Source of the DNA: an uncultured Thermoplasmata archaeon
Lineage (GTDB): Archaea > Thermoplasmatota > Thermoplasmata > Halarchaeoplasmatales > Halarchaeoplasmataceae
Length of the DNA stretch: 64,000 nt
Assembly (NCBI GenBank): GCA_964585175.1
Contig: CAZPCW010000001.1
Coordinates: forward strand, 12,314 to 76,313
Reading direction: 5' to 3'
The notes under the pieces are model-generated. The model was given only the letters and a program-made list of their open reading frames with translations, made no database searches and had not been told where the DNA came from. Shown here piece after piece: positions 1-64,000 of the stretch. The position numbers were made by a program, and so were the translations under genes. The first letter of the stretch is position 1, and each line of letters opens with the position of its first letter.

Positions 1-2369
1 CGGTATCTTTCATCCATCTCCGGCCAGTTGCATGTAAAGATACTATTTTCTTCTTCGTTCATATCTTGGTAAATTTTTTCACCGATATAAGGAGCAGACG
101 GGAATATCAATTTAGAGACTATATTTAAGCTCCTGTAGAAGACTTTTAAAATAGTCGATATATTTTCCTTGTCCTCATTTATTCTGGCTTTAGCTAAGCT
201 AAAATACCACTGGGCAAAGTCATCCAAGATGAATTCCTCTAATTCCTCTTCGGTATTATCGATTCTCCCGTTTTCATAGTGTTCTACCAATGTTTTTTTA
301 GTAGTTTCTAATTTCGACAATAACCACATATCTTCAATTTCTAGTTTTTCTAACTCAATCTCAGAGTCTAACTCTTTAGGTTTGATTTCGGTATCTTCAA
401 TTTGATCTTCAAAAAATTTGTAAAGGTTCCATAACACTCTTATCATTGGATGGGGCTCTTGGAGTTGTTCTCCCTCTATTCTCCTGTTATCACATAAATT
501 TGAATCAGATAAAAGATGTAATCTGAGAGTATCGTGACCCTGATTATCGACTAGCCCCTTCACATTTTTGTAATCTATCCCGCTAATCACCGTTCCCCTG
601 AATAATATCTTTTCAACACTAGTTTCTTCGAAAAGAGATAAAGATAAAGCTAAGTTAGCGGATATCAAACTATTTTTTTCGGGTTTTTCACCGATTAAAA
701 CTTTTCCCGGCCACCATGAGTGATAGCCATCCTCTTCCTGTGGATATCCCATCTGGGCCCAAGGAGAGACAGCTTGGAGGAACAAAGGACTTATCACCTT
801 GTGTTCACGATCCATCTCTTTTCCACATTCTGGACAATTCACTTCTATATCGTTGAGAACATTTGGGGTCACAGCCACTTCTATCTTATCCTCCATATTA
901 TCATCTTCTAGATCAAAATTTGATTTTTCACTTAAAGCTTCTCTATCTGAAGGAATAAGTGATTCTCCGCACTCACAAATCCAGAAGGGAAAAGAAACGC
1001 CCCAATTATTATCTCTAGTTATGATCCAATCATTCAATTTTAGTTCTTCATCAGACGGGAAAGTCTGGACTTTATCATTTAGATCCTCTTCCATATGTTC
1101 TTTGATCTCTTCGCCCTCTAAAAACCATTCTTTGTGAATGTGTTTAGTCATCTTACTTCTACAGGCGTCGCAGATCTCTATTTTTCTTTTTTCACGATCT
1201 TCCCAAAACAACAGTTCCTCAGATTTTAGATCGTCCAATATGACGTCTTCGTTCTGAAGAGCCGATAAACCAGAATATTTATTTTTTCTTGGACCTTTAT
1301 CAAAATATCCATTCTCTTTGATCGGGTCGTAAATATTCATATCTTTTTCTTCGGCCAATTCCCAGTGTTTCTCATCATATGCAGGGGTAAAAAATTCTAT
1401 CCCGCTTCCATTAACCTCTACACTTTCTGAAGTTATCACCTTTCTTTTGTTATCGCATTCAACTTCTCGCTTTTCAGGAATCTTTTTTCCTAACGGGTAT
1501 CTATAAGAGAGACCTTCTAACTGTTCACCTTTTACAGTCTTTAATATTTCATAACTTTTCCTTCCGGACTTTTCCATGATCTCTTCCACTTTTTCTCGCT
1601 GGACAACGAATTGCTCAATCTTTTTGTCCTCGCTAGTGGACTTTACTATAGAATAGTTACTTTCCTTATCTACCAATAAAGATAAACTGCTCGGGATTTT
1701 CCATATTTCGTTAATTTCCACTAAAAAATATCTCTCTTTTCCGCTTGCAAGAGGGATTTTAATTATTGCACTATTCTTTTGCTCTTCTCTTGTGGAGATT
1801 TCTGTAGAGGTGACTGGTATTTTACAATCGGGACACCATTTGACTGGTTTTTCCTTCTTTGTCAACAAATCTTTTTCCATCAATTCACTGATACTCCACC
1901 AAACGGAATCTATAAATTTACCGTAAATAGTTTTGTAGTCGAATTCGGATTTTGTCCATATCCCAAGTTGCTGAAGATGTTCTTCTGTGTCTTTCTCGAA
2001 CTCTTCAGCCATCTCTGACATGCTTTCAAAAATTTCATCTTCACTATCTATGGATGTTTTCAAACATTTTCGTCCTTTCTCCTTCAAAGCTAATTTTTCT
2101 ATCCTTAAACTCAACGGATCGAAACCAATACCGTTCCTTACATTAAATCCATGCATCCCCTTAAAACGAGCCCACACGTCATAGATGATATTTTCAAATA
2201 AATCATCCCAGCTGAACTCATCTTTAATTTGAAATGGAGGTCTTACCAAGTAGTAATTCCTACCGCCCTTCCTCGCCTCGCTTAATTCCTCATTGATATT
2301 TTTGGATTGCCAAAACTGAAGAATTTCCTCTTCCATCTCCTCAGGATTCAAATCATAGATATTTCCCAT
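1..2369 (-). CDS. Class Ia aminoacyl-tRNA synthetase of the isoleucyl-tRNA synthetase family, N-terminal about 790 aa (C-terminus lies beyond the window start); HIGH and KMSKS catalytic motifs are degenerate
   Basis: Hand translation of the minus strand from the ATG at 2367-2369: MGNIYDLNPEEMEEEILQFWQSKNINEEL...YYLVRPPFQIKDEFSWDDLFENIIYDVWARFKGMHGFNVRNGIGFDPLSLRIE. This is co-linear with the IleRS block PPxANGxxHIGHAL...ILKDII..R...M.G....GWDxHGLPIE, but HIGH is replaced by FSWD. Downstream come QLGIWTKSEFDYKTIYGKFIDSVWWSISELMEKDLL and KWCPDCKIP (the IleRS-type zinc knuckle). Around nt 480-600 I read ...FRGTVISGIDYKNVKGLVDNQGHDTLRLHLL where IleRS has HGF..DEKGRKMSKSLGNVVDP..GADALRL. The frame stays open to nt 1. 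It is absent from the ORF track because it runs off the window edge. Confidence 0.7.
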   Translation of the reverse strand, partial: MGNIYDLNPEEMEEEILQFWQSKNINEELSEARKGGRNYYLVRPPFQIKDEFSWDDLFENIIYDVWARFKGMHGFNVRNGIGFDPLSLRIEKLALKEKGRKCLKTSIDSEDEIFESMSEMAEEFEKDTEEHLQQLGIWTKSEFDYKTIYGKFIDSVWWSISELMEKDLLTKKEKPVKWCPDCKIPVTSTEISTREEQKNSAIIKIPLASGKERYFLVEINEIWKIPSSLSLLVDKESNYSIVKSTSEDKKIEQFVVQREKVEEIMEKSGRKSYEILKTVKGEQLEGLSYRYPLGKKIPEKREVECDNKRKVITSESVEVNGSGIEFFTPAYDEKHWELAEEKDMNIYDPIKENGYFDKGPRKNKYSGLSALQNEDVILDDLKSEELLFWEDREKRKIEICDACRSKMTKHIHKEWFLEGEEIKEHMEEDLNDKVQTFPSDEELKLNDWIITRDNNWGVSFPFWICECGESLIPSDREALSEKSNFDLEDDNMEDKIEVAVTPNVLNDIEVNCPECGKEMDREHKVISPLFLQAVSPWAQMGYPQEEDGYHSWWPGKVLIGEKPEKNSLISANLALSLSLFEETSVEKILFRGTVISGIDYKNVKGLVDNQGHDTLRLHLLSDSNLCDNRRIEGEQLQEPHPMIRVLWNLYKFFEDQIEDTEIKPKELDSEIELEKLEIEDMWLLSKLETTKKTLVEHYENGRIDNTEEELEEFILDDFAQWYFSLAKARINEDKENISTILKVFYRSLNIVSKLIFPSAPYIGEKIYQDMNEEENSIFTCNWPEMDERY

Positions 2370-2479
2370 ACTATCTTACATACATATCGTTCTTCTATAT
2401 TAAATTAATTTCCATCTTTCACGGCGAGAAATACTTTATAAGGATTGATAACCTTAAATATAAAAGGGAGTTCGGTGAT

Positions 2480-3418
2480 ATGAAACTAGATCAAATGCCA
2501 AAAGAGCTAAAAGAAAAAACCAGTCCCGATCATCTTTCAAAAAATGACCATGGTCCTAAGAGAGGAGATATACTAAAAAGACTAAAAAAAGAAATTAACA
2601 GTTTAAGAAATAAAGATCAGTCTAAGAAAAGCGAGGGTATAACGAAATATGAATACTATCCTGGAGAATTTAGAGAAGACCTGCAGAGAGTCAAATCGGT
2701 TCTAGAAGATATTTCTGATGAAAGAATAGATACTGATAACTTAGAAAAAAAGGTAGAACAAGTTCTTTCCCTTAAAGAAGATGGAAAGTACAAGAGAGCG
2801 ATACACTTAATCCATGAGCAAGTTCTAGATGTGGAGGTGATCGAAGATTTAGAAAGAGTTTTGAAAAAGACCGGTCACCTTGGAGAGAATGAACTCGATG
2901 ACGAGGAAGAAAAAAAATGGTATAAAAAGGTAAAAAAGATAAGAAAGAACTGTGAAAACGGCGAATATTTGAAGGCCTTAAACATCGCCGAAAGTTTGAA
3001 TGGTCTCAAAAGCAGAAGAACTGCCGGGAAAAGAGAAAAAACTTTTGAAAACAAGTTGGAAAGAGCGAGGAAGAAATTGAGAGTATCAAGATTTTCAGAT
3101 GTTGATCTTAAGGAGATAAAGGTACACATCAAGAAGGGCGTGGAAGCAGCAAAAAGAGGCAAGACAAAGAAGGCGATAGAAAACCTGGATAGAGGCATCG
3201 ACAAACTAGATGACGTGTTCTTATTCTCTTTAAAATTGGAAAAAGCCGAAACTGAACTCAAAGACTCCGATCTTTCTAAAGAGGCAAAAAGAAGATATGA
3301 GAAGAGATTGGATGATCTTCAAAACATGGGGAAAAGAGGTAACTTTGACAAAGCTTCTTCGAAAATAGATGATTTGATCTCTGAACTATCTAGAAAAGAA
3401 AAAGCCAAAAGTGGTTAA
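2480..3418 (+). CDS. Hypothetical Lys/Glu-rich coiled-coil protein
   Basis: 312-aa ORF with strongly charged composition (KELKEK, KKEINSLRNKDQSKK, LEKAETELKD) and no recognisable catalytic motif. It is divergent from the IleRS-like gene. Confidence 0.4.
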   Translation: MKLDQMPKELKEKTSPDHLSKNDHGPKRGDILKRLKKEINSLRNKDQSKKSEGITKYEYYPGEFREDLQRVKSVLEDISDERIDTDNLEKKVEQVLSLKEDGKYKRAIHLIHEQVLDVEVIEDLERVLKKTGHLGENELDDEEEKKWYKKVKKIRKNCENGEYLKALNIAESLNGLKSRRTAGKREKTFENKLERARKKLRVSRFSDVDLKEIKVHIKKGVEAAKRGKTKKAIENLDRGIDKLDDVFLFSLKLEKAETELKDSDLSKEAKRRYEKRLDDLQNMGKRGNFDKASSKIDDLISELSRKEKAKSG

Positions 3419-3444
3419 AGGATTTTCTATTATATCCACCCATA

Positions 3445-4803
3445 TCATGAACTATGGACGCTTTCACCTGAAACGTTTTCTGCGGCTTCCTTGATCGCTT
3501 CTGAATACGTTGGATGCGGATGGATCATCTCGCCCAGCTCATCTGCTTTCATATCTTTTTCCATAGCCGCAGAACACTCCATTATTATGTCGGTAGCGCC
3601 GGGACAGGCGAGATGAGCTCCCAATATATTATTTTCCGAATCGGACACTATCTTCGCAAACCCCATCCTTTTGCCCGTTGAAGAACCTCTTCCCGTAGCG
3701 GATATGGGGAACTTACCAACCCTAATCTCTCCTTTTTCGTTTTCAGCTTCTTCTTCCGTTAAGCCTATACTAGCCATTTCAGGATGGGTATATATCCCAG
3801 CTGGTATGTATGACCCGGAGAAACCTCTCGTTTCTTCGTCTAACATATCCTTTACGGCTATATCAGCCTGTTTAAAGGCAGCGTGAGCTAGCATCGCCTT
3901 TCCATTAACATCTCCAATAGCATAGACTCCGTCAACATTAGTTTCCATCTTATCGTTGACTTCGATCTCTCCATTTTTCCCGATTATATTTACTTCACAA
4001 TCCGGAGGAGTCGGTTTTCTACCTACAGCGCATAATACTTTTTCGACTTCAACTTCTTTTTCAGTTTCGCCCTCGATCTGGACTTTTACCGGATCTTTCC
4101 TCTCTACATCGGTCACTTTCGACCCAGTGTGGAATTTTATCCTTTTACGTTTCATCATCTTTTCAGCAGTTTCGCTCAAATCTTCATCCATATTAGGTAA
4201 CAATCTATCGAGTAATTCAACTATTATAACTTCAGACCCTAAAGAAGAGTAGGTATATGCCATCTCCAATCCTATATAACCTCCTCCAATTATCAAGAGA
4301 GAATCGGGAATTTCCTCAAGCGAAAGAGCCCCCTTACTTGAAATTACCGAGTTTCCATCGATTTTTATATCTGGAAGAGATATAGGTTCTGAACCCGTAG
4401 CTATGATCATATTGTCGGACTCTATAATCTCATCATCTACTTTAACTTCGTTTGAACTTATTACTTCTGCTTCCCCTTTAATGACTTCGATATCGTGTTT
4501 CTCGAATAGATTTTTTATAGCTTTTCTAGACATCTTTACAGCTCTTTCTTTTTTAGACATCACTTTTTCAAAATCGACTCCGTTAAATTCAGCTTTGATA
4601 CCTTCCCTTTTCGCGCCTTTTATGTTTTCGATTGTTCCTGCCGTAGAGAGCATAGCTTTTGAAGGTATACATCCATGGTTAGTACAGACCCCTCCGATCA
4701 CGTCTTCCTCAATCACTTTGACATCCATACCTCTTTTTGAAGCCAAAATAGACGCCACATATCCTCCCGGTCCAGTTCCTATAACAGTCAAACTCTTTCC
4801 CAT
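3445..4803 (-). CDS. lpdA: Dihydrolipoyl dehydrogenase (E3, pyridine nucleotide-disulfide oxidoreductase)
   Basis: Redox-active disulfide motif GGVCTNHGCIPSK, FAD/NAD Rossmann signatures (VIGTGPGGY, IIGGGYIGLE) and the C-terminal dimerisation motif THPEMASIGLTEEEA. The likely true start is the internal Met of MGKSLTVIG at 4801-4803, with a TATA-like TATATAAATAT about 30 nt upstream. The ORF-track start at 4860 is probably over-extended. Confidence 0.8.
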   Translation of the reverse strand: MGKSLTVIGTGPGGYVASILASKRGMDVKVIEEDVIGGVCTNHGCIPSKAMLSTAGTIENIKGAKREGIKAEFNGVDFEKVMSKKERAVKMSRKAIKNLFEKHDIEVIKGEAEVISSNEVKVDDEIIESDNMIIATGSEPISLPDIKIDGNSVISSKGALSLEEIPDSLLIIGGGYIGLEMAYTYSSLGSEVIIVELLDRLLPNMDEDLSETAEKMMKRKRIKFHTGSKVTDVERKDPVKVQIEGETEKEVEVEKVLCAVGRKPTPPDCEVNIIGKNGEIEVNDKMETNVDGVYAIGDVNGKAMLAHAAFKQADIAVKDMLDEETRGFSGSYIPAGIYTHPEMASIGLTEEEAENEKGEIRVGKFPISATGRGSSTGKRMGFAKIVSDSENNILGAHLACPGATDIIMECSAAMEKDMKADELGEMIHPHPTYSEAIKEAAENVSGESVHSS

Positions 4804-4957
4804 GATATCGGTTATACAATCTCTGTTTCGATATTTATATAGTTTGGTTTGCTTATTCAAAATTCATTTAGTGCCAAGACCAATCTATAATCCATAAATA
4901 TTAATAATAGTTCGTTAATTACAGATGCGATAAGAGTTTATATGAGGCGATGAAACT

Positions 4958-6052
4958 ATGGAATCATTGGTGGATGATGCTCTTTCTAGCGACGAAGAAG
5001 AATTAGAAGATGAAACATACCAAGATGCTGAAACTGACGAGGAACTCAAAGAGGTACTTGAGTCTCTGAGGACAAAGATTTACATCACCGGATTAGGAGG
5101 TGCCGGATGTAACACGATCAATCGTATCTCTGAAGAGGGCATACACGGTGCGGAGCTTATCGCTGGTAATACCGACGCTCAGGACCTTTTGACTGTCAGG
5201 GCGAACCGTAAAGTTCTGATGGGCAAAAACTTGACAAAAGGTCTGGGAGCAGGTGCAAAACCCGAGGTCGGAGAAAAGGCGGCGAAAGAAGCTAAAGAAA
5301 AATATGAAAACATCCTGGAAGACTCAGATATTTGTTTTTTGACCTGCGGCTTAGGAGGAGGAACCGGCACAGGTTCCGTTGGAACGGTCGCTAGAGTAGC
5401 TAAGGACGCGGGAGCATTGACCATAGCCGTTTTGACCAAACCTTTCGAAGCTGAAGGCAAATCTAGGATGAAAAATGCCAAATGGGGAATCAAAAGAGTT
5501 CGAGACATAGCCGATACGGTCATAGTTATACCCAATGATAAACTATTAGAACTCGTTCCGAGACTCCCTCTCAACAAGGCCTTCAAAGTGGCCGACGAAG
5601 TGTTGATGAGAGCGATCAAGGGCATGACGGAAATAATCACTAAACCAGGTCTGGTGAACTTGGATTACAACGATCTCAAGACAATAATGGAAGGAGCCGG
5701 TCAGGCGATGATCGGTATGGGAGAATCTTCCGCAGGCGGCGATAAAAGGGCCGAAGAAGCCATAGAAGAAGCTATCAACTCTCCTCTCTTAGATGTAGAT
5801 ATATCCGGTGCTTCAGGTGTTTTAATCAATGTTACGGGTCCCGAAGATATGAGTGTTCACGAAGCTGAAATGGTTGCTGAAAGTGTTGAACAAAAAGCTG
5901 GAGAAGGAGCAAACATAATTTGGGGATGTAGTGTGGATCCCACTCTGGAAGATCAGTTAAAAGTGATGATCGTAGCTACCGGAGTCGAATCAGAACAGAT
6001 ATTAAGTGCAAGTAGTTCGTCTAAGACCAAAGATATCGAAGAAGTAGCTTAA
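4958..6052 (+). CDS. ftsZ: Cell division GTPase FtsZ (tubulin superfamily) with an acidic N-terminal extension
   Basis: Tubulin signature GLGGGTGTGS, GLGGAGCNTINRI, NTDAQ, VIVIPNDKLLELV and NLDYNDLKTIMEGAGQAMIGMGE. These are typical of FtsZ rather than CetZ. Confidence 0.8.
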   Translation: MESLVDDALSSDEEELEDETYQDAETDEELKEVLESLRTKIYITGLGGAGCNTINRISEEGIHGAELIAGNTDAQDLLTVRANRKVLMGKNLTKGLGAGAKPEVGEKAAKEAKEKYENILEDSDICFLTCGLGGGTGTGSVGTVARVAKDAGALTIAVLTKPFEAEGKSRMKNAKWGIKRVRDIADTVIVIPNDKLLELVPRLPLNKAFKVADEVLMRAIKGMTEIITKPGLVNLDYNDLKTIMEGAGQAMIGMGESSAGGDKRAEEAIEEAINSPLLDVDISGASGVLINVTGPEDMSVHEAEMVAESVEQKAGEGANIIWGCSVDPTLEDQLKVMIVATGVESEQILSASSSSKTKDIEEVA

Positions 6053-6064
6053 TTAAAAATCTCT

Positions 6065-6925
6065 CTAATATTTTTTATTTATTTTTTCTCTAGCTCCGAT
6101 TAACTCGTAGATGAATCTAGCGGCTAGGTTTGATGTTATATCGCTTTCATCATATTTTGGAGATACTTCAACCACATCCATACCGACTAGATCTCCCGAT
6201 AAATTCTTTATGATCTCTTTAACATCTAATGATGAAAGACCAAACGGTTCGGGATTTCCAACACCTGGTGCATAAGAAGGATCTAAAACATCCATATCTA
6301 TAGATAGATATATAGGGGAACTTAGACTATCGGTTATTTTATCAAGGGTTTGATTAACACTTTCGATATCTCTTGAGTTTACATAAAGAGGCATTTCTAC
6401 ATCGAAAGACTGCGACGATATCGATCTTACTCCCAAGACAGCCAAGTTACTTGTACCAACTAATTCAGATATCCTTCTATTTACGGTGGCATGACTGTGC
6501 TCCAACCCTTCATATCTATCTCTAAAGTCAAGATGAGCATCTAGTGTTAAGACATTTAGGTCAGAATATTGATCTTTTAACGCCTCGACTGCGATGGGAG
6601 AAATAGAATGTTCTCCGCCTAGAATTATTGGAAATTTTTTCTTTTCAACTCTACTTGATATAAATTGAATCAGCTCTTTTTTGAGAGATTCAAAATCACC
6701 TGTATTTTCTATATCTCCAGCGTCGTGCAGTTCCAATCTATCTAAAGACACTGAGTGTTCTTCAATATATGGCTCGAAGCAATACGATGATTCTCTGATT
6801 TTAGAGGGAGCATGTTTGCTCCCAGTACGAAAAGAAGAGGTTTTATCGTAGGGAGCTCCTACTAGAACGTAATCTGCCTCATCTAAACTAGAATCGAAAC
6901 TGGCAAAATTTAGATCCCGTTTCAT
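6065..6925 (-). CDS. speB: Agmatinase (arginase/ureohydrolase family)
   Basis: Mn-binding ureohydrolase motifs ILGGEHSIS, DAHLDFRD and SIDMDVLDPSYAPGVGNPEPFG. It overlaps the upstream aIF5A gene by 4 nt (ATGA), so the two are co-transcribed. Confidence 0.75.
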   Translation of the reverse strand: MKRDLNFASFDSSLDEADYVLVGAPYDKTSSFRTGSKHAPSKIRESSYCFEPYIEEHSVSLDRLELHDAGDIENTGDFESLKKELIQFISSRVEKKKFPIILGGEHSISPIAVEALKDQYSDLNVLTLDAHLDFRDRYEGLEHSHATVNRRISELVGTSNLAVLGVRSISSQSFDVEMPLYVNSRDIESVNQTLDKITDSLSSPIYLSIDMDVLDPSYAPGVGNPEPFGLSSLDVKEIIKNLSGDLVGMDVVEVSPKYDESDITSNLAARFIYELIGAREKINKKY

Positions 6926-7317
6926 GTCCTGATGATCTTCTTACTGCCCATGGCTTCAAGATATCTGATATTTTGTCCCTGCTCTATTTCTTCATAGGTT
7001 TCTTGATCCACATTTATCTGGAATGTGTCGTAGGAATCTAGATCCATAACATTGACTTCTCCATCGGACTTATTGACGATCTGTCCTTTTCTTCTGTCTA
7101 TTATAGGGACTCTAACTTTCGTAGTTACCGGGTTCAACATGCTGTGCTTCTTATTATCAAATATACCTTTAGCTTCTATACGGGCTTTAGCTTCTCCATG
7201 TTTTCCAGGCTTGGAAGTATCTATGCTGTTTATCTCACATGGCTCGTCATCGATTATTATATATTGACTTTCCTGTAGATTTCTAATTTCTTCCTGTTCC
7301 CAATCCATAACTATCAC
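6922..7317 (-). CDS. eif5a: Translation initiation factor 5A (aIF-5A)
   Basis: Hypusine-loop motif SKPGKHGEAKARIEAKGIF, 131 aa, and the SH3-like plus OB-fold length typical of aIF5A. Confidence 0.85.
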   Translation of the reverse strand: MIVMDWEQEEIRNLQESQYIIIDDEPCEINSIDTSKPGKHGEAKARIEAKGIFDNKKHSMLNPVTTKVRVPIIDRRKGQIVNKSDGEVNVMDLDSYDTFQINVDQETYEEIEQGQNIRYLEAMGSKKIIRT

Positions 7318-7373
7318 TCCGGATTATAACCTTATCAATTAAAAATATTATGTTTGGCTGAGTGAGGGAGTTT

Positions 7374-9197
7374 TTATATCTTCCCTACACTTTCAGCCAG
7401 TTCCTCCATCTTTTCCAATTTGTCTGATAGAACTCGGATACCTCTTTCCCAGAAATCGGGATCCGTGATATCCACTCCGATCTTTTTCAATAGATCTTTT
7501 GGATCCTCCGAACCACCGGCTTTTAACAACTCGAGGTATTGGGGTACGAACTCATCGCCTTTTTCCTTGTAAATATCGTATAATGCTAGAACGAGCAATT
7601 CACCAAAAGCGTAGGCATAGCAATAGAACGGATAATGGACAAAATGTAGCACGTAGCTCCACCACCAGCCGTATTCATCTCTCAACTCTACTGAATCTCC
7701 GAATTCCTCTCGATTAGCTTCAAGCCAAAGTTCGTTTATCTTTTCACTCCTCAATTCGCCCTCTTCTCTTTGGGCTTGGTGCAATTTCTGTTCGAATCGG
7801 GTCATTATTACCTGTCTGAAAACTGTTGAAAAATCTCGCTGGAGCTTGTTTCCTATCAACAACAATTTGGTCTCTTCGTCCTCGACTTCACTCATCAATT
7901 TATCGAAAAGAAGCATCTCTCCGAAAACACTAGCCATCTCTGCGGTTGTCAGCGGGGTGCTCTGCTGGAGGGCCCCCTGGTCTCGAGCAAGATATTGGTG
8001 TACGCCGTGTCCAAGTTCATGAGCTAAGGTGATCGTATCGCTGGTTTTATCTGAGAAATTCAACATGATGTAGGGATGAACGGATGGAACGGTAGGCGAA
8101 CTGAAAGCTCCGCCTCTTTTACCCTCTTTTATCTCTGCATCTATCCAATCGTTATCGAAGAATTTCTCAACTATATCTTTCATTTCAGGGGAGAATTTTT
8201 CATAGGCGTCTAACACCTTCTCTTGGCTCTCATCAAATGTAGTTTCCGGAACACTTCCTGGGAGTGGGCTATATCGATCATAATCATAGAGAGTATCGAA
8301 ATCTACTAGTTCCTGCTTTAAGTTATAAAATCGCTCGACTATATCCGTATTTTCTTCGACCGTCTCCATCAAAGCGTCCACTGTTTTCCTATCAACTCTA
8401 TTGTTTAGATTTCTAGGAGTCATCGGGTCAGGATAATCCCTGAACTTGCATATTGTCGAATGGTTCTGAACTATATTGTTGAAGATGAAGTTAAGGAGTT
8501 TGTTTTCGTCTTTCAATGATTCCGTTACCGCGTCTGAAGCTGCTTTCCTTTTCTCTCTGTTTTCTTCATAAAGAACTGACAAAGCCTGATCTAAAACCAT
8601 CTCGTACTCTTCTCCTTTCGCTTCGAACTCGACCGTTATATCACCTATCGTCTGATCGAACAATCGTTTGAAAGCCTCTTTACCGGTGTTCTGTAACGAC
8701 TCTATGATCTGTTCTTCATATTCGCTCAGCATATAAGGACTGTATCTTCTCCAATTGTTCAAGTAACTAGAATAGTGTTCGAGTTCCTCGCTATCCATGT
8801 ACCTTTCGGCTTCATCATCATCTAATTCCTGCCATTCGAGTTCAAAAAAGATCAGTTTGTTTTTGACTTCGCTCTGCTTATTTTTTGCTTCTTGAAGCAG
8901 TGCCCCCCTGTCTGGGTCTTGGGTATCCATCGCATGATAAAGTGAAGCATAAGAACTAACCTTTCCTATTTTTTCTTGGATCTCCTCGTATTCCTCCATG
9001 GCCTCTCTGAACTGCTCGGGCGAAAGCTGTGATGTCTCAACTTTCCCTTTGTATTCTTCTCTAAAATCTTCTGCTCTTTCAATAGCTTCTTCTATATCTT
9101 GTTCTAATTCTGGATCATCAGGCCCCTCGTATAGGTCACTTAAATCCCACTCTACACCATCTGCGCTCGTTGATTTTGTTGGGCTCATTAATTTCAC
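7374..9197 (-). CDS. pepF: Oligoendopeptidase F (M3B zinc metallopeptidase)
   Basis: HEXXH zinc site in TLAHELGHGVHQYLA, 607 aa, overall M3B layout. Confidence 0.8.
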   Translation of the reverse strand: MKLMSPTKSTSADGVEWDLSDLYEGPDDPELEQDIEEAIERAEDFREEYKGKVETSQLSPEQFREAMEEYEEIQEKIGKVSSYASLYHAMDTQDPDRGALLQEAKNKQSEVKNKLIFFELEWQELDDDEAERYMDSEELEHYSSYLNNWRRYSPYMLSEYEEQIIESLQNTGKEAFKRLFDQTIGDITVEFEAKGEEYEMVLDQALSVLYEENREKRKAASDAVTESLKDENKLLNFIFNNIVQNHSTICKFRDYPDPMTPRNLNNRVDRKTVDALMETVEENTDIVERFYNLKQELVDFDTLYDYDRYSPLPGSVPETTFDESQEKVLDAYEKFSPEMKDIVEKFFDNDWIDAEIKEGKRGGAFSSPTVPSVHPYIMLNFSDKTSDTITLAHELGHGVHQYLARDQGALQQSTPLTTAEMASVFGEMLLFDKLMSEVEDEETKLLLIGNKLQRDFSTVFRQVIMTRFEQKLHQAQREEGELRSEKINELWLEANREEFGDSVELRDEYGWWWSYVLHFVHYPFYCYAYAFGELLVLALYDIYKEKGDEFVPQYLELLKAGGSEDPKDLLKKIGVDITDPDFWERGIRVLSDKLEKMEELAESVGKI

Positions 9198-9320
9198 AAC
9201 CGGTACGATACATATACATGGTCAAAATAAAGTTTTTTATCTAATTCGAATCAAATCCCGTTATCATCGAGGATAATTAGAAGTGAATATTTATAGTGAT
9301 ATGAAGGGTATTTACCATAG

Positions 9321-9656
9321 ATGATGAGATCAAAAAACACTCACGAAAAAATACGCATACTCCAAAACTCGGTCTCAAAAAAGATATTGAGTGCCTGCTC
9401 AAACGAACCGAAATCTGTAACGGAGATCAGCAAAATTCAGGGTATTCCACTTGCAAAATGTTATCGTATGGTGACTGAACTTGAAGAAAAGGGTTACATC
9501 GAAGTCGCTCAAAAGCTCCTAACAAACGGAAAAGAGGTCTGTCTTTATAAAACTATGATAGATTTGAAATTTATCAGTCATGGTGATGGAAAAGAGACAC
9601 TCAAGGTGGATTTAGAAGATATAAGAGAAAAAGATCATAAACCCTCCACTGGATAA
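9321..9656 (+). CDS. Small winged-helix (ArsR/TrmB-like) transcriptional regulator
   Basis: 111 aa. The HTH-like segment KSVTEISKIQGIPLAKCYRMVTELEEKGYIEV is followed by a beta-wing. Confidence 0.5.
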   Translation: MMRSKNTHEKIRILQNSVSKKILSACSNEPKSVTEISKIQGIPLAKCYRMVTELEEKGYIEVAQKLLTNGKEVCLYKTMIDLKFISHGDGKETLKVDLEDIREKDHKPSTG

Positions 9657-9728
9657 ACATCGATACGGCGTTATCATCTGTGATTTTCGAAACGTATTAT
9701 TTATAATTGAAAGGAGAAATGATAAACC

Positions 9729-12131
9729 ATGAGGCCCTTGGGAATCTTCGTTGCCTTGATATTGATCACCTCGATTTTAACAGCAGGAGCCTTACCTAAG
9801 GCTATGGGAAGTGGTGAAGGCGCCCCCAATAGGGTCTATGAAGGAGATATGGAAGAAGAGTTTGAAGAGATAAATGAGTTCGAATCTCCCGGGATTTGGA
9901 GTGATAGACACGGTGTGACCTTTAAAAACTCAACCTCTAGAAATATGTCTACGGACATAGATGCAAGGGGTGATGTCGATATAGGTTGGGAAGATAATAG
10001 AAGGGGTAATTGGAATATATATTATGTTAAACTGGATAATCATGATGGCGAAAAGCTGATCAATGATTATAGAGTGACAGATAATGAGAAAAAATCTGTG
10101 AATCCAAAAATCGTTTCATATTCAGATAACATATACGTAGTTTGGGAAGAATTATCCGATGGCACCTGGGAACTGTATTTTTCCAAATTGCGATATTCGG
10201 ATGAAGAGGTAACGTCAATAATAGAAAGAAAACGTGTAGCCTCGCTGGGAACACCAGGTCCTAAAGAATACACTTTCGTAAGGGGTAGAGATACTAGTTT
10301 TCATCTGATCTATGAAAGAGAGAAAGACGGTAGACAGAATATATTTTACAGGAGAATAAACGGAAGAGGAGAAAACATAATATCTCCATTTCAGATAACT
10401 GAAACTTCAAATCCGTCCTACGATCCCAAACTAAAACTTACCGAGAACGGAGAATTACATCTTCTCTGGTTGGAACCTATAGAAAGGAACAACGGAATAT
10501 TTTACAAAAAGATAGACTACGCTGGAAATACGCACGTCAATAGAAAAAGATTGACAGTTGTAAATAGGTTGGATAGATACGCGTTAGGAAAAGATCGTGA
10601 AGGAAACCTTCATATGGTATTCGATGACGATAGGTATCACGAGTACAAAAGAGACGTAATATATCAAAAACTGAGCTCAGATGGAAAAATCCTTATCGAC
10701 GACTCTGTGATCACTGCTAGAGATGACGATACTAACTCTTTCTTACCCTCGATATGTAAAGGGAGAAAAGGGTTCATGTACGTTTCCTGGAGTGACAGTA
10801 GAGACTATCAGGCATTGGAAGAAGGTAAAAAAAATCTATCTGAAACCCCTCATGATATTTATGTCCAAAAGATAGATTTAAATGGTGAAACGGTGAGACC
10901 AGACAGAAGAGTAACAGGAACTTTTTCATACTCAGCTAACCCGATTTTATTCACTGATAATGAAAATCAACAGCAATTGATTTGGGGGGACTCAAGACGA
11001 GGGGTATTAGATATCTATCATAAAAAGACTGTCAAACCTGATATCACCGTAAATGACTTCGATATTGGGCCTGTCAGCCCCGAGTTTAACTCAACGGTCG
11101 ATGTTACTATTAAATTAGAAAATATAGGTCAGTCTTCGATCGAAACTAATGGTAGATTGTATATAGGAGAGGGTCGAGACGAATTGATAAATGAGTTTAA
11201 TATCTCATTGCCTTCCGAGGCGAAAAAAACAGTTTCATTTAATTTTACCGCAAAAAGAAAAGGTGAACAAAACCTTACTTTCGTAGTTAATGAAGATGAG
11301 GAGATTACGGAAAAAAATTATGATAATAACCTCGCTCACTCTCAGATATTTATCGGTTATTATGAGTTGAGTTTGGATATGATAGATGAATATAAATCTG
11401 TAGATCCAGGAGACGGAACCGAGTTCAGTTACAGCATAACTAACGATGGTAATGTTCCACAAGATGTCGAAATGATCTTTGAGTCCCCTAAGAAGATAGA
11501 AGTCGATCAAGATACTAATAAATCTACCTTGGATAGTGGAGACACTGAAAGATATAACTTTACTGTGAACACAAGTGCGGGTCAGATAGCGGGAGAATAT
11601 GAAATAAAGCTGATAGTCGAGTCTTTAGATAGAGCAGAATTGAACCTCACAGAAAATTTCACTCTCAATGTCAATCCGATCTATGATTTTTCACTTTCTG
11701 CTGAGAAGAAGAGTATCTCTGATCCAGGAAAAATGAACTATACAGTCGATCTATCGGTTACTAACTTGGCTAACACCGATCAAGAGATATTTGTATATGT
11801 ATTAGAGGGAACCAATTACGCGGCCGTAGAAGGAGGTTTGATGACTCTAGGGCCCGACGAAGAGGGAAACGCAGTACTCAATTTAACTAATTATAAATCG
11901 ATAGAGGCTCAAGAACTTGAAATAACAGTGATGGCCGAATCGATGGACAATGGAGTGGATAATGGAAACCTAACTAAAACGGAAACAATAACGATAGAAG
12001 GAGAAGAGCAAAAAAAAGAATCATCTGAGTCCTGGCTCGATATGATCCCATGGTTCTGGATAGGAATAGCTCTTGCTGTAATCTTGGGTATCTTCGTAGC
12101 CCTCAGGATTTATTACACTTACATTTCCTAG
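9729..12131 (+). CDS. Large cell-surface glycoprotein: N-terminal signal/TM, beta-propeller-like repeats, CARDB-like Ig domains and a C-terminal TM anchor
   Basis: N-terminal hydrophobic segment LGIFVALILITSILTAG. Repeated WxxY blades (GNWNIYYVKLD, NIYVVWEELSDGTWELYFSKL, RQNIFYRRINGRGEN, NNGIFYKKIDYAG). CARDB-like block ITVNDFDIGPVSPEFNSTVDVTIKLENIGQ. C-terminal anchor WFWIGIALAVILGIFVALRIYY. There are more than 12 N-x-S/T sequons. Confidence 0.55.
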   Translation: MRPLGIFVALILITSILTAGALPKAMGSGEGAPNRVYEGDMEEEFEEINEFESPGIWSDRHGVTFKNSTSRNMSTDIDARGDVDIGWEDNRRGNWNIYYVKLDNHDGEKLINDYRVTDNEKKSVNPKIVSYSDNIYVVWEELSDGTWELYFSKLRYSDEEVTSIIERKRVASLGTPGPKEYTFVRGRDTSFHLIYEREKDGRQNIFYRRINGRGENIISPFQITETSNPSYDPKLKLTENGELHLLWLEPIERNNGIFYKKIDYAGNTHVNRKRLTVVNRLDRYALGKDREGNLHMVFDDDRYHEYKRDVIYQKLSSDGKILIDDSVITARDDDTNSFLPSICKGRKGFMYVSWSDSRDYQALEEGKKNLSETPHDIYVQKIDLNGETVRPDRRVTGTFSYSANPILFTDNENQQQLIWGDSRRGVLDIYHKKTVKPDITVNDFDIGPVSPEFNSTVDVTIKLENIGQSSIETNGRLYIGEGRDELINEFNISLPSEAKKTVSFNFTAKRKGEQNLTFVVNEDEEITEKNYDNNLAHSQIFIGYYELSLDMIDEYKSVDPGDGTEFSYSITNDGNVPQDVEMIFESPKKIEVDQDTNKSTLDSGDTERYNFTVNTSAGQIAGEYEIKLIVESLDRAELNLTENFTLNVNPIYDFSLSAEKKSISDPGKMNYTVDLSVTNLANTDQEIFVYVLEGTNYAAVEGGLMTLGPDEEGNAVLNLTNYKSIEAQELEITVMAESMDNGVDNGNLTKTETITIEGEEQKKESSESWLDMIPWFWIGIALAVILGIFVALRIYYTYIS

Positions 12132-12248
12132 AAAAAGTCAACTTCTTCATTTTTGATTTTCAAATCCTATTATCAAAACGGATAACAATACTAGAAAAAT
12201 AAAGATGGAATAACCCTGGGAGGGTTGTGGGAAATAATTTCTATTTTT

Positions 12249-12851
12249 CTAAAGGTGCATTATATCTTTGTGGTACACGGAAGGAGTCACTAAAGTCTCT
12301 ATCGTACTTGCTCCATGTTTTGGAGTGAACTGTATATTCATCTCGGACTGTGGACCGAGGTTAAATCCTACTTTAGTGGTGTTGACTGTTACCTGTAGTG
12401 TAGTACCACTAGCGATTAATGGATTATCTTCAGCGTCGAACTCGCCTTCAGGATCCATAAGGGCTTCCGCTGTATAGTTGTGCTCACTAGTTTCCGTTGC
12501 ATTGTATTCTAAAGCTGTTTGATTATTTCCGTCATCGACGTGTATCAATAGGTTTTCAAGATTTTGAGGTGGTGTGCCGGGTCCAACTCCTATATTGAAA
12601 TGTATTTTTCTTAGATCCGTTCCGTTATTGTCTCTAATTCCGAGGATCGACCTTACCTTGATGTAAGTCGAGACCTCGGCCATCGCTTCTTCCGCGGACT
12701 GTTCGGCCTGCTGTTTTAACATCGTCGCTGTTCGGATGAAAACACCTGCTGACACTGCAGACACTAGAACTATCGCTATAAAGATCATCAGGGTTCCCAC
12801 ACCCATCATAGCGTTTTCGTCTTCTTCGGTATTCCTTTTTATACGCCTCAT
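12249..12851 (-). CDS. arlB: Archaellin (ArlB/FlaB family), divergent paralog 1
   Basis: Class III signal peptide plus hydrophobic N-terminus MRRIKRNTEEDENAMMGVGTLMIFIAIVLVSAVSAGVF and the archaellin C-terminal beta-domain ending QFTPKHGASTIETLVTPSVY. Confidence 0.8.
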   Translation of the reverse strand: MRRIKRNTEEDENAMMGVGTLMIFIAIVLVSAVSAGVFIRTATMLKQQAEQSAEEAMAEVSTYIKVRSILGIRDNNGTDLRKIHFNIGVGPGTPPQNLENLLIHVDDGNNQTALEYNATETSEHNYTAEALMDPEGEFDAEDNPLIASGTTLQVTVNTTKVGFNLGPQSEMNIQFTPKHGASTIETLVTPSVYHKDIMHL

Positions 12852-13552
12852 AAATTATCCGCCTCTTAGACACCCGGTCAAGGGCAATTTCGAACAGGCG
12901 CAATCAGTTCCTGTTCTCGTTATGAAATATCATTATCGATATAAATAGTAGTTTCGAAAGTGGTATCATTCTTGATAAAAAACACAAATTATCATCTTTG
13001 AAAATCAATATCGAAGGTAAATGATTCAAGAATCTATTTCATTTTGATTTTTCATCCGGGTCATTATCAATATTGAAAATACAGCAATATGTTTATTTAC
13101 TATGATGTAATAATCATATTTGATAACATGTCCCTAGGATCCCAGGATTCTGTGGATTCTTCGGTCCTGGAATTTGAAAAGTTTCTTGGAATTGGATGGG
13201 AACCTATTTCGGTCAGGATGGAAAGAACGAAGAAAGGACCTAATCACTTGGAACAAACGATAACGATCTCCTGCATTCGAAGGAAACAGGCGGTCGAAGG
13301 CGAAAAGCAGTTCTGTGGGCGGTCTAATCTTCGTTTGGAGTTTTTGATGGAAGATGGAAAAAGTTCTTCCACACAGGATTAAAAACCTCTTTTCTCTTTA
13401 TTTTTGTGCCTTATTTGTTTCATGAAAATCATTTTTGATTTTAAGTAGTGAAAATGTTATTTAGATAGAAAGTATCTTTTCTATCTTAAAGATATAAAAT
13501 ACTAATAGTATTAAAAATAATAAGAAAATCAGTAAGATACAAATACCACTTT

Positions 13553-14047
13553 TTGTCTTATGTAATATTGATGTCAAAGAAAAACATCAAGGTGAGCGAA
13601 GTAGTTTATGATAGACTTGTAGCTGAAAAAGAGGGAAATGAGAGTTTTGACGACACTTTGAGAAGGATACTGGAACTTTCCCCGGACATCCAGGATTTAG
13701 CGGCATATTATCCGGATGAGATGAGAGATATGTCGAAGGAGATAGTAGATTTTATTTTCCAGATGGATGATTTCAAAAGGAACGTGAATAGGGGAAGTGA
13801 ATGTGATACGTTAAAATTCATACCGGAAGATTCCGACTTGGCTGTCGCCCAGATACAGTTTTGGGAGGACAGTTTGAAGATAATGTACAGGAACAAGAAC
13901 GGAGATATGGATTGGATAACTTCTCTCGTTGTAGGGAACGATAAAGATACGAATTTCGGTTACGATCTCGATGGTGAATTCGACGAGTTAAAGGAGGAAA
14001 TCAAAAGAAAAATAAAAGGTGCAATAAGAAAATGGGCCGGTTCATGA
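13553..14047 (+). CDS. Hypothetical protein with an N-terminal CopG/RHH antitoxin-like domain (COG1753-like)
   Basis: KNIKVSEVVYDRLVAEKEGNESFDDTLRRILE resembles the small archaeal antitoxin-like family (motif KtItVsdEvYekL...g.eSFSdvI.rLLe). The likely start is the internal Met at 13571. A further 110 aa downstream are acidic and of unknown function. The gene sits inside the archaellin array on the opposite strand. Confidence 0.35.
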   Translation: MSYVILMSKKNIKVSEVVYDRLVAEKEGNESFDDTLRRILELSPDIQDLAAYYPDEMRDMSKEIVDFIFQMDDFKRNVNRGSECDTLKFIPEDSDLAVAQIQFWEDSLKIMYRNKNGDMDWITSLVVGNDKDTNFGYDLDGEFDELKEEIKRKIKGAIRKWAGS

Positions 14048-14053
14048 TAAAAA

Positions 14054-14108
14054 GAGAGGTAAAATCCCCGGGCCTAGGGACATGTTTTATCACCGGGGTT
14101 TACCTCTC
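14054..14108 (+). terminator. GC-rich extended hairpin immediately 3' of the 13553..14047 ORF
   Basis: GAGAGGTAAAATCCCCGGG-(20 nt loop containing CCTAGG)-CCGGGGTTTACCTCTC. It is a 10-bp perfect outer stem plus a 6-bp inner stem, in an otherwise AT-rich intergenic region. Confidence 0.4.
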
Positions 14109-14313
14109 CCATTCATTATGAATACAATCAGGGACCGGTGAGTTATAGGGACGTATTGTTTATCTAGATTGAAGTTTATAAAGCTTTGATGATTATTATC
14201 AGTTTGAATAATTTGGTAAAAGTTATTGGATTGTTCTTTATAGAAAATTAGTGATTCAGAAGAGAATAAAAAAGCAAAAATAGAGAAAGTAGAAAGGGTT
14301 TTTAATCTCAGCT

Positions 14314-14936
14314 TTATAGATCTACCATCCGCTCAGTTATAACAGGCGGTGTGACTACTTCTTCATAGGTCGGCGTGCCGTGTTTTGGTATGATCCTTAT
14401 GTTGAGCGGTTCCTGTGTTCCTACTGATCCATCTATCGCATTGTCTAGATTGACGGTGATATTGTACAAGTCCCCAGATTCTACGTACTGGTCCTCACTA
14501 CCATCCTGCTCTTTGATAACTTCCCAATCATAGTGTGTGTTTGTGTTCACTGGACTGGTAGCAGAGCCATCAGTACCATCGGGTCCCTGTAGGTTTACTT
14601 CCTGAGTGTTGTTCTGCACTTCGATTACAGTTTGATTGAGGTCCTGCCCTGTGGCTCCGGCTGCTAAACTCACCTTCAGATATATCGCATCTATTTCACC
14701 ATCAGCGGTGCCAGTGGCGGCATCCAAATCTTGACCGTAAATCTCCTGCACCTTGAAAGAGCTGGACACTTCTCTGATCGCTTCGTCACCTGTCCTCTCA
14801 GCCTGCTACTGCAGCTGATTAGCGGTATCGATGAGTACACTCGCGGCTACAGCCGCCACTAAGACCATCGCTATGAACACTATGAGCGTGCCTACGCCCA
14901 TCGCACCTTTGTCGTCTTCTCTCTTTATCCGCTCAT
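14314..14936 (-). pseudogene. arlB: Archaellin (arlB) pseudogene with an in-frame TAG nonsense codon and a start-proximal frameshift
   Basis: Homologous along its whole length to the neighbouring archaellins. It keeps the promoter, the SD (GGAGG) and an ATG at 14934-14936, but a 1-nt deletion near codons 2-6 puts the ATG out of frame (ATG AGC GGA TAA). Where the intact paralogs have CAG in [10 protein letters not shown], this copy has TAG at 14806-14808 (minus strand). The ORF track recovers only the 151-aa distal fragment 14314..14769. Confidence 0.7.
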
Positions 14937-15116
14937 ATTTGGTATTTTCCTCCTATTCGAATACAGCATGATAATCATCACTGTTTCTCAATATATAATT
15001 AAAGAATTAATTATACTGATCCATATTCAACAGCGATAATCCAAGGTGATAAAACTTAGACACATTTCTATGATCTAAGAAATTTATTATTTGAGCTTAG
15101 AAAAGACAAAAATAGA

Positions 15117-15145
15117 AAAAAGTAGAAAGGGTTTTTATTTCATTT
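15117..15145 (-). terminator. Conserved archaellin 3' element AAAAACCCTTTCTAC followed by a T-tract (transcript sense)
   Basis: The plus-strand motif AGTAGAAAGGGTTTTT recurs within 30 nt after the stop of six archaellin copies (about 14288, 15121, 15917, 16688, 17523, 18306). Oligo-U tracts follow on the mRNA. Confidence 0.5.
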
Positions 15146-15760
15146 TTACAGATCTACTAAGGTGCTTGTTATCGTTGGCGGAGTGACTACCTGCTCGTAA
15201 GTCGGCGTGCCGTGCTTCGGTATTATGTTTATATCGAGTTGTTCTTGTGTTCCTATTGTTCCACCCAGATCATTTTGTAGATTGATAGTGATCTTGTAAA
15301 GATCACCACTTTCGACATACTGGTCTTTATCGCCGTCCTGTTCTTTGACAACTGACCAGTCATAGTGGATTTCGTCAAGATTCTCACTAGCGGCTCCATT
15401 TCCGTTTCCATCGGCTCCTTGTAAATTGACTTCTGCACTCTTATTCTGTAACTGCACTATCGTCTGATTGAGATCTTGTCCGGTCGCACCAGCTGCTAGT
15501 CCTATTTTCAAAGTTATATTCTGGATTTCGTTTGCATCAGTAGATTCATTCGTTTCTCCAAAAACATCCTGTACCTGGAACGAGCTGGACACTTCTCTGA
15601 TCGCTTCGTCACCTGTTCTCTCTGCCTGCTGCTGTAGCTGGTTCGCGGTATCGATGAGTACACTTGCCGCAACAGCGGCCACCAAGACCATCGCTATGAA
15701 CACTATGAGCGTGCCTACGCCCATCGCACCTTTGTCGTCTTCTCTTTTTATCCTTCGCAT
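15146..15760 (-). CDS. arlB: Archaellin (ArlB/FlaB), major-type paralog
   Basis: [57 protein letters not shown] is a class III signal peptide (KGA|MGVGTL) followed by the conserved hydrophobic helix. The C-terminus is [27 protein letters not shown]. An AGGAGA SD lies 8 nt upstream. Confidence 0.85.
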   Translation of the reverse strand: MRRIKREDDKGAMGVGTLIVFIAMVLVAAVAASVLIDTANQLQQQAERTGDEAIREVSSSFQVQDVFGETNESTDANEIQNITLKIGLAAGATGQDLNQTIVQLQNKSAEVNLQGADGNGNGAASENLDEIHYDWSVVKEQDGDKDQYVESGDLYKITINLQNDLGGTIGTQEQLDINIIPKHGTPTYEQVVTPPTITSTLVDL

Positions 15761-15786
15761 AGTTATTATCTCCTTTCGGATACAGC

Positions 15787-15818
15787 ATGATAATCATCTC
15801 TTTTTATCATTATATAAT
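15787..15818 (-). promoter_or_regulatory. Archaellin promoter/leader: TATA box ATTATATAAT (15809-15818), palindrome ATGATAATCAT (15787-15797), SD AGGAGA (15769-15774)
   Basis: The same arrangement is conserved upstream of the copies starting at 14936, 16531 and 17308, with the palindrome at 14968-14978, 16558-16568 and 17334-17344. A variant TCGATAATCAC sits at 18163-18175. Confidence 0.6.
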
Positions 15819-15940
15819 TTGATAAACAATTATGCTGACTCATATTCAATAGTGATAATCCGAGATGATAAAACACAGATAAACATCTACAATATAAAAA
15901 TCTAAAATAGAAAAAAGTAGAAAGGGTTTTTAGTTCATTT

Positions 15941-16531
15941 CTACAGATCAACTAGCTCGGTGGTTATCGTTGGCGGAGTGACTACCTCTTCGTAGGTAGG
16001 TGTTCCGTGTTTTGGTATTATATTTATGTCTAGATCCGCTTGGGTTCCTAATTGGCCTACCGTGTTTTCAAGATCGATAGTTATATTATAGAGATCGCCG
16101 GATTCTACGTACTGGTCTGAACTACCTTCTTGTTCTATGATCGAACTCCAAGAATAGTTATTTGAACCCGGACCTTCTCCCTCTGCACCTGCAGCAACTA
16201 AGTTTTGTTCACTCGTGTTAGTTTGTATTTGAATAACGGTTTGATTGAGGTCCTGTCCCGTAGCTCCTGCTGCTAAACCAACCTTCAATGTCAGTTCATT
16301 GAGTTCACCACTGTCAGAAGTATCCCTACCGAACACGTCCTGCACCTGGAACGAGCTGGATACTTCCCTGATCGCTTCGTCACCTGTTCTCTCTGCCTGC
16401 TGCTGTAGCTGGTTCGCAGTATCGATAAGTACACTTGCCGCAACAGCGGCCACTAAGACCATCGCTATGAACACTATGAGCGTGCCTACGCCCATCGCAC
16501 CTTTGTCGTCTTCTCTCTTTATCCTTCGCAT
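15941..16531 (-). CDS. arlB: Archaellin (ArlB/FlaB), major-type paralog
   Basis: The first 70 codons and the upstream 170 bp are nucleotide-identical to the 15146..15760 copy. The central variable domain differs. Confidence 0.85.
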
Positions 16532-16711
16532 AGTTATTATCTCCTTTCGGATACAGCATGATAATCATCTCTTTTTATCATTATATAATTTGATAAACAA
16601 TTATGCTGACTCATATTCAATAGTGATAATCCGAGATGATAAAACACAGATAAACATCTACAATATAAAAATCTAAAATAGAAAAAAGTAGAAAGGGTTT
16701 TTAGTTCATCT

Positions 16712-17308
16712 CTACAGATCTACTAGCTCGGTGGTTATCGTGGGCGGCGTGACAACTTCTTCGTAGGTCGGTGTTCCGTGTTTCGGTATTATGTTGATGT
16801 CTAAGTCTGCCTGAGTACCTATCGAGTCTATATCAGTTGCACTAAGATCGACCGTTATATTATAGAGATCGCCGGATTCTACGTACTGGTCTGAACTACC
16901 TTCCTGTTCTATAATAGATGTCCATGCATAGTTATTTCCGATAGGATCAGCTCCTTCAGATGTGGCAGCCACCAGATTCACTTCACTTTCATTACTCTGG
17001 ATCTGAATTATGGTTTGATTCAGATCCTGTCCAGTTGCTCCAGCTGCTAGACCTACCTTCAAAGTTATCCTATCAATTTTATGATCACTCGCATCTAAAT
17101 TTCTACCGAACACGTCCTGCACCTTGAAAGAGCTGGACACTTCTCTGATCGCTTCGTCACCTGTTCTCTCTGCCTGCTGCTGTAGCTGGTTCGCGGTATC
17201 GATGAGTACACTTGCCGCAACAGCGGCCACCAAGACCATCGCTATGAACACTATGAGCGTGCCTACGCCCATCGCACCTTTGTCGTCTTCTCTTTTTATC
17301 CGTCTCAT
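16712..17308 (-). CDS. arlB: Archaellin (ArlB/FlaB), major-type paralog
   Basis: Same conserved N-terminus and C-terminus as the neighbouring copies, with a variable central domain containing N-x-S/T sequons. Confidence 0.85.
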
Positions 17309-17545
17309 ATTTTATCTCCTTTCGAATACAGCATGATAATCATCTCTGTTTTTCACTATATAATTTAATAAACAGTTATATCGGAAGGTATTCAATTTTG
17401 ATAATCTTCTTCTATAAAACGACCTTACTTATTCAGAGTGGTCTACCTTTAAAATCAGAATTGGGTTTTTATGATTATTCAAGAAGTCAGGAGATCTAAA
17501 AAGATCTAAAATAAAGTAATTAAAAGAAAGGTTTTTTAAATTAGC

Positions 17546-18136
17546 TTAGAGATCGACTATTTCACTAGTTACCGTAGGAGGTACAACTACTTCTTCATAT
17601 GTAGGTGTCCCGTGTTTCGGTATTATGTTTATATCTAGATTAGCCTGTGTTCCTAAAGATCCTACCGTGTTTTCAAGATCGATGGTTATATTGTAGAGAT
17701 CGCCGGATTCTACGTACTGGTCTGAACTACCTTCTTGTTCTATGATCGAACTCCAGGAATAGTTATTGGATCCCGGACCTTCACCTTCTGCGCCGGCAGC
17801 AACTAAGTTTTCTTCGGTAGTGTTACTCTGAACTTGAATAACAGTCTGGTTAAGATCCTGTCCAGTTGCTCCAGATGAAAGGGCAACTTTTAGGGTTGCT
17901 CTTTCTATTTCATTATCATCATCGATGTTTCTGCCAAATGCATCCTGTATTTTGAACGAGCTAGACACTTCACGTATCGCTTCGTCACCTGTTCTCTCAG
18001 CCTGTTGTTGTAACTGGTTAGCGGTATCGATGAGTACACTTGCGGCTACTGCAGCCACTAAGACCATCGCTATGAACACGATGAGTGTTCCGACGCCCAT
18101 CGCGCCTTTGTCGTCTTCTCTTTTTATTCTTCTCAT
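17546..18136 (-). CDS. arlB: Archaellin (ArlB/FlaB), major-type paralog
   Basis: The ORF-track start at 18187 is over-extended. The true start is the Met of [11 protein letters not shown] at 18134-18136, which has an AGGAGA SD 8 nt upstream like its siblings. Confidence 0.8.
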
Positions 18137-18330
18137 GGTTATTATCTCCTTTCGGATACAGCATCGATAATCACCTTCCTTATTCATTATATATATTCGC
18201 TAGTGATTATCTCTCAGCGTAAATCAATCTTGATAACGGGAGTTGATAGTCTATGAAAACGAAGATTACTCTTATATATTGAAGAAGCCTGTAAAAAAGA
18301 TATAAAAAGAAAGGGTTTTTTTTCGGTTAT

Positions 18331-18933
18331 TCACAGATCCACAATCTTTGTGGTTAAAGTAGGCGGCGCCACTAGCTCTTCATATGTGGATGTTCCATGC
18401 TTTGGTATGATCTGTAAATCTACTTCGGACTGTGTTGTCAGGTTGTCTATACTATCTATTTCTGTCAGATTTATACTGAGTGCATATAGATCACCTGGTT
18501 CAACAAATGAATTTGTGTTATCACTTTCTTGTGTTATTATTGGTTCCCAGTAGTAATGAGTTGCGTTTGCTTCTGGATTTTCTGCTGCACCTTGAAGATT
18601 TGTTTCACCGCTAGCAGTCATGATCTGAATCACTGTTTGGTTCAAGTCCTGAGACGTAGCACCAGCCGCTAGTCCGATTTTCATCGTTACATTGACTATC
18701 ACTCTTTCTCCATCCGACATATCTGTTTCACCGAATGTGTCCTGCACTTGGAAAGAGCTGGATACTTCCCTGATCGCTTCGTCACCTGTTCTCTCTGCCT
18801 GCTGCTGTAGTTTGTTCGCGGTATCTATAAGTACACTGGCTGCCACTGCTGATACTAGTACCATGGCTATGAATATGATGAGCGTGCCTACGCCCATCGC
18901 GCCTTTGTCGTCTTCTCTTTTTATCCTTCTCAT
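18331..18933 (-). CDS. arlB: Archaellin (ArlB/FlaB) paralog
   Basis: [57 protein letters not shown]; the central domain is more diverged. Confidence 0.8.
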   Translation of the reverse strand: MRRIKREDDKGAMGVGTLIIFIAMVLVSAVAASVLIDTANKLQQQAERTGDEAIREVSSSFQVQDTFGETDMSDGERVIVNVTMKIGLAAGATSQDLNQTVIQIMTASGETNLQGAAENPEANATHYYWEPIITQESDNTNSFVEPGDLYALSINLTEIDSIDNLTTQSEVDLQIIPKHGTSTYEELVAPPTLTTKIVDL

Positions 18934-19225
18934 AGTTACTATCTCCTTTCGGATACTCTAGTTTAATCACCTTCCTAATTGATTATATAAATTCGGAACC
19001 AATTATCCTTTAAGTTTTCAAATATCAATTATATAAGGAGGTTATAACGATAAAGAATCACGCGCGTTTACAAACTATGTTTATTAAGCTAAAAAGTCAA
19101 TTGTAATTATCAAGCACAATAACATCGAGTAAACGCTTATATCTGATAAGAATATTAATTTAATAGTCTTAGCAGGCCTATTACAGATTACAACCCTTTT
19201 TTCCCTGAAGGCTATTATCTAGAGA

Positions 19226-19259
19226 GATAATCACGACATTAAATATAATATGATAATCG
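19226..19259 (+). promoter_or_regulatory. Promoter of the divergent arl accessory operon: TATA TTAAATATAATA (19239-19250) flanked by GATAATCAC (19226-19234) and TGATAATCG (19251-19259)
   Basis: The TATA box lies about 30 nt upstream of the ATG at 19275 (leaderless or short leader). The GATAATC core is the same as in the archaellin leader palindromes. Confidence 0.45.
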
Positions 19260-19274
19260 AAACTGTTTATCATA

Positions 19275-19952
19275 ATGCTTGAGGACTTAAGAGAGACAGA
19301 GCTATTTCAAGGGTCTTCATCGTTCAGACGGGCCCGGTTGTCCGATGACGAATCTGCTTCCACAGGAGTCAGTTCATTGATGCTTCTGATCGCCACGATA
19401 ATGATCACGGCGATAGTGGCCGGGGTCCTGGTAGATACGGTGACCAAGCTCCAAAATCAGTCGGAGAAAACCGCTGACCAGGCTATATCGGACGTGAGCA
19501 CGGGGATGAACACTCTTTCATTGACAGGAGATAGAAAGGAAAACGGGAATTCGAGTAAACCAACATCAAATGAAATAGAGGTGGTGGAAGTGATAGTTAG
19601 ACTTCAGTCGGGAAGCAATCCTGTAGATATGGATGACGTCGTGACTATAATTAACGACGGTAACACAACAAGTGAATTGCTCCATAATCCAGATACGAAT
19701 GATCCGACGGGAGCTGATGATACTAATTTCACTACAAAAGTTCTTAGAGATCCTGAAGGGGACTACGCGGATTCCAATGTGATGAATCAGGGTACTTTGG
19801 TAAAGATCTACATAGACGCTAACCTTACCGGTCTTCAACTGGACACCAATACCCCTGTTGAAATCAAAATTATACCAAATACCGGCCAATCCACTCAGAT
19901 ATCCTTCACCACTCCTTCAGTCTATGCTTCAAGGAAGGTGAATCTGAAATGA
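19275..19952 (+). CDS. Archaellin-like protein (divergent ArlB/ArlA-type) heading the arl accessory operon
   Basis: Archaellin-type hydrophobic N-terminus GVSSLMLLIATIMITAIVAGVLVDTVTKLQNQSEKTADQAISDV and archaellin-like C-terminus EIKIIPNTGQSTQISFTTPSVYA. Its central domain (DDGN.T...DPEGDY) resembles paralog 1 at 12249 more than the five major copies. Confidence 0.6.
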   Translation: MLEDLRETELFQGSSSFRRARLSDDESASTGVSSLMLLIATIMITAIVAGVLVDTVTKLQNQSEKTADQAISDVSTGMNTLSLTGDRKENGNSSKPTSNEIEVVEVIVRLQSGSNPVDMDDVVTIINDGNTTSELLHNPDTNDPTGADDTNFTTKVLRDPEGDYADSNVMNQGTLVKIYIDANLTGLQLDTNTPVEIKIIPNTGQSTQISFTTPSVYASRKVNLK

Positions 19953-20014
19953 TAAGGAAGAGTTTAAATAAGGTTAGATATCAAATTTATATTTACGCGC
20001 GAAGGTGGTAAGAT

Positions 20015-23000
20015 ATGGTAGACTTCGGAAAGTTGTTGGGAAAAGACAAAGATGAAGAAGAGGAAGATGAAGCCGAAGAAGAATCGGAAGGCGACATAGA
20101 TGATATTATAGACGGCGACGAAGGAGAGGGGGGGATGGGTCCGATGGGCGCGGATATGGACGAAGGTGAAGGTATCGGACCGCAGGGTGGTGGAGAAGGA
20201 GGTATGGGCGTGGCGCCCGACGTTAGGGACGATATTGACAGAAATAGAGATGACATCAGAGAAGTGGAAAATAAAGTAGAAACCATGAATGACACGGTAG
20301 ACGATATAGAGGAAAGAGTAAATGATCTTGAAGAAGATATAAGTCAATTATTAGATGTTTATGAGATGGTGACCGCTGAATTCAATCCTTTCTTAGAAGA
20401 AGGCGGCGGTTTAAGCGGAGGAGGTGGATCCTCTGAAGAAGGAGGCGGAGATGACTGGGATAGTATGGATTTCGGTGGATCACCTGAAGAAGAAAGCGAA
20501 GAAGAAAGTTCTGAAGGATCACCTCTTGATGAACTTGTAGAACCCCCTGAAGAGGAGCAAGAAGAGGAAGCGCCCGAAATGCCAGATATCGGATCCCCAG
20601 GTGAAGAAGAAGCCCCTGAAGCTCCGACGGAAACACCTCCTCAAGATCAATCTCAGGAACCAAAAAGTCCTGAACCCGCTCAGCCGGAGACCCCACAACA
20701 GCCTGCACAAGAACAACAGGCTCCACCTCAAACAGAACAAACCCAAGAACCCGTTCAACAACCCTCGACACAGCAAGAAGAATCTCAACAATCTCCTCAA
20801 CCCGCACAAGAACAGGTTCAGGAGCCTACCCAACAACCACAAACCCCTACCCAAGAACCTCAGCAACCGGCTCAAAAACAGCAAACCTCTCCACAGCAAC
20901 AACCAACACCTTCTCAAGAATCCAAACAACCGGCTCAAGAGCCTGAAAGGTCTACTGAACCTCAGCTATCTAAAGAACCAGGACCCGTCATGGAAGAGTC
21001 AGTTGAAACCATGGAAGAGGCACCAGGAGGTGAAATAACTGATGCCGAAGAACTACTAGATGAACTTGAAGGTGGGACTATGTATTTACTCGAATCTAGT
21101 GATGAGGATTTTCCATATGAAATATTTCAAGCTCTAGTTAAAGACAGATCTGGATTATGCCTAGTTAGAAACCACCCCGATGATATAAAAGACAATTATG
21201 ACATGACAGGAGTGGAATACGGGTGGCTTTCATCCTCTGGTGAAGACGTTGCTATTGGACCTGACGAATTAGATCTATTGGGCTTGACTATAGAGAGATT
21301 CATTTCGGAAGATGATGGAATAATACTCCTTGATGGGATTGGTTATCTTCTTTCGAACAATCCCGAATCTACTGTTATCCATTTCATACAATCCCTGCAG
21401 GATCAGATAACAGTCAAATCTACAATATTCTTGATCGTAGTCGATCCAGAGGATATGGAGCAGAAGAACATAGATCTGATCAAGAATGAACTTGATCTAG
21501 AAGTCAAAAAGAAAGAGGAGCTCTCTAAGGATACTGGAAGGAGCATCAGTGGAGGAGAAGAAAACCTAGTCTCAAAAGTAAGAAGAATGATGCAGTTCCT
21601 GGAAGAACAGGAGAAAAATCTTCAGGAGAGAGTCGATGAAATCAATCAGAAGACCATACCAGAATTTTCAGAGAGTATGGATTCGTCTGTAGTAAAAGAA
21701 GCTATCGAAGATCTGAAAAAAGAAAACAGAAGGCTTAAAGAGGAACTAGATAGATTGAAAGAAGAAGAATCGGAAGAGGAGATAGATACTTCTCCAGAAA
21801 GAGCTAAAGACATAAAGGAAACGATGGATCTATTCAAAGAAGAAAAAGAAACCCTTGAGGAGATAAAAGAACTTGAAGAGGAAGAAGAGGTGGAAGAAGA
21901 AGTCGGTGAAGAACCTTCTGCTATAATCGAAGCTATACAAGATCTCGAAGAAGAGATCGATAAGTTGAAGGATGAGATGAAAGAGCTCAAAGAAGGTGCT
22001 CCAGAAGAAAGTGAAATTGTCGAAAAAGAAGAAACTATAGAGGGTATTGATGAAAGTTTGAAAGGAGAAACGGAAGTTGAAGTGGAACCAGAACCTGAAC
22101 AGGAAATCAAAATCGAAGAACCAGAAGAATCAGTTGAAGAGGAATCGATGGATGAAATCACCGATATACCCGGAAATATAGACGAAAAAGTCGATGTTGA
22201 AATCGAGGAAGAAACAGGAATAGAAGAAGAAAAAGAAGCTGAGGAATCGGGTCTTCCGGAAATAGAAGAAGAGGAAACTGAAGAGCTCGAAGTAGAAGAA
22301 CCGGGGATGGAAGAATCAGAAGCGGAAGAAAACAAAGAGGAAAAAACGGTTGAAGAAAAAAGCGAAGAAAAACCAGAAGAAGAAACTTCCATCTTGAAGG
22401 AAATGATACAGGGTCTAGAAAAAGAAATAGATGGTCTAAGGAACGAAATCCAGGATCTAAAACAGGGTGAAGAGGAAACTGAAGCTATTGGTGAAGAAAC
22501 CGGCGAGAAGATTGAAGAGATCGAGGAAAAAGATCTAGCGAGTGAAGCAGCAGAGAAAGCTGGTGAGATCGTTGAAGAGGTAGAAGAAGAGCTGGGCGAA
22601 GATATGGTCGATGAGGATGTACAGGAGGAAAGCGAAGAGGAAGAAAAAGAGATGGAAGAAGTGATGGAAGTGATCGAAAAGGAAGAACAATTGATGGAAG
22701 AACCTGAAAAAGTTAAAGAAAAAGTAGGATCTGAGGAAGTGGAAAGCCCAGTCCAGACTGAAGGATCAGAAGAAGAGAAAGAAGAGGAACTCGAATCGGA
22801 TCATTTAACTGAAGACGCTGAAAAAGGGATTGAAGAGGACAAAGAAGTGATGCCAGAGCGCGAAGAGCCGATAGAGGAAAGTGAGAAAGAGACAGAAGAT
22901 AAAGAAATAGAGCCCGAAAAGAAAGAGGAAACAGTCGAGGAGCCAAAAATAGATGAAAAAGAAGAAGGAACTATCTATTCTGAGGAAGAAATACAGTTAG

Positions 23001-23458
23001 AGCCAGAGTCGGAGATATCTGGTGATATAGCATCTGATAGTGATGTCCAGATCGAGAAAGATGTGAAAGTTGACGGATCTTTGAGTGCAGAAGAGGATAT
23101 CAAAATACACGAAAAAACTGAGATACAGGGAGATATAAAATCTGATTCTGGTGACGTAAATATAGGTGAAGAGTGTAAGGTGGGAGGAGAGATCAATGGA
23201 AAGAAAGTGTTAATCTCTAAAGGAAGTGAAGTGGAAGATATTGAAGCAGAAGAAAAAGTGATCTTGGAAGAAAATACGAAAGTGAATAAAGTTTTGTGTG
23301 AAGGTGACGTGAAGCTGTCAGAAAACGTCCAGATCGAAGAAGGAATTGAGTACGGTGGCCAATTACTATTTGAAGGAGATAAGATAAGTATCGGTGATCT
23401 GGTTCATCCGATAAATGAAGACGAAGAGGTGGTGAAAGAAAGATGGGCTTCTCAGTAG
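20015..23458 (+). CDS. Giant acidic multidomain protein: ArlC/D/E-like N-terminus, PQ-rich linker, DUF835-like (KaiC-lobe-like) domain, a long Glu-rich coiled coil of about 450 aa, and a bactofilin-like beta-helical C-terminus
   Basis: It occupies the position of arlCDE, between the archaellin-like gene and arlF. N-terminal coiled coil ending LLDVYEMVTAEFNPF, which I read as ArlD/E-family-like. A P/Q/E low-complexity block around 20580-20990. Block GLCLVRNHPDDIKDNYDMTGVEYGWLSSSGEDVAIGPDELDLLGLTIERFISEDDGIILLDGIGYLLSNNPESTVIHFIQSLQDQITVKSTIFLIVVDP, which I read as DUF835-like. An extremely E/K-rich region with heptad-like periodicity. C-terminal 150 aa built from the repeat D/E-V-x-I-x-G-D-I/V (SGDIASDSDVQIEKDVKVDGSLSAEEDIKIHEKTEIQGDIKSDSGDVNIGEECKVGGEINGKKVLISKGSEVEDIE...), which is bactofilin-like. 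The 3' end overlaps the arlF start by 16 nt. Confidence 0.55.
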   Translation: MVDFGKLLGKDKDEEEEDEAEEESEGDIDDIIDGDEGEGGMGPMGADMDEGEGIGPQGGGEGGMGVAPDVRDDIDRNRDDIREVENKVETMNDTVDDIEERVNDLEEDISQLLDVYEMVTAEFNPFLEEGGGLSGGGGSSEEGGGDDWDSMDFGGSPEEESEEESSEGSPLDELVEPPEEEQEEEAPEMPDIGSPGEEEAPEAPTETPPQDQSQEPKSPEPAQPETPQQPAQEQQAPPQTEQTQEPVQQPSTQQEESQQSPQPAQEQVQEPTQQPQTPTQEPQQPAQKQQTSPQQQPTPSQESKQPAQEPERSTEPQLSKEPGPVMEESVETMEEAPGGEITDAEELLDELEGGTMYLLESSDEDFPYEIFQALVKDRSGLCLVRNHPDDIKDNYDMTGVEYGWLSSSGEDVAIGPDELDLLGLTIERFISEDDGIILLDGIGYLLSNNPESTVIHFIQSLQDQITVKSTIFLIVVDPEDMEQKNIDLIKNELDLEVKKKEELSKDTGRSISGGEENLVSKVRRMMQFLEEQEKNLQERVDEINQKTIPEFSESMDSSVVKEAIEDLKKENRRLKEELDRLKEEESEEEIDTSPERAKDIKETMDLFKEEKETLEEIKELEEEEEVEEEVGEEPSAIIEAIQDLEEEIDKLKDEMKELKEGAPEESEIVEKEETIEGIDESLKGETEVEVEPEPEQEIKIEEPEESVEEESMDEITDIPGNIDEKVDVEIEEETGIEEEKEAEESGLPEIEEEETEELEVEEPGMEESEAEENKEEKTVEEKSEEKPEEETSILKEMIQGLEKEIDGLRNEIQDLKQGEEETEAIGEETGEKIEEIEEKDLASEAAEKAGEIVEEVEEELGEDMVDEDVQEESEEEEKEMEEVMEVIEKEEQLMEEPEKVKEKVGSEEVESPVQTEGSEEEKEEELESDHLTEDAEKGIEEDKEVMPEREEPIEESEKETEDKEIEPEKKEETVEEPKIDEKEEGTIYSEEEIQLEPESEISGDIASDSDVQIEKDVKVDGSLSAEEDIKIHEKTEIQGDIKSDSGDVNIGEECKVGGEINGKKVLISKGSEVEDIEAEEKVILEENTKVNKVLCEGDVKLSENVQIEEGIEYGGQLLFEGDKISIGDLVHPINEDEEVVKERWASQ

Positions 23459-24651
23459 CTGGTTCCGGCGGAATAATCTTTGTAGCTCTTATCGTTACCT
23501 TCTCTGCACTCTCAGGAGCTTTTTACTCCAGCATGGAGAACTTTGAAACTGAGATAAATGATAGTTCGGAAAGAAAGATATATCGGCAACAGACGGACAT
23601 CGAAATAAAGTCCGTAATGTATAATAGGACCAATAACCAGACGGTAATCAAAGTCAAAAATACCGGTTCAACTGTTTTGAACGCTACAAAAAGCGACGTC
23701 GTTCTAGACGGAGAAATCATAAACTCTGAAAATATAACCTTCGATAATGAAGAATATGAAGGTTATCATTGGCCGCCTGAAGAGGATTTGAAGATAAGAT
23801 TGAACGATGTAGACCTGGACTTTATACCGACCGTTAGCGAAAGAGTTGGTAATAAGGTTACGAAAGGAATAACCCTACCAGGTTCTATCAGTTCAAATTC
23901 AAATTATACATATGTTATAGAAGATGGAGATGTAGACGATAGAGGAAACATCTCGATATATGATTACAAAAATAATCTGATCAACACGATATCGGGAGGT
24001 ATCCTAGATAAAGCCACGGACCTCTCTTCTAATTACCAAAATCTTTTCGTTATCGATAATCAAAATCACGTAGACAAGTTTGATCTTGAAGGGGGTGGTG
24101 GAGTTGAACATATAACGAACGGAGAATTGACTTCACCTAAAGCAATATCGGTTACTGATGAAAATACTCAAGACTACATTTACATCTTAGATGATAACTC
24201 CCATGTAGATAGATTTAACCTGAACGGTTCCTATCATGATACTCCAGTGACAAACCTTGATGGCGTTATAGACATTTACGTCACGGACCATATCTACTTG
24301 GTTAATGAAACATCGAACAGTGTAGAAAGGTACTCTCTTGACGGCACCACACATAGCACTTTGATCTCGGGTGGAGAACTTTCTGATCCTAGTAATATTA
24401 CAGTGAGCGATCAGAACTTTGCTTCTCCACGAATATATGTCGTTGATTCTAGTTCTCATGTAGATGTGTTCGATACTGATGGGACCTTCATAAAGACGAT
24501 CGAAGAAGAAATGGGTAGTCAGTTGGGAGGTATAGATGTAGCAGGAAAGATATTCATCGGTAATGGATTGAACGGATGGTTCAGACTCAATCTTGGCCCT
24601 AAGTTAAAAGTAGTTCTTGAAAACGGAATAGCAGATTATGAAAGAATATAG
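23443..24651 (+). CDS. arlF: ArlF (FlaF)-like protein fused to a C-terminal NHL-repeat beta-propeller
   Basis: N-terminal TM plus FlaF/FlaG-family domain (MGFSVAGSGGIIFVALIVTFSALSGAFY...VIKVKNTGSTVLNATKSDVVLDG), homologous to the ArlG next door (VYVKNTGSTRMNMTDVKILVNG). Repeated NHL-like blades follow: LFVIDNQNHVDKFDLEGGG, IYILDDNSHVDRFNLNGSY, IYLVNETSNSVERYSLDGT, IYVVDSSSHVDVFDTDGTF. Confidence 0.6.
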   Translation: MGFSVAGSGGIIFVALIVTFSALSGAFYSSMENFETEINDSSERKIYRQQTDIEIKSVMYNRTNNQTVIKVKNTGSTVLNATKSDVVLDGEIINSENITFDNEEYEGYHWPPEEDLKIRLNDVDLDFIPTVSERVGNKVTKGITLPGSISSNSNYTYVIEDGDVDDRGNISIYDYKNNLINTISGGILDKATDLSSNYQNLFVIDNQNHVDKFDLEGGGGVEHITNGELTSPKAISVTDENTQDYIYILDDNSHVDRFNLNGSYHDTPVTNLDGVIDIYVTDHIYLVNETSNSVERYSLDGTTHSTLISGGELSDPSNITVSDQNFASPRIYVVDSSSHVDVFDTDGTFIKTIEEEMGSQLGGIDVAGKIFIGNGLNGWFRLNLGPKLKVVLENGIADYERI

Positions 24652-24663
24652 GAGGTAAAAAAT

Positions 24664-25101
24664 ATGGGATTCTCTATATCGAGTTCGCACTTGGTCTTTT
24701 TCTTGGCCTCGATGGTAGTGGCATCTACGCTAGCAGGAGTATTTATCACTTCTACCGATACTATTTCCAACGCGATAAGATCAAGAGAGGACTCGTTGAG
24801 CGAAAGGATGAAAAGCGATATCTCTATAATCAATGACCCAAACAATATGCCGAACGATCCATTGACAGTATATGTAAAAAATACCGGTTCGACAAGGATG
24901 AATATGACTGATGTAAAGATACTTGTTAATGGAACGCTTCAACAGACTTCTTCCATCCAACTGGTAGATAGTGACGATAACTATTGGTCACCCACAGATG
25001 TTATAAAGGTGGAAGTAGATATTAATTTACCAGCTGGCGATCACTGGCTAAAAGTTGTGGCTTCTCACCAATCGGAAGATACCTTAGAATTCACTATATA
25101 A
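24664..25101 (+). CDS. arlG: ArlG (FlaG) archaellum stator/accessory protein
   Basis: 145 aa with N-terminal TM helix MGFSISSSHLVFFLASMVVASTLAGVFI and a FlaF/FlaG-family beta-sandwich region. Its position after arlF is canonical. Confidence 0.65.
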   Translation: MGFSISSSHLVFFLASMVVASTLAGVFITSTDTISNAIRSREDSLSERMKSDISIINDPNNMPNDPLTVYVKNTGSTRMNMTDVKILVNGTLQQTSSIQLVDSDDNYWSPTDVIKVEVDINLPAGDHWLKVVASHQSEDTLEFTI

Positions 25102-25113
25102 AAGGTGGTATAG

Positions 25114-25809
25114 ATGGTAGAGATTAGAGAGATAGATATACCTCGTGACGATCTCTCCGATATGCTCGGAGGAGGTTTCCCATCATCATCCCTTGGAATA
25201 ATTGAGGGTAGATACGGTACTGGAAAGTCAGTGTTCACTCAACGCTTAACGTATGGGTTTTTAGAAAATGGTTATCAGGTTTCAGTGATATCTACGGAGT
25301 TGACCGTAAAGGGATTCATCGAACAGATGGATTCCTTGGGGTACAAAATAACATCCTATCTCTTGAATCACGATCTGCTATTCATACCAATTTACGGAAT
25401 GCTTCAACAGGAGTCCTCTACAAATTACGTAGAAAAATTGATGAGTGGAGAAAAGATATTCGAATCTGATGTCATAGTGGTAGACACATTTTCGGCCCTA
25501 GTAAATAAAGATTCTAACCCTGAAGAGTCTTTGAAAAAGTTGGAAAGTTTCACACAGAGACTTTTAGCGCAGGGTAGAACTATTCTGTTGAATATCGAAT
25601 CAGGCCCTTCTTCTGAGAAACTGTTCCCCCCCTTCTATTCCTCCGCACACATGCTTTTTGAGATGGAGCTTAACCAGGTCGGTGGAACCGTCTCCCAGGA
25701 AATCAATATAAAAAGATTTGCTAAAGCTGGAGGCGGAGTTTCTAATAGCATCGCTTTTAGGGTCGAGCCTGGAATCGGATTTGTATTAGAAATCACATCG
25801 GTGGGATAA
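25114..25809 (+). CDS. arlH: ArlH (FlaH) KaiC/RecA-like ATPase
   Basis: Walker A motif GRYGTGKSVF, 231 aa, RecA/KaiC-like layout. Its position before arlI is canonical. Confidence 0.8.
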   Translation: MVEIREIDIPRDDLSDMLGGGFPSSSLGIIEGRYGTGKSVFTQRLTYGFLENGYQVSVISTELTVKGFIEQMDSLGYKITSYLLNHDLLFIPIYGMLQQESSTNYVEKLMSGEKIFESDVIVVDTFSALVNKDSNPEESLKKLESFTQRLLAQGRTILLNIESGPSSEKLFPPFYSSAHMLFEMELNQVGGTVSQEINIKRFAKAGGGVSNSIAFRVEPGIGFVLEITSVG

Positions 25810-25810
25810 G

Positions 25811-27460
25811 ATGTCTCCCGTACAGCAGCATGAAAGTTCATTGGCGCAAGCTAGAAAGAGGAACCCGCACCTTAATGAATATATCAAGGGGCTACAAAGT
25901 AGAGGCATCGACGTTCCTGTATTGAAAAATAGGGTGGATAGAGATCTAAAAGATCAAAACGAAGTGAATATAATATATCCTATAGGTGATCCTATCTTCG
26001 TCCACGTTTATGGGACCGAGAACAGTGGATACAATTACAACGGGATAGAACCTGAATTAGATACTGAAAGCAGGGAACTCCTTCAAGAAATACAGGATTT
26101 TATCTTTGAAAAAGCTGCTTTTGAAGACGTAAAAGACGATCCAGAAAAATTAAAAGATCTTATCGAAGAATCCGTTGAGGAATTCGTCGATAAGGAAACC
26201 AGTGGACTATTATTCAGCAGGGATATACCAAAAGAGAGGGTGAGAAGAGTAAAATACAGACTGATGAGAGATCTGGCTGATCTAGGACCTCTTGAACCTC
26301 TTATGAGAGATCCTTATATAGAAGATATTTACGTAGTTGGTTTAGAACCTATCAAACTCATCCATAAGATATTCGATGAGATGAAGACTAATCTACAATT
26401 CGAGACAATGGAGAAGCTCGATGAATATCTAGTCAATCTAGGGGATAGAGTCGACGTGGATGTGAACGCTTCGGATGCTGTATTTGACACTGCAATGCCA
26501 GATGGATCTAGACTTAATATAATATATCCCGAAGATATTTCGATAAAAGGACCCAGTTTTACGATAAGAAAGTTCGAAGAGACACCTCTTACAATGCCAC
26601 AGATAATTAAGTGGAATACATTCAGTCCGAGGATGGGTGCATACATGTGGCTAGCCATGGAGCATGGCATGTCTGTCATCGTTTCCGGAGAGACAGCTTC
26701 GGGTAAAACTACTACTTTTAACTCAATGTTACCATTCATTCCTCATAACAATAAGGTTTACTCGGTTGAAGATACGGCAGAAGTCCAACCCCCTCAAGAG
26801 ACTTGGCAGCAGATGATAATCAAAGAATCGGAAGACGAGCAGATATCTGTCGAATACTTTGACCTTATAAAGGCCGCTATGAGGAGTAGACCAGAGGCTC
26901 TCCTTGTGGGAGAGATCAGAGGTGAAGAAGGTAATATCGCTTTCCAGGCCATGCAGACCGGTGTACCCGTCATCTCCACTTTCCACGCAGCTTCAGTCCA
27001 CAAGTTAATACAGAGGATGAGTGGAGAACCGATAAACGTTCCTTTACACTTTTTCCCGAATCTTGATTTCGTCGTTATACAGCAGGCGGTTTATGTTGGT
27101 GGTGAATTTCTGAGAAGGATGTTAGCTCTAACCGAGATAACCGGTTACCTGAGAGAAGAAGACAGCGTAGAGGTCCGAGAGATATTTGGATGGGATCCTG
27201 TCAGTGACAGTTTCGACTTTAGAGGAAAATTTAACAGTCAGCTTTTAGAAGAAAAGATAGCTCCAAGGATGGGTTTTGATGATAAAAGAGACATATATTT
27301 GGAGCTGGAAAAAAGAGCCCAGATAATCAAAAACATGATCAGAGAAGATATATTGGGTTATGATGAGGTAATAGAGACACTAAGAAAATGGCATAGAGGA
27401 GGTATGGAATCTCTGCCTCCCCGTTTAAGAGTAAAAGATTCCCAGGTTAGCATAAAATAA
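25811..27460 (+). CDS. arlI: ArlI (FlaI) archaellum motor ATPase (type II/IV secretion ATPase family)
   Basis: Walker A motif SGETASGKTTTFNSMLPFIP, Asp box, His box (STFHAAS) and an N-terminal FlaI-specific domain. It lies immediately upstream of arlJ. Confidence 0.85.
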   Translation: MSPVQQHESSLAQARKRNPHLNEYIKGLQSRGIDVPVLKNRVDRDLKDQNEVNIIYPIGDPIFVHVYGTENSGYNYNGIEPELDTESRELLQEIQDFIFEKAAFEDVKDDPEKLKDLIEESVEEFVDKETSGLLFSRDIPKERVRRVKYRLMRDLADLGPLEPLMRDPYIEDIYVVGLEPIKLIHKIFDEMKTNLQFETMEKLDEYLVNLGDRVDVDVNASDAVFDTAMPDGSRLNIIYPEDISIKGPSFTIRKFEETPLTMPQIIKWNTFSPRMGAYMWLAMEHGMSVIVSGETASGKTTTFNSMLPFIPHNNKVYSVEDTAEVQPPQETWQQMIIKESEDEQISVEYFDLIKAAMRSRPEALLVGEIRGEEGNIAFQAMQTGVPVISTFHAASVHKLIQRMSGEPINVPLHFFPNLDFVVIQQAVYVGGEFLRRMLALTEITGYLREEDSVEVREIFGWDPVSDSFDFRGKFNSQLLEEKIAPRMGFDDKRDIYLELEKRAQIIKNMIREDILGYDEVIETLRKWHRGGMESLPPRLRVKDSQVSIK

Positions 27461-27475
27461 GTAATATGGGATAAT

Positions 27476-29134
27476 ATGGATATAGAAATATTAGAACATT
27501 ACCAGAAGATGGAGATGTCCTTTAGGGATTACATACTTGGAGGTTTACTTCCATCTATAGTTCTATTTATCCTTATTGTTTTCTTCCCTAGTTTGATATT
27601 TCCCGAAATCCTTCTAGAAGGATTCTTGATGTTTTTTACTCAATATGTTCTTCCTACGGTGATTCTAGTTCTAGCTATACTTTTCCCCATAATTATTAGA
27701 AAATTGAAAAAGGAGGAAATCGATTCTTATCTTCATCTATTTATCACATTCTTTTATGCGTTATCCACTTCTGCCGTATCTGAAGCGAGGATGATAAAAA
27801 AGCTCTCGGAAGTCGACGAATACGAATCTTTGGCAGATGAGATTAAAAAGGTCTATAGTAGAATGGAATACTGGGATATGCCTTTACCTGAAGCGGCGAG
27901 GGACGTTGCGGATGAAACACCCAGTGAAAGGTTATCAGACTTTTTAACCAGGCTCGCCCACTCGCAGGAAGCCGGAGAGAACATGACTACCTTTCTCGAA
28001 AAAGAGCATTCTGTAGTTATGAAGGATTATGAAACAGAGTATAGATCCGCACTCGAGACGCTCGATCTACTGAAGGAAGTCTTTATCGCACTGATGACTT
28101 CGACTCTATTTCTTTTAGTCTTCCTGAGCATCCTTCCGATCTTTAGCGGTACTTCGGCGATGCTGCTTTTAACGGGAGGATTAGTTGTATTCATAATAAC
28201 GGAGGTGATCATGGCCGTAGCCGTAAAAACCGTCATGCCAAATGATCCCATTTGGCATCAATTAAATAGAAGACCTCCTCTGACGAGTAAGCTAAAAAAA
28301 GTAATACCCGCCTGTGTAGTGGGAGCTGTAGTACTTTTCTTTGTATTGGTATCCTACATACAATTAGATATATTTTGGATAGTCGCTATTTCACTGAGTC
28401 CTTTCATAGCCCCGGGTTTGATGATATATTTCTCTGAAAAGGAATTGAAAAGGTCTGATAATAACTACGATGCGTTCATGAGAGCTATAGCGAGTAGTAT
28501 CGCGATGAAAGGAGGAAGTGTAGAGAACGCTTTACAAAAACTGAGGCAGTACGATTTCGGACCACTAACTGAAGAGATCGAAAAACTATACAAAAGGTTG
28601 CTGACTAGGATCGACGAAGAAAAAGCTTGGAGATTTTTCGCTTCTGGTACTGGAAGCAATCTTATAGCCACTTTTACGAACATATATAACGGTTCGACAG
28701 ATTTAGGTGCCAATGTCAGAGATGTCAGCGATATAATCTCAGACACGTTCGTTAGAATCCTTTCTTTGAGAAAAGATAGATATCAGCAGGCTTCCGGCAT
28801 GATAGGGATCTTTTATGGGTTGGGCCTTGGTGCCGCACTGACTCTTACTTTGACCTTGAACATATCGGTTATGATGAACGATTCGATCGGGATGGTCACT
28901 CAAACATCAGAATTTTCAAACATTCTGCACCAAGTTCAATACAGCCCTCAGATGATCCAAATATTTATCCTGGCTGCGATACTTGTACACGCCATATTTG
29001 CTTCTCTCTCTTTGGTGATGTCTGCAGGTAGTCATAAGCTGTCGATCCTTTACCACACCGTAGGTATGACCTGGATAGGAGTCGTTTCCTCTTTGATCGC
29101 TCGTTCGGTAATGAGCGGACTTATTGGGGTGTGA
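27476..29134 (+). CDS. arlJ: ArlJ (FlaJ) archaellum platform membrane protein (TadC/GspF family)
   Basis: 552 aa, polytopic (multiple long hydrophobic segments), two cytoplasmic domains. Its position after arlI is canonical. Confidence 0.75.
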   Translation: MDIEILEHYQKMEMSFRDYILGGLLPSIVLFILIVFFPSLIFPEILLEGFLMFFTQYVLPTVILVLAILFPIIIRKLKKEEIDSYLHLFITFFYALSTSAVSEARMIKKLSEVDEYESLADEIKKVYSRMEYWDMPLPEAARDVADETPSERLSDFLTRLAHSQEAGENMTTFLEKEHSVVMKDYETEYRSALETLDLLKEVFIALMTSTLFLLVFLSILPIFSGTSAMLLLTGGLVVFIITEVIMAVAVKTVMPNDPIWHQLNRRPPLTSKLKKVIPACVVGAVVLFFVLVSYIQLDIFWIVAISLSPFIAPGLMIYFSEKELKRSDNNYDAFMRAIASSIAMKGGSVENALQKLRQYDFGPLTEEIEKLYKRLLTRIDEEKAWRFFASGTGSNLIATFTNIYNGSTDLGANVRDVSDIISDTFVRILSLRKDRYQQASGMIGIFYGLGLGAALTLTLTLNISVMMNDSIGMVTQTSEFSNILHQVQYSPQMIQIFILAAILVHAIFASLSLVMSAGSHKLSILYHTVGMTWIGVVSSLIARSVMSGLIGV

Positions 29135-29140
29135 TCATAG

Positions 29141-30751
29141 ATGGAGAGGAAGTTAAAAGCCCATATGAAAAAAAATCCCTTTTTAGGGAGCTACATAAAA
29201 AGGGTCAGAAGAGAAGTAGGTGTGCCAAAATTTAGAGAGGAATGTCCAGATTGGGGAGACGTGAGGGATGATTTCAATATAATGTATCCCATAACAGATC
29301 TAGTTTATATCCATTGTTACGTTTCCGAGGACGAAGAGAAGCATTATATCGCGGTAGAACCCCCACTAAATGAAGAAAGGCAGGAAAAACTTGAGAAGGC
29401 TAAGAAGTATATCTATAGAGAGGCGGATTACGAGAAGGAGATCGAATACAGAGAAGAATTGAGGGAAATGATCCATGATATTTTTGACAGGATCGTGGGT
29501 GAAGGAGGAGGTTTCTTTTCGAAACTCCAAGGTAGGACATTAGACGTAGATGATGATGAGATACCTATCTTGAAATATTATGTTGTGAGAGACCTAGTAG
29601 ATTATGGAGTTCTTGATCCACTGATCAACGATCCTAATATCGAAGATATAAATTGTGTGGGAACAGAGCCTCTTACTATTATTCACCAAACATTTGGAAG
29701 GATAAAAACGAACATCTCATTTGACTCTGAATTTGAATTAGATGAATATCTGAAAAGACTAAGCCAAAGAATAGGCAGTCCGGTCGGTGAAGCTCATCCC
29801 ATCGTGGATACGGCTATGCCGGACGGATCTAGAATAAACATCGTTTATCCAGAAGATGTTTCTACCAAAGGCAGATCATTCACGATACGAAAATTTCCAG
29901 ATGATCCTATCTCTATAACCAATCTTATTGAATGGAATACTTTATCCCCAGAATTGGCTGGATATATATGGCTCTGTTTGGAAAACTCCATGTCCATCTT
30001 CATATGCGGAGAAACAGCTTCGGGTAAAACAACTACTCTGAACGCTTTTCTCCCTTTCATACACCTTGATAGTAAACTTTACAGCGTGGAAGACACCCCT
30101 GAAGTGCAGCCACCACACGATAATTGGCAGCAACTCATAGTCAGAGAAGAGGGAGCAGAAGATGAGCAGGTCGGTCAGTTCGATCTTTTGAGAGCAGCCC
30201 TCCGTTCAAGGCCAGATTATATAGTTCCCAGTGAGATAAGAGGAGAAGAAGGTAGAGTGGCGTTTCAGGGCATGCAGACAGGCCATCCTGTCATATCGAC
30301 TTTCCATGCCGACTCCATACACAGGATGATCCAGCGACTAACCGGCGAGCCTATCAGGATCCCGATAACTTTCATAGATAATCTGAACGTAGCGGTGATA
30401 CAAGACAGCTTTAGAACCAAAGGGGCCGTTTTGAGAAGAGTAACTGAGGTTGGAGAGATCATGGGTTACTCTGAAGAACAGGATGGAGTGATGATGAGGG
30501 TGGTATTCAAAAGAAATGAACAGGAAGATGAGCTGGAATTCGAAGGTATGTACAACAGCTTTATTCTAGAGGATAAGATCGCACAGATCCAAGGTTACGA
30601 CGATACTAGAAAAATCTACGATGTGATGGAAGAAAGAGCCCAGTTCTTAGAAGATCTCACGAGAAAAGGTATCTACGATTACGATAAGGTGGCGCAGCTG
30701 ATAGACGAATACAGGAAAGGCGGTAGAGAAAATCTTTCAATAAGGCTTTAA
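29141..30751 (+). CDS. Second ArlI/FlaI-like secretion-family ATPase (paralog)
   Basis: Walker A motif CGETASGKTTTLNAFLPFI, His box STFHADS, and the same domain order as ArlI (about 45% identity by eye: MYPITDLVYIHCY against IYPIGDPIFVHVY). It sits 7 nt after arlJ with no adjacent second TadC-like gene. Confidence 0.7.
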   Translation: MERKLKAHMKKNPFLGSYIKRVRREVGVPKFREECPDWGDVRDDFNIMYPITDLVYIHCYVSEDEEKHYIAVEPPLNEERQEKLEKAKKYIYREADYEKEIEYREELREMIHDIFDRIVGEGGGFFSKLQGRTLDVDDDEIPILKYYVVRDLVDYGVLDPLINDPNIEDINCVGTEPLTIIHQTFGRIKTNISFDSEFELDEYLKRLSQRIGSPVGEAHPIVDTAMPDGSRINIVYPEDVSTKGRSFTIRKFPDDPISITNLIEWNTLSPELAGYIWLCLENSMSIFICGETASGKTTTLNAFLPFIHLDSKLYSVEDTPEVQPPHDNWQQLIVREEGAEDEQVGQFDLLRAALRSRPDYIVPSEIRGEEGRVAFQGMQTGHPVISTFHADSIHRMIQRLTGEPIRIPITFIDNLNVAVIQDSFRTKGAVLRRVTEVGEIMGYSEEQDGVMMRVVFKRNEQEDELEFEGMYNSFILEDKIAQIQGYDDTRKIYDVMEERAQFLEDLTRKGIYDYDKVAQLIDEYRKGGRENLSIRL

Positions 30752-30775
30752 AAATCGCTTATCGGCTTCTCTCCC

Positions 30776-31651
30776 TCATTTATTATATTGATTTTCTAAG
30801 TAATTTATATTAGAATAGATATCTTCAATACGAGCTTCAGTCAAACCGATCAAAGGTCGTAAAATCAGAGTGTCTATTTCTTTTTTAGAGAAATTTGGTA
30901 ATCTTTCTCCGAGAACTATCGCCTCGATCTCTTCGGGCAGATCCTTATCTAGCATCTCCTTTAAACTAGAAACTTCTTCCTTTCTCAGATTCGGATCCCA
31001 TCTCTCTAATTTATTACCCCACTTAGGATCGCTAAAATAAACGTATGGTCTCGCACCTCTTTTCATCATCAACCATGTTGCGATTAAATCCGTTCTATCA
31101 TCTACATATGCGGCTACTTTACCCTGAGAACTTAAAGGCAAACCGCCTGGTCCATTTTTCCCGTTCTTGATTATATATGCCCTGTTGTGTCTTATCTCTA
31201 TTTTGAACTTGTGATCAGGTTCATCTAGGTTTACTTCTAACTCCGGATTTTCTTTTAGAATCAAGGCCCCTAGCTCTTCTTCTATATCTTGGCTACCAAA
31301 TTCGTGATCTCCTACCCTTTTGACTCTGACAGCGAATTGACCGTCGATATCATCTGCAAATCTTTCAGCTTCTTCTTTGATTTTTCTTAAATCCGCTTCG
31401 ATAGATTCTATTTCTTCACATTTACTATAAGAGACGACTCCGAATATTCTAGAGAAGAATCCGGCGTTTTTTTCCTGCGTATAAGCAAATATCCTTCCAT
31501 GATGGCGTCCCTCCACAATCACTTCTTTATCTCTAGAAAGAAAAGTTCTCTCTATGTTTTGTATCAATATATTTTTAAAATCCTTACGAATCCTAGGGCT
31601 TTTCGTTCCGAGTTCTCCGTAACGAATCAGATATAACTGAAAATCACTCAT
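30776..31651 (-). CDS. ThiI-like THUMP-domain protein with a degenerate PP-loop (short paralog of tRNA 4-thiouridine synthase)
   Basis: N-terminal ferredoxin-like plus THUMP region (LIRYGELGTKSPRIRKDFKNILIQNI). The C-terminal half aligns to the ThiI adenylation domain (LMMKRGARPYVYF, LILRPLIGLTE). At the SGGxDS PP-loop position the nucleotides at 31090-31140 read GKVAAYVDDRTDLIA. Only 291 aa. Confidence 0.55.
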   Translation of the reverse strand: MSDFQLYLIRYGELGTKSPRIRKDFKNILIQNIERTFLSRDKEVIVEGRHHGRIFAYTQEKNAGFFSRIFGVVSYSKCEEIESIEADLRKIKEEAERFADDIDGQFAVRVKRVGDHEFGSQDIEEELGALILKENPELEVNLDEPDHKFKIEIRHNRAYIIKNGKNGPGGLPLSSQGKVAAYVDDRTDLIATWLMMKRGARPYVYFSDPKWGNKLERWDPNLRKEEVSSLKEMLDKDLPEEIEAIVLGERLPNFSKKEIDTLILRPLIGLTEARIEDIYSNINYLENQYNK

Positions 31652-31670
31652 GTATATCTTTCCTTTTGAA

Positions 31671-32192
31671 TCACCAGCTGCCTTCGTGTATCAATTCTTC
31701 TGCACTCATCTTTTCAGGAGAAGTTGGTTCTTCTGTCGGATACCCGACAGGTATCATTGTTACCGGTCTAACTCCCGCAGGAATTTTAAGCTGATCCGCC
31801 ACTTTTTCTTCCTCAAAGGCCCCTACCCAAACTGCGGCATAACCTTTGTCGACTACGGCTAAGAGCATATTTTCTACCGCAGCGCTAGCGTCCTGTATAG
31901 AATACAGTTCTCTTCCTCTATCTCCATATCTTTCCGCAGATCTTTCTTTATTGGCACAAACCACTATCACCCATGCAGCTTCGCCGATAAACGATTGCCC
32001 GTGAGCATTTTTTACTAACTTTTGCTTTTCTTTCTCATCTCCAACGAGAATAAAATCTCTAGCCTGAAGATTACCAGCGGAAGGGGCCATATGTCCCAGC
32101 TCGATGATCTCTTCGATATCCTCTTTAGGAATATCTTTTTCTTTGAAACTCCTCACGCTTCGTCTCTTCTTGACCACTTCCCTAAACTCCAT
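31671..32192 (-). CDS. Nitroreductase-family NAD(P)H-flavin oxidoreductase
   Basis: RRSVRSFKEKDIPKEDIEEIIELGHMAPSAGNLQARDFILV. The likely start is MEFREV at 32190-32192, which abuts the flavodoxin stop; the track start at 32240 is over-extended. Confidence 0.7.
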   Translation of the reverse strand: MEFREVVKKRRSVRSFKEKDIPKEDIEEIIELGHMAPSAGNLQARDFILVGDEKEKQKLVKNAHGQSFIGEAAWVIVVCANKERSAERYGDRGRELYSIQDASAAVENMLLAVVDKGYAAVWVGAFEEEKVADQLKIPAGVRPVTMIPVGYPTEEPTSPEKMSAEELIHEGSW

Positions 32193-32194
32193 TT

Positions 32195-32686
32195 CTAGAC
32201 CTCCAAACCCGATATTTTTTCCATAAATTCGGCCATCCATTCACCGTAATAACGGCATTGTTTGAGTTCGTTTTCGTCGGGATCACCGATCACTACGGGA
32301 CCGTAGTGATCTCCTTTAGGCATGCCTTTTACTATCATCCCGTGTATGATCAAGCTTTCTAGAAGCGCCATGATAGTGGTTTCGTTTCCTCCGGCGGTAT
32401 TAGCGCTAGAGGTGAAGGCGCCACCTACGATTCCATCAAGATCTCCGTGATGAGTTATACTTTCATCCAAAAATTCCTTCATTTCAGCACTGGGAAGTCC
32501 GTAATAAGTGGGAGATCCGAGTATAATACAGTCGTATTCAGGCAGAGACTCTACGTCAGCTTCTTCGACTGACTTCAAATCTATCTCAATAGAGGCGTCG
32601 CTTTCTTCCGCACCCTCAACTATCTTTTCGGCCATTTCTTCAGTCGTACCACCCTTCGAATAATAACAGACTAACATCTTCGACAT
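32195..32686 (-). CDS. Flavodoxin-like FMN-binding protein
   Basis: MSKMLVCYYSKGGTTEEMAEKIVEGAEE matches the flavodoxin phosphate-binding loop (S/T-x-T-G-x-T). 163 aa. Confidence 0.65.
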   Translation of the reverse strand: MSKMLVCYYSKGGTTEEMAEKIVEGAEESDASIEIDLKSVEEADVESLPEYDCIILGSPTYYGLPSAEMKEFLDESITHHGDLDGIVGGAFTSSANTAGGNETTIMALLESLIIHGMIVKGMPKGDHYGPVVIGDPDENELKQCRYYGEWMAEFMEKISGLEV

Positions 32687-32744
32687 ATTATCGAATTCAT
32701 ATAGTTCTCTCGTTTAATATGTTTTGCTTCCCTCGTATTTCGGA

Positions 32745-33740
32745 TCACTCTTCTCTTTTTTTCTCCTCAAGTTCACAAAGTAGATCAACTATTTCCTCGG
32801 ATTTTTCCTTTTCTAGGGAGACCTCTTCATCATAAAACCCAGATTTTTTTTCTCCCACAAATTGACCGATATTAGTCAATTTTAGGATTATATCCTCTGT
32901 TTTGATCACCTTTTTTTCTTCCAACCTCGTGATAATGCTTTTAAACCTCTCCAAATCCAGGTTGAGGGTCTCAGCTATCTTAGTAGCCAAAAATTGGTTA
33001 CCGCTCTCAAGAGAATTCAAAATTTTTACGACTTTCAATTCCTTTTGATTTAAAGTAGGGATCTTTTGTTCTTCTCTCAAGAAGCAACTCTCAAAGTACT
33101 GTAAAATCATCGAGACTGAAGTATTGACGGGATATATCACATCCACTATCACTTCATCTTCGTTCTCGTTTTCCCCGTCTTCGTAATATATTTTTAAAGA
33201 GTTTTTACCCTTCAGTTCCTCAGTAGCCACGAACAAAATCTTCTTTCGGGGGATCGCTAAAAGTCTATTGTCTTCTCCAAGTATCTGAACGTGCTCTGTA
33301 CCCTTACCTCTATATTTTCCTTCTTTCCATTCTTTATCCTTATTTACCTTTTCTCCGACTTGATATTTTGTTATGTAATTAATCTTGGCACCCGACATTA
33401 TTTGCCTTAAAATAGTTCTTTTAAGCTTTCTTTTAGAAGAAGTTTTTATCAACGCTAGATATCCGCCGTCGGAGGTCATGAAATTAAATGTCAATACGTT
33501 GTGTTCCCTAGCTTTCAAAAAGTTTATCTGACGATCGAGGTAAAAAATTGAGTTCAATTCGATCCTTTTGGTCTCTTCCTTCGTTTCATATATAAGTTTA
33601 TCTGGGGTGAGATATATCTTGGAAGGTGTCCATTCTTTTTCTTTGTAAAAATCCTCTTCAACTTCATTGATAGTTCCCGCAGGTATGATCGCTTGTACTT
33701 CCTCCTCAAACTGAACATTTCTTCTACCTATATTAAACAC
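32745..33740 (-). CDS. CheF-like protein (archaea-specific che/archaellum adaptor family, DUF439-like), paralog A
   Basis: Co-linear homology with the two tandem genes at 38957 and 39880: AIIPAG..., (K)IYLT/YLVYK, LIKTS.K..LKRTIL, ...KDKEW.KG, IYYED/IRYEKDDEE, and a C-terminal winged-helix-like region. It is co-operonic with a PAS-HK, a REC and a CheB-methylesterase domain protein. Confidence 0.5.
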   Translation of the reverse strand: MFNIGRRNVQFEEEVQAIIPAGTINEVEEDFYKEKEWTPSKIYLTPDKLIYETKEETKRIELNSIFYLDRQINFLKAREHNVLTFNFMTSDGGYLALIKTSSKRKLKRTILRQIMSGAKINYITKYQVGEKVNKDKEWKEGKYRGKGTEHVQILGEDNRLLAIPRKKILFVATEELKGKNSLKIYYEDGENENEDEVIVDVIYPVNTSVSMILQYFESCFLREEQKIPTLNQKELKVVKILNSLESGNQFLATKIAETLNLDLERFKSIITRLEEKKVIKTEDIILKLTNIGQFVGEKKSGFYDEEVSLEKEKSEEIVDLLCELEEKKREE

Positions 33741-33747
33741 CTCAGAA

Positions 33748-34320
33748 TCACTTCTTAAACAATTCTATAAGTTTAGCTCTGATACCTTCGGGTTTTAAGA
33801 TAAACTCCACACTGCCGGTATCTATAGCACCCTCGGGCATATGTGATATTATCGCGGAAGAGACTTTTTGTGCTATAGTGGTGCCTCCAATGCTGTCTAT
33901 ATGCTCAATACCTTCGATACCGTCATGCCCTATCCCGCTCAGTAAGATGCCTACATACTCATGATCCTTTTTTATATCTAAACTTTTCATCACCCCGTCT
34001 ATAGAAGGACAAGCAAAACTTTCTTTAGGACATTTGGAAAAAGAAATTTTAGAGTTATCTTTTATATCGAGTTGCTTTTTCGAAGGTGCAATATAGATCG
34101 TTCCGCTTGACAAGCGTTCGTCCTCCGCAAGTTTCACTTCCATTTTCGTGAGACTGTTGATCCTTTTTACCATACCTTCGTTTAGCTGTTTAGACATGTG
34201 CTGAACGATTATTATAGCCGCGTCTAACTCGGGCAGATGGGAGAATATAACTTTTAAAGCGTTGGGTCCCCCAGTCCCGGAACCTATAACTACTATATTT
34301 TTGCACAATTCAGACGACAT
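33748..34320 (-). CDS. Standalone CheB-type methylesterase catalytic domain (no receiver domain)
   Basis: VVIGSGTGGPNALKVIFSHLPELDAAIIIVQHMSKQL, IYIAP, CPSIDGVM, LSGIGHDGIEGIEHIDSIGGTTIAQ. The Ser-His-Asp triad positions are present. 190 aa. Confidence 0.75.
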   Translation of the reverse strand: MSSELCKNIVVIGSGTGGPNALKVIFSHLPELDAAIIIVQHMSKQLNEGMVKRINSLTKMEVKLAEDERLSSGTIYIAPSKKQLDIKDNSKISFSKCPKESFACPSIDGVMKSLDIKKDHEYVGILLSGIGHDGIEGIEHIDSIGGTTIAQKVSSAIISHMPEGAIDTGSVEFILKPEGIRAKLIELFKK

Positions 34321-34327
34321 ATTTTCA

Positions 34328-34702
34328 TTATTCCATATATTTCCAATATTCCGAGATCTTTTCTTTTATTTCTTCACTAGTTACTGGTTTCCGGATATAA
34401 TCTATAACGTACTTTTGAAGATCCTTTCTATTTTCAGCCGGTGAATCCTTTGCCGTGAGCATCGATATCACAATATTCTGCATGTCAAATCTGTCCGCGA
34501 TCCCTCGAACCGTCTCCCATCCGTCCATATCGGGCATCATCACGTCCATCAATATTATACCTTCAAAACCTTCGTCTAAAGTATCCAAACATTCTTTTCC
34601 GCTCTCTACCGTTATCACTTCTAAATCCTCGTCTTCCAATATCCTCTCTAAAGTATAGAGGAGGTGAGGATCATCATCCACGATCATGATTTTTCTATCC
34701 AT
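34328..34702 (-). CDS. Single-domain response regulator (REC)
   Basis: KIMIVDDDPHLL...GIILMDVMMPDMDGWETV...YIRKPV is a CheY-like receiver fold with the phospho-acceptor Asp in MDVMMP. Its stop is adjacent to the HK start. Confidence 0.8.
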   Translation of the reverse strand: MDRKIMIVDDDPHLLYTLERILEDEDLEVITVESGKECLDTLDEGFEGIILMDVMMPDMDGWETVRGIADRFDMQNIVISMLTAKDSPAENRKDLQKYVIDYIRKPVTSEEIKEKISEYWKYME

Positions 34703-36163
34703 CTAAAGCATCTCCTTCTGTTCTTTGGGCAGTTCTATACAGAAGACAGTCCCTTTTCCATCTTCAGATCTTTCTGCCCATATATTGCCATTGTGGTTTT
34801 CTATTATATATTTTGAGATTGGTAAACCCAAACCGGTGGATTCTAGTTTATGTTTAGTTTTTCCGGTAGTATAAAAGTACTTAAAGATATTCTCTAACTC
34901 TTCTTCTTCCAAATTTCCACCCGTATCTCGGAACTTGATGATAACCGAATCCTCTTTTTCCTCCGCACCGATAAACATTTTACCTTCTTTAGATAAATGT
35001 TCAAGAGAGTTTTTAGCTAAATTATCGAATACTTCAAAAAGACCCATCTTGTCAACTTCTATCCGGGTATCTAACTCGATTTCATTCCTAAATTCTATAT
35101 TCCACTTTTCTTCTATCTCATCCAAATTTCGCCCCTTGAAGTTCGACAACCAATCTTCAACAAGTTCTTTAACTTGAACAGATTGCAGACCCGTTTTTCT
35201 ACCGCTTTTACTGTATTCAGCTATCTTCAATATGTGTTCAAGCAATTCTTTCAGGTAAAGCGCATTTTTTTCACAGATTTCTAGGTCTTTTTGGATGATT
35301 TCATCGTCAAGCTTTTTGCCAACTTTGTCTTTCACCATAGGAATCAAATTGACCAATGGACTCACCGGTGTTTTGAGGTCATGACTCAATCTATGTATTA
35401 TATTTTCTCTCTCTTCTAAAAGATCTTTCAATCTTTGTTCAGCTTTTTTTCTTTCCGTCACGTCTTCCGCAAATCCTAAATATCGATCTTTCGATATTTT
35501 TACCGCATTTACTATCCAATACCCTTTAGACCCGCCTTTTCTTTTGTAAGGGAGTTCTATTTTCATCTTTCCTCTTTCGAGAAGTTTATCAAAAGACTCT
35601 TTCGCCTTCCCTCGAGCGTTAGAAGTAGTTATATCTGATATATTCATTTCTAGCATCTCTTTTTCTGAATATCCAGTCATCTCACAGGCGCTTTCATTGA
35701 TTTCGAGATAGTCACCCTTCGAATCGACTACGAAGACGCCGCTCGGTGCATTTTCTACATAACTTCGAAATTTTTCTTCACTTTTCTTTAATTCCTCCTC
35801 GGCTTTTTTTCTCTCAGTTATATCTCTAGCTACGCTCAGTACAACTTTTTCATCTTTGAATTTAATCAGTGAGGAATTTATTTCGACAGGTATCTTCCTT
35901 CCATCCTTTGTTTCGTGTTCAGCCTTAAAAGTGAGATGTCCTCTTTTCTTTATTTCCTCCAATCTCCCCTCTACCAAGGGTTTGCTCTCTTCAGAATCTA
36001 ATTCATAAGGCGTCATCTCCATAAATTCATCTCTACTGTATCCATATCTTTCTACGGCGGCTCTATTTACCTTTATGAATCCACCATCTAGATTATGGAC
36101 GAAAACGGCGTCCTTCATCCCGTCCAAGATATGTTCGTATTTTTTTTCATCATCAAAAGACAT
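34703..36163 (-). CDS. PAS/PAC sensor histidine kinase
   Basis: Two PAS-like segments (AVFVHNLDGGFIKVNRAAVERYGYSRDEF...; GVFVVDSKGDYLEINESACEMTGYSEKEM), H-box IIHRLSHDLKTPVSP, and HATPase_c G-boxes (FRDTGGNLEEEELENIF, TGLGLPISKYIIENHNGNIWAE). Confidence 0.8.
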   Translation of the reverse strand: MSFDDEKKYEHILDGMKDAVFVHNLDGGFIKVNRAAVERYGYSRDEFMEMTPYELDSEESKPLVEGRLEEIKKRGHLTFKAEHETKDGRKIPVEINSSLIKFKDEKVVLSVARDITERKKAEEELKKSEEKFRSYVENAPSGVFVVDSKGDYLEINESACEMTGYSEKEMLEMNISDITTSNARGKAKESFDKLLERGKMKIELPYKRKGGSKGYWIVNAVKISKDRYLGFAEDVTERKKAEQRLKDLLEERENIIHRLSHDLKTPVSPLVNLIPMVKDKVGKKLDDEIIQKDLEICEKNALYLKELLEHILKIAEYSKSGRKTGLQSVQVKELVEDWLSNFKGRNLDEIEEKWNIEFRNEIELDTRIEVDKMGLFEVFDNLAKNSLEHLSKEGKMFIGAEEKEDSVIIKFRDTGGNLEEEELENIFKYFYTTGKTKHKLESTGLGLPISKYIIENHNGNIWAERSEDGKGTVFCIELPKEQKEML

Positions 36164-36302
36164 GATTAGCTTCCCCCGGCCTTTAATTCTTTATCTCTAC
36201 TCTTCTTTATAAAGGTAACTTTTTCATAAACAGGGGTTAGTAAATTTCAGTTTCTGAAAAGTTACAGGAACTTTTTTTTAGTTTCTCTCTTATGACCGTT
36301 TA

Positions 36303-38873
36303 ATGAGTTCCTTGGACGAGTTGATCTCAAATCTTGGCCGATTCTGGAAAAGAAAAAATGCTTTCCAAGAACTAGTAAAGAAAGGAAAGAAAGATCCAGA
36401 AGAGGTTGTTCCTAAACTCCTGAGAAGATTAGAAAGTAATGGCGGTAAGGTTGAGAAGAGAATCAAAAAAGTGTATGAAGAAATAGCGAAGGATATCGAT
36501 CTTGTTCCCATACTCTACAGTGTTCCAACTGTTGAGAATCTATGGACTTTTACAGAAAGTGATAATTCTATTTCCTGCGTATGTGCAGGGGAATTGGATG
36601 ATGATAATATCATGGCGGTTGGGTCTAGATCGGGAACAGTCTACATCTTGGATAAGGAAGGAGAGGAGAAGTGGAAAAAAGAGGATATAACAAGCGGTAT
36701 CAGCAGTCTCTTGGTAGATGAACTTGGAGACAAAAAGGTCGTTATAGCAGGATCGGGAAAGGCTTTCGGCAGTTCAGAGGAAAATAACGTTTACGTATGG
36801 AGCGAAAAGGGGGGATCTATTTGGACTGGAATTCAACCAGAATCTTGGATCACCGATTTAAAGACCGGGAGATTGAAGGGGAGGAATGTTGTAGTAGCGG
36901 GATGCGGAGGTTTGGAGGTCAGGTCCACCAATCTGATCGTATGGGATGAAGAAGGAAATCTCTTATGGGCTAGAGATGAACCAAATTCATGGATAAGCGG
37001 AGTAAGGATCACGGAACTAAATGGAAAAAAAGCCGTTATAGGTAGTTCGGGAGATAACAATATTTACGGGTGGGACGCTACTGGAAGTTTGGTATGGGAG
37101 GGGACGGAGTCAGAAGAATCTTTAGTCGGTCTAACAGTAGGCGATTTAGGAGGAAAAGAGGGTATTATAAGCATATCTTCAAATGTTTATGCATGGGACA
37201 AGAAAAAAAATCTCTTGTGGAAGAGTACTCATCCCGATTCTTGGCTCAGATGTGTTGATCTTGGTGACTTCAATGGTAAAAAGATGATAGTCGCAGGTTC
37301 AGAAGAAGGAATCGTGTACGGATGGGATGGAAAAGGTGATCTTGTGTTCAAAGACGAATCCCTAAACGGTGAGATCAATACGATCAAGATCGGAGAGATC
37401 GACGGGAAAAATGTCATAGTCGCCGGAACGAAAGTTGGCAGCCTTTACATTTGGAAAGAAGAAAGCTCTTTTCCTTCGGTATCTAACGTACCAAGAGACG
37501 CCATAAATGAGATCGCTTTTGGAAATTTTGAAGATCAAAATGTCATGATTTCAGGATCTGAAGATAAAAAAGTCTATGTCTTCAGGTATGAACTTACAAC
37601 TTTAGATGATCTTATTTCAAATACTGAAGAAGTAATACCAGTTCCCGATCTGAAAAGAAAATATAAAAAATTGAAAAAATCGGTAGATACCGATACGCCG
37701 GGTAAAGACAAAGAGATATACAATAGATTTCTCAAGCTCGGCGAAAAGATCAAAAATAGACAGGACAAAGGAGATGAGATAATAAGTGACATGAAGACCA
37801 TACAGGAGCACATCGAGAAGTTTAGAGATAAAGGAATAGATACAAGCGGTTTAACAGATAGATTTGAAAGATCAAAAATATATCTGAAAGATGGAAAGAT
37901 TAGGAATTGTGAAAATTATCTTGACGATCTATTGAAGGATTTATCCGATATCCAGAAAAGATTAGACAAGAAGAAAGAAAAAAACAAAAAGATAAGGAAT
38001 TGGATAGAAAAACTTGAAGTAGATATCGACACTGAGTCGATCCCAAAAGAGGCTATAGAGAATCTTGAACCGATCTATTCCAAATATGAAGAGATCTTAA
38101 AAGAACTCATAATAGAGGAAAATATAGATGAATTAAGAGAAAAGATACAGAAATTTGACAAAGTAACCGATAAGTACCATGAAGTGTCGGCCCAACATCG
38201 TAATGCTTTCAAAGTTTCAAAAAATTTAAACGAATTCGTGACTGAAAGATTGAAAAACCTGAAATCCGATCGTCAAAAACTGAAAAGATTGAAGCGTAAA
38301 AAAGAACTAGCTTTGAAAAATATACAGGACTCTACAAGCAGTGTCATCCTACAGTCACGATCACAGAAAACGTGGATCTCACCTGATGACCTATTAAATA
38401 GGATTAGAGAAATAGAAGATAAACTAAAAAATACTTTAGAAGATTTAATGTTGGATATAGTAAAAAACACTGTGGATATAAAAATGAAGATAGGATACGA
38501 AAACCAAGAATTCTTCATTCCAAAAGGCTATCCCTCAAAAGAAAAAGTAAATTTTGGATTGAGAAAGATTCGAGAAGAAATAAAGGAGATAGATGACGAG
38601 TCTTTAGAGAAAAGTATAGATTTCAATAAATTGAACCAAAAAATCGGCAATTCCGATCTAAAAACCTCTTCAAAGTTGATGAATGATATCGCTCATGAGA
38701 TATTTAGATACAAGGCTATTCTTAGTTTAGAAGAAACTCTGAAAAGTGAAGGAAACAGTAAAAGTTTGTATGAAAATTTTGAAATTCCAGAGGACTTTAA
38801 AACTAATATTCTAGCAAGGATAAAAAGAAAGAAAAAAGAAGTGAAAGCGAAAATGATCGAAATCCAAAAATAG
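36303..38873 (+). CDS. Beta-propeller (PQQ/WD-like repeats) protein with a long C-terminal Lys/Glu-rich coiled coil
   Basis: The N-terminal 430 aa or so is tandem 40-aa blades with conserved (V/I)YxWD...G.LxW and interleaved G(K/R)xVVIAGS (NVYVWSEKGGSIW, LIVWDEEGNLLW, NIYGWDATGSLVW, VYAWDKKKNLLW, IVYGWDGKGDLVF). The C-terminal 420 aa is K/E/I-rich with heptad character. It sits between the HK operon and the cheF paralogs. Confidence 0.5.
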   Translation: MSSLDELISNLGRFWKRKNAFQELVKKGKKDPEEVVPKLLRRLESNGGKVEKRIKKVYEEIAKDIDLVPILYSVPTVENLWTFTESDNSISCVCAGELDDDNIMAVGSRSGTVYILDKEGEEKWKKEDITSGISSLLVDELGDKKVVIAGSGKAFGSSEENNVYVWSEKGGSIWTGIQPESWITDLKTGRLKGRNVVVAGCGGLEVRSTNLIVWDEEGNLLWARDEPNSWISGVRITELNGKKAVIGSSGDNNIYGWDATGSLVWEGTESEESLVGLTVGDLGGKEGIISISSNVYAWDKKKNLLWKSTHPDSWLRCVDLGDFNGKKMIVAGSEEGIVYGWDGKGDLVFKDESLNGEINTIKIGEIDGKNVIVAGTKVGSLYIWKEESSFPSVSNVPRDAINEIAFGNFEDQNVMISGSEDKKVYVFRYELTTLDDLISNTEEVIPVPDLKRKYKKLKKSVDTDTPGKDKEIYNRFLKLGEKIKNRQDKGDEIISDMKTIQEHIEKFRDKGIDTSGLTDRFERSKIYLKDGKIRNCENYLDDLLKDLSDIQKRLDKKKEKNKKIRNWIEKLEVDIDTESIPKEAIENLEPIYSKYEEILKELIIEENIDELREKIQKFDKVTDKYHEVSAQHRNAFKVSKNLNEFVTERLKNLKSDRQKLKRLKRKKELALKNIQDSTSSVILQSRSQKTWISPDDLLNRIREIEDKLKNTLEDLMLDIVKNTVDIKMKIGYENQEFFIPKGYPSKEKVNFGLRKIREEIKEIDDESLEKSIDFNKLNQKIGNSDLKTSSKLMNDIAHEIFRYKAILSLEETLKSEGNSKSLYENFEIPEDFKTNILARIKRKKKEVKAKMIEIQK

Positions 38874-38956
38874 ATTATGAATATCTAATCGTTGGGATTA
38901 AATAGTAAATGAATCATGATATATATTGTAATTGATAGATGATGAGGTATAACTAG

Positions 38957-39826
38957 ATGGGAAAACAAAACGTACTGTATAACCAAGTAGAAAAGGCGAT
39001 AATACCCGCCGCAGAAGGTGATCGATACTTTAGAAATAAAGACTGGATCAAAACAACTGTTGCAGTAACTGGAGAATATCTAGTCTATAAAAATTCGGAA
39101 GGCGAAGGTTCGATTCCATTGAATGAAATCTACTATATGGATAGAAAAGTGGGCTACTCGAAAGCTCAAGGGGGAGCTGTTCTCAATTTCAATTATAAGC
39201 AGAATGGAGAAACTTATATGGGGTTGATAAAGACGTCCCATAAAGATTACTTGAAGAGAACTATACTTATTGCAACTATTTCGAATATTCCCATCTATTT
39301 TATTTCTCCCTACCAGAGCGGAGGAAGGATTCATACCGATAAAGAATGGAAAAAAGGAATTTTTCAGGTGACTAAGAACAAGGTCATAATTAAATCTCCA
39401 AACGGTTCGGTGGTTAATGAAATACCCGAGAGAAAAATATTCGGTGAAAGTGAGGATAAAATTAAGGGATACGATGCCATAAAGATCAGATACGAGAAAG
39501 ATGACGAGGAATTAGCTGATCTGATGTTCTCGCCGGAAGTTTCATTGGCTATACTGAGCGATTTCTTTTCTGAAGTTCTGATGAAGAAAAAGGGTAAAAA
39601 AAGAAAACTTTCAGAAGATGAAAAAGAAATCATGATGGCTATCCAGACGGGGATCAATTCTTCCACCGAAATAGCCGAATTGATGGAGATGGATCACGAA
39701 GATGTATTAAACTCTATAGACACGCTAAAGGATAAGAACGTGATAAATATAGTCGGAAGAGAAAAAATAGTCGAGTTAAGTTCAGAAGGAAAACAGGCTT
39801 TAGATGATTCAGGCGAATCGATGTGA
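38957..39826 (+). CDS. CheF-like protein (DUF439-like), paralog B
   Basis: Same family as 32745 and 39880. Directly upstream of cheW-cheR and facing cheA-cheB. Confidence 0.55.
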   Translation: MGKQNVLYNQVEKAIIPAAEGDRYFRNKDWIKTTVAVTGEYLVYKNSEGEGSIPLNEIYYMDRKVGYSKAQGGAVLNFNYKQNGETYMGLIKTSHKDYLKRTILIATISNIPIYFISPYQSGGRIHTDKEWKKGIFQVTKNKVIIKSPNGSVVNEIPERKIFGESEDKIKGYDAIKIRYEKDDEELADLMFSPEVSLAILSDFFSEVLMKKKGKKRKLSEDEKEIMMAIQTGINSSTEIAELMEMDHEDVLNSIDTLKDKNVINIVGREKIVELSSEGKQALDDSGESM

Positions 39827-39879
39827 GATTATATTTATGAAAAGTTTCATTATGAATACCAAAATGAAGAGGGAAAAAA

Positions 39880-40743
39880 ATGGCTCAAGATCAATTGTAT
39901 AACAATGTTGACGAAGCGATAATACCAGCTGGACAAGGAGGAAAGATCAAGGGGAATTTAAGCTGGGAGAAGACAAGGATAGTGATCACCAGTAAATACT
40001 TGATATACAAAGGGATGAATTCTGAGGGTTACATACCACTCAACAATATATTTAATATGGATAAAAAATTAGATTTTCAAAAAGGAAAGGGAAAAAATAT
40101 ACTTAACTTCTTTTATACAAAAGACGAAAAAAACTATTTCGGTCTGATCAGATCTAATCAGAAGAGTTATCTAAAAAGGAGTGTTTTGGTCGCATCGATC
40201 TCGAGTATACCCATCTACTACATATCTCCTTATCGGGTTGGGGGAAGGATTAACACTAGTAAAGAATGGGAACGAGGTATTTTGGAAATAAATCCAAGAT
40301 CTATGAAGATAAAAAATGTGGGAGAAGAATTAGTAAACGAATTATCCGAGGATGATATATATAGAATAGATTCTGACAAGGTAAAAGGTCATGATGCGGT
40401 AAAGATAAGCTACGAGAAAAACGAAGAAGAATTCACCGATCTCCTTTATTCTCCGGGTATTTCTCTCTCGATCCTTTACGATTATTTCGAAGAAATTTTG
40501 ATAGGAAAAGACGTTACGGATATAACTATCTCTGAACTGGAAAAGGAGATGATCTTGGCGATCGAAAGTGGTATCAACTCGTCTAAAGAACTCTCGGATC
40601 TGATCGAAAGTGACCATGAAAAGGTCTTAAATAGCTTGAAAAGATTGAAGGAAAAAGGGTTAATAGAAGAGATAGGCATAGATAAGATTGTTGATCTCAC
40701 ATCTCAAGGTAAAAAGAAGATAGGCGATTCGATAGAAAGGTGA
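39880..40743 (+). CDS. CheF-like protein (DUF439-like), paralog C
   Basis: About 45% identical to paralog B along the whole length. C-terminal wHTH-like block EKEMILAIESGINSSKELSDLIESDHEKVLNSLKRLKEKGLI. Confidence 0.55.
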   Translation: MAQDQLYNNVDEAIIPAGQGGKIKGNLSWEKTRIVITSKYLIYKGMNSEGYIPLNNIFNMDKKLDFQKGKGKNILNFFYTKDEKNYFGLIRSNQKSYLKRSVLVASISSIPIYYISPYRVGGRINTSKEWERGILEINPRSMKIKNVGEELVNELSEDDIYRIDSDKVKGHDAVKISYEKNEEEFTDLLYSPGISLSILYDYFEEILIGKDVTDITISELEKEMILAIESGINSSKELSDLIESDHEKVLNSLKRLKEKGLIEEIGIDKIVDLTSQGKKKIGDSIER

Positions 40744-40747
40744 TCTG

Positions 40748-41293
40748 ATGGAAAGAGAAGATATGGATATAGACGACACTAAAAAAGAATTAGAAGAAGA
40801 AGTCAAAGAAAAGATAGAGGGGATGAAAGGAATCGATAGAGAAAATGAACTCCTCTTTACTATTTTTGAACTAAGCGGCGAAGATTATGGCGTCTCAGTG
40901 GACGAGATGGATGAAATAGTTAAGGATGTAGATACTTTCAATATTCCCGGTGCTCCAGATTATGTGTTGGGTGCTGCAAAATTAAGAGGAGATGTGGTTC
41001 CCGTTATTGATCTTAAAAAAGTTCTAGGAATAGGTGAAACCAGAGAAGGATGGAAGGAGGTACTATTAATAACTCATGAGGATGAAAAATACGCCATGCC
41101 AGTAGATAAGTTAAAAGATATGATCACACCCGAAAGAGAACAGTTAGTCGATCCCACTTCTATCACGAATTTAAGGGACAAGATGCTCAAATGGATAATC
41201 AGCCTAGAGGATAATAAGAGTATACGAGTAATAGACATGGATGAATTGATAAGCAAAAAAACTGAAGACCTTGATATTAAAGAGAAAAGTTAG
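40748..41293 (+). CDS. cheW: Chemotaxis coupling protein CheW
   Basis: LLFTIFELSGEDYGVSVDEMDEIVKDVDTFNIPGAPDYVLGAAKLRGDVVPVIDLKKVLG is a CheW-like domain. 181 aa. Confidence 0.85.
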   Translation: MEREDMDIDDTKKELEEEVKEKIEGMKGIDRENELLFTIFELSGEDYGVSVDEMDEIVKDVDTFNIPGAPDYVLGAAKLRGDVVPVIDLKKVLGIGETREGWKEVLLITHEDEKYAMPVDKLKDMITPEREQLVDPTSITNLRDKMLKWIISLEDNKSIRVIDMDELISKKTEDLDIKEKS

Positions 41294-41308
41294 GGCGGGT
41301 AGAATAGG

Positions 41309-42130
41309 ATGCCAGAACTAGAAGAAAATACTGATTCTAAGGGATTTAAAAGACTTAGAAAAGAAGTATCCCGAAAAATAGGCGTAGATTATGATAATTA
41401 CTCTAAGCGGCACTTGAGAAGACGTTTTCACGCAAGGATGAGAGTCGTAGAAACTCCAAAATTTGAGGGATATCTCGACTATATCAAAAAACACGAAGAA
41501 GAGATCGAAGAGCTTAGAGATCTCCTTACGGTGAACGTGACTAGATTTAAAAGAGATGAGGAAGTCTGGGAAATTATAGAGGATGAACTTATACCCGAAT
41601 TAATCGAAAATAAGGGTACAGGTGTTTTAGATAGTTTTGATGTCTGGTCAGCTGGATGTGCGACCGGAGAAGAACCATATTCGCTTGCTATCAGTTATTT
41701 AAAAAATAATCCTCCTGCCAATCTCTCTTTTTCCGTCACCGCTACAGATTTGGATAATGAAGCCCTAGATTTTGCGAGAAACGGCGAATATCCCAGTAAA
41801 TCGATCAAAAACTTATCCGAATCAGAAAAAAGAAAGTTTTTTAAAGATAAAAAGGGCGGTTGGCAGGTAAAAGGCAAGGTCAAAGAATTGGTGGAGTTCA
41901 AGGAAAAAGACATCTTCAAAACCTCCTTTAAAAAGAAATTCGATCTTATACTCTGTAGAAATCTGATGATTTACTTCAACAACGAGGCTAAAAGCAAATT
42001 GATGGAAAGGCTCGTAGAAAGTTTAAGCAAAGGAGGCTATCTTGTTATAGGTATGTCTGAAAATTTAAGATCACCAGCTAAGGACAAGGTTGAATCCTAC
42101 AATTTAAAAAGAAGGGTGTTTAAGAGGTAG
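41309..42130 (+). CDS. cheR: Chemotaxis protein methyltransferase CheR
   Basis: SAM-binding core FDVWSAGCATGEEPYSLAIS, a CheR N-terminal helical domain, and LILCRNLMIYF. Confidence 0.85.
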   Translation: MPELEENTDSKGFKRLRKEVSRKIGVDYDNYSKRHLRRRFHARMRVVETPKFEGYLDYIKKHEEEIEELRDLLTVNVTRFKRDEEVWEIIEDELIPELIENKGTGVLDSFDVWSAGCATGEEPYSLAISYLKNNPPANLSFSVTATDLDNEALDFARNGEYPSKSIKNLSESEKRKFFKDKKGGWQVKGKVKELVEFKEKDIFKTSFKKKFDLILCRNLMIYFNNEAKSKLMERLVESLSKGGYLVIGMSENLRSPAKDKVESYNLKRRVFKR

Positions 42131-44096
42131 TCTTTATCCAGTGAAGCGTGTCGAGTATCATCGCTATAGTACCGTCTCCAAGTATCGTTGCCCCCATGAA
42201 TCCTCCGAGACCCTGAAGATGTTCCGGCAGCGGTTTTATAACTATCTCCTTTTCGGTTAGGACGTCGTCTATAACTAGACCGGCGGTCTTTCCTTCTTTG
42301 GAAACGATCGAGACTTTTAGCTTTTCTTTTTCCTCTTTTATAGAACTCGCAGGATATCCTTCAAACTCCTCTTGCAGATAGATAAGAGGTAAATATTCAT
42401 CCCTGATTTTCACGAAATCATTTCCTTTGATTTTTTCTATCTGCTCCAAATCGACCTGAGCAGTTTCAACTACGTCTTCTAAAGGTACAGCGTAAGTACC
42501 GTCTCCGACCTTAATCAGGAATGCCTGAACTATTGCCACCGAAGGAGGTAATGTCAATCTGATAGTTGTACCTTCATCGATCTCTGACTCAACGTTTACT
42601 TCTCCACCAAGAGAATCCATGGTTTTCTTAACCACTTCCATGCCAACTCCTCTTCCAGAGACTTTAGTAACCTCGTCTTTGGTGGAGAAATGGGAATTGA
42701 ATATAAACATGTATAAATCTTCATCTGATATTTCTTCAGCTTCTTCTTCGTCTATAAGATCATTATCGATGGCCTTTTCCTTGATCTTCTCTTTATTCAA
42801 TCCTCGACCGTCATCGCTTACTTCTATTACAACGTTCTCCTCTTTTTGGGTCGCGGCTAGTTTGATCTTACCTTTTTTTGGCTTTCCCTTCTTTTCTCTT
42901 TCTTCTACAGGCTCAATACCATGATCTATAGCGTTCCTCAAAAGATGAACTAAAGGATCGGTTATTCGGTCGAGAATGGTTCTATCCAGCTCTATTTCTT
43001 CACCCTGCATTTCGAAATCGACCTTTTTATTATTCTCCTTAGCAAGATCTCTCACCATCCTCGGGAAGCGTCTAAAGACGGTCTTGACTTCCGTCATCTT
43101 CATGTCTAGGACCGATTCTCTCAACTCGCTGGATATCCTGTCTATTCTCCCGGTCACATTAGAAAGTCTATCCGATTCCAAAGAGCGAGAAAGATCTTCC
43201 AAAGTACCTTTTGAAATAACTAATTCACTTACTAGGTTCATTATATGTTCGATATCTTCTAGGTCTACCTTTATCTTGTCCGATGTCGAAATCTTTTTTT
43301 CCTTCTTTTTCTTTTTTTCCTTTTTTTCTTCGGTTTCTTCTTCCTTTTCTGGTTTTTCTACCCCCTTCTTTTGCTTTAGGAGACCTTCTCCAGCTCCTCT
43401 TCTTACTTCGATTGTTAACCCGGCTGTTTTATCTAAATCTTTTTCTTCTATCTCTTCTTCAGTCACGATATAAAACTGGTTATGCTGTGGATCTACTTCA
43501 TCAGGATCGGGATAGAACATTTCACATTCAAAATCTAACTTTTCTTGGACCTCCATGCCTCTAACAGCGGGCAGCTTTTCCTCTTGAGAAACTTCCAATA
43601 TACCTAAGGAGATCTCTTCCTCTGCTTTTTCTTTTAATTTCTCTTGCACTTCGTCTGGGACATCTATCTCTTCTATTTCTTCAGACTCTTCGACTTCAAC
43701 CTCTTCTTCAGTGCTCCCCTCTTCCTTTGTAACTTCACCTCCTTCTATTAGCTCGTTGAGCTCATTTACCAAATGGCCATAATCTTCGTCTTCTCCGCTA
43801 GCGAGTATTTCTATGGTGTCAACACATTCAAAAAGAAGATCGAAAAGCTCTTCCTCTACCTTACCCCCTTCGCCCTTCAACTTATCAAAAAGTTCCTCCA
43901 TCCTATGACTTATCTTCTGGATACCGTCATAACCCATTGTGCCCGCCATACCCTTCAAAGTATGGCTGGCTCTATAGATTTCTTCTATCAATTCGATATC
44001 CTTCGGATCATCTTCCAATGCCAAAAGATTCTCATTCATCTTTTCAATTTGTTCTCTTGTCTCTTCTTCAAACATTTCTTGATATTCTTCACTCAT
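42120..44096 (-). CDS. cheA: Chemotaxis histidine kinase CheA
   Basis: Hpt P1 with H-box ASHTLKGMAGTMG, a dimerisation domain, HATPase_c (VIEVSDDGRGLNKEKI...STKDEVTKVSGRGVGMEVVKK) and a C-terminal CheW-like P5 (DGTYAVPLEDVVE...AGLVIDDVLTEKEIVIKPL). Confidence 0.9.
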   Translation of the reverse strand: MSEEYQEMFEEETREQIEKMNENLLALEDDPKDIELIEEIYRASHTLKGMAGTMGYDGIQKISHRMEELFDKLKGEGGKVEEELFDLLFECVDTIEILASGEDEDYGHLVNELNELIEGGEVTKEEGSTEEEVEVEESEEIEEIDVPDEVQEKLKEKAEEEISLGILEVSQEEKLPAVRGMEVQEKLDFECEMFYPDPDEVDPQHNQFYIVTEEEIEEKDLDKTAGLTIEVRRGAGEGLLKQKKGVEKPEKEEETEEKKEKKKKKEKKISTSDKIKVDLEDIEHIMNLVSELVISKGTLEDLSRSLESDRLSNVTGRIDRISSELRESVLDMKMTEVKTVFRRFPRMVRDLAKENNKKVDFEMQGEEIELDRTILDRITDPLVHLLRNAIDHGIEPVEEREKKGKPKKGKIKLAATQKEENVVIEVSDDGRGLNKEKIKEKAIDNDLIDEEEAEEISDEDLYMFIFNSHFSTKDEVTKVSGRGVGMEVVKKTMDSLGGEVNVESEIDEGTTIRLTLPPSVAIVQAFLIKVGDGTYAVPLEDVVETAQVDLEQIEKIKGNDFVKIRDEYLPLIYLQEEFEGYPASSIKEEKEKLKVSIVSKEGKTAGLVIDDVLTEKEIVIKPLPEHLQGLGGFMGATILGDGTIAMILDTLHWIKTTS

Positions 44097-45145
44097 TATT
44101 TCTCCTCCATAAACATATCAACCAATTTCTTTCCAATTTCAGAAGGTGTTCCTTCAAAATCAGGAGTTGTTTTATTTTTCGCAGATTTAGGCATCCCATA
44201 TACAACGGAACTCTCTTCATCTTGGAGGGCAAGAAAACCATCGTTATCTTTTACTATTTTAGCTCCGGTAGCTCCATCCTTTCCCATTCCAGTCAAAACT
44301 ACCCCAATAACTTTATCCCGATATACTTCGGCGGCGGATTGGAAAAGATAATCCGCAGAGGGTCTAACGCCGTGTAATTTGGGTTTTTTCTTGAGGACTA
44401 TAGATTTCTCTTCATTCCATTCTCTTACCATTCCATGATAGTCCGAAGGGATTATGTAGATATTATTAGGTTCGATATTATCATGATCTTTAGCCTCCCT
44501 AACTGGGAGCTCAAGTTTTGAATTCAATGTAGAAGCTAGATATTCGGTAAAATCAGGGGGCATATGCTGGACTACAACGATAGGAACAGGGAAATTAGAG
44601 GGTAGATTAGATAGTAAGCTGTCTAAAGCTCTCGTCCCGCCTGTGGATGAAGCTATAGTGATAATATTATCTTTAAATTTTTCTGGGACGAATTCCTTTT
44701 CTATCGGCTTTCCCTTTTCCAACTCCAAAGATTCCATATCGGTCTTTCCAGCATTGATAACTTTTTGAGTGATCTCGTCTGATTTCTTCCTGATATCCAT
44801 CGATAAAGAACCAGATGTCTTTGGGATGAAATCCACAGCTCCCGCTTCTAGAGCCTTCACTGACATCCCAGTCTTCTTATCTTCCATCGCGGAAACTATA
44901 ACGACTGGTGTAGGATTGTCGGACATGATTTTTTTTACGGCGGTGAGCCCGTCCATCACGGGCATCTCGATGTCCATTAATATGACATCAGGATCTTTCT
45001 CTCTGTTAAGTTCTATAGCTTCTTCACCGTTACCACCAGTGCCTACTACTTCTATCTGTTCATTCTCTTCAAGTATGTCTGTTAATATGGTAACCATGAA
45101 ATTCGAATCATCTACTACGACAGCGCTGATTTTACTTGAAGTCAT
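44096..45145 (-). CDS. cheB: Chemotaxis methylesterase CheB (REC plus methylesterase)
   Basis: N-terminal receiver (VVVDDSNFMV...DVILMDIEMPVMDGL) and C-terminal esterase (IASSTGGTRALDSLLSNLP, VVVQHMPPDF, LTGMGKDGATG). Its stop overlaps the cheA start. Confidence 0.9.
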   Translation of the reverse strand: MTSSKISAVVVDDSNFMVTILTDILEENEQIEVVGTGGNGEEAIELNREKDPDVILMDIEMPVMDGLTAVKKIMSDNPTPVVIVSAMEDKKTGMSVKALEAGAVDFIPKTSGSLSMDIRKKSDEITQKVINAGKTDMESLELEKGKPIEKEFVPEKFKDNIITIASSTGGTRALDSLLSNLPSNFPVPIVVVQHMPPDFTEYLASTLNSKLELPVREAKDHDNIEPNNIYIIPSDYHGMVREWNEEKSIVLKKKPKLHGVRPSADYLFQSAAEVYRDKVIGVVLTGMGKDGATGAKIVKDNDGFLALQDEESSVVYGMPKSAKNKTTPDFEGTPSEIGKKLVDMFMEEK

Positions 45146-45312
45146 TTATCGAATTATGCTTAGGATGATATTTATAGTTTCTCAAGATTAACAAAATTTG
45201 CTATTAGTGATAGTGTCAGACGAATAGATAAATCAATAGAGGGTCAACTTGGGCATCCAGAGTGTTGTTATTACCCAATCGAAAAATATATAAGTAACTT
45301 ACTCGTTGTTTT

Positions 45313-45330
45313 GTCCGACAAAGTGTCAGA
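45313..45330 (+). promoter_or_regulatory. Tandem GTCnGAC sites (GTCCGAC-AAAGT-GTCAGAC) between a TATA-like box and the ATG at 45341
   Basis: The same architecture (GTCGGAC-GAAGT-GTCCGAC, 61420-61438, minus strand) lies between a TTTAAATAA box and the ATG at 61398. A third single site GTGTCAGACGAA is at 45214-45225. Confidence 0.45.
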
Positions 45331-45340
45331 CGATGGTGGT

Positions 45341-45490
45341 ATGATGGATGAAAGAAATGTAGACGAACTGATAAAGAAAATGCACGAAAAAGAAGGAAAC
45401 ACGGTCGAGTATCTGAAAGAATCCTATAGTGAAGAAGAACTTGCCAATTTGAATAAGAAAATATCTGGAGAATTACATCTCAAAAACTAA
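45341..45490 (+). CDS. Possible small acidic protein (49 aa) between cheB and cheY
   Basis: The ATG at 45341 is preceded by a TATA-like AAAATATATAAG (45284-45295) and by the tandem GTCnGAC motif. The ORF MMDERNVDELIKKMHEKEGNTVEYLKESYSEEELANLNKKISGELHLKN has the acidic composition typical of this genome. It is below the ORF-track size cutoff. Confidence 0.3.
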   Translation: MMDERNVDELIKKMHEKEGNTVEYLKESYSEEELANLNKKISGELHLKN

Positions 45491-45545
45491 AAAAATCAGG
45501 TGTTGTTTTAATAGTACAACACTCTCTTATCTTTTTATTATTATA

Positions 45546-45908
45546 TTATTCCTCAAGGACTTTTCCTATCTCTTCTAAAACACTATCCTTTTTAAACGGC
45601 TTAACTATATAACCATCGGCTCCTCTCTTTATTGCTTCCGTGACTTTCTCATGCTGGTCCACAGACGTACACATGATCACTTTCTGAGTTTCGTCATGGT
45701 TTTTTATCTCCGATAATGCCTCAAATCCGTCCATCTCGGGCATAACGACGTCGAGAGTCACGAGATCGGGATCTAGTTCTTTTACCTTTTCGACAGCCTC
45801 CTTTCCATTCTCAGCCTCGTCAGCTACGTTGTATTTAACTGAGAGGATCTTTCTAAGCATCTTTCTCATGAACTTAGTATCATCCACGATCAACACTCTT
45901 TTAGCCAT
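45546..45908 (-). CDS. cheY: Chemotaxis response regulator CheY
   Basis: KRVLIVDDTKFMRKMLRKIL...DLVTLDVVMPEMDGFEALSEIK...ADGYIVKPF; 120 aa single REC. Confidence 0.85.
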   Translation of the reverse strand: MAKRVLIVDDTKFMRKMLRKILSVKYNVADEAENGKEAVEKVKELDPDLVTLDVVMPEMDGFEALSEIKNHDETQKVIMCTSVDQHEKVTEAIKRGADGYIVKPFKKDSVLEEIGKVLEE

Positions 45909-46019
45909 TGTAAAATGTGAGGGTGATTAGATATATATAATTTTTCGGATTTCTTTTGATTTTTTGATAGGAAACTACGAAGATATCTCTATCTACCGAT
46001 CATCATTTAGATTTGTCAA

Positions 46020-46600
46020 CTACCTCCACCTGAAGGAGGAGGCTTGTAATATGGCAGGACCAGACCACAGAGACAATTTAATTATCAGTGTACTCCACTC
46101 TATCCCGCAAAACGGGAACGGAGAGGCACATGGCTTCACGTTCGCTTCAACGCACCTGATTCAAGGGCCAGTTGACCGTGACTCACACACGCAGAGAACG
46201 AAACATGGTCAGTCGTTTCATCGCTCCTCATGGAACGGCTTTTGCCCAGCGTGCGGGTTTGTATCTCATCCACAGTGGCGTAACGCAACCGAAGCGGTTT
46301 TCTCTCCTTCAAGAAGAGTGCCTTTTATGGTGCAGCCTACTGTACTCGGATACAGTGTATTAACATCATCTTCCCCATATTTAAAGCATGACTACGGGAG
46401 TCACTGTTATGAAATAATTCCAGTGGAAGAGGAATTTTTAATTCCTCGTCGCTAGTGAGGATGCGAGGACTTTGTCCTCTTTTCCCTCAACTAGTGAGTT
46501 TCGGGAATGAAAGGATGTTAATCCTGCAACATCCGCAGTGCTAACGAGGAATGAAAGGATGTTTATCCTGCACATGAAGGAAGGAGTTTCCTGCCTGTTT
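46020..46600. other. GC-rich (about 50%) non-acidic island, probably non-coding. Candidate structured RNA or a foreign DNA remnant; the ORF-track protein 45964..46455 is probably spurious.
   Basis: Local GC is well above the 38-40% of flanking genes. The predicted 163-aa ORF is H/S/R/C-rich and neutral to basic, unlike every other protein here. There are multiple local stem-loops (CCUCCACC-UGAA-GGAGGAGG, GAAAC-N10-GUUUC, GCG-UAA-CGC, GAGGAC-UUU-GUCCUC) and a tandem 26-nt direct repeat GGAATGAAAGGATGTT(A/T)ATCCTGCA at 46505 and 46545, each able to form alternative hairpins. Confidence 0.35.
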
Positions 46601-47189
46601 AGCCTTGATGAAAATCCGGGAGTTTGATGATCAGGAAGTATATCAGAAATATCGTAATAGCTACGAATAAAAGAGAAAAACCAAACAGGACCATTATATC
46701 GGTCTCTTCGCTGAAATTGAAGGAACCCGCCCAACTTATTAACATCGCCAATAATGAAATCACAAACGTAAGAGAAGAATTTTTCAACAAAGAATGATTC
46801 CATTCTTTTCTATAGTCCTCTAATATTTCATTTTCTTTTCCTTCTGAACATCTAAGGATGCTATTTATTCTCATCAGGTTATTTATGTACAGTAGTGCAG
46901 CATAAAATAATACTAGTGCCCCCACTAAAATTGTCACATTTAGCAGAGTAAAGGGGAAATCTAAATTACTTAAATAAAATGCAGAGCCCATAATTCCTAC
47001 TCCTAAATTGACTAAAATTTTTCTTTTATCGAAAAATCCTACAGCCGATAGTGCACCTCCTATGATGGCTCCATACCATAATAGATTAGGATAAGAAAAT
47101 ACAGCTGATAGTACTATCAAAACGAATATAACGAAAAAAGCCCTAATTTGGGCATATCTTTTTCCAGTAAATTGACTTGTCCATTGCAA
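46599..47189 (-). CDS. Hypothetical polytopic membrane protein
   Basis: 196 aa with 5-6 hydrophobic helices (FFVIFVLIVLSAVF, GAIIGGALSAVGFF, LLNVTILVGALVLFYAALLYI, FVISLLAMLISWAG, LFGFSLLFVAITIFLIYFLII). Confidence 0.5.
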   Translation of the reverse strand: MQWTSQFTGKRYAQIRAFFVIFVLIVLSAVFSYPNLLWYGAIIGGALSAVGFFDKRKILVNLGVGIMGSAFYLSNLDFPFTLLNVTILVGALVLFYAALLYINNLMRINSILRCSEGKENEILEDYRKEWNHSLLKNSSLTFVISLLAMLISWAGSFNFSEETDIMVLFGFSLLFVAITIFLIYFLIIKLPDFHQG

Positions 47190-47212
47190 AAAGAATGTAC
47201 TCTCATTTTCTT

Positions 47213-48478
47213 CTATTTTCTCATCTGATATCGTCTCACCCCCTCAATAGCTACCTCTAACGGTTGTCCAGGATCCCAATCGATGACCGGCCCGTAATTT
47301 CTTAAATGGGCCATTCGATTCTTTCTTTCTATAGTTCTGAGCCTCTCCGCAAGCTCTTCATCCCCTTGTAGATATCGTTTTTGTAGGTCTAAAGGAGATG
47401 GTGAAAGAACGGCTATATCATATTTCTTTCTCGCAAGACCGGCTATGGCATCGGTCACTTTTTCACTGGTCAGAGGAGAGATAAAAAGTAAAAGGCACCT
47501 ATTTGGGAATATATTATCTAGAATATAATTAGCATGTTCTAAACGCCACATACTTCCGCTGTCTAAACTCATAAGATTATCCATTATCCGATATAACTGT
47601 TCTTCGCCCGATCGAGGGTAAACCCATCTAACAAAATCGCCTATCACCATCAGACCGACCCTATTTCGATCTGAAAGGATATCGGAAGCTAAACTGGTAG
47701 CGGCTCTCACAGAATGTTTTAACATATTGTCCTTGAAGACACCGACGTTAGATACATGGAAAGCGTCAACTATTATTATAACATCCCCGCTTTTTTCAGC
47801 CTCGTAAGAGTTAGTTTTAGGGGTTAGATATCTAGCGGTAGCTTTCCAATTTATGTCTCTCATCTCGTCTCCCTGAAGATATTCCCTTATAGAAAAAAAT
47901 TCAGAGCCCAACCCCATCTGAGAGGATTTAATATTACCTAACCAGCCTCTAGTATGCTGAGGTCTCAGTTTGGTTCTACTTAGTTCCTCTATAGGCGGCA
48001 TTGCTACAACATTCATGTACTTTTTGAATATCATATCTTGAGAAAAAAGTTCGAATGTATCTATGTGCCTGGCTTTTACAGGCCCGATTTTATAATTATC
48101 GGTTTTCAAGAATTTTACACTATATTTTATCTTTTGTTTATCCTTAGGCCCTAGATGGACTAATTGATGGTTTGATCCTTCTGTCAATTCTAAGTTGGAT
48201 GATAATTCATCTATGATTTCGAGAAAGACCTCTTCTTCACTTTCATTTTTAACGGTGAATCCTACTTCCATCTCTTCACCTTCATATGAATGGACTTCCT
48301 CTCGATCCCTTTCTATTACTATAGACTCAACCTCGCCAGGAAGACCAAAATAGCCGATCGCGATAATGGTCATGGATACGATAGTCACGATCATAAGGGG
48401 ATAATTCAAAGTCGCCAAGCTCAGAATAAGGGCTAGGATGGAGATTGAAAACAACATCGAAAAATTAGTTGTATTCAT
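47213..48478 (-). CDS. DUF58-family protein (vWA-like, MoxR-associated), N-terminal TM
   Basis: DUF58 signature SIREYLQGDEMRDINW and a vWA-like core DVIIIVDAF...VGLMVIGDFVRWVYP. 421 aa. Confidence 0.65.
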   Translation of the reverse strand: MNTTNFSMLFSISILALILSLATLNYPLMIVTIVSMTIIAIGYFGLPGEVESIVIERDREEVHSYEGEEMEVGFTVKNESEEEVFLEIIDELSSNLELTEGSNHQLVHLGPKDKQKIKYSVKFLKTDNYKIGPVKARHIDTFELFSQDMIFKKYMNVVAMPPIEELSRTKLRPQHTRGWLGNIKSSQMGLGSEFFSIREYLQGDEMRDINWKATARYLTPKTNSYEAEKSGDVIIIVDAFHVSNVGVFKDNMLKHSVRAATSLASDILSDRNRVGLMVIGDFVRWVYPRSGEEQLYRIMDNLMSLDSGSMWRLEHANYILDNIFPNRCLLLFISPLTSEKVTDAIAGLARKKYDIAVLSPSPLDLQKRYLQGDEELAERLRTIERKNRMAHLRNYGPVIDWDPGQPLEVAIEGVRRYQMRK

Positions 48479-49134
48479 GAATTATCATCAGGATTATTCG
48501 TCCATTTATTAATCTTTTCCAGTTCATTCATGGTTTCCTTAACCTTCTCTTCGAAATCTATATCGTTATTGCTCCCAATCCTTTGGATCTTTTTAGTGAA
48601 CGGATCACCTTTTTTGCCTTTTTGAATCGTTTTAAAATCGGCTAAGGATTTCATATTCAGAAGATATCTCCGGAAGGTATCGTTTTCTATAAATTCATCT
48701 ACTTTCTTGGGGTCATTTTTTATTTCTTTTATTTCCTCCTCTGTAAGTTCATTTTTGTTTTTAAGGGTGTAGAATATCTCGTCTCTGAGCCTCTCTTCGA
48801 TTAAAGCTTGTTTCACCTTTGAACCCTTCCTCGCGTTACGAATAGAGTGGACATCTTCTTTGAGAGGAAGTCTCGAAAAATTTTCCTTTTTTGTAGAGGT
48901 TTCCCAAATATCTTGCAATTCCTTGTTTTTTCCTACGATTATGGATAACAAAAACAATGGTATCAATAGAGCGGTCATCACCATCGCTGCTCGGACACCC
49001 TTAATAGAGAGTATTATGATTATGAATGCTCCAATCAACGCCAACTTAATGAACTCCATATAACCCCAGGCAGTAGCGTCTTCGTTCCAACCTGGAATCC
49101 TAGAAGCCATTTCTCCTCCACCACCAAGAGGCAT
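48475..49134 (-). CDS. Hypothetical membrane protein
   Basis: 219 aa with two N-terminal TM helices and a charged cytoplasmic tail. It overlaps the DUF58 gene start by 4 nt. Confidence 0.45.
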   Translation of the reverse strand: MPLGGGGEMASRIPGWNEDATAWGYMEFIKLALIGAFIIIILSIKGVRAAMVMTALLIPLFLLSIIVGKNKELQDIWETSTKKENFSRLPLKEDVHSIRNARKGSKVKQALIEERLRDEIFYTLKNKNELTEEEIKEIKNDPKKVDEFIENDTFRRYLLNMKSLADFKTIQKGKKGDPFTKKIQRIGSNNDIDFEEKVKETMNELEKINKWTNNPDDNS

Positions 49135-49136
49135 AT

Positions 49137-50009
49137 TTATTCACCACCCAGTTGATCTCTAATTTGTTTGAAGTTTTCGATAGCTCTATCGCGTTCTTTT
49201 TCCTTTAAAGGATGATCACTGTACTTGGCCTCTTCAAATAGTTTCGTCATCTTGTCGATGGTTTTCTCTTTTAGGCTCAATTGATTTAAAGCTTTATTTT
49301 CGAGTTCTCTAGGTGTATAGGATATTTCCTGATTAACACCTTTTCTCTCTAAAATAAGACACATCTTTTGATAATTACGGATTATCACGTCTCTCACATT
49401 TTTTCCTTCATGAAGCTCCTCCAATGCCCTGTCGGCTGTTTTACTTATATTTTCTTCTTTGTCTTTTGAATCTTCAGAGGATGATTCCATCCGTCTAAAG
49501 AGCAGGAAAGTGAACACAAGTACCGTAACCAGGAACAAAAGCACGCCTATACCAGAGATATTCGAGGTAGCCTGAGATGACCTTATAGGATCGATCACTT
49601 CACCGAATGATATATTAGGAAACGAAGGTAAATTGATTTCCGGAAGATCAATAGAAAATATGTAAGACCTGATCAAGTCGCGGTTCCAAGCTACGATGAC
49701 ACCGATAAATGTAAAAAATAATTGCCCAGCCTTTTTCTTGAGTTCTTCCGTGGGAGAGATCAGAATACCTATAGATGCGAATACAAATACTGCACCAACG
49801 GCTAAGTCTATAATATATTTTGGTATATCTATATAACCAGCAGGAGAACGACCTGAGTCACCAACTTCTGTTTCATCTCCTCTCCAAAGGTCTTCTCCCT
49901 CCATCGAAAAATATGAAACGCTCAAATTTCCAAGTGTCCATGCAAGAAGCAATATGATAATTATACCAATAATAACTATCTTCTTCTTCTTGAACTGGGG
50001 GTTCATCAT
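49137..50009 (-). CDS. Membrane protein with a C-terminal DUF4129-like domain
   Basis: N-terminal TM segments plus a C-terminal soluble region (ISYTPRELENKALNQ...EAKYSDHPLKEKERDRAIENFKQIR) of the type found downstream of DUF58/MoxR operons. Confidence 0.45.
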   Translation of the reverse strand: MMNPQFKKKKIVIIGIIIILLLAWTLGNLSVSYFSMEGEDLWRGDETEVGDSGRSPAGYIDIPKYIIDLAVGAVFVFASIGILISPTEELKKKAGQLFFTFIGVIVAWNRDLIRSYIFSIDLPEINLPSFPNISFGEVIDPIRSSQATSNISGIGVLLFLVTVLVFTFLLFRRMESSSEDSKDKEENISKTADRALEELHEGKNVRDVIIRNYQKMCLILERKGVNQEISYTPRELENKALNQLSLKEKTIDKMTKLFEEAKYSDHPLKEKERDRAIENFKQIRDQLGGE

Positions 50010-50108
50010 TCATAAGCTTTATATCCAACTTCGATTTAAAGCTTGTCCCATCTCAGGTCTAGCCAGCTATCATACCAAAATCTCAGACGTAAAGACAATT
50101 ATCCCTTT

Positions 50109-52556
50109 TTAGGATTCGATTTCATCGAGCTCTTCAATTTCTCTCTCGACTTTTTCAAGAAATTTAGCGCCCTGTCCGACCTTCTTGAATAGCTTCTTTG
50201 CTTCTTCAAAATTTTCTCTAGCCTTTTCGTATTCTCCTTTTTCTTTATAGGCTATCCCCAATTCCATCATATCTTCTCCTTTGTTGAACGGAACATCAAA
50301 ATCTTCCAAGATTTCCTGTGCCTCTTTATATAATTTTATAGCACCATCTAAGTCACCATCTACTTCTTTCTTGATCATACCTTCAACTCTTCTAACACTG
50401 GCTAAACCTATCCTTTCCCCCAAACTCTCCATTACATCATCTATTCCTTCAATATATTTCAAAGCTTCTTCTGGATCTCCCTTTTTAACCAAAGCTTCAG
50501 CGGCATTGAATGATGCCCAACCCATATACAAGTCATTTCCTATCCGTTCGGCATTTTCGATACATTTATCAAAGTACTCTATAGCTTGATCATATTTTTC
50601 TCTCTTCATATACTGATCTCCAAGATTGTTGTAAGCTCTAGACAGCTGAGCAAAAATGTCTCTAGAATTCAATATGGGTAGGCTTTTTTCGTAATACTGC
50701 ATAGCTCTATCGTGATTTCCTCTCTGGGCATGTACATTTCCAAAATCTATATAATTGAGTGCCAGTTCTTTATTATTGCCGCTCCTCTTTGAATTCTTGA
50801 TGGCTTTTTCGTAATGCTTCTCCGCCACTTCGAGATGACCTTCTCGCCAGTGAACATATCCGAGTCCTCTATGGGCCTCAGAAATCCCCTCAAGCTCGTC
50901 GATCTCTTCACTCAAATCAAGAGCTTGCTGACAGTATTCCTTCGCTTCTTCATATTTCTCTATATTCTTGTAAGCGTGGCCTAAACGTCTCAATCCCAGT
51001 GATTTCATCTTCTGGTCTTCAGCTTCTTCCGCTTTTTCGATAAGTTCTTGGTAAATCTCTTTAGCCGAGTACCAATCACTCATATCATAATTCAACTGAC
51101 CTAGTCGGACTAAAATATCCATCTCTTTCTCTATTTCATTCTCGATATCTGAAGCTTTTTGTAAGGACTCCAATGTTTTTTCATAATATTCTTTAGCGCG
51201 GGTTATATCTAGGCTCCTCAAAGATCTTTCCGCAGATTTTTTAGAATATTCATAGGCCTTCTCGTATTGTTTACCTTCATAGAAGTGATTACTCAATTCG
51301 TAATAATGCTCCTCTAGATTATCCGAATAGAACTCTTCGAGTGCTTCCCCCATCATTTTATGTGAAACTCGTTTTCTACTCGAACCCATCTCCTCATAAA
51401 GAGTAGTTCGCGTCTGAAGGTGATGGAATCGATAAAGTTCATCTTCACCTTGATCTTCTTCGATGAGGCCCTTTTCCACGAGGTTATCTATTATATCCAA
51501 TAACTCGATGACGTCCATATCGATTACTTTTTCTAATAGTTGAAAATTGAACTCACTCCCGATTAGAGAAGCGAACATCAATATCTTTTTTTCTTCCTTG
51601 TTTAACCTCTCAATCCTTCTAGAAGTGATATCTTTGATAGTCGAAGGTATGGATATATTGGAGAGTTCTTCCTCTGGATCCCATGTATACGAGTCTGGAC
51701 TAATTACATCTTCCTGTTTCATCGAATCGAGCATTTCGATCACATAGAAAGGATTTCCTTCGCTCTCCCTGTAAATCGTCCAGGTAAAGTCATCTGGAAG
51801 ATCTTCTCTATCGAGATATTTTTTCACCAATTTACTAGTAGTAGGTTGATTAAATCTTGAGATTTCGATGATATTCACTAGGTCTTCATCTTTTAGCCTG
51901 TTTAAGGTCTCCTTAAGAGGGAGTTCTTCTTCTACATATCTCAGCTCTTCCTGCCGATAAGCACCAAGCAATAATATAGAGTTATCCGTGATATCTCTAG
52001 CTAGGTGGTGCATCAATTGAGCGGAAGATTTGTCGATCCATTGGAGATCGTCCATAAAGAAAACCACCGGCTTTTCTTCCGATAATTCTTTTAATAGATC
52101 AGAAACTCGGTTGAACATCATCTCCTGCTGACTCGCTAAAGAGGTGTCTGATTCTTCTTGCAAATTTTGTGCCCCGCCCATCATACTCATAGGAGCGGAT
52201 CCTGTCGATTTCGAGCCGGAGGAGCTGGGTTGAATGAATGCTGGACCGAACTCTTCCCCACTATCTTCCTCGAGATGTTCCTCCAACGCTTCATAATAAG
52301 GAAGATAGGGTTCAGAAGTTTCATAATAAAGACATCTGCTTCTCAGTACTTGAAATCCTTGGTTTTCACACTCTTTAAGAAACTCCTCCGCCAAACGAGT
52401 TTTACCTACTCCAGTCTCACCTTTCAACAGAACAGTCTTTCCCTCACCTGATTCTATAGAATTTTTATAGTGACTCAATTCCGCAAGATGGCTTTTCCTA
52501 TCTACAAAATCGATTTCATGCTCTTCATCTATTGCCGTTTGACGTGGAACCATCAA
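50109..52556 (-). CDS. AAA_16/STAND-like P-loop NTPase with C-terminal TPR repeat array
   Basis: Walker A motif KGETGVGKTRLAEEFL, Walker B motif VVFFMDDLQW and a 400-aa or so C-terminus of TPR-like repeats (W-x2-A-x3-Y-x-A periodicity). 815 aa. Confidence 0.65.
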   Translation of the reverse strand: MMVPRQTAIDEEHEIDFVDRKSHLAELSHYKNSIESGEGKTVLLKGETGVGKTRLAEEFLKECENQGFQVLRSRCLYYETSEPYLPYYEALEEHLEEDSGEEFGPAFIQPSSSGSKSTGSAPMSMMGGAQNLQEESDTSLASQQEMMFNRVSDLLKELSEEKPVVFFMDDLQWIDKSSAQLMHHLARDITDNSILLLGAYRQEELRYVEEELPLKETLNRLKDEDLVNIIEISRFNQPTTSKLVKKYLDREDLPDDFTWTIYRESEGNPFYVIEMLDSMKQEDVISPDSYTWDPEEELSNISIPSTIKDITSRRIERLNKEEKKILMFASLIGSEFNFQLLEKVIDMDVIELLDIIDNLVEKGLIEEDQGEDELYRFHHLQTRTTLYEEMGSSRKRVSHKMMGEALEEFYSDNLEEHYYELSNHFYEGKQYEKAYEYSKKSAERSLRSLDITRAKEYYEKTLESLQKASDIENEIEKEMDILVRLGQLNYDMSDWYSAKEIYQELIEKAEEAEDQKMKSLGLRRLGHAYKNIEKYEEAKEYCQQALDLSEEIDELEGISEAHRGLGYVHWREGHLEVAEKHYEKAIKNSKRSGNNKELALNYIDFGNVHAQRGNHDRAMQYYEKSLPILNSRDIFAQLSRAYNNLGDQYMKREKYDQAIEYFDKCIENAERIGNDLYMGWASFNAAEALVKKGDPEEALKYIEGIDDVMESLGERIGLASVRRVEGMIKKEVDGDLDGAIKLYKEAQEILEDFDVPFNKGEDMMELGIAYKEKGEYEKARENFEEAKKLFKKVGQGAKFLEKVEREIEELDEIES

Positions 52557-52619
52557 GTATAAAATGAAGAGAAGTTCTATAAAAGTTTACCTAAAAGTTA
52601 GTATCTAATAGATCTCAAT

Positions 52620-53402
52620 TTAAGTCTGACTCTGGTTCATCGGTTCATCTGGTGTTACCGTCAACCATCCCGCATGATCGCCCACACGAACCTTAACTTC
52701 ATAAACTTCCCTAATATTATCTTTGTTGACAACATCCATGCCACCTGAGACATAGACCTCCCCTTCTTTTAGCATAACTATTCTATCACTGTATCTGATG
52801 GCCATATTAAGATCGTGAATGGCAATGATCGACGAAATATCTTCCTTAGTCTGTTCCTTTATTATATTCAATACTTCTAATTGATGTTTTAGATCAAGAT
52901 TACTCGTTGGCTCGTCTAATAACAATATTTCTGGTTGTTGTGCTAACGCCCTAGCTACAAAAACTTTCTGTCTCTGCCCTCCGCTCAATTCGTCGATATC
53001 TCTCATAGCAAAATCGGTTAATTCCATCTTTTTGATCAGGTCAGATACTATCTTCTTGTCCTTTTCACCGGGTTTCCAAGAGATGTATGGTTTTCTTCCC
53101 ATGAGTATCGTCTCGAATACCGTAGAAGGAAAATTAACATTCTCTATCTGTGGGACATATCCTAATTTTCTCGCTTTCTCGTTCAGAGTGTAATCCGTTA
53201 TACTTTTCCCATCTATCCTCACAGTGCCCTTTTTGGGTTTGTGAAAATTTCCTAAACATTTCAGCAAAGTACTCTTTCCTGAGCCATTGGGGCCTACTAA
53301 AGCTAAGATCTCACCCTCCTTTATTTCTATATCTATGTCCTTTAATACCCTAGGCTCGTTATTGTATGAAAAATGCACTCCATTAGCTTCCAATCGACTC
53401 AC
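52620..53402 (-). CDS. ABC transporter ATP-binding protein (FecE/BtuD iron-siderophore/cobalamin type)
   Basis: Walker A motif GPNGSGKSTLLK, ABC signature LSGGQRQKVFVARAL and Walker B motif ILLLDEPTSNLD. Confidence 0.85.
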   Translation of the reverse strand: MSRLEANGVHFSYNNEPRVLKDIDIEIKEGEILALVGPNGSGKSTLLKCLGNFHKPKKGTVRIDGKSITDYTLNEKARKLGYVPQIENVNFPSTVFETILMGRKPYISWKPGEKDKKIVSDLIKKMELTDFAMRDIDELSGGQRQKVFVARALAQQPEILLLDEPTSNLDLKHQLEVLNIIKEQTKEDISSIIAIHDLNMAIRYSDRIVMLKEGEVYVSGGMDVVNKDNIREVYEVKVRVGDHAGWLTVTPDEPMNQSQT

Positions 53403-54475
53403 CAGTAAGACCTCCCGTTTATTAATACATATATGAAAAGCGGCGCACCCATGAACGAAGTCAGTATACCCACAGGTAGTATCTCTGGAGATATTACCGT
53501 TCTAGCTACTGTATCACAGGCTAATAAAAACGCGCCTCCAAAGAAAACAGAAGCAGGGATCAGATATCTTTCGTCTCCACCGATAATCCTTCTGATTATA
53601 TGAGGAACGACCAAGCCTACAAAACTGATTATCCCAAAAAAGGATACGATTATTGCTGTGACCAGGGAAGATAATACCATGCCTACGATCCTTGTTCTTT
53701 CGATGTCAACACCAAGACTTTTAGCAGTTTCATCTCCACTGTCAAGAGCGTTGAGATCCCAGCTTTTCTTTATGAAATATATAGAGATCGGGATAACCAC
53801 AGCCGCTAAGATCATTATCCAATGCCAGTTACCTAGTATCTTGCTTATATCACCGAATCTCCATGCTATGAAGGCAGCCAGATTAGTCTCGTCGGTGGAA
53901 AAATATTGTAGGGAAAGTATACCCGCGTTGAAAAGAGAACCTAATGCTACGCCTGTTAAAATCAATGTTGCCGGTGAAGTATCGGTCAATCTGATAAGTA
54001 GTAAAAGGACAAGGGTGGCCACCATCGCAAAAGTAAAAGCTGAAACGGTTGTCATATAGGGATTATGGATGGTTATGGCATCGGCACCGCTGCTGTAAGT
54101 ACCTCCCGCTCCTAGGTATAGTATAGAAAACGCAGCCCCAAAAGCTGCTGCCGAGGATATACCCATCGTTGAGGGAGACCCTAAAGGATTCCTCAATATG
54201 CTCTGCATGGTTGCCCCAGCCACAGACAAACCGAGGCCCGCTAATATAGCTCCCGCTACTCTAGGCATCCTGATACGCCATATTATACCTATATCGACCT
54301 CATCACCTTTTCCTAAAAGTGCGTAAAAAACCACATCTAAAGGTTTGTTTGATGGGCCAATAGAAACGGCTATAACTACGAGTATGAATAATAAAAGGAT
54401 AGATGTTAAGATGAACATTACTTTTTTTGATATATGTTCATCATAGCTCTTCAAAATATCTGGTTTATTGGACAT
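53399..54475 (-). CDS. ABC transporter permease, FecCD/BtuC family
   Basis: 358 aa, about 9-10 TM segments, FecCD-type composition. It overlaps the ATPase gene by 4 nt. Confidence 0.75.
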   Translation of the reverse strand: MSNKPDILKSYDEHISKKVMFILTSILLLFILVVIAVSIGPSNKPLDVVFYALLGKGDEVDIGIIWRIRMPRVAGAILAGLGLSVAGATMQSILRNPLGSPSTMGISSAAAFGAAFSILYLGAGGTYSSGADAITIHNPYMTTVSAFTFAMVATLVLLLLIRLTDTSPATLILTGVALGSLFNAGILSLQYFSTDETNLAAFIAWRFGDISKILGNWHWIMILAAVVIPISIYFIKKSWDLNALDSGDETAKSLGVDIERTRIVGMVLSSLVTAIIVSFFGIISFVGLVVPHIIRRIIGGDERYLIPASVFFGGAFLLACDTVARTVISPEILPVGILTSFMGAPLFIYVLINGRSYW

Positions 54476-54479
54476 GTTA

Positions 54480-55574
54480 TTATCTCTTTAGATCAACTTT
54501 CTTGAATCCGCCAAAGTCCTCTTCCATTTCGTCATAAACACCTTCTCCGACAAGCTCTTTGTATATCTGATCTGCTTTTTCTTCAGCATCAACGTCGTTG
54601 AACCTCTCTGGAAATAGAACTTTTCCTATGTAATACGAATCTGCAAGTATAGTTCCATAGTTAGCTGTATAGTAGTTGAAGGGCATAACCGCATAGGTTT
54701 CATTATTTTTAACAGCATCTATACTTTTGTAAAGATCGTTGTTTTCAATGTCATCTTTTAAAAGTTCATATCCCCCTTCATCGATGAATAATCTCTCCGG
54801 GTTCCAATCAACAATCTTTTCAGGATCTACCATGGCATGCTCAGTGGTTAGATCATCCGCAACGTTCTTTGCATTTACGAACTCGAACGGAGAATAGTCA
54901 GGTAATGTAGATTTTATTCCATGTGGACCTCTTTGTCCTATTCCTCCGACGTAACATTTACTTTTTTCTTCTTCGGGTATCTCTTCTGTTCTTTGATTTA
55001 GGTCGGAAATTGTACCCTCGATAAAATCCTGGATTTCTTGAGCCCTTTCAGTCTTATCCAAGACTTTTCCGATAGTATCCAAAGCACGGTAAAACATATC
55101 CCGGTTATCGTCTAGATCGCCATATCTTAATGCGATCACAGGTATTCCAGTCTGTTCTTGAAGATCTTCAGCTTTACCTGCTTCTGCATAGGTCCAAAAG
55201 ATCACATCCGGATCAAGGTCCATTATCAGTTCAGAATTTCCCCCATGTTGTGGACCGATACTTGTTTCGTCCTGAAGTTCAGGATGAGCCATGATATAAG
55301 GCCTCAAACCATCATCTTTTTCAAAATTCTCAACACCGCTCACCATATCAGTGGCGTTCATGTAGACTAAAAGACGCAGCGCACCGGCTTCGATCCCCAC
55401 GACTTCATCTATATCTTTAGGAACTTCGACTTCTCTCCCCGTCATGTCTGTTATCGTTCTAGTTTCTCCATCACTCTCTGCACTTAAATTAACACAACCA
55501 CTGCTGAAAACTGAGAAGAGAATCAATCCTACAAAAAGAATAGAAATTTTTTTATCCACCTTATTCACCATCAC
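54480..55574 (-). CDS. ABC transporter substrate-binding lipoprotein (cluster A, FecB/BtuF-like)
   Basis: Signal peptide with a lipobox-like FSSGC, and a two-lobe periplasmic binding protein layout with an acidic mature protein. Confidence 0.65.
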   Translation of the reverse strand: MMVNKVDKKISILFVGLILFSVFSSGCVNLSAESDGETRTITDMTGREVEVPKDIDEVVGIEAGALRLLVYMNATDMVSGVENFEKDDGLRPYIMAHPELQDETSIGPQHGGNSELIMDLDPDVIFWTYAEAGKAEDLQEQTGIPVIALRYGDLDDNRDMFYRALDTIGKVLDKTERAQEIQDFIEGTISDLNQRTEEIPEEEKSKCYVGGIGQRGPHGIKSTLPDYSPFEFVNAKNVADDLTTEHAMVDPEKIVDWNPERLFIDEGGYELLKDDIENNDLYKSIDAVKNNETYAVMPFNYYTANYGTILADSYYIGKVLFPERFNDVDAEEKADQIYKELVGEGVYDEMEEDFGGFKKVDLKR

Positions 55575-56259
55575 AAATTATACCGTATCCAGTCAACTCG
55601 TTATAATTTGAGGCCGCGCAGTCTAAACATAAAATTTTACCGTCCTCTTCTACTGTTCTCGTGGCCATGACACTCTCTCCACAGCTATCGCATATATGAC
55701 TATCATGTATTGGGGCATATTCAGGTATTTCAACATCTACTATCTCAATTTTGAATAAGTCCTCAGCGGGCAGATTTACAACGTGATGAGAGACTTTTTT
55801 AGCAAGTTTAGAGAACTTCCTTTCGTCCTCTTCACTCGCTTCTCTCTTTGTAACCACCTTTTCAAACAATTCTTGGTACTCAGGAAATTCATCCGCCCAA
55901 TTCTCGCTTGTGTCCGGCTTCGATACAAGCCTGATTCCTTTACCATCTCTTTTAGCGAGCGTGAAGGCTGTCTTTCCGAGATCTCTGAATACAAGTGAAT
56001 TATTACCAAAGGTACATCCTGTAACTAACTGCACACCGTCAGAGGCGCAGTTGTTTGTTTCCATCATCGCCAATACATCTTCCATGCCTTCCGAGTGGAG
56101 ATCCATCTCTTTTACCGCTGTATAGGCGGCCTTGACCCCGATCGCCAACCCAGGACAATAGTGCCCGTGCAGAACCGCGGCTCTATCCAAAAGCTCACCT
56201 AAATTACCATCTTCTATTATTTTCCATATAGCATCCCTTGGGGCTTTCGTGTTATCCAT
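55561..56259 (-). CDS. FmdE-family protein with a C-terminal zinc ribbon
   Basis: FmdE-domain motif [15 protein letters not shown] and a C-terminal CxxC...CxxC (CDSCGESV...CLDCA). The real start is MDNTKAPRD at 56257-56259; the track ORF is over-extended upstream to 56556 through a low-complexity stretch. It is the first gene of the ABC transporter operon. Confidence 0.65.
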
Positions 56260-56279
56260 ATCTATATACCTCGTTAATT

Positions 56280-56364
56280 GTAACACGAAAAAGATATGGA
56301 TAACATTATTAAGTCTTTCGGAAAGTGTAACACGAAAGATATATATCTTTGTCATTGATAACAC
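56280..56364. promoter_or_regulatory. Candidate NikR operator region in the divergent fmdE-like/nikR intergenic region: GTAACACGAAA (56280-56290), GTGTAACACGAAAG (56325-56338), GATAACAC (56357-56364)
   Basis: Direct and palindromic GT(G)TAACAC repeats lie between the two divergent start codons. A palindromic TATA-like AGATATATATCT is at 56335-56346. Confidence 0.35.
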
Positions 56365-56377
56365 TGATTTGATAAAT

Positions 56378-56782
56378 ATGGATGACACAACCAGGTTCGG
56401 AGTCTCCGTTCCTACGGAATTATTGGAAAAGTTCGATGAAAAGATAGATGAAAAGATGTACACTAACCGCTCTGAAGCGATAAGGGATCTCATTAGAAAC
56501 TTTTTGGTCGAAGAAAGATGGGAAGTGTCAGAAGAAAAGGTATACGGCTCGCTCACTATAGTTTATGACCATGAGAAAAGAGGCATAGCAGATAAACTTA
56601 CAGATCTACAGCACAAGGACCATACCCATATCGTTTCCACTATGCATATACATCTAGATGAACACAACTGTATGGAGACTATGGCTATAAGGGGAAAACC
56701 TGATGATATCAAGAATATAGCCGATAAGTTGAAGAGTACCAAAGGAGTAAAACACGGAAAATTGATGATGACGTCTGTGTGA
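56378..56782 (+). CDS. nikR: Nickel-responsive regulator NikR (ribbon-helix-helix plus ACT-like metal-binding domain)
   Basis: [39 protein letters not shown] is an RHH like Nik[61 protein letters not shown] carries the NikR high-affinity site His/Cys (H..H, H.H....C). The true start is the Met at 56378; the track ORF is over-extended. Confidence 0.75.
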
Positions 56783-56846
56783 AATCCCGTTTAGAAGTCT
56801 TAGTTAGAAAACCCAATGGCAGTTGATAAACCAATCGGGATCGAAT

Positions 56847-59063
56847 TTATTTCTCATCCTCGCTGAAAAGTACCAAAAGGATAATTATTATCCCTGCACC
56901 AGGCAGAATAAGATAGAAGGCTCTATCATTAGTCTGTGGATCATCCTTTATTTCTCCTTCCTGAATTTCCACCGACTTTTCATATGCCCTTGTTATGCCG
57001 TTTTCAGCAGTTATATTTACTGTTACATTATACGTTCCGATGTCTGAATACTCATGGACAACCTCTTTACCATAACAAGTTGAACCATCGCCAAAATGCC
57101 AGGTAGAGTTCTTAACCTTGACATCCTCTTTACACTTTAAACTGAACTTTACTCTATCCGATAGTAATGGTTTTTCCGGTTTGATAGATATATCTCCATC
57201 AATTGGATCAATTATATTTACCGTTTTATTCACGCTCGAGGAGGCACCTTCTTCATCCCATACTGTGAGATTTACATAGAATATTCCCTCATTTTCAAAG
57301 GTCATAGTCGGATTCTCTTTATCAGAACCATTCTTTCCTCCAAAATCCCATCGATGCCTAACTATTTCTCCATCACTGTCTTTAGATCCAGATTCAAATT
57401 TTATTTGCTGATCGACTTCTGGATTTTTAGGGTTAAAAGTAAAATTCGCAATAGGTAATTCATTTTTAGTAGTAATAAAATTAAAGACGTGAGCTTCACC
57501 TAGAGTATTTCCGGCCCTATCCGTAATATTTCTAAAGATCAGTGAATAGCTGGTGTTTTTCTCCAAAGAACTGAGCGTAGTGACCAGGCGTATCTTTAAA
57601 GTATCGTTTTCAACAAGTTTTAGATAATAAGACTCTAGGTCAGGTTGGAAATAGACATTTTTTTCACTGATGCTTTCCTCGTCGATCTCCTCTGAAAATT
57701 TTGCAGTGAATTTATCTCTTTGATTATCTATTCGGTCTTGATCTTTGGATGGTTCGATTTTTGATACTTCTGGAGCGACACTGTCAACGGTTAATTCATA
57801 ATGATCTTCAAAAATCAAACTATCGTCTGGATGAAAAATTCGACAATTTAAAGTCAGATTACCGTTTATCTCGGGTAGCTCCCATTCCGTTCTATATTCC
57901 CCCTGATAACTTCCGATATGGTGATCCACGCTGTTAGTTGTATAATTCAATTCTAAACTGAACTCAGAAGAACTTAGATTTTCATGGTCTAAAAACCAGT
58001 TGATCTCCATAGATTCTCCACCATGATGAAGCGAATCCGGCTCGGGATTCTGAAGATAAAACAGGAATGGATCCGGTTTGACTAATTCTCCAAGATGGGC
58101 CGAACAGCCTACGGATAATTGTGTCACCTTTTCCATCATCTTCATAGACATCTTATCGATAGTATCATTAGTTGAATGATAATATGGATTCATATTTTCC
58201 TCTATCATCATGGTCGCGTTATATCCACGAGACCAAAAGGAACTATGGTCACTAGCCCTCATTGAGCTATTATATACTGGTGTAATATTTAATTGATTTT
58301 CATATATCTGATTTACCTTCAACATATGGTCTAACTGAGGTCTAGATTCATGATTAGAATGCACTTTAACATTACTCTCTCTTGACTCCGAATATCCTAC
58401 CATATCATATTGAAACATAGCATCTATTTTGGTCTCTTCTTGATTCAAAGCTGAGCTAACAAAGTAATTGCTTCCTACTAGACCGACCTCTTCAGCGTTC
58501 CAAGCACAGTATTTTATGGTTCTAGAATAATTGTACCTGCTCAGTATCCTAGCTGTTTCTAAAGTCGCCGCAACTCCACTTGCGTCATCATCAGCTCCTG
58601 GCGCCTTTGCTGAATCGTTATTATAAGTGGCACCGGAGATAGAGTCAAAATGTGCTCCAATAACGATCGTACTACCCTCCTTATCAGGATTTACACCCTG
58701 TTGGGTTGCTATAACGTTCGATAATTCTTCACCCTCATATGTAAAATTTTGTAATTCACTTTTCAAACCAAATGAATCAAATTTCTGGTTGATCCACTTT
58801 GTGGCGTTCTCGTTACCATCCGTGCCGATATATCTCGTTCCAAAATTCTGTAATTTGGTTATGTACTCGTTGATTTTAGAAGAGTTCACTTTCTCCATCA
58901 TATTAGAGATGTTTTGATCATGCTCGGGAGTGCTAAAAAAAGAAGAACTTTGATCGACTGATTGTAAGGTTGTATCTGTCCCGGGAGCGGCAGTGTTTAA
59001 AGGAATAAAAGCTAGAATCAAACAAAATAAAACAAGATATGTTAATACGTTCTTTTCAAACAT
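56847..59063 (-). CDS. Membrane-anchored secreted M28-family aminopeptidase with PA and PKD domains
   Basis: N-terminal signal peptide, M28 zinc ligands (GAHFDSISGATYNNDSAKAPGADDDASGVAA, YDMVGYSE), PKD-like repeats (IANFTFNPKNPEVDQQIKFESGSKDSDGEIVRHRWDFGGKNGSD) and a C-terminal TM anchor AFYLILPGAGIIIILLVLF. Confidence 0.7.
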   Translation of the reverse strand: MFEKNVLTYLVLFCLILAFIPLNTAAPGTDTTLQSVDQSSSFFSTPEHDQNISNMMEKVNSSKINEYITKLQNFGTRYIGTDGNENATKWINQKFDSFGLKSELQNFTYEGEELSNVIATQQGVNPDKEGSTIVIGAHFDSISGATYNNDSAKAPGADDDASGVAATLETARILSRYNYSRTIKYCAWNAEEVGLVGSNYFVSSALNQEETKIDAMFQYDMVGYSESRESNVKVHSNHESRPQLDHMLKVNQIYENQLNITPVYNSSMRASDHSSFWSRGYNATMMIEENMNPYYHSTNDTIDKMSMKMMEKVTQLSVGCSAHLGELVKPDPFLFYLQNPEPDSLHHGGESMEINWFLDHENLSSSEFSLELNYTTNSVDHHIGSYQGEYRTEWELPEINGNLTLNCRIFHPDDSLIFEDHYELTVDSVAPEVSKIEPSKDQDRIDNQRDKFTAKFSEEIDEESISEKNVYFQPDLESYYLKLVENDTLKIRLVTTLSSLEKNTSYSLIFRNITDRAGNTLGEAHVFNFITTKNELPIANFTFNPKNPEVDQQIKFESGSKDSDGEIVRHRWDFGGKNGSDKENPTMTFENEGIFYVNLTVWDEEGASSSVNKTVNIIDPIDGDISIKPEKPLLSDRVKFSLKCKEDVKVKNSTWHFGDGSTCYGKEVVHEYSDIGTYNVTVNITAENGITRAYEKSVEIQEGEIKDDPQTNDRAFYLILPGAGIIIILLVLFSEDEK

Positions 59064-59126
59064 ATCATGGTGATTGTAAGACCATCTAATTAAATATTGC
59101 TATTTGATCACTTGCTGCTATCGAGC

Positions 59127-60335
59127 TCATTTCTTTTTTGGCAATTTCTGCATCTTTCCAACCTTCGCTATTACCAGCCCAAATATTGAGACTAGGCCCA
59201 TAGCGATCCATCCATATATCAAAGCTTCAGATCTTAATATATTCGTTACTATAGGAGCCGCTACATTTGCTGAATTCCCCAGTAGCCCTAGGGCGAATCC
59301 TCCTCTACTGACCAAATTGTCCGGATAAATCAATGAAGGCGAACTCCAGAACACCGGTCCTACACCCTGTATACCGGCTGTTAAGAAAAGAGCAAAGGGA
59401 AACAAAGAATTGATCTCATTGCTCAATGCATATACCATCAACATCAATCCTCCAAATGCGATGATGAAGGAAGCGTACATGATATGAACATATGAATTAA
59501 AAATGCCTCTATCAGTCTTTTTCCGTGTAGTTATCTTGTAGGCTATGTAACCGATTGTTATAGACCAGAACACTTTGCAAGCGTTTAGTACTATATGTAG
59601 ATTTTTTATGAAAGAGTCTTGTAAGCCTATTTCGAAACCCGTAGAGGGTAGAAAACCCTGTATGGTAAAAACTACCCATATGGTCGGGAAGAAAGTAAAT
59701 CCCCATATCCAGGTGAATTTGATGTTCCAAACACTTTCCACGTCGTGGTCTGGTTCCTCTATTTCAGGTTCAGTGGTAAAGATCCACCAAACTACCAACA
59801 TCCCGTAAAGCAAGATCCCAGTTAGCCAAAAGGTGTTTCTCCAACCCAATATATTGTTTAAAGGACCGGCCGAAAAACTTCCAAACATGCCTCCCAAAAA
59901 TATCCCAGATAAGACGATACCTACTGCCAAAGGCTTTTCGTCTTTCAATATCCTGCCCAATTGGGCGGAAAAAAGAGGGACCATCGATACGACGAAACCC
60001 TGTAAAAACCTTAACGCTATCAAGAGATAAATATTACCGATAAAAGGTATCAAAAGTTGAGGGATGGCCGCAAAAGAAGTTGCGATAACCACTCCTTTTT
60101 TCAAGTTATGTTCGAAGAACTCAGAATGACCTATGAAAAAAGCGGCAAATAGACCAACAGTGAAAGCGAGAATACTCCAATCAAATAATCCTCCACCCAC
60201 TCCAAGCGAGCTTTTAATTGTATTTTGAAGATCTGGATATAAACTCATTGTGGCGAATCCGAACGTAAGCATCAGTAAATTCAAAACGACAGGTCTTATT
60301 TTTTCCGTGACATCTTGGAGAGCTTGTCCTGACAT
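59127..60335 (-). CDS. MFS-type transporter
   Basis: 402 aa with about 12 TM helices in a 6+6 arrangement with a central loop. Confidence 0.6.
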   Translation of the reverse strand: MSGQALQDVTEKIRPVVLNLLMLTFGFATMSLYPDLQNTIKSSLGVGGGLFDWSILAFTVGLFAAFFIGHSEFFEHNLKKGVVIATSFAAIPQLLIPFIGNIYLLIALRFLQGFVVSMVPLFSAQLGRILKDEKPLAVGIVLSGIFLGGMFGSFSAGPLNNILGWRNTFWLTGILLYGMLVVWWIFTTEPEIEEPDHDVESVWNIKFTWIWGFTFFPTIWVVFTIQGFLPSTGFEIGLQDSFIKNLHIVLNACKVFWSITIGYIAYKITTRKKTDRGIFNSYVHIMYASFIIAFGGLMLMVYALSNEINSLFPFALFLTAGIQGVGPVFWSSPSLIYPDNLVSRGGFALGLLGNSANVAAPIVTNILRSEALIYGWIAMGLVSIFGLVIAKVGKMQKLPKKK

Positions 60336-60486
60336 CTTTACACCGATTTACATGGTCTCTTGGTGCTCTATCAACGAGTGTTATTTAATTCATTCGTCCA
60401 ATTTTCTAGATACTCGTATGACTATTGAAGAAAAAGTATTGAGGAAAATAATTTGAATTATAGAAAAAAGTATAGTCGGGTTTTTC

Positions 60487-61398
60487 TCAGAGGAATTCCC
60501 AATCGTCACCGTTCGAAGTGGAGTGATGTCTGACATCACTCTTTGGAATCGACTCCTCGTCTTCGAACCCGAACTGATCACTTACCTTTTTATCAGGACT
60601 ATTTTCAAAGTTCTTTTTAGATTTTGGAGAAGGTTTCCTTTTTTTGGGTCTTCTTTTTTCAGTATCATCAGAACCTTTAGTCTGTTTCTTTCCCTGATAT
60701 CTTACCGCGTTAAGATTGTTCAGACTTCTAGCATTGTTCGTTGGCGCTTTCGTTCCCTTAGGAGTATCTTTCGAGGCTGGATTTTTAGCATATTTATGTA
60801 GATTCGACATTTCTTTTTTTACCCTGTCTATAGAGCGAACTCCATTCGTTACTTCCTTTCTCTTTTCTAAAGAGATAATCCCCCCAATATATGCAAATAT
60901 CATGGTCAAGATATAACTATTAGAACCAAAGGGAACGCCAGCTATAACGCTGTGAAAGAACGCTGTCCAATACAGCCTTAAGAATTCAAAATATGGTCCC
61001 AAAACGGAATGAGAAGTTGCTAAAGCCATGATCTGTTCCGGATATTCCACGATATGTTCAACTGTTAGAAATAAATAACCTTGAGTAAGAGCGTAATATA
61101 TAGCTCCGATGATCCCTAAACCCACGATAGAAGATAAGATTCCTTTTTTAGGACCTCCTGTTCTTCTTCCACCGACATAACCAGCCAACATCGGTCCGAA
61201 GAGAGGTATCCACCACAGTAAAGCTGATAAAACCACGATATACTTTACCCCGCTCCAAAAATCGTAGCTTATTCTCCCAAATTCCTTTATCTTCTTAGCC
61301 GTTCTCCCACGGCCGTTGTTTTTTCGAAAATTCAATAAACCATCGTTTTCCAACTTTCGAGTCGCAGGATCCCTATCCTTTTTACTTCTTAGGTTCAT
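60487..61398 (-). CDS. Hypothetical membrane protein with a Lys/Arg-rich C-terminal tail
   Basis: Four TM helices followed by a 120-aa basic low-complexity tail (KRRPKKRKPSPKSKK) ending DDWEFL. The likely start is the ATG at 61396-61398 (MNLRSKKDRD). The track start at 61440 is a TTG inside the upstream GTCGGAC...GTCCGAC palindrome. Confidence 0.45.
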   Translation of the reverse strand: MNLRSKKDRDPATRKLENDGLLNFRKNNGRGRTAKKIKEFGRISYDFWSGVKYIVVLSALLWWIPLFGPMLAGYVGGRRTGGPKKGILSSIVGLGIIGAIYYALTQGYLFLTVEHIVEYPEQIMALATSHSVLGPYFEFLRLYWTAFFHSVIAGVPFGSNSYILTMIFAYIGGIISLEKRKEVTNGVRSIDRVKKEMSNLHKYAKNPASKDTPKGTKAPTNNARSLNNLNAVRYQGKKQTKGSDDTEKRRPKKRKPSPKSKKNFENSPDKKVSDQFGFEDEESIPKSDVRHHSTSNGDDWEFL

Positions 61399-61499
61399 TT
61401 TTACCCCATCTAGTAATATGTCGGACGAAGTGTCCGACAATAAAGATAGGGTGGTAAAATTATTTAAAGATTTTGGCCGATGCTATCTAACGTCATACG

Positions 61500-62855
61500 T
61501 TATTTGATCGACTCCAGTACGCTTTCCACCTTTTCTTTGTGCTCTTCGGCTAGTTTTTCAGCGGTTTCACTATTTTTAGCTTCGGAATATACTCTATACT
61601 TGGGCTCCGTACCAGAAGGCCTTATCAATACCCATCCTTCGTCGTAATATATCTTGAGACCGTCAGTATCGTCGTGGTTTGTATCACTGTAAACCTCTTT
61701 CAATTTTTCTAAAAGAGGTGTCTTCAATTCGTCCTCACATTCGACTCCTTTCTTTTCTAAGGCGTAGTTTGGAAGATCATCTATGAGATGAGATAGTTTA
61801 TCTTGTTTAGCGACCATCTCTACGATTTGGGCCGCGGTCATCGCCCCGTCCCTGCAGTACTGGTGATCGGCAAATATCAATCCACCGTTTTCTTCTCCAC
61901 CAAATAGTGCGTCTTCATCTTTCATCCTCCTAGCAACGATAGGTGATCCAACAGCCGTGTAGATCAGTTCCCCTCCATTCTCTTCCACCACATCGGCCAC
62001 GCTACTTGAGGATGACACTGGAGTAACGACTATACCTCCATCATGTTCTTTGACAAGTTTTTTTGCGATGAGAGTCAGCGTTCGATCCCCCTCTATATAA
62101 CCACCGTTTTCATCGACAAAGATCGTTCGGTCAGCGTCTCCGTCGTGAGCTATCCCAAGATCAGCATCTGTTTCTTTTGTCAATCTTCTAAGGTCTTCTA
62201 GATTCTCCGGCGTAGGTTCGCTGTTATGACCGGGAAAAGACCCGTCGGGTTGAGCGTTGAGAGTGATGACTTTACATCCTAGATTTCTGAGAAGATAAGG
62301 AGTAAAATAGCAACCGGCTCCATTAGCACAATCTACGATGACCTTCAAATCATTTTCTTCGATAGATTTATGATCAATTCTTTCTTCGATAGCCGCAGCA
62401 TAAAGTTCTAAAGCATCATCCGTTCTTTTAGCGCCTACCTTCTCCCATCCTACGAGATCAAAATCTTCGGAAAAATAGATATCCTCTATCTCTTCTTCCA
62501 TCCATTTAATCAATTCCGTTCCATCCTCGTTCACACACTTTATCCCGTTGAACTCCGGGGGATTATGCGAGGCGGTAATAGCTATTCCTAGATCCGTTCT
62601 TCTTTTGGTATAATACTGAATAGCGGGTGTTGGGGCTTCGCCTAAATCTATCACGTCGCAACCAACGGCCATAAGCCCAGAAGAGACCGCATTTTTCAAC
62701 ATCTCGTTAGAATCTCGCGTATCAGTTCCTACAGCTGCCGTCTTTCCCTCGCCAAACCAAGTTCCGATTGCTTTGCCAAGCTTAAGTGCGAGGTCGGTAT
62801 TCATATTTTTATTGACTTTTCCTCTAACTCCGTTCGTTCCGAATAACTCCGTCAT
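61500..62855 (-). CDS. glmM: Phosphohexomutase (phosphoglucosamine mutase / phosphomannomutase family)
   Basis: Active-site serine loop GIAITASHNPPEFNGIK, metal-binding loop GIAHDGDADR, 451 aa. Confidence 0.8.
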   Translation of the reverse strand: MTELFGTNGVRGKVNKNMNTDLALKLGKAIGTWFGEGKTAAVGTDTRDSNEMLKNAVSSGLMAVGCDVIDLGEAPTPAIQYYTKRRTDLGIAITASHNPPEFNGIKCVNEDGTELIKWMEEEIEDIYFSEDFDLVGWEKVGAKRTDDALELYAAAIEERIDHKSIEENDLKVIVDCANGAGCYFTPYLLRNLGCKVITLNAQPDGSFPGHNSEPTPENLEDLRRLTKETDADLGIAHDGDADRTIFVDENGGYIEGDRTLTLIAKKLVKEHDGGIVVTPVSSSSSVADVVEENGGELIYTAVGSPIVARRMKDEDALFGGEENGGLIFADHQYCRDGAMTAAQIVEMVAKQDKLSHLIDDLPNYALEKKGVECEDELKTPLLEKLKEVYSDTNHDDTDGLKIYYDEGWVLIRPSGTEPKYRVYSEAKNSETAEKLAEEHKEKVESVLESIK

Positions 62856-63835
62856 TTTCTTTCCTCCTCAGGTTTTAGATCTTCCTCTATTATCTCAGAT
62901 CCTTTTTCTATATAAAGTCCGTCCGAGATAACAGAATTTTTTATAGTCACATCATCATCGACTATTACGTCGTATCCCAAAATACTGTTTTCGATGGTAG
63001 AACCTTCATCGATTTCTACCCCGTCGAAAAGAATAGAATTTGATATATCACTCTCATCTATAAAACAGTCCTTTCCGATCGTTACATATTCTCCTAGTTC
63101 GCCTTTCACAGAACTCCCTTCATCTATCAGGTTTTTCTTTCCTTTCTCATCCAAGAGAGTCCGAGTGGCTTCAAAAAGACTGGAAGGTCTTCCACAATCT
63201 ATCCAATAACCGCTGAACTGGTACCCGTACATCCTGTCTTCGAGCAATTTTGGGAAAATCTCATGTTCGATAGATATTTTTTGTCCCTCCGGTATCCTGT
63301 CCAATACTTCCGGTTCAAGTATATAATGACCGGCATTTATAAGATCAGAAAAAGCCTCTCCGGGATCTGGCTTCTCTTGAAAGCGTTTTATCCTGGAGTT
63401 ATCATCGAGGTCCATTATACCAAATTCAGTAGGATCGTCGACACTCCAGGCTGAAATCGCACCTATGCCGTCTTTTTTGTTGTAAAAATCGAGATATCTC
63501 TCGAAATCTAAACTCGAAACTACATCTGAATTTAGAACGATAAAGGTGTCATCGATGAATTCTTCCACGTTTTTTATAGCTCCTCCGGTACCTCTCGGTT
63601 CTGGTTCATCCACCACATGAACTTTTTCATCCAAGTCCACTTCTGAAAAATAATCCCTGAGCATTTCGATTTTATAATTAGCTGCCAGTACGATCTCATC
63701 TACAGCATCAGGTAATGAATCTATTAAACGGTGTATCAACGGCTTATTCAGCAGTGGTAGAAGCGGTTTTGGGGTCGTATAAGTCAGGGGACGCATTCTT
63801 GTCCCAAATCCTCCCGAAAGTATTATCGCTTGCAT
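62852..63835 (-). CDS. Sugar-1-phosphate nucleotidyltransferase with C-terminal left-handed beta-helix acyltransferase domain (archaeal GlmU-like)
   Basis: N-terminal MQAIILSGGFGTRMRPLTYTTPKPLL matches GxGTRxxPxT. The C-terminus carries hexapeptide repeats (ILGYDVIVDDDVTIKNSVISDGLYIEKGSEII). It overlaps glmM by 4 nt. Confidence 0.7.
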   Translation of the reverse strand: MQAIILSGGFGTRMRPLTYTTPKPLLPLLNKPLIHRLIDSLPDAVDEIVLAANYKIEMLRDYFSEVDLDEKVHVVDEPEPRGTGGAIKNVEEFIDDTFIVLNSDVVSSLDFERYLDFYNKKDGIGAISAWSVDDPTEFGIMDLDDNSRIKRFQEKPDPGEAFSDLINAGHYILEPEVLDRIPEGQKISIEHEIFPKLLEDRMYGYQFSGYWIDCGRPSSLFEATRTLLDEKGKKNLIDEGSSVKGELGEYVTIGKDCFIDESDISNSILFDGVEIDEGSTIENSILGYDVIVDDDVTIKNSVISDGLYIEKGSEIIEEDLKPEEERK

Positions 63836-63870
63836 GGGAAGTTATTATACCTGTTTTACTAATAAAGATT

Positions 63871-64000
63871 ACGATTCCAGTTTATCTAATTCTTTCCCTA
63901 CATCCTCTATATTATCAAAACTTTCGACTGCATCGACTTCCCAAGTTCCCAGACCGAGTATCCGCTTACCGTATTTTTGGGCCATAGAAATTTCCGATAG
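63871..64000 (-). CDS. 3' end of a CDS continuing beyond the window (unknown product)
   Basis: The minus-strand frame stays open from 64000 down to the TAA at 63871-63873 (...MAQKYGKRILGLGTWEVDAVESFDNIEDVGKELDKLES*). The acidic composition fits the genome. Alternatively it is a 35-aa micro-ORF. Confidence 0.25.

Follow-up and report, generated by a model that had tools for sequence, protein, structure and literature searches.

A catalytically degenerate isoleucyl-tRNA synthetase homolog in halophilic Thermoplasmata, very probably derived from a synthetase fused to a DUF835 domain

The window, a 64,000-nucleotide stretch of DNA from an uncultured Thermoplasmata archaeon, opens with part of a gene for a homolog of isoleucyl-tRNA synthetase (IleRS). 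The gene starts with an ATG at position 2369 on the minus strand and leaves the window at the left edge, where its final whole codon closes at base 3, giving 789 codons. No plus-strand open reading frame (ORF) over this region was present in the ORF list of the window. The full protein, P0001, is 1340 aa long and is 100% identical across the 789 aa encoded in the window. These residues span the Rossmann core, a domain resembling the CP1 editing domain, the two Zn sites, the segment around KMSKS, and the larger part of the anticodon-binding helical domain. A further 551 residues lie past the left window edge: the remainder of the anticodon-binding domain, DUF5915, an (HhH)2 domain, a linker, and DUF835 (Table 1). 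Because this part of the gene is outside the window, it was missing from the first-pass annotation, which had been made from the window sequence. Pfam matches on the full-length protein were PF00133, PF08264, PF19302, PF14520, and PF05763.

An A+T-rich intergenic region, presumably the promoter region for both divergent genes, separates the IleRS homolog from an ORF rich in lysine and glutamate. At about 10 of the 25 related loci, this position was occupied by homologs of the K/E-rich neighbor between 182 and 1080 aa in length, and it is plausible that the neighbor is unrelated to the IleRS homolog. The other neighbors were housekeeping genes, encoding ketopantoate reductase (ApbA), an MtaB-like methylthiotransferase, and lipoamide dehydrogenase. 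There was no biosynthetic gene cluster around the gene at this locus, and a search with the anti-phage defence models of PADLOC-DB returned 0 families at E ≤ 0.01.

Table 1. Features of the IleRS homolog and its flanking region; residue numbers refer to P0001 and positions to the window
Feature	Residues	Window position	Strand	Remarks
IleRS-HhH-DUF835 gene with degenerate catalytic motifs, N-terminal part (789 aa)		3..2369	-	ORF, Pfam, PDB match
HIGH-equivalent segment PPFQIKDEFSWDDLFEN	44-60	2190..2240	-	Without the His or Gly of HIGH
GWDxHGLPIE equivalent, GFDPLSLRIE	82-91	2097..2126	-	His gone, Asp84 retained
Zn site 1, first half, WCPDC		1824..1838	-	Retained in all members
Editing T-rich peptide equivalent, EINEIWKIP (canonical WTTTPWTIP)		1692..1718	-	Every Thr lost
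Editing GTGxVH...D equivalent GSGIEFFTPAYDEKHW		1362..1409	-	His to Phe; catalytic Asp to family-conserved His335-Trp
Zn site 1, partner, CDAC		1161-1172	-	
Zn site 2 (WICECG ... CPEC)		825..983	-	Retained in all members
KMSKS-equivalent segment ISGIDYKNVKGLVDN	595-609	543..587	-	KMSKS absent
Anticodon-binding-domain helix AQWYFSLAKARI	719-730	180..215	-	K727 equivalent to yeast Arg739; R729 conserved
DUF5915	844-1043	outside window		
HhH_5	1056-1106	outside window		
E/K-rich (acidic, flexible) linker	1107-1190	outside window		
DUF835 (PF05763)	1205-1332	outside window		103.3 bits; gathering threshold 33.1
A+T-rich intergenic region between the divergent genes, 110 bp		2370..2479		
Divergent K/E-rich ORF, 312 aa		2480..3418	+	No Pfam or NCBIfam match

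The first-pass annotation had described the N-terminal ~790 aa as IleRS-like, and this was borne out by searches of sequence and structure databases. The window ORF matched the Pfam families tRNA-synt_1 (E 8.8e-35) and Anticodon_1 (E 6e-20), and a phmmer search of the PDB showed that residues 9-787 were colinear with IleRS2 of P. megaterium (8c9d) and IleRS of T. thermophilus (1ile), with E about 1e-55. An AF2 model of residues 1-1045 (pLDDT 87.5, pTM 0.83) had its best structural matches in type-2 IleRS (8c9d and 8c8v) and yeast IleRS with tRNA-Ile (8wnd), and it superposed over its full length on 8c8v and 8wnd. In the Foldseek search IleRS ranked above ValRS and LeuRS, and 8c9d (IleRS2) was matched with E 8e-74 over about 1070 columns. 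Mean pairwise identity within the family was 48-55% for each IleRS subdomain, and the best-conserved part of the body was DUF5915, the C-terminal tRNA-binding domain (55%). As judged from these sequences, the type-2 IleRS scaffold is wholly kept, the C-terminal tRNA-binding domain included, and is under purifying selection.

Conservation of the catalytic motifs was assessed by aligning 23 family members with 20 canonical IleRS in MAFFT. HIGH was absent from all 23 members, FQIKDEFSWDDL stands at its position in the window protein, and the family has a consensus of its own at this site (PP.x.KD..nWDELY...YDVW). In the canonical set HIGH was present except in three N-terminally truncated fragments and in P0030, which is separately degenerate. 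KMSKS was found in no member of the family; the loop, which reads SGIDYKNVKG, was shortened by 7 residues relative to canonical IleRS. In the pocket for the adenylate and amino acid, the His of GWDxHG, DVWFDSG, and EGxDQxRGWF were all replaced, the only survivors being Pro45 and Asp84, the latter equivalent to the residue by which canonical enzymes bind the amino group of the substrate. The motif strings quoted in the first-pass annotation (PPFQIKDEFSWDDLFEN, GFDPLSLRIE, WCPDC, and ISGIDYKNVKGLVDN) were all present where expected. Its report that HIGH and KMSKS were degenerate was correct, and the losses are wider than it had described, extending to the pocket motifs and to the CP1 editing residues. 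In every member WTTTPWT was replaced by EINEIWK, GTGxVH by GSGIEF, and the catalytic Asp by His335. An editing role, which had been offered as a possibility, is not supported, because all CP1 editing residues (the T-rich peptide, the GTGxVH His, and the Asp) have been replaced throughout the family. The earlier statement that isoleucine could not be activated agrees with the sequence: all class I signatures are gone, and activation of isoleucine by this protein is almost certainly ruled out. We know of no class I synthetase that works without HIGH, KMSKS, and the related motifs.

Positions 1-4913 of the window showed 100% DNA identity to a Logan contig from an independent assembly, and halophilic Thermoplasmata of about 28 species had an intact full-length ORF with the same losses. 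The loss of HIGH and KMSKS through an error of sequencing or assembly, named at the outset as one result that would overturn the annotation, can therefore be excluded. Degeneration of every catalytic motif would also be expected of a decaying pseudogene. This explanation was rejected together with that of an artefact, and the probability of either is considered negligible, as the ORF of 1340 codons is uninterrupted, is found at full length in all of these species, has residues that are invariant and specific to the family, and is identical in the independent assembly.

Fusion of IleRS to HhH and DUF835 was not confined to this family. It is the normal IleRS of many Thermoplasmata, including Methanomassiliicoccales and Ca. 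Sysuiplasma, and is apparently active by sequence; all of the best 120 matches to a profile of intact IleRS contained DUF835 (120 of 120). The same domain order was found in the protein annotated as 'isoleucine--tRNA ligase' in Ca. Sysuiplasma acidicola (MBX8637091.1, P0193), which scored 933.4 bits against the NCBIfam IleRS equivalog TIGR00392, above the cut-off of 621.4, and in Methanomassiliicoccus and other Methanomassiliicoccales, with HhH usually present. Intact, partly eroded, and degenerate forms have a common architecture, in which the body is followed by DUF5915, HhH, and DUF835. The intact fusions keep HIGH, GWDxHGLP, the T-rich peptide, GTGxVH-D, WFDS, and KMSKS, whereas the degenerate family is without all of these. 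The intact and degenerate proteins do share the same anticodon-reading arginines and DUF835, which is orthologous across the three forms and includes long motifs common to the degenerate and intact ones (WLSNV..RPK.LEKLSL..EYLITNN.F.TVL.LIQS..DQVA). In a neighbor-joining tree the degenerate family was nested within the partly eroded forms and these within the intact forms, with bootstrap values of 100 for the degenerate family, 100 for the degenerate and eroded forms together, and 50 for the monophyly of all three, the deepest node thus having only moderate support and being open to long-branch effects. The ApbA/MtaB neighborhood conserved around the degenerate gene was absent at both of the intact-form loci examined (n=2). 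These data indicate that the window protein is very probably a catalytically dead, fast-evolving derivative of the fused IleRS.

The possibility that the degenerate protein is still a functional, and the sole, housekeeping IleRS, with non-canonical catalytic residues elsewhere, was considered. A canonical IleRS was looked for elsewhere in the same genomes and could not be shown, and NCBI annotates the partly eroded relatives as IleRS ('isoleucine--tRNA ligase'). However, HIGH, KMSKS, WFDSG, GxDQxRGWF, the His of GWDxHG, and the editing residues have been lost jointly in all members, and the score against TIGR00392 (326.1 bits) is below the cut-off, at half its value. The branch leading to the degenerate family is very long, with 23% identity to any canonical IleRS, in contrast to at least 30% among canonical IleRS across domains. 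A functional synthetase is accordingly regarded as highly improbable.

Ninety-five positions were conserved only in the degenerate family, and these were clustered partly at the former active and editing sites. They included K49, D50, W54, Y58, and Y63 at the former HIGH site, H335-W in place of the editing Asp, and, within CP1, the invariant block N363-K-Y-S-G-x-S. Such positions, like the retention of Asp84 and Pro45 in the amino-acid pocket, might reflect a new chemistry or the binding of a ligand in the remodelled Rossmann or CP1 pockets, with aa-tRNA or another compound as the substrate. There is a precedent in SbzA, a bacterial IleRS homolog that transfers Ile from Ile-tRNA as an Ile-tRNA-dependent aminoacyl transferase; it is encoded in a biosynthetic gene cluster and has kept HIGH, KMSKS, and weak charging (PMC6331615). 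The degenerate family, in contrast, has neither motif. Its nucleotide-binding signature is gone, its KMSKS loop is shortened, its neighbors are housekeeping genes and not a biosynthetic gene cluster, and its body has a higher rate of evolution than that of the intact forms, all of which make a new chemistry improbable.

Both structural Zn sites were retained in all 23 aligned members, and the WCPxC zinc knuckle that had been recognized earlier was found as WCPDC at 1824-1838. The arginines with which IleRS of the eukaryote/archaeal type reads the tRNA-Ile anticodon were also retained. In yeast IleRS, Arg739 reads A35/U36, and at the equivalent position, 727, 16 of 22 family members have Arg and 6 have Lys; position 729 is Arg in 21 and Lys in 1. 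The equivalent of yeast R999, the Arg that discriminates N34, is R973, which was invariant (22 of 22 members). P0001 has Ser at the position of yeast R736 and Lys at that of R739, and the deep member P0183 has lost the equivalents of both R739 and R999. From these few conserved basic residues it is predicted, with somewhat more confidence than doubt, that tRNA-Ile binding is still in place. Both the retained anticodon-reading arginines and the fusion to DUF835, a signalling-type module, are in line with the first-pass suggestion that the protein persists because it binds tRNA or has a regulatory function.

The most constrained part of the degenerate family was DUF835, with a mean pairwise identity of 76% and 38% of its columns invariant. 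DUF835 identity was 75% in the degenerate forms and 72% in the intact forms, while that of the body drops from 64% in the intact forms to 50% in the degenerate ones. The domain has a fold of the KaiC/FlaH-like RecA alpha/beta type. None of the 152 DUF835 domains examined, from degenerate, eroded, and intact forms, contained the Walker A motif GxxxxGK[ST]. Comparison of DUF835 with the ArlH encoded in the window (KaiC family, PF06745) by hhalign was not significant (probability 0.3%), and a PDB profile search matched only the HhH part, with no KaiC-family sequence match; the relationship between DUF835 and KaiC is one of fold. Other architectures in the same genomes were REC-DUF835, PAS-PAS-DUF835, RsbRD_N-PAS-DUF835, and Zn-ribbon-DUF835, and DUF835 has been described as the 'iKaiC' output domain of archaeal response regulators (PMC5847659). 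It was also joined to bactofilin and to FlaC, which indicates that it is as much a structural or assembly module as a signalling one, and a DUF835 protein occupies the ArlC/D/E position of the archaellum cluster, beside ArlH.

These associations would suit a purely structural function, in which DUF835 serves assembly or localisation and the inactive body is a bulky subunit or docking platform with no part in tRNA sensing. One example would be the anchoring of translation factors, or of an assembly like a multi-synthetase complex, on a KaiC/ArlH-type ring or on part of the cytoskeleton. Equal conservation of DUF835 in the active and the degenerate forms implies a role independent of catalysis, and constraint on the body is even over the subdomains, with no focus on the tRNA surface. 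A spacer, however, needs neither an invariant R973 nor anticodon-domain arginines that are kept while adjacent catalytic residues are lost, and the best-conserved part of the body is a tRNA-binding domain. A structural role of this kind is therefore considered rather unlikely.

We give a slight preference to a non-enzymatic tRNA-Ile-binding sensor or scaffold that is derived from the fused IleRS and acts through DUF835. A protein of this type would no longer make or edit Ile-tRNA. It would dock tRNA-Ile via the anticodon arm, and the flexible acidic linker may couple this docking to protein-protein assembly or signalling mediated by DUF835, the putative partners of which are probably KaiC-type ATPases or other DUF835 proteins. 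Its role would be that of a tRNA-Ile sensor or regulatory subunit, as for the HisRS-like domain of GCN2 or for HisZ, and aminoacylation would have to be supplied by a second IleRS, which the model requires. That the output through DUF835 is sensory or regulatory is put forward tentatively. More speculatively, and with a good deal of doubt, the fusion might serve archaea as a link through which the degree of tRNA-Ile charging, or the supply of isoleucine, feeds into KaiC-type signalling, as a counterpart of GCN2 or the stringent response. The degenerate copy would then be a separation-of-function allele, a dedicated sensor of uncharged tRNA-Ile that acts solely by assembling, through DUF835, with KaiC/ArlH-like rings or with other DUF835 proteins, linked to REC, PAS, or bactofilin.

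IleRS has been reported to rank with the synthetases that least often have paralogs (PMC5388404), and the only IleRS-derived paralogs in a 2022 review of aaRS duplication were IleRS2 and SbzA, both of which are enzymes (PMC9437257). In a literature search, neither an archaeal pseudo-IleRS nor a fusion of IleRS to DUF835/KaiC was found to have been described, consistent with the earlier remark that none was known. The clade of full-length IleRS proteins described here, from ~28 species and predicted to be inactive in both synthesis and editing, is a new example of a pseudo-synthetase and the first pseudo-IleRS in archaea that this search could find. The window gene is not an isolated oddity but descends from an IleRS-DUF835 fusion that occurs throughout the lineage and is apparently active. 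In much of the Thermoplasmata, including the gut-associated Methanomassiliicoccales, the housekeeping IleRS has a conserved Walker-less domain of the KaiC/RecA fold, of which no description was found in the searchable literature. Retention of the degenerate clade indicates that the appended function is separable from aminoacylation and important enough on its own. If that function is the sensing of tRNA or amino acids, it would provide a testable entry point into the sensing of amino-acid starvation in archaea. In addition, the 'isoleucine--tRNA ligase' labels that annotation pipelines give to partly eroded members can mask whether a real IleRS is present or missing in metabolic reconstructions based on MAGs.

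The closest functional analogy is GCN2, an eIF2alpha kinase whose degenerate HisRS-like domain, as currently understood, binds uncharged tRNA and so reports amino-acid starvation. Both proteins have a catalytically degenerate aaRS domain and an effector in one polypeptide. In GCN2, which is eukaryotic, these are a class II HisRS and a protein kinase, whereas here they are a class I synthetase, for which tRNA binding is predicted, and DUF835 with its Walker-less KaiC/RecA fold. HisZ, a catalytically inactive HisRS paralog, is the ligand-sensing regulatory subunit of ATP-phosphoribosyltransferase. It too is an aaRS paralog without aminoacylation, but it is of class II, is not fused to its partner, senses an amino acid and not tRNA, and is without an anticodon-binding domain. 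HisZ is listed among the aaRS paralogs in the 2022 review, as are LeuRS-I of Sulfolobaceae and LeuRS2 of Halobacteria, which bind cognate tRNA with little or no aminoacylation and combine a disrupted CP1 with a C-terminal region that is acidic (PMC9437257). Like the present family, the latter two are archaeal class Ia duplicates; LeuRS-I differs in that it still forms leucyl-adenylate, its synthetic site being intact, and in having a different parent synthetase and no DUF835/KaiC-like fusion.

SbzA resembles the family in being an IleRS-derived paralog, and has a non-translational role that depends on tRNA-Ile. Assignment of the window protein to the SbzA-type transferases was rejected, as HIGH and KMSKS have been lost and no neighbors belong to a biosynthetic cluster. 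The REC-DUF835 and PAS-DUF835 proteins, which are found in the same genomes, have the same C-terminal module following an N-terminal input domain. Their input is a receiver or PAS domain, in contrast to a synthetase scaffold of 1050 aa, and the DUF835 of the IleRS lineage forms a distinct, highly conserved orthologous group.

No long open reading frame was found on the plus strand of window positions 1-2400. On the minus strand, a frame starting with the ATG at 2369 was uninterrupted past the left edge of the window (789 codons, the last complete one ending at base 3), and the motif strings reported by the first-pass annotation were all present in it exactly. Its assignment there to the isoleucyl-tRNA synthetase (IleRS) family was confirmed by Pfam matches to tRNA-synt_1 (E = 8.8e-35) and Anticodon_1 (E = 6e-20) and by a colinear alignment of residues 9-787 with P. 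megaterium IleRS2 and T. thermophilus IleRS (E about 1e-55). These matches leave no doubt that the frame is homologous to IleRS. Against the curated equivalog model for IleRS (TIGR00392), it scored just 326 bits, compared with a cut-off of 621.

The complete protein (P0001) had 1340 amino acids and was 100% identical across the part encoded in the window. DUF835, the KaiC/RecA-fold module at its C-terminus, was the most constrained part of the dead protein (76% mean pairwise identity, 38% of columns invariant). An AF2 model of residues 1-1045 was confident (pLDDT 87.5, pTM 0.83) and could be superposed from end to end on type-2 IleRS, among them 8c8v with its resolved C-terminal tRNA-binding domain, and on yeast IleRS bound to tRNA-Ile; IleRS ranked structurally above ValRS and LeuRS. 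In a model of residues 1044-1340, the HhH was well folded, the linker was disordered, and DUF835 was alpha/beta. At the sequence level, residues 1044-1160 (HhH and acidic linker) resembled an N-terminal extension found in haloarchaeal L32e (E = 2.7e-9), with a weaker resemblance to the N-terminal domain of RadA/Rad51 (E = 1e-6); the tail has the same domain order as RadA, HhH followed by RecA-fold. In one family member, P0020, a C2H2-like zinc-finger insertion (YLCPHEDCEKTYQTVGWVERHYRDKH) lies within the acidic stretch that links HhH to DUF835 and is otherwise disordered.

Table. Locations of features in the window, in P0001, and in two loci with dead IleRS genes (L001, at the window; L021, from the deep-branching MAG BLK2-2.bin.13)
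Feature	Location	Strand	Remark
HIGH-position segment PPFQIKDEFSWDDLFEN	residues 44-60, window 2190-2240	-	located in ORF
GFDPLSLRIE	residues 82-91, window 2097-2126	-	located in ORF
WCPDC	window 1824-1838	-	located in ORF
KMSKS-position segment ISGIDYKNVKGLVDN	residues 595-609, window 543-587	-	located in ORF
tRNA-synt_1	P0001 residues 16-620		Pfam
Anticodon_1	P0001 residues 680-825		Pfam
DUF5915	P0001 residues 844-1043		Pfam; type-2 IleRS C-terminal tRNA-binding domain
HHH_5	P0001 residues 1056-1106		Pfam
E/K-rich variable linker	P0001 residues 1107-1190		
DUF835	P0001 residues 1205-1332		Pfam, 103 bits
2-dehydropantoate 2-reductase	L001:6625-7524		just left of window
tRNA t6A37 methylthiotransferase	L001:7550-8761		just left of window; MiaB-like-B, 412 bits
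First dead IleRS ORF	L021:9905-15463		also Zn-ribbon after DUF835
REC-DUF835 response regulator	L021:17223-18113		
Second dead IleRS	L021:21661-24098		runs off locus
CARDB-domain protein	window 9729-12131	+	800 aa
Archaellum (arl/fla) cluster	window 12249-30751		complete
Tandem archaellin paralogues	window 15146-18933		five genes
FlaC_arch-DUF835-bactofilin	window 20015-23458		1147 aa; ArlC/D/E position
Weak archaellin-like ORF	window 23443-24651		
ArlH/KaiC	window 25114-25809		
ArlI/T2SSE	window 25811-27460		
ArlJ/T2SSF	window 27476-29134		
Second T2SSE ATPase	window 29141-30751		
Beta-propeller protein	window 36303-38873	+	856 aa
AAA_16 and TPR (STAND/MalT-like) protein	window 50109-52556	-	815 aa

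In an alignment of 23 family members with 20 canonical IleRS, the degeneracy of HIGH and KMSKS first noticed in the window proved to extend to all 23: HIGH was missing, the KMSKS loop was seven residues shorter and lacked KMSKS, the His of GWDxHGLP was gone, and the DVWFDSG and EGxDQxRGWF pocket was unrecognisable. The three CP1 editing signatures were also replaced in every member, with WTTTPWT of the T-rich peptide becoming [ED][ED].W[MK], the His of GTGxVH becoming Phe or Leu, and the editing Asp becoming a conserved His-Trp. This excludes the editing role that the first-pass annotation had offered as one option, and with the CP1 residues gone a trans factor acting in editing only was ruled out. 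Both structural zinc sites kept their Cys pairs, four in all, in each of the 23 proteins, and the degenerate positions now carried consensus sequences specific to the family. By these signatures, both catalytic sites of the family protein are dead and its structure is maintained. That it is a non-canonical but active enzyme is very improbable. That the pocket was remodelled and now performs new chemistry or binds a ligand, as the 95 conserved positions specific to the family would favour, is quite unlikely. Another degenerate IleRS-like protein, P0030 (961 aa, found only in Logan), was independent of this family and had no DUF835; it had PDLQDAL at HIGH, WTENFWS for the T-rich peptide, GSGIEQ, and GISAHS at KMSKS, and looks like a separate pseudo-IleRS lineage.

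No sequencing or assembly error was found, as an independently assembled Logan contig was 100% identical to window positions 1-4913, and the organism was also present in another assembly (GCA_905333585.1). When species-representative genomes were scanned, about 28 Thermoplasmata MAGs proved to carry the gene at full length; they came from sediments of soda lakes and hypersaline sites and comprised Great Salt Lake bins, the T1Sed10/B1Sed10/CSSed series, and Ca. Natronoplasma. The literature treats this clade as an order, 'Ca. Halarchaeoplasmatales' (PMC11332174). Conservation was even across the IleRS subdomains (48-55% mean pairwise identity), the dead core and CP1 among them. A pseudogene or artefact was rejected on the basis of the family-wide full-length copies, the family-specific consensus and the identical independent assembly, and the probability left to a pseudogene is negligible.

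In the structure of yeast IleRS with tRNA-Ile, Arg736 and Arg739 of the anticodon-binding domain read C32 and A35/U36, the R739A enzyme is inactive, and Arg999 of the C-ter C domain discriminates N34, a feature specific to eukaryote/archaeal-type enzymes (PMC11685878). These residues were mapped through an alignment with human IleRS onto alignment A3, which had 22 dead-family members and a canonical set. Arg999 (P0001 residue 973) was Arg in all 22 dead-family members and in 21 of 21 canonical enzymes. Arg739 (residue 727) was R in 16 and K in 6 of the dead proteins (canonical R 22/22), and the neighbouring Arg (residue 729) was R in 21 and K in 1 (canonical R 22/22). Arg736 (residue 724) was K in 13, S in 7, and I in 2 (canonical R 13, K 9), Leu1004 (residue 978) was L in 18, M in 2, and I in 2 (canonical L 18, F 2, Y 1), and Gln996 (residue 970) was K in 22/22 (canonical Q 21/21). 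Both arginines were lost in P0183, a deep member. The selective retention of anticodon readers while the catalytic residues were wholly lost is the main argument that the dead family has probably kept the ability to bind tRNA-Ile.

Because Ile-tRNA is universally needed, we infer that a working IleRS exists in the genomes with dead copies. A search of the 64-kb window and of about 600 kb of loci from such genomes found no canonical IleRS. The best canonical match was P0024 from GCA_964436705.1, with HLGT and KMSKS intact. The tetranucleotide correlation of its contig was 0.70 with the window and did not exceed 0.80 with any locus carrying a dead copy, compared with 0.91-0.95 for pairs from the same MAG, and by composition it was not assignable to any dead-copy genome. 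P0024 was as acidic as the dead family (pI 4.6) and is therefore probably from a halophile. It is a candidate example of the type of housekeeping enzyme that a genome with a dead copy would require. It is a stand-alone IleRS (L002/L039) that clustered with Thermococcales IleRS in the tree; its contig, 36% GC and from a hypersaline-type assembly series, also encoded an adjoining GlyRS and a NuoE/F-type hydrogenase or formate-dehydrogenase module. The WGS prefixes or samples of P0127, P0128, P0186, P0189, P0061, P0056, and P0021 matched no dead-copy MAG.

An exhaustive search of 1.84 billion representatives returned many IleRS-like proteins of 1170-2330 aa that outranked ordinary IleRS. All had the architecture IleRS-DUF5915-(HhH)-DUF835 and were sorted by motif inspection and Pfam into three groups: fully dead proteins, comprising the window family and deeper branches (group A), proteins with fully intact motifs and tRNA-synt_1 scores of 395-445 bits (group B), and partly eroded proteins of up to 2329 aa with KMSKS lost, HIGH weakened, and extra TPR, Zn-ribbon or HhH inserts (group C). 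The eroded giants P0190, P0191, P0194-P0197, and P0199 (1436-2329 aa) had an altered T-rich peptide and some had multiple HhH inserts. At least two eroded giants (MEW5937698.1 and MBA3046026.1) are labelled 'isoleucine--tRNA ligase' by NCBI, and such labels could mislead MAG-based reconstructions. The annotated IleRS of Ca. Sysuiplasma acidicola belonged to group B and scored 933 bits, above the equivalog cut-off. DUF835 was present on 120 of the 120 best matches to the intact-form profile, which included IleRS from Methanomassiliicoccus and Methanomassiliicoccales and from genomes with Mb-scale contigs. On these sequence matches (within P0186-P0199 and P0347-P0462), the ordinary, motif-intact IleRS of many Thermoplasmata, among them many genomes labelled 'Thermoplasmata archaeon', carries a C-terminal HhH and DUF835 extension, no account of which was found in the searchable literature.

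A neighbor-joining tree of the body placed group B at the base, group C as intermediate, and group A nested on a long branch (bootstrap 100 for A, 100 for A+C, and 50 for A+B+C). DUF835 was equally constrained in groups A (75% identity) and B (72%), and body identity fell from 64% in B to 50% in A. By sequence, DUF835 is clearly orthologous across the three groups. In the simplest history, an ancestral Thermoplasmata IleRS would have gained the HhH-iKaiC tail, a second IleRS would have taken over charging in some lineages, and the fused copy would then have lost catalysis and retained tRNA recognition and the tail.

DUF835 had no Walker A motif. Its profile gave no significant match to the ArlH encoded in the window, and the relation to KaiC is therefore at the level of the fold only, which agrees with its published label 'iKaiC', denoting a KaiC-like domain that has been inactivated and serves as the output of response regulators in archaea (PMC5847659). 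In dead-copy genomes, DUF835 was C-terminal to REC, PAS-PAS, RsbRD_N-PAS, and Zn-ribbon regions and also N-terminal to bactofilin. In L021, two dead IleRS paralogues were separated by about 6 kb, and a REC-DUF835 response regulator lay in the interval. The archaellum cluster in the window, with seven archaellin genes including five tandem paralogues (62-87% identical), encoded a FlaC-DUF835-bactofilin protein next to ArlH, ArlI, and ArlJ; a DUF835-bactofilin fusion within an archaellum operon is itself unusual. From these REC, PAS, Zn-ribbon, bactofilin, and FlaC fusions it follows that DUF835 is a module common to signalling or assembly proteins, with the IleRS scaffold in the position of the input domain.

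Gene context was also conserved. A 2-dehydropantoate 2-reductase (ApbA) was directly downstream of the dead IleRS on the same strand in 24 of 25 loci, with a 58-bp gap, an MtaB-like archaeal tRNA ms2t6A37 methylthiotransferase was convergent to it in 19 of 25, and a dihydrolipoyl dehydrogenase was upstream in 17 of 25. At P0186 and P0189, the two loci of intact forms that were examined, the gene surroundings were different. Since the wider region was syntenic as a whole and MtaB was convergent, no function was read from synteny, and conserved neighbours alone do not establish one; the tRNA-modification neighbour fits the tRNA theme. An Rfam scan of the window gave no matches, indicating no tRNA or leader element nearby, and PADLOC gave no defence-system match.

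The dead protein would bind tRNA-Ile without charging it, and this binding would be transmitted or exploited through assembly mediated by DUF835. It may tentatively be regarded as a sensor or regulatory subunit acting through DUF835. A pure scaffold, in which the protein would serve assembly without sensing, is unlikely. The family was placed with the pseudo-synthetases or aaRS-like regulatory proteins, and its parent family is unexpectedly broad. In the searchable literature, neither a fusion of IleRS to DUF835/KaiC nor a pseudo-IleRS from archaea was found described, and both appear to be new. IleRS is counted among the most stable synthetases (PMC5388404), and the only IleRS-derived paralogues in a review were IleRS2 and SbzA (PMC9437257). 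SbzA is the one known non-canonical IleRS homologue, and it keeps HIGH and KMSKS (PMC6331615), whereas the dead family has lost both; SbzA is therefore not a model for this family, and an SbzA-like transferase was considered unlikely. The closest functional analogies to the proposed sensor or regulatory role are the HisRS-like domain of GCN2 and HisZ.

Follow-up and report, generated by a model that had tools for sequence, protein, structure and literature searches.

A probable young archaellin pseudogene in the tandem archaellin array of an uncultured Thermoplasmata archaeon

Within a row of tandem archaellin genes belonging to an archaellum cluster, one copy has a reading frame that is broken close to its start codon and interrupted again by an in-frame TAG, which raises the question of whether it is a dead gene, a product of faulty assembly, a gene whose lesions are bypassed during expression, or a silent cassette held in reserve for its neighbours. 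The copy lies in a stretch of 64,000 nt, hereafter the window, from contig CAZPCW010000001.1 of assembly GCA_964585175.1, assigned to an uncultured Thermoplasmata archaeon, a host placement that follows from the closest homologs and a genome scan. We consider it likely that the copy is a young, non-functional archaellin (arlB/flaB) pseudogene and a member of a lineage-specific tandem expansion within the archaellum cluster (coordinates in Table 1).

Table 1. Archaellin copies, lesions and associated features of the archaellum cluster, in window coordinates
Feature	Position	Strand	Remarks
Archaellin (arlB/flaB) pseudogene	14314..14936	minus	207 codons once 1 base is restored; PF01917 match
Start-proximal lesion, ATG AGC GGA TAA	14925..14936	minus	1 base missing relative to ATGAGACGG in c16712
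In-frame TAG for CAG (Gln44 of precursor, QLQ[Q]QAERTG)	14806..14808	minus	In conserved N-terminal helix
Residual open frame, 151 codons from GTG	14314..14769	minus	Variable globular domain, lesion-free
Retained promoter and leader	14937..15042	minus	Basis: 18 intact copies, window and related MAGs
Intact archaellin, 204 aa	15146..15760	minus	Adjoins the pseudogene; its closest paralog, 71% aa identity
Intact archaellin, 196 aa	15941..16531	minus	5' 300 nt 97% identical to the 15146 copy
Intact archaellin, 198 aa (c16712)	16712..17308	minus	Paralog comparison
Intact archaellin, 196 aa from MRRIKR start	17546..18136	minus	Paralog comparison
Intact archaellin, 200 aa	18331..18933	minus	Ortholog L004_9204 in a related MAG
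Divergent intact archaellin, 200 aa	12249..12851	minus	Ortholog at L006 15578-16201
Divergently transcribed archaellum operon	19275..30751	plus	From archaellin-like gene to second arlI

The archaellum (arl) cluster in the window is complete. Its divergently transcribed operon runs from an archaellin-like gene (19275) through genes for a 1147-aa FlaC-domain protein (20015), arlF (23443), an arlG-like gene (24664), arlH (25114), arlI (25811) and arlJ (27476) to a second arlI (29141), with profile scores of 231 bits for ArlH, 640 and 660 bits for the two ArlI proteins and 517 bits for ArlJ, and with an ArlF-like gene also present. Several of these genes have features of their own. The two full-length ArlI/FlaI motor ATPase paralogs (25811-27460 and 29141-30751) sit on either side of arlJ, and both exceed the NCBIfam equivalog cutoff of 550 bits. 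The FlaC-domain protein (20015-23458) is extremely acidic and has a FlaC domain, DUF835 and, at its C-terminus, a bactofilin domain, arranged around long low-complexity Glu/Pro/Gln stretches; a 1090-aa ortholog occupies the same position in the related locus L006. The ArlF-like gene (23443-24651) encodes 402 aa, of which only the first ~130 residues match the 137-position ArlF model, the remainder forming a long C-terminal extension.

On the minus strand, six archaellin genes follow one another with a period of 771-832 nt, the broken copy being the last in the row, followed by a VapB-antitoxin-like gene of 164 aa on the plus strand (13553-14047) and then by the divergent archaellin. The disabled copy is thus one of seven archaellins in the window, and five close intact copies and two divergent ones were counted beside it. 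With one base inserted, its translation comes to 207 aa and matches Pfam PF01917 (Arch_flagellin) at E = 8.9e-32, with 111 bits against a cutoff of 29.5. The repaired frame begins with a class III signal peptide—a basic leader and a KG|A-type cleavage motif, the latter predicted from sequence—and continues into a hydrophobic N-terminal helix, and its first 43 residues are the same as those of the intact paralogs up to the TAG.

An alignment of the seven window copies places both lesions precisely. Read on the minus strand from 14936, the broken copy has ATGAGCGGATAAAGAGAG... where c16712 has ATGAGACGGATAAAAAGAG / ATGAGACGGATAAAAAGA; the missing base falls between 14932 and 14931, in codon 2, and the frame of the ATG meets a TAA at 14927-14925 (codon 4). 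The context of the deletion is neither a homopolymer nor a simple repeat. The second lesion appears on the plus strand as a G-to-A change at 14808, and the TAG that it creates (14808-14806) is the sole stop in the 207 codons of the archaellin frame; CAG stands at this position in each of the five close paralogs and in the divergent copy at 12249. The deletion would be expected to halt translation after three codons, and the nonsense change at codon 44 would truncate the archaellin frame within the N-terminal helix. Both lesions had been described in a first-pass annotation of the locus, as a 1-nt deletion after the ATG and a CAG that had become TAG, and the comparison with the paralogs bears out each of them.

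Could the lesions be bypassed? One way would be for the copy to be expressed by recoding, with UAG read through or decoded as pyrrolysine and a programmed frameshift correcting the deletion; another would be for it to yield a truncated product from the ATG at 14901-14899 or the GTG at 14769. UAG is indeed decoded as pyrrolysine in some Thermoplasmata (Methanomassiliicoccales), and public annotation calls a 145-aa version of the residual open frame (P0001) as a protein. Yet TAG ends 14 of the 48 large open reading frames in the window, including three neighbouring archaellin genes, and thus appears to be an ordinary stop here rather than a recoded codon; neither a tRNA gene nor an Rfam match was found within the window. 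Programmed frameshifting and transcriptional slippage were likewise set aside, given the lack of a slippery site—no slippery heptamer is present at ATGAGCGGATAA—and of a homopolymer at the deletion. The required frame also has no start codon upstream: the sequence TAG GAG GAA AAT ACC AAA TAT GAG CGG holds none, and there is no ATG, GTG or TTG in the archaellin frame between the upstream TAG and the internal Met13 codon. As for truncated products, one initiated at Met13 (the ATG at 14901-14899) would have no class III signal peptide and would reach the TAG after 31 residues, and the 145/151-aa frame has no Shine-Dalgarno sequence 5' of it and would lack the N-terminal helix required in filament assembly, the helix that in archaellins builds the filament core. 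Expression of the copy by any of these routes therefore strikes us as exceedingly improbable.

A more mundane concern is that errors in sequencing or assembling a repetitive array introduced the lesions and that the true gene is intact. The array consists of ~800-nt repeats, which break other MAG assemblies at this point (contigs of 1.1-9.2 kb), and the mixing of paralog reads could account for four clustered synonymous differences in the neighbouring copy (15644-15665). A second assembly bears directly on the matter. Contig CAJOUF010000127.1 of another MAG (GCA_905333495.1), which we reached through P0001, a fragment returned by protein search, corresponds over its 3140 nt to window positions 12706-15845 with four mismatches and no gaps; it contains both lesions, and its four mismatches all lie elsewhere. 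A further MAG contig of that project, L002, matches window positions 16611-25818 at 99.978% identity, and this near-identity indicates that the assemblies sample one population, so that CAJOUF010000127.1 counts as an independent assembly and not as an independent lineage. The recurrence of both lesions, without gaps, in a separately assembled contig makes random assembly error unlikely. Moreover, neither lesion state exists in any paralog, and chimeric assembly thus cannot have made them; the deletion lies outside any homopolymer; and no further split gene was seen among the large open reading frames checked, the overlapping frames at 31671 and 32195 belonging to two different families. On these grounds we regard an artefact as very unlikely. 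The four differences, the only ones between the two assemblies over 3.1 kb, sit within 22 nt (positions 181-202 of the second contig) in the conserved N-terminal region of the 15146 copy and are all at synonymous third positions. They could represent strain polymorphism, a short conversion tract or paralog read mixing, and the variant is not that of any one paralog in the window. We considered whether the pseudogene had donated a conversion tract here and rejected this, as it shares only two of the four variant bases, and one of the four is found in no paralog.

Upstream of its ATG, the copy is better preserved. It has GGATTATC (15042-15035), a TATA-like TTATATAT (14998-14991), a conserved leader (14979-14949) and GGAGG (14953-14949), and this combination of promoter and leader stands at each of the six tandem copies compared, the five intact ones and the pseudogene. 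The leader of the pseudogene reads GATGATTATCATGCTGTAT.CGAA.AGGAG, in which an extra T at 14955, present in the pseudogene only, breaks the motif CGA[A/G]AGGA / CGAAAGGAG; the 18 intact copies examined, 5 in the window and 13 in related MAGs, all have the CGA[A/G]AGGA form unbroken. The first-pass annotation had described the regulatory region as intact, which is true of the TATA-like box, the leader as a whole and the GGAGG but not of this otherwise invariant motif. A change unique to the pseudogene in such a motif fits a decay that has only just begun.

The upstream cassette merits a description in its own right. Across species it can be written as ATTATC..TTGA..GATAATYG..TTATATA..(R)TGATTATCATGCTGTATCCGAAAGGAG, and its sites in the window comprise 14937-15042 and the equivalents 5' of 15760, 16531, 17308, 18136 and 18933, with further sites at the related loci L004-L011. 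Because it is conserved at the DNA level while its frame relative to the archaellin ATG varies, it looks like a regulatory DNA or RNA element (an operator plus 5' UTR) rather than an upstream open reading frame. Several public gene calls start wrongly at an ATG within the cassette (MLYPKGG...). We also considered the conserved upstream ATGCTGTAT... as an upstream open reading frame that might rescue the gene, and rejected it: its frame relative to the archaellin ATG varies among copies, and here it meets the same TAA.

How long ago the gene was lost can be judged from its substitutions, counted by the Nei-Gojobori method. Over the N-terminal 66 codons, the pseudogene and c16712 differ by 11 synonymous and 0 non-synonymous changes, and omega in this region is 0 to 0.03 for the pseudogene, as against 0 to 0.07 for intact pairs; in the rest of the gene it is 0.13-0.24 for the pseudogene against intact copies and 0.07-0.20 among intact copies. 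Set beside 59 close homologs, the translated pseudogene shows 0 deviations over the 47 columns conserved to 95% or more and departs at 2 of the 65 columns conserved to 90% or more, one of these two being the stop itself. Three changes are unique to the pseudogene, namely the leader insertion, the deletion and the nonsense codon. The signature of relaxed constraint—dN/dS rising towards 1 and changes at conserved residues—is absent from the copy. Such a constrained pattern of substitution, with the conserved columns untouched, indicates that the gene died recently, and the comparison argues firmly that it evolved under constraint for almost all its history. Since random mutations are mostly non-synonymous, the N-terminal 198 nt are unlikely to have taken up more than about two further neutral substitutions; on this reckoning, neutral divergence since inactivation would be of the order of 1-2% or less. 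Relaxed selection, which the first-pass annotation had proposed, thus holds only in the trivial sense that the lesions exist: relaxation has not accumulated, with omega like that of intact pairs and none of the 47 most conserved columns altered. Its call of a pseudogene is upheld by two independent disabling lesions seen in two assemblies, the lack of an in-frame upstream start, and the role of TAG as a normal stop.

In a neighbour-joining tree of the variable domain, the pseudogene is sister to the adjacent copy at 15146, within a five-copy clade specific to this genome, and other species have orthologs of the copies at 18331 and 12249. This placement assigns the pseudogene to a recent, redundant, lineage-specific expansion. 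The syntenic locus L006 of a related species contains the 794-aa neighbour, an ortholog of the divergent archaellin, the VapB-like gene, six intact tandem archaellins and the divergent operon, and none of 27 archaellin copies from related loci (L004-L012) has an internal stop, marking the disabled copy as an exception rather than a habit of the lineage. Insertion of the VapB-like gene as a recent event that set off the decay was rejected, since L006 has the same gene. The position of this gene is kept there (L006 14605-14993), with a match that spans two frames and may be frameshifted. An intact allele was sought by protein search of 5.8 billion clusters with the repaired query, which returned only the truncated 145-aa call (99% identity) and then paralogs at ≤71%. 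Two scans of JGI metagenomes for copy-specific patterns, one of them allowing either allele at the deletion, gave no match, and a scan of GTDB genomes found only relatives at ≤63%, the source species not among them; in the databases searched there was thus neither a close ortholog (>65% identity) nor an intact allele that would show the ancestral state.

Beside five close intact copies and two divergent ones, the loss of a single archaellin was probably tolerated, as part of birth-and-death evolution in a multigene family. Euryarchaeota typically carry several archaellin genes, with roles extending from major and minor components of the filament to ecoparalogs, and with some copies dispensable; multi-copy families (arlB/flaB, flgA/flgB) include the five genes of Halobacterium salinarum, flaB1-3 of Methanococcus and the seven genes of Halohasta litchfieldiae (PMC7349177). 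Like these families, the present one consists of tandem paralogs beside arlC-J, with a near-invariant signal peptide and N-terminal helix and a variable globular domain; it departs from them in having one copy disabled by point lesions, an uncultured member of the Thermoplasmata as host and five copies that form a lineage-specific expansion. A closer parallel comes from Halorubrum lacusprofundi ACAM 34, which lost flaB1 by recombination and deletion between paralogs and kept its motility genes and other copies (PMC7349177). There, and probably here, loss of a paralog was tolerated while other archaellin copies remained, but the former loss was a deletion, whereas the gene body persists in our case with a frameshift and a nonsense codon.

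A more far-reaching proposal for this locus is that the broken copy is a cassette kept silent or on standby, storing a distinct variable domain. Gene conversion could move this domain into expressed copies, or a single conversion tract from a neighbour, running across the conserved 5' 130 nt, could mend both lesions and turn the copy on again. Either way the filament surface could be varied, for example against archaellum-binding viruses. Several features invite the idea. The coding lesions and the unique leader change all fall in the conserved 5' part, and the variable domain is lesion-free. A Sawyer-type run test detects shared tracts between c15146 and c16712 (nt 8-182) and between c15941 and c17546 (nt 423-491), as well as one between the pseudogene and c15941 (nt 8-90; p = 0.0015 uncorrected), and the 5' 300 nt of the two neighbours at 15146 and 15941 are 97% identical. 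Set against these are the full length of the gene and its own promoter, which the pilS and vls cassettes do not have, and the presence of five intact copies, each with its own promoter, which leaves no single expression site. Nor is there a significant tract in the variable region of the pseudogene (best p = 0.03 uncorrected over 15 pairs), and its N-terminal dS of about 0.31 to the nearest paralog (11 synonymous sites) argues against recent homogenisation. That 27 of 27 copies in related species are intact indicates that silent cassettes are not a feature of the lineage; the confinement of both lesions to the first 21% of the gene, with a chance of ~0.04 under a uniform model, is unremarkable; and the Gln-rich QLQQQ stretch is inherently liable to nonsense mutation. 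Weighing the two sides, we think a silent or standby role for the copy quite unlikely.

The systems that inspired the proposal differ from the array in the same respects. The pilS cassettes of Neisseria and the vls cassettes of Borrelia are promoterless, 5'-truncated and numerous, and feed one expression site (pilE and vlsE, respectively); pilin variation in Neisseria further needs a G4-forming element. The resemblance to pilE/pilS and vlsE/vls lies in a filament subunit of the type IV pilin superfamily with a conserved N-terminus and variable domains, in the several homologous genomic copies and in signs of gene conversion between them. Here, by contrast, there are no promoterless or 5'-truncated cassettes, no single expression site and no G4 element, and only one copy in seven is disabled; no G-quadruplex motif of the form (G3+N1-7)x3 G3+ occurs on either strand in 12000-19500. 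Searches of the literature on archaellin pseudogenes, gene conversion and antigenic variation turned up no silent-cassette system for archaellins. The suggestion in the first-pass annotation that the copy serves as a silent donor, as in pilin antigenic variation, accordingly finds no support, the copy being full-length and promoter-bearing among five intact promoter-bearing copies, with no significant tract in its variable region and no G3x4 motif across the array.

It is further conceivable, though highly unlikely in our estimation, that the copy is a reversibly silenced standby archaellin, in which one short conversion tract would mend both lesions and switch on a different filament surface. 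This version would build on the position of the unique changes, all in the conserved 5' 190 nt, where paralogs may exchange by conversion, and on the pristine variable domain. Were it true, it would constitute an archaeal analogue of phase or antigenic variation, for instance against archaellum-binding viruses, and the pseudogene would gain such interest only if population data showed its repair, or donation of its variable domain, by gene conversion. Signs of exchange among the intact genes are a separate observation: two adjacent intact archaellins share 97% identity over 300 nt of promoter, leader and N-terminal coding part (15558-15857 and 16329-16628), whereas their variable domains have reached saturation at synonymous sites, which points to recent 5' homogenisation, or concerted evolution, within the array.

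Returning to the reading of a young pseudogene, we infer a copy devoid of residual function whose loss was neutral, although a 490-nt variable domain preserved in full, together with a kept promoter, would also be consistent with some remaining use. So understood, the locus adds one more example of something commonplace, a redundant tandem family losing one of its members, and it has little import beyond annotation: it should carry an arlB pseudogene label, and the 145-aa archaellin fragment in public databases is spurious. It also offers a clean snapshot of birth-and-death turnover, with one of six tandem copies only just disabled.

Elsewhere in the window, a CheB methylesterase domain (33748-34320) and a receiver (REC) domain (34328-34702) are encoded on the minus strand by two open reading frames 7 nt apart and in different frames, beside a CheF-like gene; this arrangement may reflect a cheB that is naturally split, a distinct CheY-like gene or one more frameshift.

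Follow-up and report, generated by a model that had tools for sequence, protein, structure and literature searches.

We report that the motif GATAATC, with its 11-bp form ATGATAATCAT, is, as judged from sequence and conservation, a genuine conserved DNA control site set around the archaellum TATA boxes of an uncultured Thermoplasmata-like archaeon, and that by the same measure it matches the motif of CsmR, a motility regulator of Haloferax volcanii, in sequence, spacing and position. On balance, the palindrome is probably one of several putative operators through which a small dimeric winged-helix (wHTH) protein of the CsmR/Phr type would control the archaellum regulon. The DNA analyzed, called the window here, is a stretch of 64,000 nucleotides. 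It carries the archaellin genes g0-g6, all on the minus strand, and an arl operon, and sites were found at each of them.

A half-site recurs at the archaellum promoters

Four archaellin genes had been described in the initial annotation as sharing an 11-bp palindrome between the TATA box and the SD. Exact ATGATAATCAT does occur four times in the window, on the plus strand, at the g1-g4 positions listed as site C in Table 1, 12 nt past the TATA 8-mer and ~20 nt ahead of the SD; on the coding strand it reads (A/G)TGATTATCA. The starts given as 14968, 15787 and 16558 hold, the fourth copy begins at 17333 rather than 17334, and the element is an imperfect palindrome, a 5+1+5 dyad (ATGAT-A-ATCAT). 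The variant placed at 18163 is present as well (ATCGATAATCAC, 18163-18174). Because these promoters are tandemly duplicated, the four exact copies are not independent events: g1-g4 are recent tandem paralogues with most of the TATA-to-ATG segment in common, and the upstream regions of g2 and g3 are identical over >200 nt. When up to one mismatch is allowed, the window holds 14 copies of ATGATAATCAT against 3.3 expected, a count reached in 0 of 100 shuffles. GATAATC itself is mildly enriched window-wide (29 vs 20 expected), and 12 of the 29 copies fall within 1.7 kb of archaellum intergenic DNA. Copies that had escaped the first reading lie ~65 nt upstream in each of g1-g4 (15035, 15854, 16625, 17400) and, inverted, at g5 (18205-18211).

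The 11-mer amounts to a single copy of an 8-9 bp half-site, TGATAATCA, and the same half-site builds 16-bp dyads, TTATC-N6-GATAA, which lie close ahead of BRE/TATA in archaellin promoters, in front of a small wHTH gene (9321-9656) and in the arl-operon promoter. With at most one mismatch, 21 such dyads were counted in the window against 5.96 ± 2.25 expected, and 0 of 100 shuffles gave 21; 14 of the 21 are intergenic, in a window that is 11% intergenic, and 15 lie within 9.2-19.3 kb, the archaellum region. Exact dyads begin at 9261, 12170 and 19215. The TATA box of the plus-strand arl operon (TAAATATA, 19240-19247; operon starting at 19275) is bracketed by GATAATC, as had been proposed, with the copies at 19226-19232 and 19252-19258, and all three GATAATC copies of this promoter are retained in the related locus L001. 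The gap from dyad or half-site to TATA box is 8-9 nt at the arl operon, 11 nt at the wHTH gene and 11 nt at archaellin site B. No intergenic dyad with up to two mismatches was found in the che region (30.7-46 kb).

We propose that the regulator recognizes the half-site TGATAA(T/C)C and that a dyad consists of two such half-sites in inverted orientation. At the regulator gene, which would autoregulate, and at the arl operon, a full dyad would act directly ahead of BRE/TATA, while archaellin promoters would combine site A, a degenerate dyad ~70 nt upstream, site B, a half-site just upstream of the BRE, and site C, an inverted half-site located past the TATA box and before the start site. At g5, sites B and C form a 9-bp inverted repeat (GATAATCAC...GTGATTATC) that brackets the TATA box, 39 bp from start to start. 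Promoters of the g6 type (window, L001, L002, L005) keep the TATA box, site B and the leader and have no site C. The intergenic region at 12963..13079, which holds three further dyads, has g0 (12249-12851, minus) on one side and a small conserved ORF (13089-13382) on the other. Because no convincing N6-spaced partner was found for site C, the downstream GTATC and the upstream spacer having been considered, it is treated as a lone half-site. A short upstream ORF beginning at the ATG within site C was rejected: L003a and L003b no longer have this ATG, and in g5 it has moved.

Table 1. Features of the putative archaellum control region, in window coordinates
Feature	Position	Strand	Details
Perfect dyad TTATCATCGAGGATAA	9261..9276	+	60 nt upstream of the small wHTH gene ATG, 11 nt upstream of TATA
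wHTH111, candidate cognate regulator	9321..9656	+	111-aa winged-helix; Pfam TrmB/HTH_24; Phr/ArsR-like fold
Exact dyad TTATCAAAACGGATAA	12170..12185	.	Between two convergent gene ends; no role assigned
Three one-mismatch dyads	12963, 12989, 13064 (within 12963..13079)	.	g0 / small-ORF intergenic region
Site C, archaellin g1 (pseudogene)	14968..14978	-	Coding strand ATGATTATCAT; TATA 8-mer 14992-14999, 12 nt upstream
Site C, archaellin g2 (gene 15146-15760)	15787..15797	-	TATA 8-mer 15811-15818
Site C, archaellin g3 (gene 15941-16531)	16558..16568	-	Promoter identical to g2 promoter
Site C, archaellin g4 (gene 16712-17308)	17333..17343	-	TATA 8-mer 17357-17364
Site C variant, archaellin g5 (gene 17546-18136)	18163..18174	-	Coding strand GTGATTATCGAT
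Site B, g5	18205..18211	-	Coding-strand GATAATC, 11 nt upstream of TATA box
Site A, g5	18221..18236	-	Degenerate dyad, coding strand TTATCAAGATTGATTT
Site A equivalents	15037-15052 and 15024-15039 (g1), 15856-15871 (g2), 16627-16642 (g3), 17389-17404 (g4)		
Decayed site C, archaellin g6	18962..18970	-	GTGATTAAA
arl-operon dyad	19215..19232	+	Conserved in L001 as TGATTATCGCTAGGGATAATCA
GATAATC directly downstream of arl-operon TATA box	19252..19258	+	~-20 to -14; copy also in L001

The motif is conserved while its spacers diverge

Searches with archaellin queries gave only three loci in genome contigs and six in metagenome contigs, which suggests that the lineage is rare. All 12 archaellin promoters of this class, from four related genomes, keep the motif while neighboring spacers diverge. 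We aligned a non-redundant set of eleven archaellin promoters, taken from the window, L001, L003, L004 and L005, the archaellins being 54-65% identical; the alignment is gapless after removal of one inserted base from each of two promoters, W_g5 and L003a. Three blocks never vary in it, the ATAAT of site B, the TATA box and TGATTATCATGCTGTATCCGAA, whereas the 12-nt spacer from TATA to site C and the remaining spacers vary, adjacent spacers differing at most positions. The twelfth motif copy is at L001 11630. A leader block, GCTGTATCCGAAAGGAG, is contiguous with site C and equally conserved. TGATAATCA recurs in the archaellum promoters of L001, L003, L004 and L005, with just two copies in ~80 kb of unrelated loci from the related genomes. 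The distant archaellins of L006-L009 (30-35% identity) have no copy of the motif and were uninformative.

The motif behaves like a transcription factor operator: it is conserved while spacers vary, recurs in dyad form at the wHTH gene and the arl operon, and is nearly absent elsewhere. The initial annotation had seen in it a candidate operator for an archaellum regulator, for instance an ArnR/EarA-like activator or a repressor: a shared operator-like element is upheld, and its attribution to EarA is not, TACATA being absent and the CsmR motif fitting instead.

Transcription start and alternative readings

The TATA-to-TSS rule predicts the TSS at a CA/TG on the 3' border of site C, 22-24 nt past the end of the TATA 8-mer; site C would then span ~-10 to -1. 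Because the predicted TSS sits at the 3' edge of the palindrome, we read the palindrome as a promoter operator rather than a leader element, and its earlier assignment to the 5' leader is probably wrong. The same rule, applied to the arl operon and the wHTH genes, makes them leaderless in two genomes.

It is highly improbable that the palindrome is transcribed and governs translation or stability as a hairpin or protein-binding site of the mRNA leader. Its position, after the TATA box and ahead of the SD, would fit this, as would the strongly conserved leader that follows and a small hairpin, UCC-GAAA-GGA, over the SD (-2.7 kcal/mol, z = -1.8). Against it, the TSS is predicted at the 3' edge of the palindrome, the start downstream of the arl-operon copies is leaderless, and an Rfam search returned zero matches. 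The leader hairpin suggested earlier fares no better: with a 5-bp AT-rich stem and a loop of 1 nt the palindrome cannot form one, its best fold reaching -0.4 kcal/mol, the same as shuffles, and whole leaders fold no better than shuffles (z -0.8 to +0.4). Site C might instead be basal, an AT-rich proximal promoter element and initiator that, fused to the conserved 5'UTR, would make archaellin promoters and mRNAs very strong, would be conserved on that account and would be bound only by TFB/RNAP. We regard this as unlikely, if still credible. The predicted -10 to -1 position is the first region to melt, the N6 partner is missing, and site C could belong to a single long stretch of conserved core promoter and 5'UTR since it runs directly into the equally invariant leader GCTGTATCCGAAAGGAG. 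Yet copies of the same 7-9-mer stand at other positions too, ahead of the BRE (site B), within the wHTH dyads and, in the arl operon, at -20 to -14, unlike a position-specific element; g6-type promoters have a TATA box and leader and no site C, and site C is absent from the other promoters in the window. Several observations count against the operator reading itself, among them the run of site C into that leader, its lone half-site, and the absence of a dyad from the che promoters in the window.

We give very little credence to the view that the repeats have no function and are identical by descent, through recent duplication or gene conversion of archaellin genes with their upstream regions. 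The shared upstream sequences of g1-g4 speak for it, as does the motif kept even by the g1 pseudogene, but the cross-genome alignment largely refutes descent as the sole explanation, with the motif invariant in four genomes amid mostly different adjacent spacers, and the motif also stands at the non-paralogous arl-operon and wHTH promoters. That an EarA-like or ArnR-like activator binds the sites seems to us scarcely probable too. Sites A and B lie upstream of the BRE, the usual place for archaeal activators, and EarA, the euryarchaeal wHTH regulator of the archaellum operon in Methanococcus maripaludis and Pyrococcus furiosus, uses four direct 6-bp TACATA boxes 9-11 bp from the BRE. However, the promoter that EarA activates has a weak BRE, a methyltransferase gene always accompanies earA, and none of these features was found here. 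TACATA is missing from 12-19.4 kb, all archaellum intergenic regions included, and the two reverse-strand TATGTA matches both fall in coding sequence. Among the ORFs on either side of the arl and che clusters, Pfam scans found no pair of wHTH and methyltransferase genes, CheR being the only methyltransferase. The BRE (CGAA) and TATA box of the archaellum promoters here are close to consensus, and site C is in a repressor-type position.

Under the operator reading, a protein at B and C would bracket the TBP/TFB site and cover the region opened by RNA polymerase, so that the very strong archaellin promoters would stay repressed until a signal frees the regulator. A CsmR-like wHTH most likely represses the archaellum promoters; the sites, their conservation, their clustering at archaellum genes and their fit to the CsmR motif are observed, while which protein binds and in which direction it regulates is our inference.

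A candidate regulator next to the archaellins

The small wHTH gene, 2.6 kb from g0, encodes wHTH111, which may be the regulator here; it is a candidate, and several paralogues are possible as well, some of them away from archaellum genes. Its family comprises proteins of 105-117 aa, to the rest of which it is only 23-32% identical, with several paralogues per genome and members adjoining archaellins in the window, L003, L004 and L021. A dyad with at most one mismatch stands 60-86 nt upstream of the ATG in 9 of the 10 family promoters examined. Because the regulator gene has a full dyad at its own promoter, upstream of BRE/TATA, it would be autoregulated. The AlphaFold model of wHTH111 (pLDDT 75) has 1ULY (PH1932), 2CWE and 2P4W (Phr) as top PDB matches; Foldseek gives E = 6e-5 to 7e-4 for PH1932 and Phr, at 19-23% identity.

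An exhaustive profile search with the family returned 2,429 matches, of which the best 150 were inspected, and the wider family of small wHTH proteins exceeds 2,400 clusters at 50% identity. A 115-aa haloarchaeal wHTH (L020) scores 64 bits against the family profile. The CsmR termini known from primers, MESDRTLS... and ...KITQD, are absent among the matches listed in the exhaustive, family and haloarchaeal-like profile searches, and tblastn with archaellins against plasmids, seeking a plasmid-borne csmR neighbor, located none. P0042, the best Haloferax match among those listed, was rejected as CsmR: it adjoins cetZ, not archaellins.

A broader proposal, which we put forward tentatively and with some doubt, is that TTATC-N6-GATAA and a Phr-like wHTH, from a large family whose examined Thermoplasmata-like members would be autoregulated, form an ancient archaellum control module of Halobacteria and Thermoplasmata-like archaea, elaborated here so that it brackets the TATA box. 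Half-sites at ~-45 and -6, plus the upstream dyad, would clamp archaellin promoters, and several paralogues might bind cooperatively or form loops to do so.

Comparison with known systems

To our knowledge, just two systems of archaellum regulation are known in Euryarchaeota, EarA and, since 2026, CsmR. The likeness to EarA is that of a wHTH archaellum regulator with sites just upstream of the BRE. TrmB and TrmBL1 also read TATC/GATA half-sites with a TrmB-type wHTH, and in their Thermococcales glycolytic motif, TATCAC-N5-GTGATA, the position relative to the TATA box sets activation or repression. TrmB proteins are ~340 aa with a sugar-binding domain and a sugar-metabolism regulon, and we rejected their motif as the identity of ours on spacing, TATC and GATA being 9 nt apart there versus 6 here. 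Phr of Pyrococcus furiosus is, with PH1932, the closest solved fold to the wHTH111 model. As a dimer, this wHTH protein occupies a palindrome that overlaps the TSS and keeps RNA polymerase from being recruited, and we propose the same mechanism for site C. Phr differs in its ~200 aa with a long C-terminal dimerization helix, its recognition sequence and its heat-shock targets.

The closest match is CsmR (HVO_1209), a 112-aa wHTH encoded beside the archaellin genes of Haloferax volcanii, with Phr (2P4W) as reported structural neighbor and csmR reported mainly in Halobacteria (PLoS Genet 2026; PMC13286277). Its ChIP-seq motif, TATCA-N4-TGATA followed by ~13 nt and TATA (TTTAT), was found in 50 of 65 peaks; peaks include the arlA1, arlCE and cheY promoters, and listed instances (S10 table) include TGATAATC and TGATTATC (PMC13286277). 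The dyads of the window agree with these instances, and the arlA2 promoter of Haloarcula marismortui pNG100 has GTTATCATGCTCGATAAC 14 nt ahead of TATATA. Both systems have a semi-palindromic TATC-N6-GATA (TATCA-N4-TGATA) whose right half-site extends to TGATAA(T/C)C and which, in the promoters of archaellin genes and the arl operon, precedes the TATA box by ~10-13 nt; both also have a wHTH of ~112 aa encoded next to archaellin genes with Phr as structural neighbor, the one here being a candidate regulator. Deletion of csmR raises arl transcripts ~8-16 fold, yet the mutant is non-motile (PMC13286277), so the sign of regulation is not simple.

Here, by contrast, the lineage is Thermoplasmata-like, an extra inverted half-site between TATA and TSS (site C) brackets the TATA box, archaellin promoters have up to three or four half-sites, several wHTH paralogues per genome each have a dyad at their own promoter, and no dyad stands at the che promoters of the window, whereas che targets are present in Haloferax. 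If our reading is true, a CsmR-type operator at every archaellum promoter here would carry the system well beyond haloarchaea, an extension strengthened by the linked wHTH family with the same dyad at its own promoters. The locus supplies natural operator variants (full dyad, lone half-sites, positions upstream or downstream of TATA) and suggests a mechanism of repression at the TSS that is open to testing. Rather than a new type of mechanism, it would be a fresh instance of a switch of the CsmR kind already known.

Results

The 11-bp palindrome ATGATAATCAT of the archaellin promoters is one copy within a larger candidate operator system. In the 64 kb of this genome that were analysed, the archaellum locus occupies 12.2-30.8 kb. 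Here, seven minus-strand archaellin genes (g0 to g6) diverge from an arl operon encoding an archaellin-like protein, a 1147-aa FlaC/DUF835/bactofilin fusion, ArlF-, ArlG- and ArlH-like proteins, ArlI, ArlJ and a second T2SSE ATPase, with chemotaxis genes downstream from ~32.7 kb. The fusion occupies the ArlC/D/E position, and its counterpart in L001, a locus from another genome, is two separate ORFs; the second T2SSE-type ATPase is encoded after arlJ. A gene inside the archaellin array encodes a 164-aa protein whose N-terminal DNA-binding domain is of the VapB-antitoxin type, possibly another DNA-binding protein of the locus. In an archaellin-query search, the closest public relatives were MAGs labelled "uncultured Thermoplasmata archaeon".

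The initial annotation had described the palindrome at four archaellin genes, a variant copy, and two GATAATC copies around the TATA box of the arl operon, all of which we recovered. The exact 11-mer has no further copy in the window, where matches with up to one mismatch number 14 versus 3.3 expected. On the coding strand, archaellin promoters follow the order TATA 8-mer (A/T)(A/T)TATATA, 12 variable nt, (A/G)TGATTATCA, TGCTGTATCCGAAAGGAG, 6-12 nt (mostly 8-10) and ATG, with the SD contained in TGCTGTATCCGAAAGGAG. These four copies do not count as independent, since g2 and g3 share one and the same upstream sequence and g1 to g4 as a whole are close paralogues; function is therefore not demonstrable from the window alone. 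The g2/g3 identity (15761-15990 versus 16532-16760) exceeds 200 nt and includes the end of the preceding gene, which points to tandem duplication or gene conversion in the very recent past. Gene g1 is a pseudogene: a 1-nt deletion just after ATGAG causes a frameshift, and a CAG codon of the conserved QLQQQAE segment (~14811) is replaced in frame by TAG; its promoter is undamaged, palindrome included.

Archaellin queries yielded three loci from genomes (L001-L003) and two from one metagenome (L004-L005), whose archaellins are 54-65% identical to those of the window. All their archaellin promoters of the palindrome class carry (A/G/T)(A/T)GATTATCA at the same position. A gapless alignment of 11 non-redundant promoters (~-105 to +12, one inserted base first being deleted from window g5 and L003a) contains three invariant blocks: ATAAT ~11 nt upstream of the TATA box (site B, a half-site just upstream of the BRE), the BRE/TATA itself (AA..TATATA), and TGATTATCATGCTGTATCCGAA, separated by spacers that diverge at most positions. 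L001 has a twelfth palindrome-class copy where its sequence is cut off. As read from this alignment, the conserved blocks are a phylogenetic footprint, which excludes plain identity by descent. The 9-mer TGATAATCA is present at archaellum promoters of L001, L003, L004 and L005, and has only two copies across ~80 kb of unrelated loci in related genomes. A second promoter class (window g6, L001a, L005a and L002) lacks the palindrome and retains site B and the leader.

Related half-sites surround the palindrome, hereafter site C. In g1 to g4 a further GATAATC/GATTATC lies ~65 nt upstream of it, while g5 and most promoters of the other genomes have an inverted half-site just upstream of the BRE, so that the g5 TATA box is bracketed by a 9-bp inverted repeat, GATAATCAC...GTGATTATC. 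At the arl operon, a perfect dyad, TTATCTAGAGAGATAA, has the upstream GATAATC as its right half; in L001 the orthologous promoter carries TGATTATCGCTAGGGATAATCA, then an identical TATA box and an identical downstream GATAATC. The dyad TTATC-N6-GATAA (up to one mismatch) occurs 21 times in the window versus 5.96 ± 2.25 expected, a count reached by none of 100 shuffles. Fourteen of the 21 are intergenic, a compartment making up 11% of the window, and 15 fall within 9.2-19.3 kb; at the same threshold none was found in the che region of the window.

One exact dyad, TTATCAAAACGGATAA, lies between convergent stop codons with no gene start nearby and might direct transcription of an antisense RNA or of one missing from the annotation; an RNA of Haloferax begins immediately downstream of arlA2. 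A small ORF without a Pfam match, 44% identical to an L001 counterpart (5919-6146), is divergent from an archaellum gene in both the window and L001. The intergenic region between is dyad-rich, including a perfect TTATCAAAATTGATAA in L001, and the ORF is probably an additional regulon member.

Features of the archaellum locus and its candidate operators (window positions)
Feature	Position	Strand	Remark
Archaellin genes g0 to g6, ATGs	12851, 14936, 15760, 16531, 17308, 18136, 18933	minus	
Pseudogene g1	14314-14936	minus	
arl operon, start	19275	plus	divergent from archaellins
FlaC/DUF835/bactofilin fusion	20015-23458		
Second T2SSE-type ATPase	29141-30751		
VapB-type-domain protein	13553-14047	plus	
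Small ORF	13089-13382	plus	
Winged-helix protein wHTH111	9321-9656		
ATGATAATCAT, exact	14968, 15787, 16558, 17333		
Palindrome variant	18163		
Exact dyad	19215		arl operon
Exact dyad	9261		60 nt upstream of small wHTH gene
Exact dyad TTATCAAAACGGATAA	12170-12185		between convergent stops (CARDB protein end 12131, archaellin g0 end 12249)
Leader GTATCCGAAAGGAG	14948-14964, 15767-15783, 16538-16554, 17313-17329, 18143-18159, 18940-18956	minus	

The candidate regulator, wHTH111, has 111 aa and a winged-helix domain (Pfam TrmB/HTH_24). It is a divergent member of a tight family of 105-117-aa homologues, which belongs to a wider wHTH superfamily; at 50% identity, the superfamily has over 2,400 representatives. 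Family members adjoin archaellin genes at three loci: the L003 member stands between two archaellins, the L004 member directly precedes one, and that of L021 lies one gene downstream. Other paralogues are encoded away from archaellins. L021 (3-3864), from the same MAG as L001, has the order archaellin, Roadblock/LC7 protein, family member P0005 and 654-aa DUF835 protein; three or more wHTH paralogues are encoded in this genome (P0005, P0006 and P0015). A dyad with up to one mismatch lies 60-86 nt upstream of the ATG in nine of the ten wHTH-family promoters examined, which represent four independent orthologue groups. Dyads so placed usually signal autoregulation, and they link these proteins to the motif. 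In its AlphaFold model (pLDDT 75), wHTH111 adopts a wHTH fold that has a β-hairpin wing plus two more β-strands, and the best PDB neighbours of the model are PH1932 (1ULY, 2CWE) and Phr, the Pyrococcus heat-shock repressor (2P4W).

Archaeal start sites lie ~22-24 nt after the TATA 8-mer. Under this rule, transcripts of the arl operon and wHTH genes would lack a leader in two genomes, the ATG following the TATA 8-mer by 25-28 nt (19240-19277; 9277-9323; L001 ~5610-5650); this outcome supports the TATA assignments. These genes have no SD, while archaellin genes have a ~30-nt leader and a strong SD. The predicted archaellin TSS is the CA/TG at the 3' edge of the palindrome, with GATTATC at about -9 to -3; the palindrome would therefore belong to the promoter, over the melting region. 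The operator proposed in the initial annotation is thus essentially right, and its placement in the 5' leader probably is not. Of 16 archaellin promoters compared, 13, palindrome-less ones among them, share the leader GTATCCGAAAGGAG without change; it differs in window g4 and L005c (C to T) and pseudogene g1 (C to T and A to T). It can form a weak UCC-GAAA-GGA tetraloop hairpin of 3 bp over the SD (-2.7 kcal/mol).

Discussion

The strongest rival to an operator is that site C is basal promoter sequence, combining a proximal promoter element with an initiator and joined to a conserved 5'UTR. Its contiguity with the invariant leader and its lack of an N6 partner speak for this explanation; however, the same 7-9-mer recurs at several other positions and in non-paralogous promoters, and g6-type promoters manage without site C. 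The leader hairpin that had been offered as an alternative would need an impossible 1-nt loop. The energies speak against it as well, the palindrome folding at -0.4 kcal/mol and leader z-scores ranging from -0.8 to +0.4; an Rfam search gave no match. Neutral duplication does not account for the cross-genome footprint.

Which protein binds the operator system, whether it represses or activates, and where transcription of the archaellum promoters starts are all inferred. Phr, MDR1 and LrpA block RNA polymerase recruitment, and a protein on site C would act likewise; with site B on the far side of the BRE/TATA, the basal-factor site would be bracketed. A CsmR-like wHTH probably represses the strong archaellin promoters in this way; full dyads would serve autoregulation and control of the arl operon.

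The initial annotation had named an ArnR/EarA-like activator or a repressor as possible regulators. We read the regulator as of the CsmR kind rather than of the EarA or ArnR kind. The EarA motif TACATA was not found in the archaellum intergenic regions of the window, nor an earA-methyltransferase gene pair near the archaellum cluster. CsmR of Haloferax volcanii (HVO_1209; CP001956.1, ~1,099.2-1,099.5 kb) is a 13-kDa wHTH, and its gene directly precedes arlA1/arlA2 (PLoS Genet, June 2026; PMC13286277). By ChIP-seq, 50 of 65 CsmR peaks contain the semi-palindromic TATCA(N4)TGATA, followed ~13 nt later by the TATA box; peaks include the arlA1, arlCE and cheY promoters, and TGATAATC and TGATTATC are among the right half-sites listed (PMC13286277). 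In primer 13705 of that paper, TGATAATC stands 6 nt before the csmR start; csmR deletion raises arl transcripts 8-16 fold, yet cells are non-motile, and its authors name Phr (2P4W) as a structural neighbour (PMC13286277).

TATCA-N4-TGATA equals TATC-N6-GATA, as in the window, and the two systems are alike in half-site, spacing, position relative to the TATA box, target genes and regulator type. As an independent check, the arlA2 promoter of Haloarcula marismortui plasmid pNG100 (L018, ~3917-3934) has a perfect dyad, GTTATCATGCTCGATAAC, 14 nt before TATATA; a second, weaker dyad lies farther upstream. A 115-aa haloarchaeal wHTH (L020) matches the wHTH111-family profile over its full length at 64 bits, and the primer-derived CsmR termini MESDRTLS... 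and ...KITQD occur in none of the protein matches listed. The window system is best classed as a new member, from outside the haloarchaea, of the recently described CsmR-type archaellum control, with a putative CsmR relative as candidate regulator; its distinctive feature is the bracketing of the TATA box with half-sites.
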